DNA from: Verrucomicrobiota bacterium
Lineage (GTDB): Bacteria > Verrucomicrobiota > Verrucomicrobiia > Limisphaerales > UBA1319
Length of the DNA stretch: 35,035 nt
NCBI GenBank assembly: GCA_022709905.1
Contig: JAKLHY010000073.1
Coordinates: 1-35,035 of the forward strand
Reading direction: 5' to 3'
Below the pieces are notes generated by a model, which had not been told where the DNA came from, made no database searches, and saw nothing but the letters and a program-made list of their open reading frames with translations. Each line of letters begins with the position of its first letter. Within the stretch, counting starts at the first letter, position 1. The translations under genes and the position numbers were made by a program. Shown here piece by piece: positions 1 to 35,035 of the stretch.

Positions 1-336
1 GCCGGTCGATCGCGATCGATTGGCCCGTCCTCACTTCATATTATTATATTATACAATTTGTTTTTCAGCAGAATCAATAGTATGGACCTGACCCCTTTGC
101 CTTTGCGGGATAAAGAGGCCGCGGGCGAAGGTCACAACGGTCTGCGGTCCTTCATCCCCGTTCGTGCATTGTCTATCGCCTGATTCCATAACATTCCATC
201 GATGTGCCCAACACCTCAGGACCTCCATATTCAGCCTGCCATTATGAGTGTCAATGAGTGGTTGAGTTGTTTTATTTGCGGCTCAGGAGGCTTGGGAGTG
301 TATGGACGAGTCGCCACCGATGCGATAAAAGGCCTT

Positions 337-1347
337 ATGCAGATTCTATTTATTGGCGGGACGGGGAATATCTCGGCCGAGTGCGCGGCTGCGGCGCATA
401 AACGGGGTCACCAGGTCCTGGTGTTGACGCGGGGACGACACGAGCTGCCGTCCGAGTATCGCGCCATTCAGGCGGATCGCAGAGATCGGGCGGCTATGCG
501 ATCGGCTTTAAGTGGGATCAAACCGGATGTGGTCGCTAATTTTCTCGGCTATGAACTGGAGGACGTTCGGCTCGATGTCGAGATATTCCAGGGTTCGCTG
601 CGGCAATACGTTTTTATCAGCTCGACGACGGTTTACGCCCGGCCGGCCCGGCGACTGCCCTACCGCGAGGATTCCGATCTGGGTAATGTCTGGTGGGAGT
701 ATGCCCAAAAGAAACTGGCCTGCGAGCAGTGGCTGGGTGAACGATACTCGGCAGACGGCTTTCCAGTGACTATTGTCCGCCCGTCGCATACCTACTCGAA
801 GCTCTGGGTCCCGAATCCTGTCTCCAGTTCGAGTTATTCCTTTGCCGCGCGCCTAGAACGGAGCCAGCCGATCTTTGTGCCGGATGATGGCAAGAATCCA
901 TGGACGCTGACAGCGGCCGCTGATTTCGCCGTCGGGTTGGTCGGTCTGATTGGCAATGACCAGGCGGTGGGCGAAGCTTTTCATATCACCAGCGACGAAG
1001 TGCTGACCTGGAATCAGATTTACGCCGAGATTGCCTCCGCCTTAGGCGTCATCACGCCCAGCATCGTGCCCGTTCCGACAGAATTCATCTGCCAGGTGGC
1101 GCCTCAAATGACGGGAACGCTGAAAGGAGATAAGGCGCAACCGGGCATTTTTGATAATGCGAAGATCAAGCGGTTTGTGCCGGAGTTCCGGTGCGTCAAG
1201 TCATTCCGGGAAGGCGTGCGTCAATCCGTGGCCTGGTTACGCGAGCATCCGAGCCAGCAGAACCTCAATCCGCAAGTGGACAGGCTCATCGACGATGTCC
1301 TCGCCGCCTGGCGCGTCGCGTTCACGGTCCACCCCATCCACCGGTAA
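337..1347 (+). CDS. NAD(P)-dependent epimerase/dehydratase family protein (extended SDR, Rossmann fold)
   Basis: ORF 202..1347. An N-terminal glycine-rich dinucleotide-binding motif ILFIGGTGNIS sits right after the internal ATG at 337, so M46 is the likely true start. The upstream 45 codons (MCPTPQD...) look non-proteinaceous. The length is typical for this family. Confidence 0.75.
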   Translation: MQILFIGGTGNISAECAAAAHKRGHQVLVLTRGRHELPSEYRAIQADRRDRAAMRSALSGIKPDVVANFLGYELEDVRLDVEIFQGSLRQYVFISSTTVYARPARRLPYREDSDLGNVWWEYAQKKLACEQWLGERYSADGFPVTIVRPSHTYSKLWVPNPVSSSSYSFAARLERSQPIFVPDDGKNPWTLTAAADFAVGLVGLIGNDQAVGEAFHITSDEVLTWNQIYAEIASALGVITPSIVPVPTEFICQVAPQMTGTLKGDKAQPGIFDNAKIKRFVPEFRCVKSFREGVRQSVAWLREHPSQQNLNPQVDRLIDDVLAAWRVAFTVHPIHR

Positions 1348-1496
1348 CGTTTGGGAACAATCACTTGCGGATCGACCTTGCAGTAATAAGAATCCCACTT
1401 CCGATCTCGAGGATCACGCCAACATGCTGCTCTGTTTGAAAAATCGATGAAATCCCTGGAGTTAAGCCCCCATGGATGCCTCCGATTCCATTCGCG

Positions 1497-1558
1497 TTCA
1501 TTGGCGCTCATTCGCGGTGGCCGTTCATCGCCGGTTGGCGCTCATTCGCGGTTCGAAT
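1497..1558. repeat. Short tandem/direct repeat: 18-bp TTGGCGCTCATTCGCGGT present twice (1501-1518, 1535-1552) within a 'CATTCGCGG'-rich segment
   Basis: Read directly from the sequence. Lies in the convergent intergenic space between the epimerase stop and the sigma-factor stop. Confidence 0.6.
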
Positions 1559-1607
1559 TGACTGGGAGGATCTCATGCGCGGAGTTGGGGCCTTAATCCA
1601 ACCGGCG

Positions 1608-3290
1608 CTACTGGGCGATGGGGGCCATCATGGTCCGGTTGAGCGTGAGCAACGATCGATTGTTGTTGATGGCGGTGGTTCTGAACTCCTGGAGTTTGGT
1701 GATCTCCTCCTCGGTAAGGAAGACGCGGGCGCGTTCGGCGGTTTTCTGGTAGATGGCATCCAGGAGTTTCAGGTTTCGTTCGGCGTCCGACTCGGAGGCG
1801 ATGTTGCGAAAGTTCAGGATCGGCACGGTCTGGTAATCGGCGGGTAACCCGGCATTCGCGAGGGCCGACTGGACTTCCTCTTGCAGGACCTGGCGGAACT
1901 GCGTGGCCTTTTCATCTTTAGCGGCATCGTTGCCGGCGAGCATGGGTTTGAATTGCTCCGCCGAGAGCCTGCTGAGCAAGGATTTCGTGTAATCCTGGTA
2001 TTGCCCCATTCCATCTTGTCCAAGCAGCGCCAGCGCCCGTTCCTGGAGGCTGGCGTCCTGGGCGACAAAGAGCTCGTTGATTTGTTCCGGGGTGAGTTTA
2101 TCGCGGAGCGCGACTGTAACATGGTCGACATTCTCCATGATATGATCGGCGAGCAGATCGTTGAGTTGATCGGACTGCTCGGCGGTCAGCTTCAGTTGGG
2201 TGGCGAGTCCCTTGTAGATGATGCCCATGCCCATTTTTTGCTGGGTGCGCAGCATCTTCCTGGCTTCCGGATTGGCGGTGACTTTGCTGATGGCGTTGCT
2301 GGACCCGATGCTGGCGTTCTCGTCGCGGAGCCTTCCGACTTCGCCTCGGAGTCGAAGGACTTCGTTGGGGTTCTTTCGGAGAGTCGCGTTCTCGGCGACG
2401 AGGGCGGCCAACCGGTTGGTCGCCTGGTCGCGCTCGCGCGTCAAGGCCTCGACCTGCGAGGCCAATGCCGAGTGTTTAGCCTGTTGTTCGCCGAGTGTAT
2501 TGACCTGGTCACGCAGGCTGGAAACCCGGATCGTCTGGTAAACTCCGAGGCCAATCGCGGCGGTTATTACGGCGGTCACAATCGTTTTTTGGATGGCAGT
2601 CATAGCTAGGGTTTGGGCAAGGGTTACAGCGGTGGAACCGGAAAGAGCGGCGGTGGACACCACCGCGCCCGAGGCGATGGCCGCGGCCAATCCCGCGGGG
2701 GCGGCCTGGATGGCGTTGGCGGAGAGTAGTGCGGCCAACCCGCCCGCTCCCACCGTCACATCGTGTTCGGCCAGGAAACCGCGAAGGCGCTCGACGGCGC
2801 GGTGAACGCGTTTCTGGGCGGCGTCCTCGCTTGCGCCCAGGGCCTCGCCGACCTCGCGCAAGGATTTGTTCTCGAAGAATCGGAGCAGGATCGCGGTGCG
2901 ATCGGCGTCGTCCAGCGACTGCATGGCCTCATCCAGCAGCGGTTCGATGCGCGACCAACCGGCCGATGTATCGTTTGCGTCACTCATCTGAAAGGCGATT
3001 TGCTCGCGGGCCTGCCGTCGGGACTCGCGGCGGACCACATCGATGGCGGCATGGCGGGTGACCTGGTAAAGCCAGGCGGTCAGAACGGTGTTCGGCTCTA
3101 GCTTGGCGGCATCGCGGGCAAGGCTGGCAAACACGGATTGCGCAACTTCCTCGGCCAGTTGGGGCAACTGCACCTGCCGCAAGGCGGCCGTGTAGACCAG
3201 GTCCAGGTGCCGCTTCACCAGCGCGGTAAACGCGTCCTGGGACTGGTCCCGCGTAAATTGCCCCAATAAATCAAGATCACTCGCGGTCAT
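1608..3290 (-). CDS. ECF (sigma-70 family) sigma factor fused to a C-terminal transmembrane helix, coiled-coil and ~230-aa extracytoplasmic-like domain
   Basis: The N-terminal ~180 aa have the ECF sigma2/sigma4 pattern (LVKRHLDLVYTAAL...; HTH ...SLREVGEALGASEDAAQKRVHRAVERLR). An Ala-rich linker and hydrophobic helix IVTAVITAAIGLGVY follow. A heptad-rich segment (QVEALTRERDQATNRLAALVAENATLRKN...) and a C-terminal globular region complete the protein. ATG at 3288-3290. Confidence 0.8.
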   Translation of the reverse strand: MTASDLDLLGQFTRDQSQDAFTALVKRHLDLVYTAALRQVQLPQLAEEVAQSVFASLARDAAKLEPNTVLTAWLYQVTRHAAIDVVRRESRRQAREQIAFQMSDANDTSAGWSRIEPLLDEAMQSLDDADRTAILLRFFENKSLREVGEALGASEDAAQKRVHRAVERLRGFLAEHDVTVGAGGLAALLSANAIQAAPAGLAAAIASGAVVSTAALSGSTAVTLAQTLAMTAIQKTIVTAVITAAIGLGVYQTIRVSSLRDQVNTLGEQQAKHSALASQVEALTRERDQATNRLAALVAENATLRKNPNEVLRLRGEVGRLRDENASIGSSNAISKVTANPEARKMLRTQQKMGMGIIYKGLATQLKLTAEQSDQLNDLLADHIMENVDHVTVALRDKLTPEQINELFVAQDASLQERALALLGQDGMGQYQDYTKSLLSRLSAEQFKPMLAGNDAAKDEKATQFRQVLQEEVQSALANAGLPADYQTVPILNFRNIASESDAERNLKLLDAIYQKTAERARVFLTEEEITKLQEFRTTAINNNRSLLTLNRTMMAPIAQ

Positions 3291-3476
3291 CTATGATTGT
3301 ATCGCCACCGATCCTCCAAATCCGACACACCAGATCGCGTCATCTCACGCAAGCGACATCGAGATGGCCCCTGACAAAAGACCTGCTGTCAGGAGGGTTT
3401 TGGCAGGAATCACTGCTTGGCTTCGTTGATCGAGCCCACGGACGCCTGTCGCTTGTCTCCCGGTTCAGAACGCCAA

Positions 3477-3592
3477 GCGAACTAAAGTCCGCGCTCCGTG
3501 GCCGTTGGCGCGTCCTGGATTTATTGCGCAGCCAAGCGGCGCGCGGAATTCATTCCCCTTCAGAGCGTCTGGCGGATTAAAATCCGCGCTCC
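3477..3592. repeat. Cluster of three 16-bp palindromes GCGGWWT-NN-AWWCCGC (3477-3492 imperfect; 3543-3558 one mismatch; 3572-3587 perfect) with conserved GCTCC / CAGAGCG flanks
   Basis: Read directly. Sits immediately 3' of the beta-helix gene stop (3625). The same bipartite arrangement recurs at 7708-7795. Confidence 0.65.
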
Positions 3593-3624
3593 GTTGAGCA
3601 AAAACAGGACATCCAGGGTGGCTC

Positions 3625-6600
3625 CTACTGCCTGAGCCGGAAGAATCGAACGCTGTCGTTCATGCTGACCTTTAAAACAATCCGGTCACCCATCTGGACG
3701 GTTCCGCCCATCCAATTTTCCCACTGCCGCAGGTCGGTCGAACTCTCGACCGCAAACCCCGACGCCGACACCGGCCAGGACAACACCAGATCGCCGGAGG
3801 CATCGACCTCGACCGTGATTCGCGGGGGGGATGACACGACCGGCTCGGTGCTCCAGGGCTCGAATTGGACGAGGTCGCTGACGCGGTTTCCCATCCCGTC
3901 CGAATTTTTGGCCGGGTGATATGGACCGGAGGCATCGCCCCACCAGTTGTGGCGCGCGTCAACCTCGGCAGGCCCCTCGTTCTGAATCCCCCAGATGCTG
4001 TTTGAAATGATCTGCGACCCGGTCACTGGCACGGGCAGACTCTGATTGCGAACCAGGATGCCGTTGTGATTGCCGGCAAACACACACCGGTCGATCTGGT
4101 GTTGGCCGGTGCTGTTATCGATCCGCAAGCCGTCGCCGTTATGATCGCGCACGCCCGTGTTCTTCAGCACCAGCGCGCCGGAGCCGGTCTTGAACAATCC
4201 CACCCCCCCCCAATAACCCCCATGGGCCACCTCGCACCACTCCAAGGTCGCCGAACCGGCGTTGACCACCTGGATCCCCTGCCACCATCCTGCCTGGCCC
4301 GTGGTCCCCTCAAACACAATCGGCGCCGACGCGGTCCCCACCGCTTTTAATTCTCCCTTCACCACGAGCGAAGGATATCGCACAAACCGAACCTTCACTC
4401 CGGGCTCGATCGTCAGCACGGCACCTTCCTCGACAATCATATCCGCCTGAACCACCATCACGAACTCGTCGCCCCCGCCTCGTTTCCAAGTCACATTAGT
4501 CGTCAAGGAACCGCCATTCACCTGCGCACTTCCCGAGGCATTGTCGTCAAACGCATTGGCCGTGTAGTCGAACACGCTGTTGATGTCGTGCAACACGCCC
4601 ATCTCCCCGTTCCCTTTGAACGAGCAGCCTGTGGCCATCACCTGGCTGGCATTGATATGCATCCCGGACTGGGTGTTGTTCGCATACATGGACGATTCCA
4701 AAACGGTGGTCCCCGGGCTGTTCACGACCTGCAAACCGTGTCCCAGCATATCGGTGACCGCGCAATGGCTCATCGTCAGATCCCCGGACCCGCTTTTCGC
4801 CATTCCCACTCGATCCCAATACCCCGCGTAACGGACCGTGCAATACGCCAACGCCGCCGATCCGGCACCTGAAATCTGCAGCGTCCGCCACCATCCCGGC
4901 CCGGGCTTCGTGCCACCCTCATCTCGGTTGGCATCGCCTCCCACGGTGTCGTCCCGCCAATCGGTCAGATACACCGGCTCGGCCGAGGTCCCCGGGACCT
5001 CGAGACGTCCGCTCACATAAAGCCCGGCATACTGGGCGAACTTGACGACAGTCCCCGCCCGAACCGTGAGCGATCCCTCTGGCGCCACCGACAAATCCTG
5101 CGATACGAAAAGAGAGTAGTCCGGCCTCAGCCCCCACACCGCCGGACCAGTCAAGATTCCTCCATCCAGATAGACGTCCATCGTGTTGCCACTGAAGGTC
5201 GAAGTCTTATCATCAAACGAAGCGTTCAAGCCCACTCGAACTCCGCGCGCATTGCCGGAGTAACGGTTGGTCTGCGAGATAAAGGAAGAATAACCAGCAC
5301 CCAATCGCAGGCCGTCCCCGCTATGATCTCGGAGGATCGAGTTCTTCAGCGTCAGGGCGCCGGAGCCGGTCTTGAGCAATCCCACGCCATCCCAGTATCC
5401 CCCGTGCGCCACCTCGCACCATTCCAGCGTCGCCGAACCGGCGTTGACCACCTGAATCCCCCGCCACCATCCGACCTCGCCTGTGGTCCCCTCGAACACA
5501 ATCGGCGCCAAGACCGTTCCGACGGCTTTCAATTCTCCCTTCACCGCCAACAGCGGATATCGCACAAATCGAACCTTCACTCCAGGCTCTACCGCTAACA
5601 CCGCTCCTTCCTCGACGATCAGATCTCCCTGAACGACCATCACGAACTCCTGGCCACCGCCCCGCTTCCATATCACGTTGTTCGTCATGGCCCCCCCGTT
5701 TACCAGCACGCTTGCCGCGGCATTGCCGGCAAACTGATTGGACTTATAGTCCAGTGAAATATTGGCTTCCTGCAAAACACCCCCCTCGCTGTTGCTGTTG
5801 AAGGCGCAGTTGGTCGCGATTACCAGGCTGGCGTTGACATACATCCCGGACCGGGTGTTGTTCGCATACGTGGACGATTCCAAAAGGGTGGTCCCCGGGC
5901 TGTTCACGACCTGCAAACCGTGTCCCAGCATATCGGTGACCGCGCAATGGCTCATCGTCAGATCCCCAGACCCGCTTTTCGCCATTCCCATTCCATCATA
6001 ATACCCGGCATAACGGACCGTGCAATACGTCAACACCGCCGATCCGGCACCTGAAATCTGCAGCGTCCGCCACCATCCCGGCCCGGGCTTCGTGCCACCC
6101 TCATCTCGGTTGGCATCGCCTCCCACGGTGTCGTCCCGCCAATCGGTCAGATACACCGGCTCGGCCGAGGTCCCCGGGACCTCGAGACGTCCGCTCACAT
6201 AAAGCCCGGCATACTGGGCGAACTTGACGACAGTCCCCGCCCGAACCGTGAGCGATCCCTCTGGCGCCACCGACAAATCCTGCGATACGAAAAGAGAGTA
6301 GTCCGGCCTCAGCCCCCACACCGCCGGACCAGTCAAGATTCCTCCATCCAGATAGACGTCCATCGTGTTGCCACTGAAGGTCGAAGTCTTATCATCAAAC
6401 GAAGCGTTCAAGCCCACTCGAACTCCGCGCGCATTGCCGGAGTAACGGTTGGTCTGCGAGATAAAGGAAGAATAACCAGCACCCAATCGCAGGCCGTCCC
6501 CGCTATGATCTCGGAGGATCGAGTTCTTCAGCGTCAGGGCGCCGGAGCCGGTCTTGAGCAATCCCACGCCATCCCAGTATCCCCCGTGCGCCACCTCGCA

Positions 6601-7041
6601 CCATTCCAGCATCGCCGAACCGGCGTTGACCACCTGAATCCCGTGCCACCAACCCGCATTACTGGTGGTTCCGTCAAACACAATCGGCGCCGAGGCCGTC
6701 CCCACCGCCCTCAATTGCCCGTGGATCCAGAGTCCCTGGTATTGGTTAAACTCAACCCTCACACCAGGCTCGATGGTCAACGTCACCCCTTCCGCAACAG
6801 TGACGGATCCTGTTACGCTGACGGGGCTGCTCGCAACAGACCATACAGTGTCGGAGGCAACAGTCCCCGAAACCTCGATGGCTTGTGTCTCGGGTGAACC
6901 GACCCAAAACAAAAACAGGAGCCAGGCCAGTCCGATCCGGCCACAGAACAGGGTCTCGTATCTATGATGGAATAGAATGGTGATCATGCGGTTACAACTT
7001 TCGAATGATAGCCAGTTCATCATGGGGCAATGACTTAGCAT
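3625..7041 (-). CDS. Large secreted right-handed parallel beta-helix repeat protein (three ~390-aa tandem repeat units plus a distinct ~75-aa C-terminal beta-rich domain)
   Basis: 1138-aa ORF. The N-terminus has a signal-peptide-like segment (…RIGLAWLLFLFWVGSPETQA|IEV). Pectate-lyase-like beta-helix repeats (NAGSA(T/M)LEWCEVAHGGYWDGVGLLKTGSGALTLKNS…, GNTMDVYLDGGILTG…) occur three times. Alternative ATG starts at M7/M8/M19 (6985-6987); the true start is uncertain. Confidence 0.8.
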   Translation of the reverse strand: MLSHCPMMNWLSFESCNRMITILFHHRYETLFCGRIGLAWLLFLFWVGSPETQAIEVSGTVASDTVWSVASSPVSVTGSVTVAEGVTLTIEPGVRVEFNQYQGLWIHGQLRAVGTASAPIVFDGTTSNAGWWHGIQVVNAGSAMLEWCEVAHGGYWDGVGLLKTGSGALTLKNSILRDHSGDGLRLGAGYSSFISQTNRYSGNARGVRVGLNASFDDKTSTFSGNTMDVYLDGGILTGPAVWGLRPDYSLFVSQDLSVAPEGSLTVRAGTVVKFAQYAGLYVSGRLEVPGTSAEPVYLTDWRDDTVGGDANRDEGGTKPGPGWWRTLQISGAGSAVLTYCTVRYAGYYDGMGMAKSGSGDLTMSHCAVTDMLGHGLQVVNSPGTTLLESSTYANNTRSGMYVNASLVIATNCAFNSNSEGGVLQEANISLDYKSNQFAGNAAASVLVNGGAMTNNVIWKRGGGQEFVMVVQGDLIVEEGAVLAVEPGVKVRFVRYPLLAVKGELKAVGTVLAPIVFEGTTGEVGWWRGIQVVNAGSATLEWCEVAHGGYWDGVGLLKTGSGALTLKNSILRDHSGDGLRLGAGYSSFISQTNRYSGNARGVRVGLNASFDDKTSTFSGNTMDVYLDGGILTGPAVWGLRPDYSLFVSQDLSVAPEGSLTVRAGTVVKFAQYAGLYVSGRLEVPGTSAEPVYLTDWRDDTVGGDANRDEGGTKPGPGWWRTLQISGAGSAALAYCTVRYAGYWDRVGMAKSGSGDLTMSHCAVTDMLGHGLQVVNSPGTTVLESSMYANNTQSGMHINASQVMATGCSFKGNGEMGVLHDINSVFDYTANAFDDNASGSAQVNGGSLTTNVTWKRGGGDEFVMVVQADMIVEEGAVLTIEPGVKVRFVRYPSLVVKGELKAVGTASAPIVFEGTTGQAGWWQGIQVVNAGSATLEWCEVAHGGYWGGVGLFKTGSGALVLKNTGVRDHNGDGLRIDNSTGQHQIDRCVFAGNHNGILVRNQSLPVPVTGSQIISNSIWGIQNEGPAEVDARHNWWGDASGPYHPAKNSDGMGNRVSDLVQFEPWSTEPVVSSPPRITVEVDASGDLVLSWPVSASGFAVESSTDLRQWENWMGGTVQMGDRIVLKVSMNDSVRFFRLRQ
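4690..6641. repeat. Intragenic tandem duplication: 4690-5459 and 5872-6641 are ~99% identical (period 1182 bp); a third, more diverged copy lies ~3900-4600
   Basis: Identical alternative-frame ORFs 4838..5020 = 6020..6202 and 4919..5137 = 6101..6319. Direct comparison of the nucleotide strings confirms the identity. The protein repeats 1 and 2 are identical over ~250 aa. Confidence 0.85.
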
Positions 7042-7707
7042 GATTGCTTTTCAGTGGCAATGCCATTGCTTGTTTTATCTTCGTCAAATGCGGCCAACCA
7101 TTCCTCCGACCCCCTCGGGAATCGATCCGGGGCAACGCTGTGGGGCGCGCGGCTGCTCGGAAGGCACGCTGGATTGAGTCCGCAGTTGGAAGAACTGTTG
7201 TGGCGGGCCGCCGGGCGGAAGGTTGATAACGGAATTTCAATTGGTGGCGGTGAAGTCCAGGAGCACGGGCCAATCGATCAGATTGGAGGAACTGAGCACC
7301 GGGTAGTTTCCTCCAACTTCAGACCTGATCCAACAGAGCAAGCCGTCCGCCCGATGCGCCCGGCAGCGAACGGTCCGTGCAGCCGATAAAACGGGTCGGA
7401 CAGGCGTTTTCGAGTGTCTTGGGTGGATCGAAGGTAATCGATATGATGAGTTCATGCCTTGATTCCGCATTCCCGCGTAGATATTGAGCGGCCAAGCCAC
7501 AAATGCTCGGACACAAGATGGAGTGCAATCCTATTTTGATGTTCTGCCGCAGTGTGCTATGGGGTCCCGAGCATAATTCAGATTCAAGATTCGGTCGGAA
7601 TAAAAAACCAGATGCAAATTCAAGTCAATAAATTCTGCCTCTCCGAAAACCGCAAATCAAACGACTGAACCGCGCCAATAAACGCGAATCATGGCAGGAT
7701 AAATCAT

Positions 7708-7795
7708 GCGGGATAAATCCCGCGCTCCAGCTTGCCGAGTGCCTCTCGCTTCGGAGCTCGGAATAATCGGTGCGCGGAATTCATTCCGCAGAGCG
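7708..7795. repeat. Second copy of the bipartite palindromic element: perfect 16-bp palindromes GCGGGATAAATCCCGC (7708-7723) and GCGGAATTCATTCCGC (7774-7789) with GCTCC / CAGAGCG flanks
   Basis: Read directly. Same order, orientation and ~43-nt spacing as the 3477-3592 copy. Lies in the 900-bp intergenic region upstream of the beta-helix gene. Confidence 0.65.
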
Positions 7796-7941
7796 ATTTG
7801 GCCAACAACATACCTCCGATTTGATTCGCGTCTATTGGCGTGAATTCGCGGTTCGATTTTTTCGCGAGTATCTTACGTGAGGATTTGGGAGCGATAAGAC
7901 CGATTGCCAGACGAAATCGGAAATTGGTTTTGGCAACCGGT

Positions 7942-9840
7942 CTAGGCCGGTTCCGGTGAAAGCGCGGGCACGGTTCCATTGCGAAACACCCGAAAGCCCA
8001 CCACAATCATTCCGAAAGCCAGGGCGAAAAGGATCAGACAAGCCGCAGTCAGGGACCAGTTTTTACTGAGGATATTCAACCGAAGGGTGATGGCGGTCGA
8101 AGTCAGCGTGGTCACAAACATGATGACGCAAGGAATCAGGGCAAAAGCGTAACGGCGCCCGTGCTGGCGCATCCAGGCGGCGACCACCAGGAGAGCCATG
8201 GCCGCCATCATCTGGTTGGCGGACCCAAACACACGCCAGAGCACAGGCAGGGCGTTCCACCGGGATAAGACATACATCCCCAACACAGCCAGGCCGGTAT
8301 TGAACCAGATGTTCAGCAACAACGGGTGCGGCCGGCTCCAGACGATTTTCCAGAGTTCCTCCAACAGGTAACGTGTCAGGCGAACCGCAACGTCCAACGT
8401 GGTGACGACAAAGCCCTCGAGCAGGAGAATGCCGAAGACCGTCCCGCACCAGACGGGGACATGGAAGGCCGAATGCAGGAGGTTGCCGGTTGCCAAAGAG
8501 ATCGCGAGCACGGGGTTTTTATCCAGGTGGGTAATTTGCAGATAATCGGTTCGGGCCAGCCCCACGAACAGCGTCAGAATCACGGCCACAGCCAGCATGG
8601 ATTCGAGCAGCATGCCGCGATAGGCGATGCGCCGGGCGTCGCCCTCGTTGGCCAGTTGTTTGGCGCTGGTCCCGCTCGACACCAGGCAATGAAAACCGGA
8701 GATGGCTCCGCAGGAAACCGTGATCAGCATCATCGGCCAGAGCATCCCAATATATTGCATGCCGTCCGCGTAATTGAACCACGGCATATCTCGCGTTCCC
8801 ATGGCGGTCGAAACACCGGTCGAGGTCCCGGCCCCCCAGGTCAATAGACCCGCAAAAATGCCGATCACGCCCACATAGAGAATCTGGACATTGACGAAGT
8901 CCCTGGGCATGAGCAGGAGCCAGACCGGAATCGCCGAGGCCAGCACCACATAAAGCGTCATGAAGATGCGCCATTGTTCGACAGAAACATTCACCGGAAA
9001 CTTGAGTCCCAGCATCACGGAACTCAAACAGACGAAGGCGGCCAGTGGATAGGTGAAACGGGCGGATAAGTTTCGCCGGTAGATCAGCCAGCCCAGGAAT
9101 GGCGCGCAGGCCGTAATGAGCAACACACTCGTCGATGCAATCCCTCCAATGCGAGCCATCAGGGTGTAGGTTTTGACGGGCGCCGCGGCCAGCAACTCGC
9201 CCTCCGGCACCGCGGTTTTCGAATCGGGAGCGGGAGCCTTGACCGCAATCGATGTGGGCATCCAGGGGTGTGCGGGATAGGCGACCATCGGTTTTCCCGG
9301 ATACTGATCCGCGTAGGCGCGCAGTGTCTGTTCCGGGGGCGACTGCAGTCCGACCTTGCCGGCAGGATAAGCGCTTGTCAGGGCCACCACACTGAGATTC
9401 AGAAACGTGGCGGTGATCATGAACAGGCAAAGAAGCAGGAAGCCGATCATGAGTCCGTAACCGGTCGGACCCAGGACCTTGCGAGCGATGTCGGCGATGG
9501 AATGTCCTTTTTCGCGCACCGAGATGATCAAGGCCGATAAATCATGGACGCCCCCCAGGAAAATGGCGCCGACCACCACCCATACCAGGGCGGGAACAAT
9601 CCCGTAAGCGCAAGCCAGCGTGGGCCCCACGATGGGCCCCGCGCCGGCAATGGCCGCAAAATGATGCGCAAACAACACATGGGGCTTGGCGGGAACGTAA
9701 TCGACCCCATCCTGGAGTTCATGGGCGGGGGTGCGGCGCTGGGGATCGACCTGGAAAAGCCGCTCGATGCGAGTTCCGTAAAACCGGTTGCCGGCCCAAT
9801 AACAAGCAAAAGCGACGGCCAAGATAATCAGGACTGACAT
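7942..9840 (-). CDS. cstA: Carbon starvation protein CstA (peptide/pyruvate transporter family)
   Basis: Strong similarity to CstA hallmarks (…NRFYG…, DGVDYVPAKPHVLFAHHFAAIAGAGPIVGP…, many TM helices). The homologous N-terminus begins at the internal ATG (MSVLIILAV…, 9838-9840). The longest ORF extends to 9954 with a non-homologous leader. Confidence 0.85.
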   Translation of the reverse strand: MSVLIILAVAFACYWAGNRFYGTRIERLFQVDPQRRTPAHELQDGVDYVPAKPHVLFAHHFAAIAGAGPIVGPTLACAYGIVPALVWVVVGAIFLGGVHDLSALIISVREKGHSIADIARKVLGPTGYGLMIGFLLLCLFMITATFLNLSVVALTSAYPAGKVGLQSPPEQTLRAYADQYPGKPMVAYPAHPWMPTSIAVKAPAPDSKTAVPEGELLAAAPVKTYTLMARIGGIASTSVLLITACAPFLGWLIYRRNLSARFTYPLAAFVCLSSVMLGLKFPVNVSVEQWRIFMTLYVVLASAIPVWLLLMPRDFVNVQILYVGVIGIFAGLLTWGAGTSTGVSTAMGTRDMPWFNYADGMQYIGMLWPMMLITVSCGAISGFHCLVSSGTSAKQLANEGDARRIAYRGMLLESMLAVAVILTLFVGLARTDYLQITHLDKNPVLAISLATGNLLHSAFHVPVWCGTVFGILLLEGFVVTTLDVAVRLTRYLLEELWKIVWSRPHPLLLNIWFNTGLAVLGMYVLSRWNALPVLWRVFGSANQMMAAMALLVVAAWMRQHGRRYAFALIPCVIMFVTTLTSTAITLRLNILSKNWSLTAACLILFALAFGMIVVGFRVFRNGTVPALSPEPA

Positions 9841-9999
9841 AACGTATTGAGGTTGACCGTACGAGCTTAAGGCAACGATCCTGTTTGGCAAGCGCGGGAT
9901 TTTGTTGGCATTCCGCTTGACAATGGCCGGCCATTCAGGAAAACCGTTGGGCACCTAAATCATTCCATTGCCCAAAAGGCGCTGTAAAGATTTCAATCT

Positions 10000-11577
10000 A
10001 TGCGTTGGATTGTCCGCGGAGATATCGATGGTTTTTTTGGGTTGTTCATCGACAACCTGCTGCAATTGATGCTGATCGTGGTGCTGGGAGGCGCGGTCTG
10101 CGGGCTGCCGCCCGAGCTGGTGAACGGCCGGATCCTGCCCGGCGCGGCCTTGTCGATATTGATGGGCAACCTGTTCTATGCATGGCAGGCCAGGCGGCTG
10201 GCACTTTCGACCGGCCGGTCGGATGTCACCGCCCTGCCCTATGGCATCAACACGCCCAGCGTGGTGGCGTTCATCTTCTTGATCATGGGCCCCGTTTATC
10301 AGGAGACGAAAAACCCGGAACTGGCCTGGCAAGCCGGGGTGTTCGCCTGTTTTTTGAGCGGGGTGATGGAGACCGGCGGGGCGTTTGTAGGTGACTGGCT
10401 GCGTCGGAACACGCCTCGAGCGGCGCTCTTGTCGGCCCTGGCGGGGGTTGCGATCACCTTCATTGCCATGGGATTCGTCCTGCAGATCTTCAGCCGTCCC
10501 CTGTTGGCCATCCTGCCCATGATGATCATTTTGATCAGTTACGGATCGCGGGTGCGCTGGCCATTGGGATTGCCGGGCGGTTTGGTGGCCATCGGAGCCG
10601 GAACGGCGCTGGGTTGGGGATTACGCTGGCTGGGCTCCACGGAATTCGCTCCTCCCCCCGCCGGCGGAGGGCTGCAATTCCAAGGCATCCACTTTGCCGT
10701 GCCGGATCTCATCGAGTTTCTGGGCTCCCCAACCGGATGGCAGTTCCTGGCCATCATTTTTCCGATGGGCCTGTTTAACGTCATTGGATCCTTGCAGAAC
10801 CTGGAGAGCGCCGAGGCGGCGGGTGATCGCTACGAAACCCGCTCCTCGTTGCTGGCCAATGGATTGGGCAGCCTTTGCGCCGCCGTTCTGGGAAGCGCCT
10901 TCCCCACGACGATTTACATCGGGCATCCCGGATGGAAGGCCATGGGCGCGCGTTACGGCTACTCGATCCTCAACGGGATCGTTATCACGCTGCTCTGTTT
11001 CACCGGCGGAGTGACCTTGATCCTCAGTGTCATGCCGCTCGAAGCCGTTCTTGGGATTCTGCTCTGGATCGGTCTGATCATCACCGCCCAGGCTTTTCAG
11101 GAAACCCCCAAACCTCACGCCCTGGCCGTCGCAATCGGGATCATCCCGGCACTGGCCAGCTGGGGATTACTCCTGGTCGAAACCACGTTGCGCGCCGCAG
11201 GCGCGAACCTGTACAACACGGCCCCCAAGTTCGGCTCCGATCTTTACATCGATGGCTTGATCGCCTTGAGCCAGGGTTTTCTGCTGACCGCAATGGTCCT
11301 CTCGGCCGTGATGGCTTTTGTCATTGACCGCAATTTTCTCAAGGCCGCTGGATGGGCTTTTGCGGGAATGCTACTATCGGCTTCAGGTCTGATGCACGCC
11401 TACCTCCTGACACCGGCAGGAATCCAAAATCAACTGGGCTGGCTGGCGTCGCCTCGATTCGCAGCAGCCTATGGATTGACGGGTCTGATTCTGCTGGGCC
11501 TTCACCTCAGGCATCCCTCCGCTGGACCAACACCTTCAGGGTCTGCCCCAGGTGATCGGGGTGCGTCAGCGTCTTGA
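10000..11577 (+). CDS. Polytopic membrane permease, probably NCS2/AzgA-like nucleobase transporter family
   Basis: 525 aa with ~12 predicted TM helices. Segments such as ALPYGINTPSVVAFIFL and GHPGWKAMGARYGYSILNGIVITLLCF resemble AzgA/xanthine-uracil permease motifs. The low-complexity Pro/Ser/Gly tail overlaps the next gene by 71 bp. Confidence 0.55.
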   Translation: MRWIVRGDIDGFFGLFIDNLLQLMLIVVLGGAVCGLPPELVNGRILPGAALSILMGNLFYAWQARRLALSTGRSDVTALPYGINTPSVVAFIFLIMGPVYQETKNPELAWQAGVFACFLSGVMETGGAFVGDWLRRNTPRAALLSALAGVAITFIAMGFVLQIFSRPLLAILPMMIILISYGSRVRWPLGLPGGLVAIGAGTALGWGLRWLGSTEFAPPPAGGGLQFQGIHFAVPDLIEFLGSPTGWQFLAIIFPMGLFNVIGSLQNLESAEAAGDRYETRSSLLANGLGSLCAAVLGSAFPTTIYIGHPGWKAMGARYGYSILNGIVITLLCFTGGVTLILSVMPLEAVLGILLWIGLIITAQAFQETPKPHALAVAIGIIPALASWGLLLVETTLRAAGANLYNTAPKFGSDLYIDGLIALSQGFLLTAMVLSAVMAFVIDRNFLKAAGWAFAGMLLSASGLMHAYLLTPAGIQNQLGWLASPRFAAAYGLTGLILLGLHLRHPSAGPTPSGSAPGDRGASAS

Positions 11578-12658
11578 ACTGACCCAAACGACTCGGGTGA
11601 CTCCCGTCCAATCCCAGTGCCGCCATCTCCTCGGAATTCAGGTTCTCGACGAGGAACCGAGATTGGGTTGAATAAACCATCGTCCGCAAACCGTATCCCT
11701 CCCCAAGAGCCCGGAGGAGGGTAAAATTGACCTGCGAGGTCAAATCCTGCGAGCCCGGATGACTCAAAACATCCCGGCTGGTTTGATGACAGTGGTAGGC
11801 CTGCAACGTCCCCAGGCCGCGTTCCGGCGCAAAGAGTTTTTCCTGTTCCATCCCATAATCGAAAGCAAGGAGAAAACCGGAACGCAACCGCTGGGCCGCC
11901 TGCTCCCACCATTGTTCCGCCTGCGGATTGGTCTCCACAGTAAAACCATCCGGCAGGACGTCCAGGAGTTCCGAAGGAAGTGGTCCGATGGAATTCGAAC
12001 CATCCCTTAACCACCGGGGCTCCGGACAACGCGGTGATCCGGGCAAACGCACCCAGGAAAAGCTGTCCTGATCGATCGCAACTCCCCACTCAAACCAGCG
12101 GCGGCGACTGGCGTCCCATCCAAGTCGATGCACCGGAAAAGCATCCAACAGTTCGTTTGAAAAAATGAACCCATCAATCGAATGGGCGGAGATTTCGTCC
12201 CAGCCGGTTATCCACCGAATCCGCGACTGATAGGACTGAAGGCGGGTTCTTTGCCAGGCCTGTCGGCGTGGGGAAGGCTCAAGGATCCAGTATTCCCAAG
12301 GGATCGACGGGACAGATTCGGATTGGCTCCATGCGGTGAGGATATCGTCGGCCAGCGCACCGTTATGGGCGCCAGCCTCCACACAACTGAACCGGCTCAG
12401 TTTCAGTTCCCGGCTCCAGCAAGAAAACCGCCGGGCCAGCAGCTCGCCGAAAAGGGAGCCCGCCGACGCGCTGGTGTAATAATCCCCTCGCCGTCCAAGG
12501 CGGTCCTCGTGCTGCTCATAATAACCGGCCTGCGGATGATAGAGGGCAAGAGTCATGAACCGGGCAAAGGAGATCGGTCCTTGGGCTTCAATGGTCTGGC
12601 GCAGCAGACGCGGGATTGTCGAATTCGCGGGCATCTCTAAAGCTGGATAATCGATCAC
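11507..12658 (-). CDS. Class I SAM-dependent methyltransferase, MidA/NDUFAF7 (DUF185) family
   Basis: Characteristic N-terminal GPISFARFMTLALYHPQAGYY and …YTSASAGSLFGELLA… motifs. The longest ORF starts at GTG (12656-12658); an alternative ATG at 12632-12634 gives MPANSTIP…. Confidence 0.7.
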   Translation of the reverse strand: MIDYPALEMPANSTIPRLLRQTIEAQGPISFARFMTLALYHPQAGYYEQHEDRLGRRGDYYTSASAGSLFGELLARRFSCWSRELKLSRFSCVEAGAHNGALADDILTAWSQSESVPSIPWEYWILEPSPRRQAWQRTRLQSYQSRIRWITGWDEISAHSIDGFIFSNELLDAFPVHRLGWDASRRRWFEWGVAIDQDSFSWVRLPGSPRCPEPRWLRDGSNSIGPLPSELLDVLPDGFTVETNPQAEQWWEQAAQRLRSGFLLAFDYGMEQEKLFAPERGLGTLQAYHCHQTSRDVLSHPGSQDLTSQVNFTLLRALGEGYGLRTMVYSTQSRFLVENLNSEEMAALGLDGSHPSRLGQFKTLTHPDHLGQTLKVLVQRRDA

Positions 12659-12742
12659 GCCTTCACCCGGGTGTGTTCATGGCTTGCAGTGGTTCGGAGA
12701 TTTCGATAAAGTGACTTTCAAGCCAAGATATGGCAAACCTTT

Positions 12743-13837
12743 ATGGCCAAGATTGACGCATTTTTCAATCTCATGCTGGAACAGAAGGCTTCCGACCTTC
12801 ATCTCTCCACCGGGAACCCCCCCATTTTGCGCATTAACGGTGAGCTGCACCGGGTGGATTTCCCCGCCCTGGAAAACGACTCTCTCAAGGCCATGCTCTA
12901 CGAGATCGCTCCAGAGTACAAAATCAAGGTCTACGAGGAAACGGGCGATGTGGATTTCGGCTACGAGATTCCCGGTATCTCGAGGTTCCGGGCCAATTTT
13001 TTTAATCAGAAGAATGGGATCGCGGCGGTTTTCCGCCAGATCCCAAGCCGGGTGTGGTCTTTCGAGGACTTCGAGAAGAACGAAGCTCCCCTGCCTCCCG
13101 TCCTGAAGAAATTCTGTATGCTGCACAAGGGCTTGGTCGTGGTCACAGGGCCGACGGGCTCCGGGAAATCGACCACGCTGGCAGCCATGGTCGATTACGC
13201 CAATAAGAATCGAAAAGACCACGTTATCACCGTCGAAGATCCCATCGAGTTCGTGCACGAAAGCAAGGGATGCCTGGTCAACCACCGCGAGGTGGGCGTG
13301 CATACCCGGAGCTTTGCCAGTGCCCTGCGCGGGGCCTTGCGCGAAGATCCGGACATTATTCTGGTCGGCGAAATGCGCGACCTCGAGACCATCGAGCTCG
13401 CTCTGGTCGCCGCCAGCACCGGTCACCTGGTCTTTGGCACGCTCCACACCGAAAGCGCCGCTAAAACCGTCGATCGTATCATTGACGTCTTTCCGGCCGA
13501 CCAGCAGAACAAGATCCGAGCCACATTGTCAGAATCGCTGCGCGGGGTGGTCGCGCAAAACCTTTTCAAGCGCGTGGACCGGAAAGGCCGCGTCGCGGCT
13601 CTCGAGATCCTGGTTTTCACCACCGCCGTGGCCAACCTGGTCCGCGAAGGCAAGACTCACCAAATCCCGGGCATGATCCAGATCGGCAAGAAACTGGGCA
13701 ACCAACCCCTGGATGACGCCATCATGGAGCATCTGCGCATGAAACGCATATCCCCCGAGGAAGCTTTCGACAAGTGCCTGGACAAGAAAAAATTCCGAGG
13801 TTTTCTTGCCCATCCGCCCGCCGATGACGAAATCTAA
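12743..13837 (+). CDS. pilT: Type IV pilus retraction ATPase PilT (twitching motility protein)
   Basis: Near-canonical PilT sequence (ASDLHLS…, Walker A GPTGSGKSTTLAAM, IEDPIEF, Walker B DIILVGEMRDLETI, HLVFGTLHT, AHEI-like). ATG at 12743. Confidence 0.9.
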   Translation: MAKIDAFFNLMLEQKASDLHLSTGNPPILRINGELHRVDFPALENDSLKAMLYEIAPEYKIKVYEETGDVDFGYEIPGISRFRANFFNQKNGIAAVFRQIPSRVWSFEDFEKNEAPLPPVLKKFCMLHKGLVVVTGPTGSGKSTTLAAMVDYANKNRKDHVITVEDPIEFVHESKGCLVNHREVGVHTRSFASALRGALREDPDIILVGEMRDLETIELALVAASTGHLVFGTLHTESAAKTVDRIIDVFPADQQNKIRATLSESLRGVVAQNLFKRVDRKGRVAALEILVFTTAVANLVREGKTHQIPGMIQIGKKLGNQPLDDAIMEHLRMKRISPEEAFDKCLDKKKFRGFLAHPPADDEI

Positions 13838-13842
13838 GCCTC

Positions 13843-13850
13843 TCAGGAAG
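13843..13850 (+). promoter_or_regulatory. Shine-Dalgarno-like AGGAAGGA 8 nt upstream of the pilU ATG
   Basis: Read directly (…ctcAGGAAGGAcccgccATG). Confidence 0.5.
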
Positions 13851-13858
13851 GACCCGCC

Positions 13859-15064
13859 ATGAGACGGATTGAACTCGACCACGTATTAAACACGATGCTC
13901 AGTTTCCGAGAGGATGTCTCCGACATCAACTTCACGGTCGACAAAAGTCCACAGGTCGAGTCTGTCGGAAGCCTGATGCCGGTTCCTTTTCAGCCCGCGA
14001 TTGAAAAACTGACGCCCTACCAGACTGAAACCATTGCATTGAATTTGATTGGCGGACGGCAGCGGCTGACGGAGGACCTGTTGCGGACGGGTTCGTGCGA
14101 TCTCTCGTATGCGGTCGGACACAAGGCGCGCTTTCGTGTCAACGTGTTTTCTCAGCGGGGCAACTACTCGGTGGTGCTTCGAAAGCTGAACACAACCATC
14201 CCGACCATCGAGAGCATGGGTTTGCCGAACGTATTCTACGATATTGCCAAGGAACGGACGGGGCTGGTGCTTTTCACAGGCGCCACGGGCACAGGAAAAA
14301 CCACGTCGCTGGCGGCCTTGCTCAATGTCATCAACCAGAACAAACCGGTCCATGTGATTACGTTGGAGGATCCGGTGGAGTTCGTTCATCCGCAACAGGT
14401 CGCGACCTTCAACCAACGGGAGTTAGGCACGGATTTCGACAGTTTTGCCAACGGTCTGCGGGCAGCGCTGCGGCAGGCGCCCAAAGTGATCCTGGTCGGC
14501 GAAATGCGCGACCGGGAGACCGTCGAGATCGGATTGAACGCCGCCGAGACAGGGCATCTGGTTTTCAGCACCCTGCACACCATCGACTCGGGCCAAACGA
14601 TCAACCGCATTCTGGGCATGTTTGACCAGGAGGAGCAGAAGCAGATCCGGCAGCGTCTGGCGGACACAATCCGATGGGTGGTCAGCCAACGGCTGGCCCC
14701 AAAGACCGCCGGCGGACGTCACGCCCTGTTCGAAATCATGGGATCCAATCTTCGCACCCAGGAAACCATTGTTCTGGGCGAGAGCGAAGGCAAAACGTTC
14801 TACGAGATCATCGAGGCAAGCTATCCGTTCGGCTGGCGCACCTTCGACCGGGCCTGTCTGGACGCCTACCAGGAGGGAGAGATCAGCGAGGAGACCGCGA
14901 TTTCCTATTGCTCGAAGCGGGGCATTGTGGTGCGGGAAATTGACAAGATCAAGAAACAGCGGGGCGAAGTCACTTCGAATCTGTCGCGGTTGCAGATGAA
15001 AGCCGCTCCCGGGACCAAGGAAGCCGCTGCCAACGTGCCGCCTGTATTGAAACTGAAAACATGA
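13859..15064 (+). CDS. pilU: PilT/PilU-family hexameric ATPase (second paralog, PilU-like) with a ~50-aa C-terminal extension
   Basis: Walker A GATGTGKTTSLAAL, LEDPVEF, Walker B KVILVGEMRDRETV, HLVFSTLHT. Sits in tandem directly after pilT, as in the classic pilT-pilU pairs. Confidence 0.85.
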   Translation: MRRIELDHVLNTMLSFREDVSDINFTVDKSPQVESVGSLMPVPFQPAIEKLTPYQTETIALNLIGGRQRLTEDLLRTGSCDLSYAVGHKARFRVNVFSQRGNYSVVLRKLNTTIPTIESMGLPNVFYDIAKERTGLVLFTGATGTGKTTSLAALLNVINQNKPVHVITLEDPVEFVHPQQVATFNQRELGTDFDSFANGLRAALRQAPKVILVGEMRDRETVEIGLNAAETGHLVFSTLHTIDSGQTINRILGMFDQEEQKQIRQRLADTIRWVVSQRLAPKTAGGRHALFEIMGSNLRTQETIVLGESEGKTFYEIIEASYPFGWRTFDRACLDAYQEGEISEETAISYCSKRGIVVREIDKIKKQRGEVTSNLSRLQMKAAPGTKEAAANVPPVLKLKT

Positions 15065-15531
15065 ACGGCGATTTTGACTTTATCAGCCCTAGTGACAAGC
15101 CGGCTCTGCTGGCCTTCACGAATCCCGAATGGCTCAACGCGGTGCATGCCATCGTGGCCCAGCTCGGCTATAAGATTCATACCGTGATCAACCACGAGGA
15201 TTTCGTGGCCCGCTACAACCGAATTCAATACCAGTTGGTCGTCCTGGAAGAGTCTTTTGGCTGCACATCGCGTGTGGACAACGTCACCCTGCACTACATC
15301 CAAAACCTGCCAATGAGCCAGAGGCGATATGCCGTGTTCGTCGTCATCGGGCCCAGTTACCAAACCCTGAATCCGATGCACGCCTTCTGTGAGAGCGTGC
15401 AGGCCGTCATCAACAACGCCGAGTTGGTCTCCCTGAGCCCTATCCTGCAACAGGTCGTCGCCGACAACGAGGTGTTCCTCAGCGTTTATCGCGACACCCA
15501 GTTGCGAGTGCAATCGGGTTTGTTCACCTGA
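15061..15531 (+). CDS. Hypothetical protein, possibly a degenerate receiver (REC-like) fold; translationally coupled to pilU (ATGA overlap)
   Basis: The start ATG overlaps the pilU stop (ATGA). An alternating beta/alpha hydrophobic pattern (ALLAF…YKIHTV…QLVVLEE…AVFVVIG) resembles a CheY-like fold, but the phospho-acceptor Asp is replaced (LVVLEE). Protein-like composition, unlike the antisense ORF 14905..15570. Confidence 0.5.
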   Translation: MNGDFDFISPSDKPALLAFTNPEWLNAVHAIVAQLGYKIHTVINHEDFVARYNRIQYQLVVLEESFGCTSRVDNVTLHYIQNLPMSQRRYAVFVVIGPSYQTLNPMHAFCESVQAVINNAELVSLSPILQQVVADNEVFLSVYRDTQLRVQSGLFT

Positions 15532-15616
15532 GAGCCCGAAGCACCTGTGCGGCATCATGGAAAAGTCCATTTAAACGTTCCCCGGATTTTCAAACAGGCC
15601 CTAAATCGCTCCCTAC

Positions 15617-16396
15617 ATGACTGAGGCTCTGCCATCCGCCCCGCGCGCCCGTTTCGATCGCCTGGATCGGGCGCTCGTGGAACGCGGCTTGTGTCCAAGC
15701 CGGGAACAGGCCCAGCGGGCCATTATGGCGGGCCGGGTTCGGATCAACGAACAGCGAGCCCGCAAACCCAGCGACCGAGTGCGAGAAAACGATTGTCTTC
15801 AAATGACCGCACCCGAACGCTACGTCAGCCGGGGGGGGATCAAGCTCGAGCACGCCTTGCGGGCTTTTGGAGTTCCGGTGAACGGCTGCACGGCGATCGA
15901 CGTGGGCGCGTCCACAGGGGGCTTCACGGATTGTCTGCTGCAGCACGGCGTCCGCCGCGTGTTCGCCGTGGATGTGGGAACCGGTCAACTGGCGTGGAAA
16001 CTGCGCCAGGACGCCCGGGTCACCGTAATGGAACGAATCAATGCCCGTCATCTTGCGCCGACGCATTTTCCCCAACCGTTTATCCCTTTTGACCTGGCGG
16101 TCATGGATTGTTCCTTCATTTCCTTGCAGAAAATCATTCCACCCGTGGTTTCGCTTGTTCGTCCCGGGGGGACACTGATTGCCCTGGTCAAACCCCAGTT
16201 TGAAGCCGGCAAAGCGGAGGTGGACAAAGGCGCGGGAGTCATCGTGGATCCCCGTGTTCACCGTCGTGTCTTGGAGGAGCTCAGCGCCTTTGTGGGCGCT
16301 CTTCCCGGTCTGTGTTGGCGGGGCGATGTCGAATCCCCGGTGCTGGGACCGGCGGGCAACAAGGAATTCCTGGTTCATCTTGAAAAAGAATCGTAG
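15617..16396 (+). CDS. tlyA: TlyA-family rRNA 2'-O-methyltransferase (hemolysin A-like), S4 domain + FtsJ-like MTase
   Basis: N-terminal S4-like RLDRALVERGLCPSREQAQRAIMAGRV followed by AIDVGASTGGFTDCLLQHGVRRVFAVDVG (SAM-binding). Length 259 aa. Confidence 0.85.
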   Translation: MTEALPSAPRARFDRLDRALVERGLCPSREQAQRAIMAGRVRINEQRARKPSDRVRENDCLQMTAPERYVSRGGIKLEHALRAFGVPVNGCTAIDVGASTGGFTDCLLQHGVRRVFAVDVGTGQLAWKLRQDARVTVMERINARHLAPTHFPQPFIPFDLAVMDCSFISLQKIIPPVVSLVRPGGTLIALVKPQFEAGKAEVDKGAGVIVDPRVHRRVLEELSAFVGALPGLCWRGDVESPVLGPAGNKEFLVHLEKES

Positions 16397-17279
16397 CAAG
16401 ATCCGTCGGATCGGTCTGGTGGCCAATCCGGAGAAAAGCGATGCCGCCGCCGTGGTGGCTCGGGCGGCGGCCCGCATTCAAGCGGCCGGATGCCAACCGA
16501 TCGCTGATGAGGCCACGGCCCGGTTGGTGCGCATGAAAATCACCCAACTACCTCAGCCGGCCAGCCTGGCCCGGGCGGTGGACTTGCTTCTGGTGTTCGG
16601 CGGGGATGGCACCATGTTGCGGATCGGCCGCGAGGTCGCCGGATTGCGTACTCCCATTTTGGGAATCAACCTGGGAGGCCTGGGATTTCTCACCGCCGTA
16701 TCTTCCTCCAAGCTGAACGAAGCCCTCGAAAAAGTGTGGGCGGGCGAATTCCAACTCGAGCCGCGGCCCCTCATCCAGGCGACCGGACTCGCCCAGGGGC
16801 AGCCTTTGAATCACCTGGCCCTGAATGATTTTGTCATCAGCCGCGGCGCCACGTCCCGGATGATCGAACTGCAGGTCAGCGTCGACCAACAGGTGCTCAC
16901 CCAGTACCGGTGTGACGGCTTGATCGTGAGCTCTCCCACCGGGTCGACGGCATACGGCCTGGCAGCGGGCGGCGCGGTCGTTTGTCCAACCGCCGAGGTG
17001 CTCACCCTGACCCCCATCTGTCCGCATACCCTGTCCAATCGTTCCGTGGTGGTCAGCCTCCGGTCCCAAATCCAGGTCACGGTCATCAGCCGCAAACTCG
17101 ATACGATCTTCACCGCCGACGGCCAATCCCAGTCCATCCTCGGCGCCGGCGATTCGGTCATCATCAAACGCAGCCCGCGGTCGGTTCAGCTGCTGCATCT
17201 GAACGGCACTTCCTTTTTTGAAACCTTGAGACAAAAACTGAACTGGAGCGGTTCTCATGTGCTCCCGATCCAACCCTGA
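16380..17279 (+). CDS. nadK: NAD+ kinase NadK (PpnK)
   Basis: GGDGTML, NLGGLGFL and DGLIVSSPTGSTAYGLAAGG motifs. The conserved N-terminus KIRRIGLVANPEK begins just after an in-frame TTG at 16380, which overlaps tlyA by 17 nt. An upstream ATG at 16326 would overlap tlyA by 71 nt. The ORF-track start at 16179 lies deep inside tlyA and is not credible. Confidence 0.8.
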   Translation: MKKNRSKIRRIGLVANPEKSDAAAVVARAAARIQAAGCQPIADEATARLVRMKITQLPQPASLARAVDLLLVFGGDGTMLRIGREVAGLRTPILGINLGGLGFLTAVSSSKLNEALEKVWAGEFQLEPRPLIQATGLAQGQPLNHLALNDFVISRGATSRMIELQVSVDQQVLTQYRCDGLIVSSPTGSTAYGLAAGGAVVCPTAEVLTLTPICPHTLSNRSVVVSLRSQIQVTVISRKLDTIFTADGQSQSILGAGDSVIIKRSPRSVQLLHLNGTSFFETLRQKLNWSGSHVLPIQP

Positions 17280-17290
17280 TTTGCCCTGCC

Positions 17291-18334
17291 ATGATTCGAC
17301 TTAAAGACATTGCCCAGCAGGCCGGTGTATCCGTCATGACGGTCTCCAAAGTCCTGCGCGACGCTCCGGATATCTCGGCGGAAACCAAGGCTCGCATCCG
17401 TTTGCTGGCCCATCAAATGGGCTACGTCCCGGATATTTTGGCCCAGGGCCTGCGCACCCGAAAAACCAAACTCCTCGGAGCCGTCATTCCCAGCGTCACC
17501 CACCCGGTGTTCGCCCGGGTTTTGCTGGCTATGGAGGATCGGGCGCACACCGCCGGCTACGAGCTGGTCGTGGCCCATACCTTGAGCCAGACCGATCGCG
17601 AGGAACTGGTCATCCGCCGCCTCATCTCCCGCCGAGTCGACGGACTCCTCATCTCCCCTGTTCATCGCCCACATTCCACCGCGGCCGTTTACGAGGAATT
17701 GCAGCGCACCGGCATCCCGACCGTGATCCTGGGGCCGACCACGGCCTTTTGCTCAAGTTTCTCCTGCGTGCAAGGGGATGAATTCCAGGGGGCTTACGCC
17801 TGCACGCGGCACTTGCTGGAATTGGGACATCAGCGAATCGCCTTTTTCTCGGGTCCGAGTCTGCTGTCGTGGTCCCGGGACCGATTGGAGGGTTATCACC
17901 GGGCAATGCGCGATGCCGGGTTGAGCGTCGATGACCGGCTGGTGTTTAACGCCGGCGGATCGATTGAAGAAGGCATCAAAGCGGCGGAACAGATGCTGGC
18001 GGAGGGAGTGCAAGCGACCGCAGTCCAGGCGGTCAATGACCAGGTGGCCATCGGCGCCGCCAACACCTTCTTCCAAAAAGGATGGCAGATTCCAGAAAAC
18101 CTCTCGGTCGCCGGTTTTGGCAATTTTCTCATCAGCGAGTATTACCGTGTGCCCCTCACGACCGTTCGCCAGCCCAAGCACCGTCTCGGCACGGCAGCCA
18201 TGGAGATGTTGCTGCGCTTGATGGGCAGTGAGAAACCTCCGTCTGTCAAGCTGCCCGCCGAACTGATCGTTCGTCAAAGCACCGCCGCTGTCCCTCAGGG
18301 CAATGCGGTTCAATCGGCAGTCGGCTCTTCGTAG
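17291..18334 (+). CDS. LacI/PurR-family transcriptional regulator
   Basis: N-terminal HTH (IRLKDIAQQAGVSVMTVSKVL…) plus a periplasmic-binding-protein-like sugar-binding core. 347 aa. ATG 11 nt after the nadK stop. Confidence 0.85.
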   Translation: MIRLKDIAQQAGVSVMTVSKVLRDAPDISAETKARIRLLAHQMGYVPDILAQGLRTRKTKLLGAVIPSVTHPVFARVLLAMEDRAHTAGYELVVAHTLSQTDREELVIRRLISRRVDGLLISPVHRPHSTAAVYEELQRTGIPTVILGPTTAFCSSFSCVQGDEFQGAYACTRHLLELGHQRIAFFSGPSLLSWSRDRLEGYHRAMRDAGLSVDDRLVFNAGGSIEEGIKAAEQMLAEGVQATAVQAVNDQVAIGAANTFFQKGWQIPENLSVAGFGNFLISEYYRVPLTTVRQPKHRLGTAAMEMLLRLMGSEKPPSVKLPAELIVRQSTAAVPQGNAVQSAVGSS

Positions 18335-18356
18335 CCTTGCCTGAGAGGTGTCTGTC

Positions 18357-20009
18357 TCACGGTCTGGGCAATAAACCGGACACCAGGCGAATAGCATTGA
18401 TGGGATGGTGATCAATCAAGTTGGGATGAATGCCGTCAATCCGTCTTGTATCATAATAATTCATTCCAACATAAAAATAAAGGGGAATAATGGGTAATTC
18501 ACCTGTGACAAGCAATCGCTCCGCCTGTTGGAGCAACTGGGCTCGCTTCCCCTGGTCGAATTCCCGGTTGGCGGCCAGCATGAGACGGTCATAGGTTGAA
18601 TTCTTCCAGCCGGTGCGATTGTTGCCATTCTGGCTCATGAACAGATCCAGGAAGGTGTTGGGATCATTGTAATCCCCGATCCAACTGCTCCAGCAGACGT
18701 CGTATTCCAGGGCGGATTGAGCGTTAAGAAAGACTTTCCATTCCACCTGGCGAAGATCCATGGAAATGCCCAGTTCACTCTTCCACATGGCCTGGAGCTC
18801 GACGGCAATTTTGCCGTGCAACTTGGCCGATCCCCCCGCGGCGGCATTGTAAAGATAATGGAAAACCGGAAATCCCTGCCCGCCCGGATATCCGGCTTCC
18901 GCCAGCAGGACACGGGCAGCCTCAGGATCGTAGGAGAGTCCTTCGGGAGGCGAGTAATGAGCGATGCCCGGAGGGGTCAGGTGCGGCGCCACCTTTTCGC
19001 CCGCCCGCGTAATTTTCCGGGTGATCCGTTCTTTGTCAATGGCCAGGGCCAGAGCCCGCCGAACGCGGGCATCATTGAAAGGCGGGCGCGTGGTGTTCAC
19101 ACGGAGAAAATAGGTGGCCAGGTAATCAAACCGATGAAAGTCCGGGCGCTGGGCCAGGAGATCCACCAATTCGGTTGGAATCAGGCCCTTGTCCCAAACC
19201 ACATCCGCCGCGCCGGTTTCATAAAGGTTTAACGCCGTCGCAGGCGATCCGATCGGAAAGATGTCCACCACTTCGAGCTGCGTGTTGGCCGCGTCCCAAT
19301 AATGCGGATTCTTTCGCAGGCGGACTTTGTCATTGATGCGCCACGCATCCAGCTGATAAGCCCCGCTCACGGAGAGGGGGCGGGCGGTCAACCAACGATC
19401 TCCTAGCCTCTCGATGGTCAGCCTCGGAACCACCGCCAAGGTCTGAAAAGCGCACAAATCCAAGAAAAACGCCGTGGGATGATTCAGCTCAACCCGCAGC
19501 GTTCTGGAATCCAGGGCCCGGACACCCACCTGGGACCGGTCCTTTATTCGTCCGCCGTTGAACGCCTCGGCGTTGGTCAGATAAAACAACTGGCCGGCGT
19601 AATCGGCGGCGGTCTCGGGGGCGAGCACCCGCAACCAGGAATACTCGAAGTCCAACGCCGTAATCGGTTCCCCAGTCGACCAGCAGGCATTGGACCGAAG
19701 ATAAAATGTGTAGACGCAGCCGGTATCCGAAATCTCCCAGCGCTCAGCCAATCCGGGAATCGGAGCGCCCGAGCGGGGATCATTCCGGGTTAATCCCTCA
19801 AACAGCGCACTGACTACACGCAGGTCGGGCTGACCGGTGATAATGGCTGGATCGAGGGATTCAGGCTCGGCGCCGTTGATAATAATCAGATCGGCACGCC
19901 GGTCTGCCTGACGGCAACCTGTCAGTCCGGGCACCAAGACGGACAGAAGAAGCATCCAAAAGAAGAAGTCTTCCGCTTTTCGATACGGATTGAAGCTGCG
20001 CATGGCCAT
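18357..20009 (-). CDS. ABC transporter substrate-binding lipoprotein, family 5 (peptide/oligosaccharide/nickel type)
   Basis: 550 aa. N-terminal lipoprotein signal with lipobox LTGC. SBP_bac_5-like body (…GDYNDPNTFLDLFMSQNGNNRTGWKNSTYD…). An alternative ATG 2 codons downstream gives a better n-region. Confidence 0.8.
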   Translation of the reverse strand: MAMRSFNPYRKAEDFFFWMLLLSVLVPGLTGCRQADRRADLIIINGAEPESLDPAIITGQPDLRVVSALFEGLTRNDPRSGAPIPGLAERWEISDTGCVYTFYLRSNACWSTGEPITALDFEYSWLRVLAPETAADYAGQLFYLTNAEAFNGGRIKDRSQVGVRALDSRTLRVELNHPTAFFLDLCAFQTLAVVPRLTIERLGDRWLTARPLSVSGAYQLDAWRINDKVRLRKNPHYWDAANTQLEVVDIFPIGSPATALNLYETGAADVVWDKGLIPTELVDLLAQRPDFHRFDYLATYFLRVNTTRPPFNDARVRRALALAIDKERITRKITRAGEKVAPHLTPPGIAHYSPPEGLSYDPEAARVLLAEAGYPGGQGFPVFHYLYNAAAGGSAKLHGKIAVELQAMWKSELGISMDLRQVEWKVFLNAQSALEYDVCWSSWIGDYNDPNTFLDLFMSQNGNNRTGWKNSTYDRLMLAANREFDQGKRAQLLQQAERLLVTGELPIIPLYFYVGMNYYDTRRIDGIHPNLIDHHPINAIRLVSGLLPRP

Positions 20010-20067
20010 GTCAGATCCGGAGGTTCCAGGCCTGACTGCCCGCCGCCGGCACCCATCCGGCGGGGAA

Positions 20068-20093
20068 ATCCGGCCCGGTTATTTCTGGGCCGG
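20068..20093 (-). terminator. Possible stem-loop (TCCGGCCC-N10-GGGCCGGA) overlapping the secG stop; weak U-tract
   Basis: An 8-bp GC stem read directly. The downstream T-run on the minus strand is short (TTT). Confidence 0.25.
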
Positions 20094-20489
20094 AGTATTG
20101 GTCGAGACCGAATTGGTCCGCGCCGATTCCACGACATTAGTCGTCACCAGACTCTGCAAGACATTGCTGGCCCCGGTGGCGGCGGCAGGGACAGGAGTTG
20201 CGGCTTGCTGCTGCAACGCCTGACGCACCCGGGTATCGCTCTTGTGAACGCGCTTCGAGATAATCACGGACAGGCCAAACGCCAGGACAAAAAAGACCAC
20301 CGCCGCATACTTGGTCATCTTGGTCAGCGCATTGCCGCCTCCGGCGCCAAACAAGGCGTCGGTGGCTGCCCCGCCAAACGCTTGTCCAACTCCAGCTTCC
20401 TTTTTGGGCAGCTGGATCAGAATCAGCAGCATGAGCAGGAGACTGTCCAGCACCAGAACAGCCGTGAGAACTCCGATGATAAAACCCAT
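20079..20489 (-). CDS. secG: Preprotein translocase subunit SecG
   Basis: Two TM helices flanking a Gly-rich loop (…LPKKEAGVGQAFGGAATDALFGAGGGNALTKMTKYAAVVFFVLAFGL…). Its position immediately downstream of tpiA matches the conserved tpiA-secG arrangement. Confidence 0.8.
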   Translation of the reverse strand: MGFIIGVLTAVLVLDSLLLMLLILIQLPKKEAGVGQAFGGAATDALFGAGGGNALTKMTKYAAVVFFVLAFGLSVIISKRVHKSDTRVRQALQQQAATPVPAAATGASNVLQSLVTTNVVESARTNSVSTNTPAQK

Positions 20490-20504
20490 AATGAACCCGA
20501 TGAA

Positions 20505-21269
20505 TTAAATGCTGTTTTTGACGATATCGGCAAAGCTGCGAATCTCGAGTGACGCGCCGCCCACCAGCGCTCCGTCCACATCCGCTTGCGTCATCAACTC
20601 GCGGGCGTTCGAAGGCTTGACGCTGCCGCCGTAAAGAATGCGCACCCTTCGGGCGACGGCCTCCTCAAAGAGGTTCGTCAATTCCTTGCGAATGAAGGCA
20701 TGGACACTTTGGGCCTGCTCCGTCGTGGCGGTCCTGCCCGTTCCAATAGCCCAAACCGGTTCATAAGCAATGATGGTTTCCTCCATCTGGCTCCGATTCA
20801 GTCCCGCGAGGCTCTCCCGGACCTGCGCGCCAACCACCGTCTCGGTCTGGCCGGCTTCGCGCTCCTGAAGGGTTTCCCCCACGCAGACAATGGGCTTCAG
20901 CGAGGCGGCATGCGCCGCCAGCGCCTTTTTCGCAATCAACGCGCTGGATTCCTTCTGATACTGCCGGCGTTCCGAATGCCCCAGGATCACGTAGCGCACC
21001 GAAAATTCCTTCAACATGCCAGCGGTGATTTCGCCCGTGTAAGCCCCAAAACCGTGCTCGCTCATGGTCTGGGCGCCCAGGCGGATGTTGGAATCCAAAA
21101 TCGCCCGGGACACTTCGTGCAAGGCTGTAAAAGGCGGGCAGACGACAATGTCCACCTCTTTAATGTTGGCCAACTCGCGCCGAAGGCCCTGCACCAAATC
21201 CAAGGCCTCCGCCACGGTCTTGTTCATCTTCCAGTTTCCGGCAATCAGTAGTTTGCGTTCTTTGTCCAT
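20505..21269 (-). CDS. tpiA: Triose-phosphate isomerase
   Basis: Canonical N-terminus KLLIAGNWKMN and catalytic-loop motifs (…GHSERR…, AYEPVWAIGTG). The ATG at 21267-21269 (MDKERKLL…) is the likely start. The longest ORF begins at a TTG at 21303-21305 abutting the pgk stop. Confidence 0.9.
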   Translation of the reverse strand: MDKERKLLIAGNWKMNKTVAEALDLVQGLRRELANIKEVDIVVCPPFTALHEVSRAILDSNIRLGAQTMSEHGFGAYTGEITAGMLKEFSVRYVILGHSERRQYQKESSALIAKKALAAHAASLKPIVCVGETLQEREAGQTETVVGAQVRESLAGLNRSQMEETIIAYEPVWAIGTGRTATTEQAQSVHAFIRKELTNLFEEAVARRVRILYGGSVKPSNARELMTQADVDGALVGGASLEIRSFADIVKNSI

Positions 21270-21305
21270 GGTTGTTCTTCCCGTAATGCTTCGATTCGAA
21301 TCCAA

Positions 21306-22562
21306 TCAACGTTCTGTCAGCGCAGCCACTCCGGGCAGGATTTTGCCCTCGAGAAACTCGAGGCTGGCGCCGCCACCCGTGCTCATGAAAGTCACTTGAT
21401 TTCCCAACTTGGCTTTGTTCAAAGCCTTGACACTGTCCCCACCGCCGATGATGCTCTTGGCCCCGTGCTTTTGGGTTGCCTCGGCTACTGCCTGGGCCAC
21501 GCCAAAGGTGCCCGCGGCAAACCGCTTGTCCTCGAACATGCCCATCGGACCGTTCCAGAGGATGGTCTTCGCCTCCAGGACCTCAGCGCTGTAGGCCTGG
21601 GTCGTGGCTGGGCCTACATCCAAGCCCGCGGCGTGATCCGGCACATCCTGGCTGGCGTTCACTGTCGGATTCTGCCAGTCAATAATCGGCTTGCCTTTCT
21701 TATCCAACTGGCTGGTCTTCACAGGCTCGGCGACCACATCGTCCACCGGCAGCAGAAACTTGACACCCCGGGCCGCGGCTTTCTTCAGGGCGGATTGGGC
21801 CACCTCCACCTTGTCGGGTTCCACCAACGATTTGCCGGTCTTTCGGCCTTGGGCCAAACGGAACGTGTAGGCCATGGCGCCACCAATCAAAATGGCATCC
21901 GCCTTTTCCAAAAGCCGGTCGATCACCGTGATTTTGTCCGAAACCTTCGCCCCCCCCAGGATGACGACAAACGGGCGAGCCGGCTCTTCAAGTTCTTCTC
22001 CCAGAAACTTCAGCTCACGTTCCATCAGCAAACCGGCCGCGCAAACGCCGCCGCGCTTGGCGACAATACGCGCCACACCTTCTGTCGAGGCATGAGCTCG
22101 GTGCGCGGAGCCAAATGCGTCGTTGACATACACCTCGGCCACCTCGGCCATCTGTTCCGCAAACACTGGATCGTTCGCCTCTTCCTCGCTGTAATAACGG
22201 ACGTTTTCCAGCAGCAACAAATCCCCGGCCTTCATCTGCGAGGCGGCCCGCGTGACTTCGGGCCCCTTGCAGTCCTCCACAAAAGCGACAGGACGGCCCA
22301 TCAACTCCGAGAGCTTGCCCGCCACCGGCCGGAGAGACATCGAGGGCTCCCGCTTGCCCTTGGGCCGACCCAGATGGGCCGCCAAGAGGATCTTCGCCCC
22401 TTTTTGAATGAGCAGATTGAGCGTCGGAAGGGTCTCCCGAATCCGCGTGTCGTCATTGATGACCATCTGGCCATCCTTCTCCTCCATGGGCACATTGTAA
22501 TCGACGCGCACAAAGACGCGCTTGTCCCGGACCTCGATATCGTTGACCGTTAGTTTTGCCAT
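21306..22562 (-). CDS. pgk: Phosphoglycerate kinase
   Basis: Full-length 418-aa Pgk (MAKLTVNDIEVRDKRVFVRVDYNVP…, GGGASLE…). ATG at 22560-22562. Confidence 0.95.
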   Translation of the reverse strand: MAKLTVNDIEVRDKRVFVRVDYNVPMEEKDGQMVINDDTRIRETLPTLNLLIQKGAKILLAAHLGRPKGKREPSMSLRPVAGKLSELMGRPVAFVEDCKGPEVTRAASQMKAGDLLLLENVRYYSEEEANDPVFAEQMAEVAEVYVNDAFGSAHRAHASTEGVARIVAKRGGVCAAGLLMERELKFLGEELEEPARPFVVILGGAKVSDKITVIDRLLEKADAILIGGAMAYTFRLAQGRKTGKSLVEPDKVEVAQSALKKAAARGVKFLLPVDDVVAEPVKTSQLDKKGKPIIDWQNPTVNASQDVPDHAAGLDVGPATTQAYSAEVLEAKTILWNGPMGMFEDKRFAAGTFGVAQAVAEATQKHGAKSIIGGGDSVKALNKAKLGNQVTFMSTGGGASLEFLEGKILPGVAALTER

Positions 22563-22624
22563 ATCAAATCACCGTAAGCGCCAAGCATACCGAAGTCGGC
22601 TTTCGAGTCAAAGAGGAATTATTT

Positions 22625-22676
22625 CCGCCAAAACCGCAAATAAGATGCTTCGAAAAAATCGTTTGATTTGCGGTTC
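22625..22676. other. Inverted repeat AAACCGCAAAT…ATTTGCGGTT (hairpin with ~24-nt loop) between the M50 protease 3' end and the pgk 5' end
   Basis: Read directly. Could be a terminator for the M50 gene or a pgk regulatory element. The 17-mer AACCGCAAATCAAACGA also occurs at 7648-7664 in the opposite orientation. Confidence 0.4.
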
Positions 22677-22723
22677 AGGATTTCCGTTGCGCGGCCACGC
22701 GGCCACAACAGCCTCCTCGCGTT

Positions 22724-23383
22724 TCAAGCCCTGGGAAATCCCAGGATGGCTGCCATCACCTGCAAGGTCCCAAAAGTCGCCGCAACCATGAACTGGTTTA
22801 CCAACGGAATCTGAATCGCCAGGATCACAAGAAAGAAACCGAACTGGGAATAACGAAAATAAGTCTCGTCCCGCATGCCAATCAGGTTCTTGAGGGCATG
22901 GGAACCGTCCAGAGGTGGAATCGGCAGGAGATTGAAGAAACAGAGGAATAAACTGAGCATCGCAACCCGAAGCAGCACTTCATCCATGGCCTCAACCTGG
23001 AACAAGTTGGCCGCCCGAAGCACCGCCAACAAAGCCAGGGCAAGCAACACATTCATCATAGGCCCGGCCAGCGCAACCAGGGTATCGTCCCGCCGGCGAT
23101 GACGCAGATTGCCAAGGTCCACCGGCACCGGCTTTCCCCAGCCAATAATGAAGCCGGCGAGCCTGGAATCCGATGCGGCAAGAAAAACAGCCACCAGGGG
23201 AAGAATCACCGTGCCCACCAAATCCATATGGACAGCCGGATTCAGCGAAACCCGGCCTTGAAGACGGGCCGTGTCGTCCCCGCACTTCCAGGCCACCCAG
23301 GCGTGCGCAAACTCGTGAAAGGTCAGGATGGGCAGGAAACACACGTAGGTGACCAGACCATCCAGCAAATGCTTCGGATCCAT
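22724..23383 (-). CDS. M50-family (site-2 protease-like) membrane zinc metalloprotease
   Basis: HExxH inside a TM helix (LTFHEFAHAWVAW). Multiple TM segments. The ~220-aa size is typical of COG1994-type small M50 peptidases. Confidence 0.75.
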   Translation of the reverse strand: MDPKHLLDGLVTYVCFLPILTFHEFAHAWVAWKCGDDTARLQGRVSLNPAVHMDLVGTVILPLVAVFLAASDSRLAGFIIGWGKPVPVDLGNLRHRRRDDTLVALAGPMMNVLLALALLAVLRAANLFQVEAMDEVLLRVAMLSLFLCFFNLLPIPPLDGSHALKNLIGMRDETYFRYSQFGFFLVILAIQIPLVNQFMVAATFGTLQVMAAILGFPRA

Positions 23384-23481
23384 CTCGGGGAAGGTAAGCG
23401 CAGATGCCCCCTTCGCAAAGCGAAAAAAAGAGGAGCCACGAAGGCTCCTCTGTTGAGAACCGAAAAATGCCCGTTCCGATC

Positions 23482-24924
23482 TTAGAAGGTCAGGTAGATT
23501 TCCGCCCGGGTGAACATCCCATCGTTGTCATAAACATCTTCATCGTAGAAATCGCCCGGGATGAAATAGTCCATCATAAAACGGACCATGAGATGGCTGT
23601 TGTGAGTGTAGCGGACCATGCTGCGGAAGAGGTGGCCTTTAAAGCTCCCGCTGTCGAATCCCTCGCGGTCCTCATAGCTCTCCGCGGCAAACAATGCCGA
23701 GTAATCGTTCACCCAGTCCACTTTCTTGAACGGCTTCATGCTCCAATTGACATTCGGCCGGATCAGGTTCGACCAATAGGCGGGCTTTCCATACTCGGTG
23801 GTGTTAAACACCAGGAATTCGCTCCATTGCGGCCATCGGCCCCAAAGGGGATCAAACGCATTACTATCGTCATCGTCCCCATCGTCATCCCCGGACAAAT
23901 ACTCCACCCCCACTTGCAGGCTGTTGTTCAGGGAGTCCTGGAACGAATACTTGGCATTCGCGATGGCGCCAAAAGCCAGGACATCCTGATCGTTCAACTC
24001 GCCAAATTCGGGTGCGAACTGGCCGGAGATCGTCCATTTGTCCGTCGGCTTGACCTCAGCGCGGGCCCCAAATGCGAAGATGTCGCCATCCGTTCCGCCG
24101 GCGAGTTCCGCATTGCGATGCGAGTAAATGAAAAATCCATCCAATTGAGTTTTTTCCACTGATTTGTTGGAAACATACAGGATGACGCCCCGCTCGTCCT
24201 GCTCGCTGACATAATGCCGGAAATCCTGCTCGTTAATCGGCGGCAGCCAGGCGTCCTCTTCCGCGGACTGATCGATGTAGATCGCATTGACCACCGTCTT
24301 GGCGTCTTTCCAGTCAAAGGTCAGCCGGGCCGCATCAAAGTAATGCGTCCGCGATCCGTCTCGGGGAGTGCCATCGCCAATCAGCCAGCCGTCGCCAAAC
24401 TCAAATCGCGGTCCAACCATGAAATCCTGCCGACCAATGGTCATCGTCAGTGGCATATCGGCCGGCTTGATCTTCACATTGAACGTGTCCGGAATGAACT
24501 CGTCCAACTCGAAATCCTCCATCTGCTGGGTGCGCCCCTTGTAGCCGTAAACGTTGTACTCCTCCTCGGGCTTGAACCAATACCGGGGTTCCCAGGTTAA
24601 ACGCGCGTTAAAGTCCACTTGCTCAATGGGACTGAGAGTCGTCCATACCCGCGCCCGAAATCGAAAATAATTCATCTCGTTGCGTTCGCCCTCCCGCGTC
24701 AGGTTCGGATTCATGACATACTCGTGACGCAACCGCAAATCGGCGCCCCAGGTCATCCAGTCTACCGGGTGCTTTACATCCTTAATCCACTGTTCGGTCG
24801 GCGATAAATTTTGTGGGGCGCTTGCTGCTGCCGCCGCGGTTTGAGCTGAAGCGCTCACCGCCGCCGCCAGCGCACAACTGCCTGCGACACAAAAGCCTGC
24901 GAGTCGGTTTAAGTCTTGCTTCAT
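23482..24924 (-). CDS. Putative outer-membrane beta-barrel protein (porin/export-channel-like)
   Basis: Sec signal peptide (…AAAVSASA|QT). Alternating amphipathic beta-strand pattern, an acidic Asp-rich loop and a C-terminal aromatic (…AEIYLTF) typical of OM beta-barrels. Confidence 0.6.
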   Translation of the reverse strand: MKQDLNRLAGFCVAGSCALAAAVSASAQTAAAAASAPQNLSPTEQWIKDVKHPVDWMTWGADLRLRHEYVMNPNLTREGERNEMNYFRFRARVWTTLSPIEQVDFNARLTWEPRYWFKPEEEYNVYGYKGRTQQMEDFELDEFIPDTFNVKIKPADMPLTMTIGRQDFMVGPRFEFGDGWLIGDGTPRDGSRTHYFDAARLTFDWKDAKTVVNAIYIDQSAEEDAWLPPINEQDFRHYVSEQDERGVILYVSNKSVEKTQLDGFFIYSHRNAELAGGTDGDIFAFGARAEVKPTDKWTISGQFAPEFGELNDQDVLAFGAIANAKYSFQDSLNNSLQVGVEYLSGDDDGDDDDSNAFDPLWGRWPQWSEFLVFNTTEYGKPAYWSNLIRPNVNWSMKPFKKVDWVNDYSALFAAESYEDREGFDSGSFKGHLFRSMVRYTHNSHLMVRFMMDYFIPGDFYDEDVYDNDGMFTRAEIYLTF

Positions 24925-25128
24925 GTGAGTCGATCGATTGGGTTAATGTCGTTGTGAATCCCCGTCAGTAGGGCACCCTCGCGATGGATCTTGCCTCTGA
25001 GTGCGGGCACCGTCTTCCGACCAAAGGATTCCGTCTCACCATGTACTAAGTTTTTCTAATTCTGGCAAACGTTTTTCCTACATTTTTGCCGGGCAGCAGG
25101 ATCCCATGCCGATCAGACTCCATGCCCT

Positions 25129-25809
25129 TCATTCTGCGGGCAACACCTCGGCCAGCATTTCCAGCTCGGTCAAAATCTGCCGGACCGCCTGCGGATCCTG
25201 GGCGGAATTGTGGCCCGTTTTCAAGGCCTTGAGAAGACCTTCGGCGCCCATCGCCGCCGCGCTTTCGGCCAAACCGGCCAGATCGATAGCCGGCAGGAGC
25301 TCGGCCGTGCCTTGCACGCTTTGCTGGATCAATCCATGTTGGCCTCGAACCAATTCGGAAAACTTGGCCACCATTCGAGCGCAGGCCTCTTGATCGACTC
25401 CGTATTTTTTCATCAGTTGATCCGAGGTCCAAAATAAGGATCGATCGGGGGGAAGAAGCTCGGCCACTTTCTGCAGCAAGGCGGCGCACTGGATCGGTTT
25501 GAGGAGATAGTGCCGGCAACCCAACTCGGCCGCTTGCCGGACGTGCCCGACATCCGAATGGCAGGTGCAGATCACAACGGGCACCACCGCCCACTTTGGA
25601 GTCTTCTTCATCCATTGGATGAGCTCAAAGCCTCCCATCCGGGGCATATTCAGGTCGGTGATGACCAACTGAATCTCCGGACGTTCATCCATGCACCAAA
25701 TGGCCTCTTCGCCGTTCCTGGCGAAGACGGTCTGGTACCTGTTGCGGTTGAGGTGAAAACCGATCAGCTCAGCGGATATTTCGTTGTCTTCAACAATTAG
25801 AACGCTCAT
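25129..25809 (-). CDS. Response regulator: CheY-like receiver domain plus a C-terminal ~100-aa helical (Hpt-like, apparently His-less) domain
   Basis: REC hallmarks present (VEDNE…, phospho-acceptor ITDLNMP, T in VVICT, K in YLLKP). The C-terminus …AGLAESAAAMGAEGLLKALK resembles the Hpt AHxLKGSxxxxGA signature, but the His position is Gly. The ATG at 25807-25809 is preceded by AAAGGA. Confidence 0.75.
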   Translation of the reverse strand: MSVLIVEDNEISAELIGFHLNRNRYQTVFARNGEEAIWCMDERPEIQLVITDLNMPRMGGFELIQWMKKTPKWAVVPVVICTCHSDVGHVRQAAELGCRHYLLKPIQCAALLQKVAELLPPDRSLFWTSDQLMKKYGVDQEACARMVAKFSELVRGQHGLIQQSVQGTAELLPAIDLAGLAESAAAMGAEGLLKALKTGHNSAQDPQAVRQILTELEMLAEVLPAE

Positions 25810-26393
25810 ATTTTGATCCTTTCCCGGGGTCTTTCCGAAGCCGGCAAACCATGCCAAGCCAAACAAGGATCAGCCCCCCCCCAGAGGTGGAAAGAGTCAA
25901 GCCTCTCATTATTCCATCTTAAAACTTTGCTATTCAATAAGTTGCTTATGATTTCTCCACCAAATCAGCACCCTCCCCTTTCTACAAGCGGGCTCTGCCA
26001 AAGGACTGCGGGAAACGATATCGCGTCATTGCCTTTCTATCGGCATCCGAGGGGTCTGGCTTAAGCAGAAACTCGAAAAACCATCCATCATGGACCGCTG
26101 GAAAACCTGGACATGAGGCAACCCTGGGGTCATCATCGACGCCCTAGAATCATCGGGCAGTGGTCCTACGACCCTAAGTGGATGTTTTGGAGGCGGCAGT
26201 CTCGATAAGGCCGGAAGAGGTTGTGGCGATCACGATTACAAAGGAAAGCTCGGTCTGTAGGAGCCAGGGCGTTACCGATCCTTGTATTAATAAACGCGAT
26301 AGCTAAGCCGACCACACGGGTATGTCCCCGTCGAAGGCTTGGCCTGGATGCCGTCGAGCATCGGATTTGGGCTTTAAAATGCGGGGGGATGGC

Positions 26394-27158
26394 ATGCAAG
26401 TTTTTGAGGAAATCTGGACCGCGTCGATGGCACTGTGGAATCTACCGTTCACAGTGATGCTGCTCGTCGTGTTGTTTTACTGGGGGTTCGTGCTCCTGGG
26501 GATTTTCGATCTGCATACGGGTGACGCCAGCCTCGAGGTCGAAACGGGAATGGACGGGGCAGCGGACGCGGATGTCTCCGCAGACGCTGATATCTCTTCG
26601 GACGCCAGCGTCGAGGGCGGGGCCGAAGCGCACGGACCGGGAGATGCCGACGTTCATGCGGATGGAATGGGGGCCGAGAGTGGCGGTTGGCTCCACAGCA
26701 CCGGGGATTTTCTCCATGTGGGAGCCATGCCGGTCATGGTGCCCCTCAGTTTGCTGACCCTTTGCTTGTGGACCCTGGGAGTCGTTTCCACCCATTACTT
26801 GAATCCGGCGGGGCACTGGGGACTGGCCCTGGCGCTCACGGGGGGAAATCTGGTTTTGAGTGCCGTGCTGACGCGGTATCTGGGATGGCCCTTGCGCTGG
26901 CTGTTTACCGCCCTCAACAAGGACTATGACAGCATCGGGCCCCTTGTCGGCCAGATTTGCCGGGTCACCACCGGAGAAGTCACCCCCAAGTTCGGCCAGG
27001 CCACCCTCGAAACCCGTGGATCTCCCCTCACCCTGAATGTTCGCACCACCGGCGATGAGGTGCTCCACCGAGGCGATGAGGCCCTGGTGATTCAACACGA
27101 CAAGAAAACGGACAGCTACCGAATCACGCGCTTTAAAAACCTAAAACTGGAGGAATAA
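26394..27158 (+). CDS. NfeD-like / YqiJ-family membrane protein (N-terminal TM helices, acidic Asp/Ala-rich linker, C-terminal OB-fold-like domain)
   Basis: TM helices then a D/A/S-rich low-complexity loop, two more TM helices and a ~90-aa C-terminal beta-rich domain (…VTTGEVTPKFGQATLETRGSPLTLNVRTTGDEVLHRGDEALVI…), as in the YqiJ partners of YqiK flotillins. The ATG at 26394 is preferred over the longer 26322 ORF. The stop lies 5 nt before the flotillin ATG. Confidence 0.6.
   Translation: MQVFEEIWTASMALWNLPFTVMLLVVLFYWGFVLLGIFDLHTGDASLEVETGMDGAADADVSADADISSDASVEGGAEAHGPGDADVHADGMGAESGGWLHSTGDFLHVGAMPVMVPLSLLTLCLWTLGVVSTHYLNPAGHWGLALALTGGNLVLSAVLTRYLGWPLRWLFTALNKDYDSIGPLVGQICRVTTGEVTPKFGQATLETRGSPLTLNVRTTGDEVLHRGDEALVIQHDKKTDSYRITRFKNLKLEE
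27149..27154 (+). promoter_or_regulatory. Shine-Dalgarno GGAGGA 8 nt upstream of the flotillin ATG (inside the yqiJ-like 3' end)
   Basis: Read directly (ctGGAGGAataaacttATG). Confidence 0.5.
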
Positions 27159-27162
27159 ACTT

Positions 27163-29232
27163 ATGCTCGCGGTATCGACTTTTGGAAATGTTCTCATCAC
27201 GTTCCTTGCCCTGATCGGGGCGGTGGTAGCGGCAGGAATCGCCGTGCTCGTGGTCCGTTGTTATCGCAAAGTGGAACAGGGCCAGGCCTTGGTGCGAACG
27301 GGCCAGGGCGGCACCAAAGTCGCTTTCTCCGGCATGCTGGTCTTCCCCGTCATCCACAAGGCCGAATACATCAACATCTCCGTCCACCGGATCGAGATCG
27401 ACCGGCGCGGGACCGCCGGACTGATCTGCAAGGACAACTTGCGGGCCGACATCACGGTGGCGTTTTTTGTCCGGATCAACAAGACCGAAAACGACGTCCT
27501 CAAAGTGGCCCAATCCATCGGCTGTCAGCGCGCCTCCAACCGCGAGGCCATTGTGGAGCTGTTCGACGCCAAGTTCTCCGAAGCCCTCAAGACCGTCGGC
27601 CGGCGCTTTGATTTTGTGGAGCTCTACAATTCCCGCGAGGAATTCCGGGATACCATCATCAAAATCATCGGCACCGATCTCAATGGTTTCGTTCTGGAGG
27701 ACGTCGCGATCGATTACCTCGAGCAAACCAGCCTCGATCATTTGAATCCAAATAACATCCTGGATGCCGAGGGCATCAAAAAGATCACCGACCTCACCGC
27801 GACCCAGGCCAAACTGGCCAACCAAATTACTCGGGAAAAGGAAAAGGTGATCACTCAGCAAAATGTCGAAACCCAGGAAAAAATCCTCGAGCTCAACCGG
27901 CAGCTCGCCGAGGCCACCGAAAAACAAAAACGCGAGGTGGCCACCATCAAGGCTCGGGAAGAAGCCGAGGCCCGCAAGGTCGAGTTCGAACAGAAACTCC
28001 GCTCCGAACAGGCCCGCATCTCGACCGAGGAGGAAGTCCTGGTGGCGGAAGAGAACAAGAATCGCCAGATCATCGTCGCCCGCAAAAACAAGGAACGCAC
28101 CGAAGCCGTCGAAATCGAGCGCGTGGAAAAAGACCGCCTGCTCGAAGCCAATGAACGCGAACGCGTGGTCTCTCTGGCCCAAATTGAAAAAACCAAGGCC
28201 GTCGAAATCGAACAAAAGAAAATCCAGGACGTCATCCGCGAGCGTGTCATGGTCGAGAAAACCGTCGTGCAGGAACGCGAGCGGATTAAGGATACCGAGG
28301 CCTTCGCCGCCGCGGACCGGCAGAAAAAGGTGATTGTTACCAAGGCCGAAATGGAGGCAGAAGAAGGCCTGGTCAAGGAAATCAAGTCCGCCGAAGCCCA
28401 CAAAAAGGCGATCGAATTAACCGCCGAAGCCGAAAAATTCCGCCTGGTCAAACAGGCGGAAGCCGCAAAATCCTCCGCCGAAATCCACGCCGAGGAAACC
28501 ATCATCAAGGCCCAGGCGGGTCTGAAATCCGCCGAACTCGACGCCACCGCCAAGAAAACCCTCGCCCAGGCCATCACAGCCGAAACGGCCGCCCCCGGAC
28601 TCGGCGAAGCCCAAGTCCAGGAGGCCAAGGCCCAGGCCCTCGAAAAACAAGGCACGACCGAGGCCAAAATCATGCAGCTCAAGTTCCAGTCCGAAGCCGA
28701 TGGCATCAAACAAAAGGCCGAATCCATGAAACTCCTCGACGGGGTCGGACGCGATCACGAGGAATTCAAACTGCGCCTCAACAAAGAACGCGACGTCGAG
28801 CTCGCCTCCATCCAGATTCAAAAGGACATCGCCTCCAGCCAGGCCCTCGTGGTCAGCGAGGCCCTGCGCCACTCCCGAATCGATATTGTCGGCGGCGACG
28901 CGGCCTTCTTCGACAAGATCGTGGGCGCCATCAGCGCGGGCAAAGCGGTGGACCGGCTCCTGGACAACAGCCAGGCGCTCTCGGATATCAAACAAACCCT
29001 GTTCAACGGCAATCCCGACCAGTTCCGTCAGCAATTGAAATCCTGGATCTCCCAGTTTGGTCTGACCACGGAAGATCTCAAGAACCTGACCCTGGCCGCC
29101 GCCCTGACTCGCATGATGACCCTGAACACCGAGCCGAAGACCAAAGGCCTTCTGAATCGCCTGCTCGAATGGGCGCAACAACAAGGATTACACAACCAAA
29201 AGGTCAGCCAGTTCCTCGAAACCCAATCCTGA
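27163..29232 (+). CDS. Flotillin-family (SPFH/band-7) protein, YqiK-like, with a long Glu/Ala/Lys-rich coiled-coil
   Basis: N-terminal TM helix, SPFH core (…QALVRTGQGGTKVAFSGMLVFPVIHKAEYINISVHRIEIDRRG…DNLRADITVAFFVRIN…), an extended EA-repeat coiled coil and a flotillin C-terminal region. 689 aa. Confidence 0.85.
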   Translation: MLAVSTFGNVLITFLALIGAVVAAGIAVLVVRCYRKVEQGQALVRTGQGGTKVAFSGMLVFPVIHKAEYINISVHRIEIDRRGTAGLICKDNLRADITVAFFVRINKTENDVLKVAQSIGCQRASNREAIVELFDAKFSEALKTVGRRFDFVELYNSREEFRDTIIKIIGTDLNGFVLEDVAIDYLEQTSLDHLNPNNILDAEGIKKITDLTATQAKLANQITREKEKVITQQNVETQEKILELNRQLAEATEKQKREVATIKAREEAEARKVEFEQKLRSEQARISTEEEVLVAEENKNRQIIVARKNKERTEAVEIERVEKDRLLEANERERVVSLAQIEKTKAVEIEQKKIQDVIRERVMVEKTVVQERERIKDTEAFAAADRQKKVIVTKAEMEAEEGLVKEIKSAEAHKKAIELTAEAEKFRLVKQAEAAKSSAEIHAEETIIKAQAGLKSAELDATAKKTLAQAITAETAAPGLGEAQVQEAKAQALEKQGTTEAKIMQLKFQSEADGIKQKAESMKLLDGVGRDHEEFKLRLNKERDVELASIQIQKDIASSQALVVSEALRHSRIDIVGGDAAFFDKIVGAISAGKAVDRLLDNSQALSDIKQTLFNGNPDQFRQQLKSWISQFGLTTEDLKNLTLAAALTRMMTLNTEPKTKGLLNRLLEWAQQQGLHNQKVSQFLETQS

Positions 29233-29295
29233 ATTCCCCCAGGCTCATGCGATTCCGGCCGGTCGCACCCCGACCGGATCCAGCCTGATCCCTGA

Positions 29296-32200
29296 ATGGC
29301 TACCGATCTCTCAACCCAGCCGCCCCAGCCCGATCCGGCGGGCGGCGCCTCCGCCGCTCCCGGCCCCGTGGTTCTCGATCAGGGAACCTATGAGGTCCTC
29401 CGTCAACGCCTGCAACGACGACAACAGGAACTCAAAGAAAAGCTCCAGCAGCTTAATGCCGCCCGCAAACAGGTTTTCGGCACTCTCGAGTCCACCCTGG
29501 TCGCCACCGAGCACATCACCACCCCCAACAATTGCACGGCCTCGGACCTGGTGGCGGTCGGAGCCAATCGGTTTTTGTTTGGCTTCAACGTGTTCATCGG
29601 GCTCAAATCGCAAACGACTGTTAGGGACGTGTTTGCGGCTTACGAAAAACGCGACCACACCTTTTCGCCGCTTCCCCTCGACCTGATCGCCCACCGCGAT
29701 TTCGAAACCGATTTCCGCGAATTATACCGCTATTACAAGAATCCCACCTTCGTCAAGTTCTCGATCCAAGGACCTCGTCTGTTCATGCTGTTTCGCGTGG
29801 GCCAAAACGAGACCGACATCAAGACCTTCCAATGGCTGATCCAGGCCGACCAACTCCTCTACCAGGGCCACCGCGGGGATCATGAACTCCGAACGCCCCC
29901 CCAGCATGAGTTCGAGTGGAAACGAACCCACCGCGACTTTCACCGCGGCGGGAAATACCCCCACATCTCCATCGAGGATCGCGTCTTCGTCGAAACCATC
30001 GGCGGCGATCTGACGGTGAAAGTGGAGGACAACACGGAAACCGGCACCGGCATCTACTCCGAAACCGTCGAACACCGCGACCAAACCCTGGACGACGCCG
30101 AGGTGTTCTACAGCATCCTCGGACACCTGGTTCTCCTCAAAATCCGCCCCTACCAGGAGGATCGCTTTCGTTATCTGGTCTTCAACGGAAAACTCCAGCA
30201 GGTCCAGCGCATCGATGCCATCGAAGACGCCTGTGTGCTGCTTCCCCACGATCAAGGCATCATTTTTTCCAACGGATATTACCTCCAACTCGGCGAGTTC
30301 AAGCAGTTTCCCACCGGTCTGGCCCACATGGTCTTTGAACAACGGCTGGCCGCGCCCAACGGAGAGGATCACCTGTTTGTTTTCTACAACCGCCGGGAGG
30401 GCTTATACGTCTTGATGTCTTACAACATCATCACCCAAAAAATCGAGTCCCCCATCCTCTGCAACGGATACTGCCTTTTTCCGAATGGTGAAATGGCGCT
30501 GTTCCGCGCCGGCCACGAACCTCAAAAACACCACGCCCTGCAAATCTGGCACACTCCCTATCTGCACCCCGATTTCACCCTGGCCGCAACGCAAAAGAAG
30601 GACGATTTCCTCTTCAAACTCGGCAATGCCACCCTCGTCAATTGCATGTCCGAATGCCATGAACTCCTCGCCTTGCTCGAAAAAGAGGATTCCTACGGCG
30701 ATCTCTACGTCGACGTCGTCAAGGCCAGCTCCGAGGTGATGGACACTTACTTCTGGCTGGACCGTTCCGAGGCCTTCCACTTGCGCGCCACCCTCGAGGC
30801 GATCCGCGAGACCGCAACAGCCGCAATTGCCGAATTTGAAAAAGTCCGCAGGCTCAAACGCCAGGCCCAATCCGAATTCAACCGGATCGCGCAACAAGCC
30901 CGGGACCAACTGGAAACCGCGGCTCACGGACCCTTCAGCCATATCGATGACTATGTGCGCTGCCTCGGCCGTTTGCGCGGGCTCCGCGGTGAACTGGTCG
31001 GGCTTAAGGATGTCCGTTACATCGACATCGCCGGCGTGGAACAGCTGGAATCCGAAATCACCAGCCGCCAGGAGGTCCTTTCCCGCCAGTGCGTCGAGTT
31101 CCTCCTGGGCGACGAGGCCCTGGCCCCCTTCCAAGCCCGCGTCCGCCAGCACGAGGCCCGTCTCGCCGGCCTGGACAAAGTGGCTCTCGTCCGCCAGGAA
31201 GAACAGGCCGTCCAGCAAACCGCCGGCGAACTCGAGATGCTGATTGAGACCGTCAGCAATCTCAAGATCGATGATCCCACTCAGACCACCCGGATCATCG
31301 ATGGTATTTCGTCGGTCTACGCCCTCCTGAATCAGGTCCGCCACGCCCTCAAACGCCGGCGCCAGGAACTCCAAACCGTGGAGGGCGCCGCCCAGTTCAC
31401 CGCCCAGTTGCGCCTGGTCGAACAAAGCGTGGCCAATTACCTCGAAATCTGCGACACCCCCGAGCGATGCGAGGAATACCTCAACAAAGTCATGGTCCAG
31501 GTCGAGGAACTCGAGGGCCAATGCGCCGATCTCGAAGACTTTCTTCTCAAACTGGCTGAAAAACGGGAGGAGATCTACTCGGCGTTCGAGAGCCGGAAAC
31601 TCGCTCTGGTGGAGTCTCGAGGCCGCCGGGCCCAGGCGCTCATGGCCGCCGCCGACCGCATCTTCCAGGGTCTCCATCACCGCGTATCGCGATTTGAATC
31701 CGTCGCCGAAATCCACGGCTATTTTGCGTCCGACCTCATGGTCGACCGAGTTCGCGCCCTGGTGCGGCAACTGGCCGAGCTGAACGAAAACGTCAAGGCC
31801 GACGATCTCCAAACCCGCCTGAAGACCCTGCGCGAAGAGGCGGTGCGCCAGTTGAAGGATCGCCAGGAACTCTTTGTGCGCGGCCAGCCGATCATCCAAC
31901 TCGGCAAACACCGCTTCACGGTCAATACCCAGAAACTCGAGCTCACGGTCGTCCCGCGAGACCCGGATCTCTGTTTTCATCTCACCAGCACGGCGTTTTT
32001 CGAGACCATCACCGATCCCGAGCTCCTTTCCACCCGCCCGGTTTGGACCCAGGAACTCGTCTCGGAAACCCGAGATCTCTACCGGGCCGAATACCTGGCC
32101 TACCAGGCCCTCCGAGCTCTGGAAACCGCAACGGCCGAACCGACCGCTCCGCAAGCAGCCGCATGGTCCGACGCCGAATGTTTGGCCTTTGTCCAGCAGT

Positions 32201-34509
32201 TTCAATCCGGACGATATGCCGAAGGCTATGTCAAAGGTTTGCACGACCAGGATGCCGCGCGCATCTTGCGATGCCTCCTGAGCATGCGGCTGACCGCCGG
32301 AATGCTTCGCTATTCTCCCGCCTCGCGCGCTTGTGCCACCGTGTTTTGGCATTGCCAGAAACCTCAACTGCCGCTCCTGGCCGCTCATCTGAAGGGTCTC
32401 CGTGTCCGCCGGGAATTGTTTCCCCAACCATCCGCGCACCCCCCCTGCATCCAGGAACTCCAACAACACCTGGATGAGTTCATCCGCCAAACCGGGCTGT
32501 TCGATCCCACTGTCTCCCAGGAGGCCGCGGAATACCTGTTCTACGAACTCACCAGCCGCACACAATTCGTCATAAGCCGCGAAGCCACCCGGCTTTACCG
32601 GTCTCTTCAGGAACATCTGGCCCAAACCCATTCCTCGAACCGTTTGGAGGACTTGCTCCAGGCCGTCGCCACAGATCCCCTCAAAGCGATGCAACTCCTC
32701 CGGGATTGGATCACGGGATTCCTGCAAATCCAGGAGATGCCCGGATCCGAGGCTTTCATCGATGAAACCGCATCCCTGCTGCTTCGCCGCGGATTTGATC
32801 CCGGCGCGGTGGCCGACGCCAGCTTCCAGGCCACCTTGACCGGCATGGCCGGAACCCACCCCCTACTCGTCAACCAGAACTACGAGCTCAATTACCACGC
32901 GTTCCTTGCCCGTCTCCAACGCCACGAACGTGAAATCGTTCCCCTGTTCCGCCACTGGCAGGAACGCAAGGCGATCCTGCTCGAGAAAAAACGCCAAGCC
33001 CTCCGGCTCGAATCCTTCGAGCCGCGTGTCCTGAGCTCTTTTGTCCGCAACCGGTTGATCGATCGCGTCTACCTGCCGCTGATCGGCGACAACCTGGCCA
33101 AACAAATCGGCGTCGCCGGCGAGGAAACCCGCACCGATCGCATGGGACTGCTGCTTCTAGTCTCCCCGCCGGGCTACGGCAAGACCACCCTCATGGAATA
33201 CGTCGCCAGCCGCCTCGGCCTGACTTTCATCAAGATCAACGGCCCCGCCCTGGGCGCCCAGGTCACAGCCTTCGATCCCGCCGAAGTCCGCCAAGCCACG
33301 GCCCGCGAAGAACTCCGCCGCCTGAATCTGGCTTTCGAAATGGGCGATAACCTCATGATCTATGTCGATGACATCCAGCATTGTCATCCGGAGTTCCTTC
33401 AAAAGTTCATCTCGCTCTGCGACGCCCAACGCCGCGTCGAAGGAGTCTATGAAGGCCAGGCCCGCACCTACGACCTTCGGGGCCGCAAAATCGCCGTCGT
33501 CATGGCCGGCAATCCCTACACGGAAAGCGGCGAGAAATTCAAAGTCCCCGACATGCTGACCAACCGGGCCGATACCTACAACCTCGGCGATATCATCGCC
33601 GACGCGGAGGATGCCTTCAAAGAGAGTTACCTCGAAAACGCCCTGACCTCCAACCCCGTCCTCAACCGCCTCGCCAGCCGCAGCCAAAAGGATGCCCAGG
33701 CCGTGATCCAACTCGCGGGCGGTTCCCCCCGCGATGCGGTCGATTTCGAGGGCGCCTACTCCGTTCTGGAGCTCAACGACTTCGTCGCCGTCATGCGGAA
33801 GTTGATCCGCATCCGCGATGTCGTCCTGCGGATCAACCAGGAATACATTCGGTCCGCCGCCCAGACCGAGGCCTACCGCACCGAGCCCCCTTTCAAGCTC
33901 CAAGGATCGTATCGCAACATGAACCGCCTGGCCGAACGCGTCCTGCCAGTCATGAACGACGATGAGATCCAAGCCCTGATTCTGGATCACTACCAGAACG
34001 AAGCTCAAACTCTCGCCAGCGGGGCGGAAGCCAATCTTCTCAAATTTAAGGAAATCCTGGGGCTCCTGTCCCCCGCCGAAACCGAGCGGTGGAAAGAAAT
34101 CCAACGCACGTTCCAACGCAACCTGTTGTTCCACGAGGCCGGCGCACACGATCCTGTCGGCCGCATCGTCGCCCAATTGGCCGCCTTTTCCGAAGGCCTC
34201 GAATCCATCCGCTCCGCCCTGGCCAAACGCCCCCAGCCCGATCACCCCCCCGCCCATCCGGAGTTCCATGCGCCAACGATCCCGCAGTTGGACAAGCTGG
34301 CTCTGGAACTTGAGTCCCTCCGAAACACCATCTCGTCAGCCCTCCAGAAACAGACGCAACAACCTCTGTTCCGCCTCCAGGATCCCTCCCGCAAGGCCGA
34401 TTACGAAATCACCCAGGTCACCCAGGATACCCTCCGGAAAATCTGGGCGGTCATCGAAGAAGATCGGTCAGCGTCCCAAACGCCCCCCCCGGCTCCGCCC
34501 CGCGAATAG
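29296..34509 (+). CDS. Giant (1737 aa) multidomain protein: N-terminal ~470-aa beta-rich domain, ~800-aa coiled-coil region, and a single C-terminal MoxR/AAA_5-type AAA+ ATPase module
   Basis: Uninterrupted 5.2-kb ORF with a codon-usage-consistent composition. Walker A LLLLVSPPGYGKTTL (nt ~33160-33190). Walker B/AAA_5-like NLMIYVDDIQHCHPEFLQKFISL (nt ~33350-33420). Sensor-1 region RKIAVVMAGNPY and Arg-finger-like DMLTNRADTY. The middle region is heptad-rich (EAIRETATAAIAEFEKVRRLKRQAQSEF… through …LKTLREEAVRQLKDRQEL). The Pro-rich C-terminus contains a C8 tract. Confidence 0.8.
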   Translation: MATDLSTQPPQPDPAGGASAAPGPVVLDQGTYEVLRQRLQRRQQELKEKLQQLNAARKQVFGTLESTLVATEHITTPNNCTASDLVAVGANRFLFGFNVFIGLKSQTTVRDVFAAYEKRDHTFSPLPLDLIAHRDFETDFRELYRYYKNPTFVKFSIQGPRLFMLFRVGQNETDIKTFQWLIQADQLLYQGHRGDHELRTPPQHEFEWKRTHRDFHRGGKYPHISIEDRVFVETIGGDLTVKVEDNTETGTGIYSETVEHRDQTLDDAEVFYSILGHLVLLKIRPYQEDRFRYLVFNGKLQQVQRIDAIEDACVLLPHDQGIIFSNGYYLQLGEFKQFPTGLAHMVFEQRLAAPNGEDHLFVFYNRREGLYVLMSYNIITQKIESPILCNGYCLFPNGEMALFRAGHEPQKHHALQIWHTPYLHPDFTLAATQKKDDFLFKLGNATLVNCMSECHELLALLEKEDSYGDLYVDVVKASSEVMDTYFWLDRSEAFHLRATLEAIRETATAAIAEFEKVRRLKRQAQSEFNRIAQQARDQLETAAHGPFSHIDDYVRCLGRLRGLRGELVGLKDVRYIDIAGVEQLESEITSRQEVLSRQCVEFLLGDEALAPFQARVRQHEARLAGLDKVALVRQEEQAVQQTAGELEMLIETVSNLKIDDPTQTTRIIDGISSVYALLNQVRHALKRRRQELQTVEGAAQFTAQLRLVEQSVANYLEICDTPERCEEYLNKVMVQVEELEGQCADLEDFLLKLAEKREEIYSAFESRKLALVESRGRRAQALMAAADRIFQGLHHRVSRFESVAEIHGYFASDLMVDRVRALVRQLAELNENVKADDLQTRLKTLREEAVRQLKDRQELFVRGQPIIQLGKHRFTVNTQKLELTVVPRDPDLCFHLTSTAFFETITDPELLSTRPVWTQELVSETRDLYRAEYLAYQALRALETATAEPTAPQAAAWSDAECLAFVQQFQSGRYAEGYVKGLHDQDAARILRCLLSMRLTAGMLRYSPASRACATVFWHCQKPQLPLLAAHLKGLRVRRELFPQPSAHPPCIQELQQHLDEFIRQTGLFDPTVSQEAAEYLFYELTSRTQFVISREATRLYRSLQEHLAQTHSSNRLEDLLQAVATDPLKAMQLLRDWITGFLQIQEMPGSEAFIDETASLLLRRGFDPGAVADASFQATLTGMAGTHPLLVNQNYELNYHAFLARLQRHEREIVPLFRHWQERKAILLEKKRQALRLESFEPRVLSSFVRNRLIDRVYLPLIGDNLAKQIGVAGEETRTDRMGLLLLVSPPGYGKTTLMEYVASRLGLTFIKINGPALGAQVTAFDPAEVRQATAREELRRLNLAFEMGDNLMIYVDDIQHCHPEFLQKFISLCDAQRRVEGVYEGQARTYDLRGRKIAVVMAGNPYTESGEKFKVPDMLTNRADTYNLGDIIADAEDAFKESYLENALTSNPVLNRLASRSQKDAQAVIQLAGGSPRDAVDFEGAYSVLELNDFVAVMRKLIRIRDVVLRINQEYIRSAAQTEAYRTEPPFKLQGSYRNMNRLAERVLPVMNDDEIQALILDHYQNEAQTLASGAEANLLKFKEILGLLSPAETERWKEIQRTFQRNLLFHEAGAHDPVGRIVAQLAAFSEGLESIRSALAKRPQPDHPPAHPEFHAPTIPQLDKLALELESLRNTISSALQKQTQQPLFRLQDPSRKADYEITQVTQDTLRKIWAVIEEDRSASQTPPPAPPRE

Positions 34510-34523
34510 GGGGAGGCTTTTTT
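34492..34523 (+). terminator. Putative intrinsic terminator: imperfect GC-rich hairpin overlapping the stop codon followed by TTTTTT
   Basis: …GGCTCCGCCCCGCGAATAGGGGGAGGCTTTTTTAA; the arms CCGCCCC / GGGG(G)AGG pair with bulges; a T6 run follows at 34518-34523. Confidence 0.4.
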
Positions 34524-34578
34524 AACGGAAGTTCCTTTTGCAGGCAGAGCAATATCGCACGCAACCTCCTCATTCCAA

Positions 34579-35017
34579 TCACTTGAACCTGGACTGAGTG
34601 AGCTTCTTCTTAGTGGACTCGACCGTGCCGCGAGATCGGAGTTTCTTGGGTAAGACAATCCTGGCCAGTTCCGGCAGCTTGTTCACTTGGGGACGTCCTT
34701 CGGGGATTAATGGGTCTTTGACCTTGCCATTGACCACCACCTCCGTGACACGCAGGCCGCTCAATTGCTTGAAGCCCTCCTCGACGGTCAAATCTTCCCC
34801 GGCCCAAGCGTGTTGCTGTTTCTAAATCAATCGATAGGCCAGCATGACGACCAATACGAATTCGCGCGTGCTCGCCTCGAATCGCACATGCACCGGACGC
34901 AGTTCCAATTCCACTGTTTTTCACGTGCGGAAGTTCGCTTCGACCAGGCCAAATCCTTCTAGCCTGGATTTCCACGGAAAACCTTTTGGCTAAGCGAAAC
35001 TTAAGCTCAGTGCGCAT
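34579..35017 (-). pseudogene. Possible gene remnant: coding-like segments in two frames of the minus strand (135-aa ORF 34610..35017 and TTG-initiated 70-aa ORF 34579..34791) at the window edge
   Basis: The 70-aa frame (…LTVEEGFKQLSGLRVTEVVVNGKVKDPLIPEGRPQVNKLPELARIVLPKKLRSRGTVESTKKK…) looks protein-like but is preceded by an in-frame stop. The adjacent frame carries an overlapping ORF. No recognisable family. Confidence 0.2.
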
Positions 35018-35035
35018 TGTGCTGTAGATTTTCAG

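Follow-up and report, generated by a model that had tools for sequence, protein, structure and literature searches.

Within the window analysed here (the whole 35,035-nt stretch of DNA), a gene for a beta-helix protein is bordered on both sides by intergenic regions carrying short palindromes, five in total (3477–3492, 3543–3558, 3572–3587, 7708–7723 and 7774–7789), and both positions and letters matched the description in an earlier note on this DNA. All five are copies of a single asymmetric unit of 21 nt (about 25 nt if a weak ARTT extension is counted), consisting of a 6-bp stem, a T(G/A)AA loop and a GCTCC tail, with the stem being GC-clamped (GCGG(N)(N)/(N)(N)CCGC) and the GCTCC tag single-stranded; on the opposite strand the unit reads as 5′-GGAGC followed by the hairpin. 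The loose palindrome pattern GCGGNNTNNANNCCGC gave eight matches in the window at up to one mismatch, versus 2.71 ± 1.76 expected, a number equalled in only 1 of 100 shuffles, while the tail-including 21-nt pattern GCGGRWTAAAWYCCGCGCTCC retrieved just the five copies at up to three mismatches, versus 0.01 expected. The three further matches to the loose pattern (at 7168, 14529 and 32789) are without a tail, and look like chance occurrences. The earlier note distinguished a separate GCGGAATTCATTCC-type palindrome, but this is the same unit inverted, as two of the five copies fit the 21-nt pattern on the minus strand. It also held that a 2-nt loop argued against a hairpin, an objection that falls since the unit folds with a 4-nt loop on its 6-bp stem.

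Locus 1 (3477–3592) is a cluster of three units in alternating orientation (+ − +), which is a BIME-like arrangement that includes one canonical tails-outward (REPIN-like) doublet. Unit 1 (3477–3497, plus strand, GCGAACTAAAGTCCGC followed by GCTCC) is slightly degenerate, as it retains five of the six stem pairs; its loop reads TAAA and its tail is exact. Unit 4 (3538–3558, minus strand, read on that strand as GGGGAATGAATTCCGC followed by GCGCC) and unit 2 (3572–3592, plus strand, GCGGATTAAAATCCGC followed by GCTCC) make up the doublet (3538–3592), which has a 13-nt spacer and lies 32 nt past the stop codon of the beta-helix gene. Unit 3 (7708–7728, plus strand, GCGGGATAAATCCCGC followed by GCTCC) is paired at locus 2 with unit 5 (7769–7789, minus strand, read as GCGGAATGAATTCCGC followed by GCACC). 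The tail-to-tail linkers of locus 1 (3498–3537, self-complementary) and locus 2 (7729–7768) are both 40 nt in length and unrelated in sequence, and apart from the units, the linker length and the sequence AGAGCG(A)TYTGGC, nothing is shared between the two loci. The spacing of 41–43 nt reported previously needs correction, as the palindromes are 45 nt apart at both loci, with exactly 40 nt between the GCNCC tails.

The units of locus 2 form the centre of a composite imperfect-palindrome repeat of approximately 260 nt (~7640–7900), which is composed of a left arm (7654–7691, plus strand), a unit, the 40-nt linker, an inverted unit, a right arm (7822–7859, plus strand) and a tail. The right arm displays a periodic motif of about 10 nt (ATTCGCGnnn or ATTGGCGnnn), and the left arm is its inverted copy, together forming a 38-nt inverted repeat with 76% complementarity. 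A partial copy with arm and tail but lacking the units is located at 1476–1590 (plus strand), in the convergent gap between an epimerase gene and a sigma-factor gene. A metagenome scan returned 13 stretches, representing seven distinct loci besides the two in the window. The bipartite arrangement proposed earlier recurs with its linker of 39–40 nt at seven other loci, although at locus 2 it is only the core of a larger repeat. These at least seven other composite copies, from the same digester metagenomes, have 81–88% identity over 90–190 nt, with a common stretch that begins exactly at 7708 and ends at ~7898, and they adjoin unrelated genes in either orientation, including positions between convergent genes. 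In the assembly ERZ795054, the contigs carrying other composite copies have a coverage of 7.5–7.8, compared to 8.4 for the contig of the window, and the composite is dispersed within the same organism or population. The strong predicted folding (z = −4.1 as DNA and −5.3 as RNA) and the presence of at least eight conserved, intergenic copies may suggest that the composite acts as RNA, either as a family of small structured RNA genes or as a cis-regulatory RNA, and is not a repeat at the DNA level. We consider this improbable, as there was no Rfam match even when E-values up to 10 were allowed, none of the 28 predicted pairs in the linker showed compensatory changes, and the copies follow neither the orientation nor the identity of their neighbours, while such folding is expected of any imperfect palindrome on either strand.

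The genome-wide motif search suggested in the earlier note, carried out as a scan of public genomes, detected the core 19-mer GGAATGAATTCCGCGCNCC in at least 118 8-kb stretches, whereas by our own arithmetic about 17 matches are expected by chance in the 596 Gbp. These stretches came from at least 68 species-level assemblies, at least 62 of which are named Verrucomicrobiota; the host of the window is also a Verrucomicrobiota bacterium, according to NCBI protein naming. The 846 kb of listed stretches contained 187 units, versus none in reversed-sequence controls, and among the matches listed 70% of the units were outside long ORFs, compared to 12% of random positions. In the same listed stretches from other Verrucomicrobiota, 51 of the 55 neighbouring pairs within 300 nt were inverted with the tails outward, and none of the 55 was a tails-inward pair with a 40-nt linker, the type seen in the window. 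When the three inner stem positions were allowed to vary, 161 of the 165 units among the matches listed were fully Watson-Crick paired, using five stem versions, and the stem covariation score was 0.329, versus 0.085 in shuffles (0/500 shuffles as high).

These features also bear on whether the palindromes are operators through which a dimeric transcription factor, for instance a LacI-type repressor or a partner of the ECF-type sigma factor, controls the beta-helix gene, as might be read from their perfect dyad symmetry and from their position flanking a single gene that neighbours a sigma-factor gene. An operator should conserve its half-site sequence, but the stem changes by compensatory substitution, and the fixed orientation of the loop, always T(G/A)AA where the tail reads GCTCC, makes the unit asymmetric. 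Furthermore, in at least 62 verrucomicrobial species the sites adjoin unrelated housekeeping genes, they lie chiefly 3′ of genes and few (8/106 among the matches listed) fall between divergent genes, and their density of approximately one cluster per 60 kb gives an estimate of roughly a hundred clusters per genome. Regulation via such operators is thus hardly credible. The bracketing of the beta-helix gene looks coincidental, with two members of a dispersed family in adjacent intergenic regions being the simplest account, and nothing ties the repeats to the internal 1182-nt duplications of this gene.

A phmmer search with E. coli RayT as query matched a protein encoded at positions 1759–2397 of stretch L015, which scored 35.8 bits with Pfam Y1_Tnp and 86.3 bits with the NCBIfam model NF047646 ('REP-associated tyrosine transposase', cut-off 80). 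Its sole PDB match was 4ER8 (TnpA-REP), with the HUH motif and the equivalent of Tyr115 aligned. In all seven relatives checked (L015, L111, L144, L148 from Luteolibacter sp. SL250, L149 from L. arcticus, L150 and L153), the RAYT gene has units on both flanks, which are doublets in most of the seven, and within each of L144, L148, L150 and L153 the stem variant is identical on the two flanks. A second RAYT gene, in L021, is framed by a GTAG-type REP, and the same stretch holds a GGAGC-type unit at 3412–3432; the GTAG and GGAGC classes can thus coexist in one genome. Neither the 35-kb window nor the related digester contigs (~105 kb) yielded a RAYT gene, and homology of the repeats suggests that one is present in the genome of the window. 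The earlier suggestion of operator sites or a REP/MITE-like element is retained for its REP-like part, with an extragenic family, hairpin covariation, doublets and a RAYT gene between two sets of units in 7/7 relatives, and dropped for operators. We conclude that the palindromes are probably REP units, belonging to a repeat family associated with RAYT genes and widely distributed in Verrucomicrobiota, in other words a REP/REPIN-RAYT system.

Comparison of orthologous sites identified a site occupied in one species and vacant in the other (L040 versus L121), with neither a target-site duplication nor a defined insertion site legible. Such presence and absence, together with the inverted-repeat architecture with sharp outer ends and the long inverted arms of the composite, is reminiscent of MITEs derived from a DDE-type insertion sequence, with the 21-nt units of the doublets and the 260-nt composite as terminal inverted repeats. 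This is very unlikely, as target-site duplications were not visible in the orthologous-site comparisons, no DDE transposase was located between unit pairs in ~0.95 Mb of sampled loci, every supposed terminal repeat is itself a covarying hairpin, and the sole enzyme found framed by units is the HUH/Tyr RAYT.

At orthologous doublets the units differ by no more than one base, located in a tail, whereas the spacers are scrambled, and such near-constant units amid decaying spacers imply constraint on each copy. REP sequences of E. coli shield mRNA 3′ ends and lower translation when close to a stop codon, and the Verrucomicrobiota units could similarly exist mainly for an RNA function of the host, with the transposase link being secondary and the hairpin, in a 3′ UTR or between the genes of an operon, stabilising the upstream mRNA, stopping transcription or slowing terminating ribosomes. 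The constancy of the units at orthologous sites fits this possibility, as do the 16 of 30 tail-first singletons that are located 0–12 nt past a stop codon and the doublets occupying stop-to-start gaps within operons, such as ureG-ureD. Conversely, singletons show no bias in orientation to the upstream gene (30 tail-first versus 36 palindrome-first), the sequence of both tag and loop is conserved, beyond what a simple hairpin function would require, neither position frequencies nor scans showed a U-tract after the hairpin, and the flanking of RAYT genes in 7/7 genomes would be left to explain. We thus view a primarily host-serving role as possible but rather doubtful; as an added, exapted role it is compatible with the REP-RAYT explanation.

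The REP/REPIN and RAYT (TnpA-REP) systems of E. coli, Pseudomonas fluorescens and Stenotrophomonas (Nunvar 2010, PMC2817692; Bertels & Rainey 2011, PMC3116915; Messing 2012, PMC3479197) are likewise made up of short extragenic hairpins that are rich in GC and carry an unpaired tag on one side, often as inverted pairs and clustered 3′ of genes, with repeats framing a RAYT gene, and the protein detected here passes NF047646 and keeps the HUH motif and catalytic Tyr. The Verrucomicrobiota hairpin is shorter (6-bp stem, 4-nt loop, 21 nt in total), its estimated density (~1 cluster per 60 kb) falls at the lower end, and its tag is GGAGC, whereas the two REP super-families in the literature are defined by GTAG or CGTC tags (PMC3733652). 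Published REP classes are reported to be species-specific and to co-evolve with their RAYT (PMC2817692, PMC3686654), whereas here a near-identical unit is common to at least 62 species from several families. GTAG-tagged REPs have been described in the verrucomicrobium Opitutus terrae (Di Nocera 2013, PMC3733652); these are the same kind of element in the same phylum, but the GGAGC class differs in stem, loop and tag, and we found no published description of this GGAGC-tagged version. As in enterobacterial BIMEs, the units of the window alternate (+ − +) with fixed linkers (40 nt tail to tail and 13 nt head to head), the 39–40-nt linker being repeated in seven other distinct composite copies; the linker sequence is however conserved inside the composite family and unrelated at locus 1, and no long tandem arrays of Verrucomicrobiota units were seen. 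BIMEs of E. coli are characterised by the binding of IHF, gyrase or Pol I. The composite resembles ERIC/IRU and Correia-type repeats (100–150 nt) in being an extended imperfect palindrome scattered through intergenic DNA in both orientations, but its length is roughly double theirs, it has two RAYT-type REP units at its core, and no TA target duplication is visible.

Taking E. coli TnpA-REP/RAYT and the IS200/IS605 family as models, we propose that an HUH/Tyr RAYT encoded in single copy would recognise the hairpin and tag on single-stranded DNA, would nick and then rejoin near the hairpin and would so mobilise the units, and this may be the route by which units and doublets spread and persist; to our knowledge, RAYT-driven REP transposition has no direct demonstration even in model organisms. 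A role for the host is possible, for instance in stabilising mRNA 3′ ends or damping translation where the hairpin is a few nt from the stop codon. REP/REPIN sequences are an ordinary kind of bacterial repeat, and what sets the Verrucomicrobiota version apart is its non-canonical GGAGC tag and its unusually wide conservation, with the sequence maintained over many species and several families.

The five palindromes that the earlier note had placed around the beta-helix gene were found at the same coordinates when the sequence was re-read, and they exceed the chance level for composition-matched sequence, with the loose pattern GCGGNNTNNANNCCGC giving 8 matches at 1 mismatch against 2.7 expected, a number equalled in 1 of 100 shuffles. 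The signal became unambiguous when the five bases 3′ of the palindrome were added to the pattern, with exactly five copies of GCGGRWTAAAWYCCGCGCTCC in the window at ≤3 mismatches against 0.01 expected. The repeated object is an asymmetric unit of 21 nt, consisting of a GCGGnn/nnCCGC stem, a T(G/A)AA loop and a GCNCC tail, which is mostly GCTCC. Two of the five copies match on the minus strand, so that the second kind of palindrome (GCGGAATTCATTCC...) distinguished in the note is the first kind in inverted orientation. The gap of 41–43 nt given there also requires correction, as the distance from palindrome to palindrome is 45 nt at both loci, and exactly 40 nt from tail to tail. Finally, the argument that a 2-nt loop makes a hairpin sterically poor no longer holds, since the unit folds with a 6-bp stem and a 4-nt loop.

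All five units are intergenic. Locus 1 occupies the gap between the stop of the beta-helix gene (3625–7041, minus strand) and the start of the gene for an ECF-like sigma-70 protein with a long extension (1608–3290, minus strand), and holds three units in the order + − +, at 3477–3497 (+), 3538–3558 (−) and 3572–3592 (+). The first two are tail to tail and the intervening 40 nt form a hairpin of their own, while the second and third are head to head with a 13-nt spacer and their tails outward. Locus 2, between the stop of the CstA gene (7942–9954, minus strand) and the start of the beta-helix gene, has two units in the order + −, at 7708–7728 (+) and 7769–7789 (−), arranged tail to tail across 40 nt. 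The only features common to both loci are the units, the linker length and the sequence AGAGCG(A)TYTGGC, and locus 1 is more aptly called a small, BIME-like group of three REPs whose orientation alternates. A spurious small ORF (3293–3580) overlies the locus 1 repeats.

Some features of the adjoining genes were recorded alongside. The 560-aa sigma factor has its sigma-70 regions 2 and 4 within the first 170 residues, and the remaining ~390 C-terminal residues had no Pfam match, so that the protein could be an ECF sigma factor fused to an uncharacterised C-terminal domain. The start codon of the longest ORF for CstA differs from that of the called gene. The intergenic region of locus 2 is 900 nt long, and its part from 7042 to 7640 (~600 nt), up to the beta-helix start, is non-coding and of lower GC (0.53 over 7001–8000).

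The earlier note had also proposed that the repeats bracket the duplicating beta-helix gene, and we find nothing to support a role in either its regulation or its duplication. This gene contains three tandem copies of a 1182-nt repeat (77–82% identical to the reference copy), and in the window its longest ORF has 1138 aa. Its called length varies among otherwise identical assemblies (726 aa, 1120 aa, or split into 538 + 377 aa, including the retrieved stretches L001–L003), which could reflect either a true difference in copy number or a collapse during assembly. The internal 1182-nt repeats do not involve the units, and the flanking repeats are identical across assemblies despite the differing gene length; a special relation with this gene is not supported. 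For a dispersed family, it is unremarkable that two of its members fall into neighbouring intergenic gaps, here on the two sides of the gene.

The existence of such a family was borne out by a wider search. The MAG of the window, whose proteins carry the NCBI name "[Verrucomicrobiota bacterium]", occurs in several anaerobic-digester metagenomes, and ten near-identical assemblies of the window carry identical repeats, which is uninformative on conservation because the assemblies themselves are near-identical. The 19-mer GGAATGAATTCCGCGCNCC was scanned against one genome per species (596 Gbp) and matched at least 118 stretches, against ~17 expected by chance by our own arithmetic. These came from at least 68 assemblies, at least 62 of which are named Verrucomicrobiota, and the groups named among the matches listed include Akkermansiaceae, Luteolibacter, Prosthecobacter, Haloferula, Pedosphaera and Limisphaerales; a scan of viral contigs with the 19-mer gave 0 matches. 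The stretches listed (846 kb) contained 187 units, versus 0 in reversed-sequence controls, and 131 of these (70%) were outside long ORFs versus 12% of random positions. Many units are only a few bases away from a stop codon, their tail facing the gene. The 14 additional clusters in the 846 kb correspond to ~1 per 60 kb, and this density, which is not a genome count, gives an estimate in the order of ~100 clusters per genome. Typical units or doublets (inverted pairs of units) were also seen in three MAGs named Bifidobacteriaceae, Armatimonadetes and Chitinophagaceae (stretches L049, L060 and L106), which may reflect mis-binned contigs or an occurrence of the repeat outside Verrucomicrobiota.

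Base pairing was assessed with a search that fixed the loop, the tail and only the outer GCG/CGC of the stem, so that any base could occupy the three inner stem positions. Among the 165 units thus found, 161 were fully Watson-Crick paired, in five versions of the stem (GAA/TTC, GAC/GTC, GGA/TCC, GCA/TGC and GAT/ATC), and the 13 distinct unit sequences display double changes at two pairs. Neither the covariation nor the percentage paired of these 13 sequences was reached in any of 500 shuffles, and the hairpin is under pairing constraint. Stem differences between lineages are confined to the two inner pairs, for example GGACT/AGTCC near the transposase genes of stretches L144, L148, L150 and L153. 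The loop and tail are conserved in sequence, the loop being TGAA or TAAA when read relative to the tail; of the 189 units from the general finder, 160 have the tail GCTCC (GGAGC when read on the opposite strand) and all have GCNCC, with a weak ARTT extension. HUH enzymes of the IS200/IS605-RAYT type recognise just such a hairpin with a single-stranded tag, and if the units were plain RNA hairpins no conserved tag would be needed.

The earlier note had considered operator sites of a dimeric protein a likely identity. An operator should retain its half-site sequence, lie close to a promoter and serve a restricted regulon, yet here the stems covary, only 8 of 106 sites (stretches listed) lie between divergent genes, and the adjoining genes as grouped by ORF clustering are unrelated housekeeping genes; we consider the operator reading unsupported. 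An origin as MITE derived from a DDE transposon is likewise unsupported, as no target-site duplication was seen at a filled/empty site or around orthologous doublets, and no DDE transposase was seen between the unit pairs of the sampled loci. Position frequencies show no T-run after the unit as required of an intrinsic terminator, and a terminator scan was negative at locus 1, while the single weak site that it gave at locus 2 was within shuffle expectation. Rfam 15 at gathering thresholds had no match in the whole window, and at E-values up to 10 both loci and a canonical doublet gave matches at chance level only. By reasoning alone, a CRISPR array, DNA uptake sequence, parS and attC each fail on copy pattern, density or asymmetry.

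Within the stretches listed from other Verrucomicrobiota, 51 of 55 neighbour pairs were inverted with their tails outward, in the layout GGAGC-hairpin, spacer of about 17–30 or 62–67 nt, hairpin-GCTCC, and none of the 55 had tails inward. Orthologous doublets of different species have near-unchanged units (≤1 base differs, in the tail) and a scrambled spacer. One orthologous gene junction carries units in one species and none in a second, and no target-site duplication was seen at this site or around the orthologous doublets.

The other reading offered in the earlier note, that of a REP-like element, is the one that was upheld, by the extragenic location, the covarying hairpin, the inverted pairs and a RAYT gene (REP-associated tyrosine transposase) framed by units in 7 of 7 related genomes. 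Clustering of the ORFs near units, all against all, at first gave housekeeping genes only; the RAYT sat in a cluster chained to aminoacyl-tRNA synthetases, and surfaced only when E. coli RayT (NC_000913) was used as phmmer query against all six-frame ORFs of the retrieved loci. The match is a 212-aa protein (L015, 1759–2397) that scores 35.8 bits with Pfam Y1_Tnp and, against a curated cut-off of 80, 86.3 bits with NCBIfam NF047646 ("REP-associated tyrosine transposase"). Its sole PDB match is 4ER8 (TnpA-REP), and in this alignment both the HUH motif (PNHVHVL versus PEHMHCI) and the catalytic tyrosine are present (SYIRNNPVKAGL versus DYIYINPVKHGW, with the query Tyr at Tyr115). The protein has >5000 homologues, many with the JGI label "REP element-mobilizing transposase RayT", and the closest among the matches listed are named Luteolibacter, Akkermansiaceae or Haloferula. 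The link between the RAYT cluster and the tRNA synthetases was a match to E. coli RayT (E = 1.2e-05) inside a leucyl-tRNA synthetase ORF (L097, ~1958–2279), which is either chance or drift, or a RAYT-like insertion, and may be drift.

The L015 RAYT gene lies between two unit doublets, and its ORF runs into a unit, ending in '...AEFIP...'. Units flank the RAYT on both sides in L015, L111, L144, L148 (Luteolibacter sp. SL250), L149 (L. arcticus), L150 and L153; they are mostly doublets, with the same stem variant on both flanks in L144, L148, L150 and L153. In Luteolibacter the RAYT lies within the urease accessory operon, where it separates ureG (cobW family) from ureD and has units on either side (L015, 1688–2409; L111, 6941–7643; L148, 9932–10663; L149, 9922–10648). 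A related species (L042, 3890–4070) has ureG, one doublet and ureD without the RAYT, and from this comparison of sequences it looks as if the RAYT and one doublet were gained or lost through recombination between doublets. The same RAYT clade is located directly after gyrA, framed by doublets, in two other lineages (L150, 3931–4636; L153, 3971–4630), and in one of these the RAYT is followed by genes for CstA and an ECF sigma factor, which also adjoin the repeats of the window. A second RAYT, a 161-aa ORF fragment (L021, 1400–2180; NF047646, 77 bits), has around it a REP of another type, tagged GTAG (GTAGGGCGTGTCCGCCGTGGCGCGCC); this 8-kb stretch also has a GGAGC-type unit, and thus there are two REP-RAYT systems in one Akkermansiaceae MAG. 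A GTAG-type REP was already reported for Opitutus (PMC3733652). With phmmer, no RAYT was detected in the window or in the digester contigs L129–L141, and three widely sampled RAYT homologues (P0059, P0095 and P0073) belong to organisms other than that of the window.

The pair at locus 2 is at the centre of a larger inverted repeat with arms at 7654–7691 and 7822–7859, and the folding of the region 7640–7870 is much stronger than that of shuffles (z = −4.1 for DNA, −5.3 for RNA). The bipartite arrangement described in the earlier note is real, as a metagenome scan with the pattern TAAA..CCGCGCTCC, 35–45 nt, GG.GCGCGGAATTCA gave 13 stretches representing 7 distinct loci, all with a linker of 39–40 nt and all from the same digester metagenomes as the window. 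In ERZ795054, coverage of the contigs bearing these copies is 7.5–7.8 versus 8.4 for the contig of the window, which fits, and does not prove, an origin from one genome or one population. The copies are homologous to locus 2 beyond the units, through the linker and ~110 nt further (81–88% over up to 190 nt, with the match starting exactly at 7708), and the left half is longer in several of them, so that the complete imperfect palindrome measures about 260–330 nt. They adjoin unrelated genes (LRR, GH31, GFO/IDH, sigma-70 and others), either orientation is represented, and the gaps that contain them are convergent, divergent or co-directional. No compensatory changes were found in the 40-nt linker, because the copies are too similar. 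The arms of the composite carry a motif with roughly 10-nt periodicity (ATTCGCGnnn), and a partial arm copy without units is present in the convergent gap after the sigma-factor gene (1476–1590), where the motif takes the forms CATTCGCGTT, CATTGGCGCT and CATTCGCGGT; CATCCGTGTT also occurs three times beside a doublet in an unrelated Verrucomicrobiales MAG (L026). This periodic motif possibly constitutes a second repeat module of Verrucomicrobiota, independent of the first, and the mosaic of the digester lineage, with its tails-inward pair and fixed linker, is a further local variant.

The units resemble the REP/REPIN-RAYT systems in being short imperfect palindromes with pairing kept in evolution, in their extragenic siting, in the inverted pairs and clusters of alternating orientation (BIMEs), and, in the related genomes, in the RAYT being framed by cognate REPs in inverted orientation. 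REP sequences are described as species-specific and as co-evolving with their RAYT (Nunvar 2010, 2013; PMC2817692, PMC3686654), whereas the same 19-mer is found in at least 62 Verrucomicrobial species-level genomes. Similarly, REP super-families have been defined by an unpaired GTAG or CGTC at the end of the hairpin (Di Nocera 2013, PMC3733652), whereas the tag of the Verrucomicrobial unit is GGAGC, and its hairpin is very short in comparison with published REPs. A full-text literature search with GGAATGAATTCCGC and its reverse complement gave no paper containing either, and a keyword search gave only general REP/RAYT papers and the Opitutus GTAG repeats (PMC3733652). The kind of element is well known, and we could not find the GGAGC-tagged class described in the searchable literature.

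By analogy with TnpA-REP and IS200/IS605 (PMC3479197), the RAYT would bind the unit hairpin on single-stranded DNA, position its cut by means of the adjacent tag, and spread or maintain the units. The whole might, rather tentatively, be read as an undescribed class of REP (GGAGC tag, 6-bp stem, T(G/A)AA loop), near-frozen across much of Verrucomicrobiota, with a vertically inherited RAYT, whose site in all of Luteolibacter would be the ureG–ureD gap, for example, and in other lineages the position following gyrA. The constancy of copies at orthologous sites while their spacers decay would then indicate a domesticated repeat-enzyme pair that serves a function of the host, instead of a fast-evolving, species-specific selfish element, and in the digester lineage the units would have been assembled into a new, BIME-like mosaic of 260–330 nt whose tails-inward pair is separated by a fixed 40-nt linker. 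In E. coli, REPs near stop codons act on the mRNA, and it is plausible by comparison that the Verrucomicrobial units very close to stop codons do so as well.

The results explain an intergenic motif that recurs in Verrucomicrobiota genomes and MAGs, as well as the spurious small ORFs annotated over the repeats and the '...AEFIP...' ends of ORFs entering a unit, and they provide GCGGnnT(G/A)AAnnCCGC-GCTCC as a search signature for these repeats. One unit common to dozens of species, with a non-canonical tag and conserved copy by copy at orthologous sites, contrasts with the description of REPs as species-specific and fast-evolving with their RAYT, and this contrast makes cultured strains of Luteolibacter, Prosthecobacter and Haloferula a useful system in which to ask whether REPs are kept for the benefit of the host, and how a RAYT reads a hairpin and its tag.

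What the first reader, a model, noticed from the sequence alone, without database searches (positions are those of the whole stretch)
29296..34509. Unusual domain order in the giant protein: beta-rich N-domain, ~800 aa of coiled coil, then a single AAA_5-like ATPase module near the C-terminus
The only P-loop in 1737 aa is SPPGYGKTT at about residue 1290. It is followed by a Walker B/helix-2 insert pattern (IYVDDIQHCHPEFLQKFISLCD) and Arg-rich sensor elements (MLTNRADTY) characteristic of the MoxR/dynein/McrB-related AAA_5 clade. Those proteins are normally short stand-alone ATPases or come in tandem arrays, not a single module at the end of a long coiled coil. The N-terminal 470 aa show repeated short hydrophobic beta-strand motifs (FVKFSIQG…LFMLFRVG…FRYLVFNG…LFVFYNRREGLYVLMSYN…NGYCLFPNGEMALF), suggesting a propeller or beta-sandwich sensor or adaptor. 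A lone AAA+ module implies function as a homo-oligomer (probably a hexamer) with coiled-coil stalks, reminiscent of dynein stalk logic.
Basis: seen in the sequence. Interest (0 to 1): 0.75.

Follow-up and report, generated by a model that had tools for sequence, protein, structure and literature searches.

The report
Giant flotillin-operon AAA+ ATPase (DUF3686 family)
The 1737-residue protein is an ordinary member of a widespread, already catalogued but never experimentally studied family of giant bacterial ATPases, encoded next to a flotillin-like membrane scaffold and its small partner and probably acting in membrane maintenance with the stress protein PspA.

Summary
The ORF (29296..34509, +, 1737 aa) is real.

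The "unusual domain order" is not unusual for this protein. It is the fixed architecture of a large family: Pfam DUF3686 (E=1.6e-175), DUF7902, then one C-terminal AAA+ module. Relatives occur in at least 520 species genomes from many phyla. NCBI names them "DNA repair ATPase".

The "~800 aa coiled coil" is overstated. The model shows about 430 aa of broken, spectrin-like helices, then a small beta unit and a globular helical domain.

The AAA+ call holds. Pfam AAA_5 and AAA both pass their cut-offs. The closest folds are ClpB-NBD2/Skd3 and the MoxR proteins NorQ/CbbQ. No ABC/SMC fold and no second NTPase were found.

The gene is the last of a conserved three-gene cassette: a YqiJ/NfeD-like membrane protein, a flotillin-like SPFH protein, then the giant ATPase (68 of 69 informative loci). 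PspA lies nearby in several lineages.

This operon and the architecture "Betapropeller+Coiled-coil+AAA-ATPase" were already described computationally (PMC11237479). I found no experimental work.

Most likely role: a cytoplasmic, oligomeric AAA+ remodeller of flotillin/PspA sub-membrane assemblies. This rests on gene linkage and is inferred, not shown.

The parts
26322..27158 (+). First gene of the cassette: small membrane protein of the YqiJ/YuaF (NfeD2) type, 278 aa. It has TM-like segments at residues 33-66 and 130-157, with an acidic D/A/S-rich loop between them.
   Evidence: It is homologous to the gene at the same position in other loci (E=2e-16). 9 of 23 orthologues hit Pfam YqiJ_N (best 3.6e-8), 1 hits YqiJ_OB and 1 hits NfeD. 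The family profile matches YuaF 2k14 only weakly (E=0.46). Hydropathy. The window protein itself has no Pfam hit.
27163..29232 (+). Second gene: flotillin-like SPFH/Band-7 protein, 689 aa, with an N-terminal membrane anchor (residues 1-35) and a long E/A/K-rich helical region.
   Evidence: It is 56-64% identical to the gene at the same position in Symmachiella and Verrucomicrobiota genomes, and 30% identical (E=2e-72) in the most distant locus. 4 of 28 orthologues hit Pfam Band_7 (best 8.8e-15). Band_7 is precomputed for L084 and L086. RefSeq names orthologues 'SPFH domain-containing protein' and 'flotillin family protein'. The family profile matches QmcA 8z5g at E=0.0014. The window protein itself shows only a weak FloT hit (E=0.019).
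29296..34509 (+). Third gene: giant soluble DUF3686-DUF7902-AAA+ ATPase, 1737 aa. This is the finding.
   Evidence: ORF. Pfam. More than 2782 homologues with the same architecture. No transmembrane segment.
29386..29478 (+). N-terminal helix (residues 31-61) with a heptad-like pattern, preceding the beta domain.
   Evidence: Helix H31-61 in the model. Heptad score is above the shuffled 99th percentile at 33-66.
29494..30552 (+). All-beta domain (residues 67-419), the core of Pfam DUF3686 (45-486). It has about 27 strands and is consistent with, but not verified as, a seven-bladed beta-propeller.
30607..31875 (+). Helical rod region (residues 438-860): 11 helices of 10-58 residues, spectrin-repeat-like. 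It includes Pfam DUF7902 (residues 607-691, nt 31114-31368).
31891..33015 (+). Small beta unit (866-904), a globular all-alpha domain (about 931-1165), a beta-hairpin (1178-1199) and a long helix (1200-1236). None has a recognisable relative.
33016..33585 (+). Highly conserved pre-AAA helix (1241-1285) and the AAA+ alpha/beta core (1286-1430). Motifs: Walker A G1293-T1298 (K1296), Walker B D1358-D1359 (DD, not DE), a pre-sensor-1 beta-hairpin at 1380-1393, sensor 1 N1406, and putative arginine finger R1424.
   Evidence: Pfam AAA_5 and AAA. Invariant columns. Motif counts in 185 family members. Strand order in the model. Fold matches. It is the most conserved region (78-81% identity).
33586..34224 (+). 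Enlarged helical lid and C-terminal helical region (1431-1643), holding the invariant QGSYRN motif (1536-1541). I read R1540 as the putative sensor 2.
   Evidence: About 110 residues separate strand beta5 from the sensor-2-like motif.
34225..34506 (+). Poorly conserved, mostly low-confidence tail (1644-1737) ending in a predicted helix (about 1710-1727).
   Evidence: 13% identity. pLDDT <50 in parts.

Best explanation
Identity (about 0.95 confidence). The ORF is a typical member of the DUF3686/DUF7902/AAA+ family that NCBI names 'DNA repair ATPase'. It is the third gene of a conserved cassette: a YqiJ/NfeD-like membrane protein, a flotillin-like SPFH protein, then the giant ATPase.

Mechanism (inferred, about 0.5).
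- The two membrane proteins build a flotillin-type scaffold on the cytoplasmic face of the inner membrane, as other SPFH/NfeD pairs do.
- The giant protein is soluble. It oligomerises through its single C-terminal AAA+ module, probably into a ring that uses the invariant arginine finger R1424 between subunits.
- Each subunit carries a long helical arm of spectrin-like bundles, tipped by the conserved beta domain.
- The beta domains and arms bind the flotillin scaffold and/or PspA polymers.
- Nucleotide binding and hydrolysis in the ring then drive assembly, remodelling or disassembly of these sub-membrane assemblies during membrane maintenance or envelope stress.

Two sequence features argue for a slow, remodeller- or switch-type ATPase rather than a fast threading unfoldase. 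The Walker B is an invariant Asp-Asp instead of Asp-Glu, and no aromatic pore-loop residue is conserved after strand beta2.

Shown: the architecture, intact and strongly conserved ATPase motifs, the absence of transmembrane segments, and the gene linkage. Inferred: oligomeric state, binding partners, direction of remodelling and physiological role.
For: Family membership:
- Pfam DUF3686 E=1.6e-175 over the full profile, DUF7902 E=3e-25, and AAA_5/AAA above their cut-offs.
- More than 2782 homologues, mostly about 1670-1900 aa with the same domains. 683 clusters at 50% identity.
- At least 520 species genomes in Bacteroidota, Planctomycetota, Verrucomicrobiota, Firmicutes and Fibrobacterota, and also Proteobacteria, Actinobacteria and Deinococcus.

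Linkage:
- The flotillin-like gene lies upstream on the same strand in 68 of 69 loci with at least 2.6 kb of upstream DNA.
- The cassette is kept even in members only 30-34% identical in the N-domain.

PspA link, in four different gene arrangements:
- CesT-PspA upstream on the same strand in 24 of 82 loci, all labelled Bacteroidota or a Bacteroidota subgroup in their record titles.
- Divergent in Verrucomicrobiota locus L001.
- Convergent downstream in L084.
- At the head of the operon on Pseudomonas plasmid pQBR103.

ATPase:
- The motifs SPPGYGKTT, DDIQH, MAGNP, NRA and QGSYRN are present in 169-182 of 185 family members.
- The giant protein has no TM segment, whereas both partners do.

Published comparative genomics reaches the same contextual reading (PMC11237479).
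Against: - No experiment on any family member was found, so the role rests on guilt by association.
- The window itself has no PspA gene.
- I could not inspect the relative arrangement of arms and ring. The pTM values are 0.56-0.57 and I had no access to coordinates.
- The oligomeric state was not modelled.
- A Walker B of DD may mean very low ATPase activity.
- The beta domain was not confirmed as a propeller and has no identified ligand.
Confidence: 0.55

Rival explanations
1. It is an AAA+ quality-control machine for client membrane proteins held in flotillin microdomains, working like FtsH inside the HflK/C cage. Its substrates would be membrane proteins, not the scaffold or PspA.
For: The pairing of an SPFH scaffold with an AAA+ enzyme parallels HflK/C-FtsH, which is established knowledge and is cited. 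The closest folds include the Lon and ClpA/ClpB unfoldase modules.
Against: There is no protease domain and no protease gene in the cassette. The protein has no TM anchor. No aromatic pore-loop residue is conserved after strand beta2: the family consensus there is GPAIGHxVTSLDP. The Walker B is DD.
Confidence: 0.15
2. It is a nucleotide-dependent switch or scaffold rather than a motor. ATP binding, with little hydrolysis, would control assembly of a large sub-membrane lattice built from the helical arms and beta domains.
For: Asp-Asp replaces the usual Asp-Glu in Walker B in 181 of 185 members. The spectrin-like helical repeats are typical of structural lattices.
Against: Sensor 1, the arginine finger and the sensor-2-like arginine are all invariant. 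That conservation is expected if hydrolysis matters.
Confidence: 0.12
3. It is part of an anti-phage or other conflict system. A membrane sensor (flotillin/NfeD) would be coupled to an ATPase effector that aborts infection.
For: - Weak PADLOC matches: LmuB over the helical region (E=1.4e-6), mad8 and IetA over the P-loop.
- The cassette occurs on some megaplasmids.
- Bacteroidota loci carry a LexA/CI-like HTH-S24 regulator.
- TerD and TelA stress genes lie nearby in some loci.
Against: - The PADLOC hits cover only generic coiled-coil or P-loop segments.
- No nuclease, toxin or other effector domain was found.
- The window neighbourhood is housekeeping: PGK, TIM, NAD kinase.
- No phage copies were found.
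- The three-gene unit is uniform across phyla and has no variable effector modules.
Confidence: 0.08
4. It is what its database name says: a DNA-repair ATPase of the SMC/RecN/Rad50 kind.
For: The Pfam and NCBI names. A weak RuvB_N match over the P-loop, E=8.6e-5 and below the cut-off. A LexA-like regulator in Bacteroidota operons.
Against: - No ABC/SMC head was found. All fold matches are AAA+.
- No DNA-binding domain was detected.
- The RuvB match covers only about 50 residues around the P-loop.
- The obligate neighbours are membrane proteins.
- The name most likely comes from coiled-coil similarity (my inference).
Confidence: 0.04

Closest known systems
DUF3686-containing 'DNA repair ATPase' family (Pfam PF12458 + PF25472 + AAA), described as 'Betapropeller+Coiled-coil+AAA-ATPase' in PspA/Band-7/YqiJ operons (PMC11237479)
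   Same: Everything tested matches: full-length domain matches, protein length, the motif set, and operon partners.
   Different: Nothing material. The window shows the 'abbreviated' three-gene form without an adjacent CesT-PspA pair, which the paper also mentions. The nearest sequence on record is 97% identical (P0001). The next nearest are 59% or less.
MoxR-type AAA+ ATPases NorQ and CbbQ (Pfam AAA_5)
   Different: MoxR proteins are about 250-350 aa stand-alone ATPases that work with a VWA-domain partner. Here there is a 1285-residue N-terminal extension and no VWA gene. The model shows no helix-2 beta-hairpin insert. Sequence identity is only 13-15%. ClpB-NBD2/Skd3 score equally well.
HCLR-clade modules: ClpB/Skd3 NBD2, ClpA D2, Lon
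   Different: There is no conserved aromatic pore loop. The Walker B is DD instead of DE. The protein has a single module rather than a tandem pair, and no ClpP-binding loop or protease domain was identified.
YqiJ-YqiK (E. coli) and YuaF-FloT (B. subtilis): NfeD2-SPFH2 operons
   Same: The two upstream genes are of this type and in the same order.
   Different: Per the published descriptions (my recollection), those model operons have no third gene for a giant ATPase. The flotillin-like partner here is so divergent that Pfam Band_7 misses the window protein itself.
Vps4 with ESCRT-III, and FtsH with HflK/C
   Same: The functional logic is similar: an AAA+ enzyme genetically or physically coupled to a membrane-shaping polymer (PspA belongs to the ESCRT-III superfamily) or to an SPFH cage.

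Membership tests
DUF3686/DUF7902/AAA+ 'DNA repair ATPase' family | N-terminal DUF3686 domain matched over the whole profile | tested here: met
   PF12458 E=1.6e-175, profile positions 1-448 of 448, residues 45-486.
DUF3686/DUF7902/AAA+ 'DNA repair ATPase' family | DUF7902 in the helical middle region | tested here: met
   PF25472 E=3e-25, profile positions 1-85 of 85, residues 607-691.
DUF3686/DUF7902/AAA+ 'DNA repair ATPase' family | A single C-terminal AAA+ module with the family motif set (SPPGYGKTT, DDIQH, MAGNP, NRAD, QGSYRN) in a protein of about 1600-1900 aa | tested here: met
   All motifs are present in the window protein. They occur in 169-182 of 185 family members. One P-loop per protein in 181 of 185.
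DUF3686/DUF7902/AAA+ 'DNA repair ATPase' family | Encoded directly downstream of a flotillin-like SPFH gene and a YqiJ/NfeD-like gene | tested here: met
   In the window the genes are at 26322..27158, 27163..29232 and 29296..34509, all on the + strand. The arrangement holds in 68 of 69 informative loci.
AAA+ superfamily | Walker A, Walker B, sensor 1, arginine finger, and a helical lid with sensor 2, on a beta5-1-4-3-2-type core | tested here: met
AAA+ superfamily | ATP hydrolysis and ring oligomerisation | not testable with these tools
   This needs purified protein, or at least a multimer prediction, which was not available.
MoxR / AAA_5 clade | Pfam AAA_5 match above the gathering score | tested here: met
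   32.9 bits against 22. All 33 orthologues match, best 8.1e-9. However, PF00004 also passes (30.9 against 21.2) and scores better than AAA_5 in the seven most distant members.
MoxR / AAA_5 clade | Beta-hairpin insert in helix 2 | tested here: not met
   In the model the stretch between strand beta2 (1310-1315) and helix 1334-1349 is a loop with a short helix and no strands, at pLDDT 82-91. This rests on a predicted structure only.
MoxR / AAA_5 clade | Pre-sensor-1 beta-hairpin | tested here: met
   Strands 1380-1385 and 1388-1393 lie just before the sensor-1 strand 1399-1403. The HCLR clade shares this feature, so it does not discriminate.
MoxR / AAA_5 clade | Pre-sensor-2 insert that repositions the lid | tested here: inconclusive
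   About 110 residues of extra helices lie between beta5 and the QGSYRN motif. I could not inspect coordinates to see where the lid sits.
MoxR / AAA_5 clade | Works with a VWA-domain partner encoded nearby | tested here: not met
   No VWA gene is in the cassette in the window or recurrent in 88 related loci. The only vWA hit is a Ro60 gene in an unrelated downstream operon in L001.
SMC/RecN/ABC-type DNA repair ATPases | ABC-type head (Walker A at the N-terminus, signature motif and Walker B at the C-terminus) split by an antiparallel coiled coil | tested here: not met
   Walker A and Walker B are 60 residues apart in one C-terminal AAA+ domain. No ABC/SMC hit appeared in Pfam, NCBIfam, PDB sequence or fold searches. 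The only related hit is PADLOC LmuB over helical residues 496-889.
Beta-propeller (N-domain) | Closed ring of four-stranded antiparallel blades | tested here: inconclusive
SPFH/flotillin (upstream partner) | Band_7/SPFH domain after an N-terminal membrane anchor, followed by a long helical region | tested here: met
   Met through orthologues: Band_7 in 4 of 28 (8.8e-15) and precomputed in L084 and L086. TM at residues 1-35. The window protein itself is below threshold.
NfeD2/YqiJ (upstream partner) | YqiJ_N membrane domain plus a C-terminal OB-fold | tested here: met
   Met through orthologues: YqiJ_N in 9 of 23 (3.6e-8), and YqiJ_OB and NfeD in one each. The OB-fold itself is only weakly supported (YuaF E=0.46).

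The most novel reading that the evidence does not exclude
The giant ATPase is the missing ATP-driven remodeller of bacterial flotillin cages and/or PspA (ESCRT-III-superfamily) polymers. It would be a bacterial functional counterpart of Vps4, built on a different AAA+ clade, with six long spectrin-like arms and beta-domain 'hands' that grip the scaffold.
Probability: 0.3. Interest if true: 0.7.

Novelty: new member of a known kind. Interest (0 to 1): 0.35.

Why it matters
The finding is not a discovery. The architecture is in Pfam, NCBI names the family, and the operon has been described in print.

Its value is as a pointer to a large, conserved and experimentally untouched system. What bacterial flotillins actually do is, to my knowledge, still unclear. 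How PspA-type polymers are assembled and taken apart without a dedicated ATPase is an open question, raised explicitly in PMC11237479.

A giant AAA+ protein that is almost always encoded with a flotillin/NfeD pair, and repeatedly with PspA, is a concrete candidate for the energy-consuming part of that machinery. It occurs in hosts for which, to my knowledge, genetic tools exist: Pseudomonas fluorescens plasmid pQBR103, Proteus, Vibrio and Streptomyces.

The database name 'DNA repair ATPase' is probably misleading and worth flagging.

Tried and rejected
- **Second or cryptic NTPase domain.** Regex and profile searches find a single P-loop.
- **ABC/SMC identity.** No support in Pfam, NCBIfam, PDB sequence or fold searches.
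- **Sequence-profile assignment of the AAA+ clade.** A family profile of residues 1240-1650 matches PDB sequences only over about 40 residues around the P-loop (p97/VCP about 5e-6, RuvB about 4e-4). It says nothing about the clade.
- **N-domain fold.**
  - hhalign between putative blades found no repeats.
  - The profile search against PDB sequences gave no N-domain hit.
  - Lenient Pfam scans gave one marginal propeller hit in 33 members.
- **A home-made heptad score.** It flags only 33-66 and parts of 490-766. It failed on my intended positive control, the flotillin helical region, so I use it only as weak support.
- **A conserved fourth gene between the flotillin gene and the ATPase gene.** The ORFs in the 0.7-2.4 kb gaps of some Bacteroidota loci are unrelated to one another.
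- **Promoter and terminator scan of 25500-35035.** Counts equal the shuffled expectation, so nothing is usable.
- **Literature.** Searches for DUF3686, PF12458, and 'DNA repair ATPase' combined with flotillin, SPFH or PspA found nothing relevant.
- **Defence-system reading.** PADLOC hits are generic, phage copies are absent, and the neighbourhood is housekeeping.
Full report
**1. The observation**

The ORF at 29296..34509 (+) is real and encodes 1737 aa.
- The only GK[ST] in the protein is in SPPGYGKTT at residues 1290-1298.
- IYVDD (Walker B) is at 1355-1359 and MLTNRADTY starts at 1420.

What does not hold is the description of residues 470-1280 as about 800 aa of coiled coil, and the labels given to two motifs (section 3).

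**2. What family it is**

Pfam gives three matches:
- a full-length match to DUF3686 ('ATPase involved in DNA repair'; E=1.6e-175; residues 45-486);
- a full match to DUF7902 (E=3e-25; residues 607-691);
- above-threshold matches to both AAA_5 (32.9 bits) and AAA/PF00004 (30.9 bits) at 1286-1411.

A search of the protein collection returns more than 2782 homologues. The 120 listed are 1672-1895 aa, carry the same Pfam domains and cover 93-100% of the query. Sources name them 'DNA repair ATPase', 'MoxR-like ATPase' or 'hypothetical protein'.

An exhaustive HMMER search with the N-domain alone finds 683 clusters at 50% identity. In complete members (about 1550-2040 aa) the domain starts within about 50 residues of the N-terminus, with one exception at 147. 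Across 185 full-length relatives there is one P-loop per protein in 181, at median position 1286 of median length 1783.

The 'unusual domain order' is therefore the invariant architecture of a large, catalogued family. A scan of species-representative genomes finds at least 520 genomes with a relative. They span Bacteroidota, Planctomycetota, Verrucomicrobiota, Firmicutes and Fibrobacterota. A plasmid search adds Pseudomonas, Proteus, Vibrio, Photobacterium, Halomonas, Streptomyces, Nonomuraea and Deinococcus. No phage carries it.

**3. Anatomy from structure prediction**

I made two AlphaFold2 models from a 57-sequence alignment: residues 1-1000 (pLDDT 82.4) and 900-1737 (pLDDT 82.1). In order, they show:
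- a disordered start (1-28);
- a helix (31-61);
- an all-beta domain of about 27 strands (67-419);
- eleven helices of 10-58 residues separated by loops (438-860);
- a small beta unit (866-904);
- a globular domain of short helices (about 931-1165, pLDDT >90);
- a beta-hairpin (1178-1199) and two long helices;
- the AAA+ core (1286-1430);
- an enlarged helical lid and C-terminal region (to about 1643);
- a poorly conserved tail.

*The beta domain.* It has the right number of strands for a seven-bladed propeller, but I could not confirm the fold.
- There are no internal repeats.
- It has no PDB sequence relative.
- Only one marginal Pfam propeller hit was found among 33 members.

**4. The ATPase module**

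The functional labels are my assignment by motif position. These motifs persist in members only 30-34% identical in the N-domain.

The model shows no hairpin in helix 2, but it does show a hairpin just before sensor 1 (1380-1393).

Fold searches give only AAA+ proteins:
- Foldseek: NorQ, CbbQ, dynein, ClpB-NBD2, RuvB and MCM (E about 1e-3).

The module therefore belongs to the part of the AAA+ superfamily that carries the pre-sensor-1 hairpin, close to both MoxR and HCLR modules, and is divergent from both. 'AAA_5-like' is a fair but not exclusive label:
- all 33 orthologues match AAA_5 over nearly its whole profile, while PF00004 matches only its first half;
- in the seven most distant members PF00004 scores better;
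- the helix-2 insert and the VWA partner typical of MoxR proteins are absent.

Two features are worth noting. The Walker B is Asp-Asp, not Asp-Glu, in 181 of 185 members. The loop after strand beta2 has no conserved aromatic residue; its consensus is GPAIGHxVTSLDP. I read both as pointing to a slow remodeller or switch rather than a threading unfoldase. This is an inference.

**5.

Two genes lie immediately upstream on the same strand.

*26322..27158 (278 aa).* It has TM-like segments. Its orthologues hit Pfam YqiJ_N (9 of 23), YqiJ_OB and NfeD.

*27163..29232 (689 aa).* It has an N-terminal anchor and a long helical region.
- It is 56-64% identical to the gene at the same position in distant genomes.
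- Its orthologues hit Band_7.
- RefSeq names orthologues 'SPFH domain-containing' or 'flotillin family' protein.

Across 82 related loci, the flotillin-like gene lies upstream on the same strand in 68 of the 69 loci that have enough upstream DNA. The one clear exception among these is L078. L068, with only 1.9 kb of upstream DNA, also lacks it. The cassette is kept in the most divergent members found.

Clustering all flanking ORFs shows further recurrent neighbours in loci labelled Bacteroidota or a Bacteroidota subgroup:
- PspA/IM30 in 24 loci;
- a CesT/YbjN-like protein in 19 loci;
- a divergent HTH plus S24-peptidase regulator in 21 loci.

PspA also lies next to the cassette in three other arrangements: divergent in a Verrucomicrobiota genome, convergent in L084, and at the head of a longer operon on Pseudomonas plasmid pQBR103. 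The window itself has no PspA. Its neighbourhood is housekeeping: PGK, TIM, NAD kinase, PilT-like ATPases and an ABC-type solute-binding protein (SBP_bac_5).

**6. Comparison with the literature**

The comparative-genomics study of the Psp system (PMC11237479) describes an operon that combines CesT/Tir-PspA with three further genes:
[quoted passage not shown] - a YqiJ/YuaF-type 3TM protein.

The paper notes that abbreviated operons without PspA are more widespread. Its supplement writes the architecture as 'Betapropeller+Coiled-coil+AAA-ATPase' for Dokdonia. The window carries exactly that abbreviated form.

The NfeD2-SPFH2 pairing itself has been known since 2009 (PMC2636767). I found no experimental study of the giant ATPase.

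**7. How it most likely works**

*Shown:*
- a soluble giant protein with an intact, strongly conserved AAA+ site (78-81% identity, the most conserved region);
- a conserved N-terminal beta domain and a helical rod;
- near-obligate linkage to a membrane flotillin/NfeD pair;
- repeated, independent linkage to PspA.

*Inferred:* the AAA+ modules form a ring, using R1424 between subunits. The helical arms and beta domains reach the flotillin scaffold and/or PspA polymers on the inner face of the membrane. The nucleotide cycle then assembles, remodels or dismantles those assemblies during membrane maintenance or stress.

*Rivals, in order of likelihood:* a quality-control machine for client membrane proteins, a nucleotide switch or lattice, a defence system, and a literal DNA-repair ATPase. 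The last has essentially only the database name in its favour.

**8. Verdict**

The claim of unusualness does not survive: this is a new member of a known, published and experimentally uncharacterised family.

Interest is moderate to low for the finding as stated. The family itself is a good experimental target.

Noticed in passing
window 26322..27158, residues about 75-125 of the small partner: An acidic D/A/S-rich loop lies between the two TM-like segments. The family consensus there is a DxDxxDxDxxxDxDxDxDxD-like pattern, which might bind cations.
   Followed up: no
L005, L013, L014 and 18 other loci labelled Bacteroidota or a Bacteroidota subgroup, e.g. L013:1910-2728 (-): A divergent HTH_3 + Peptidase_S24 (LexA/CI-like) gene sits upstream of the CesT-PspA-YqiJ-flotillin-ATPase genes. 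This suggests self-cleavage-controlled induction of the operon.
   Followed up: partly
L001:3151-5750 (-) and L001:16444-23389: In Verrucomicrobiota bacterium sgz303538 the cassette has a divergent PspA plus a 559-aa classical AAA ATPase on one side. On the other side lies an RtcR-Ro60(TROVE/vWA)-RtcB-RtcA RNA-repair operon.
   Followed up: partly
L087 (Pseudomonas fluorescens SBW25 plasmid pQBR103, record 85112-97641): One long same-strand gene array joins the polyamine-type PspA neighbourhood to the flotillin/ATPase cassette. Its genes are PspA, rhomboid protease, DUF2491, DUF350, DUF1190, glutathionylspermidine synthase, a hypothetical protein, an SPFH protein and 'DNA repair ATPase'.
   Followed up: no
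L083:13001-14221 and L088:15131-15664: Tellurite-resistance-type stress genes lie near the cassette in two divergent loci: TelA directly downstream in L083, and TerD nearby in a Streptomyces plasmid.
   Followed up: no
window 25129..25866 (-): A response-regulator receiver protein is encoded divergently from the cassette, about 450 bp upstream of its first gene. No link to the cassette was tested.
   Followed up: no
window 30403..32859 (-) and 33157..34269 (-): Long antisense ORFs of 818 and 370 aa lie inside the giant gene. They are most likely shadow ORFs of a GC-rich coding region. I found no evidence that they are genes.
   Followed up: no
window 34225..34506, residues 1644-1737 of the giant protein: The tail is poorly conserved (13% identity) and mostly low-confidence. 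It ends in a predicted helix (about 1710-1727, YEITQVTQDTLRKIWAVIEE) that overlaps a weakly conserved QF..M..W pattern in the family consensus. It may be a partner-binding or membrane-binding helix.
   Followed up: no
window 1608..3290 (-) and 3625..7041 (-): A 560-aa protein with an ECF-type sigma-70 domain only in its first 170 residues lies next to a 1138-aa right-handed beta-helix/NosD-like protein. Both are unrelated to the finding.
   Followed up: no
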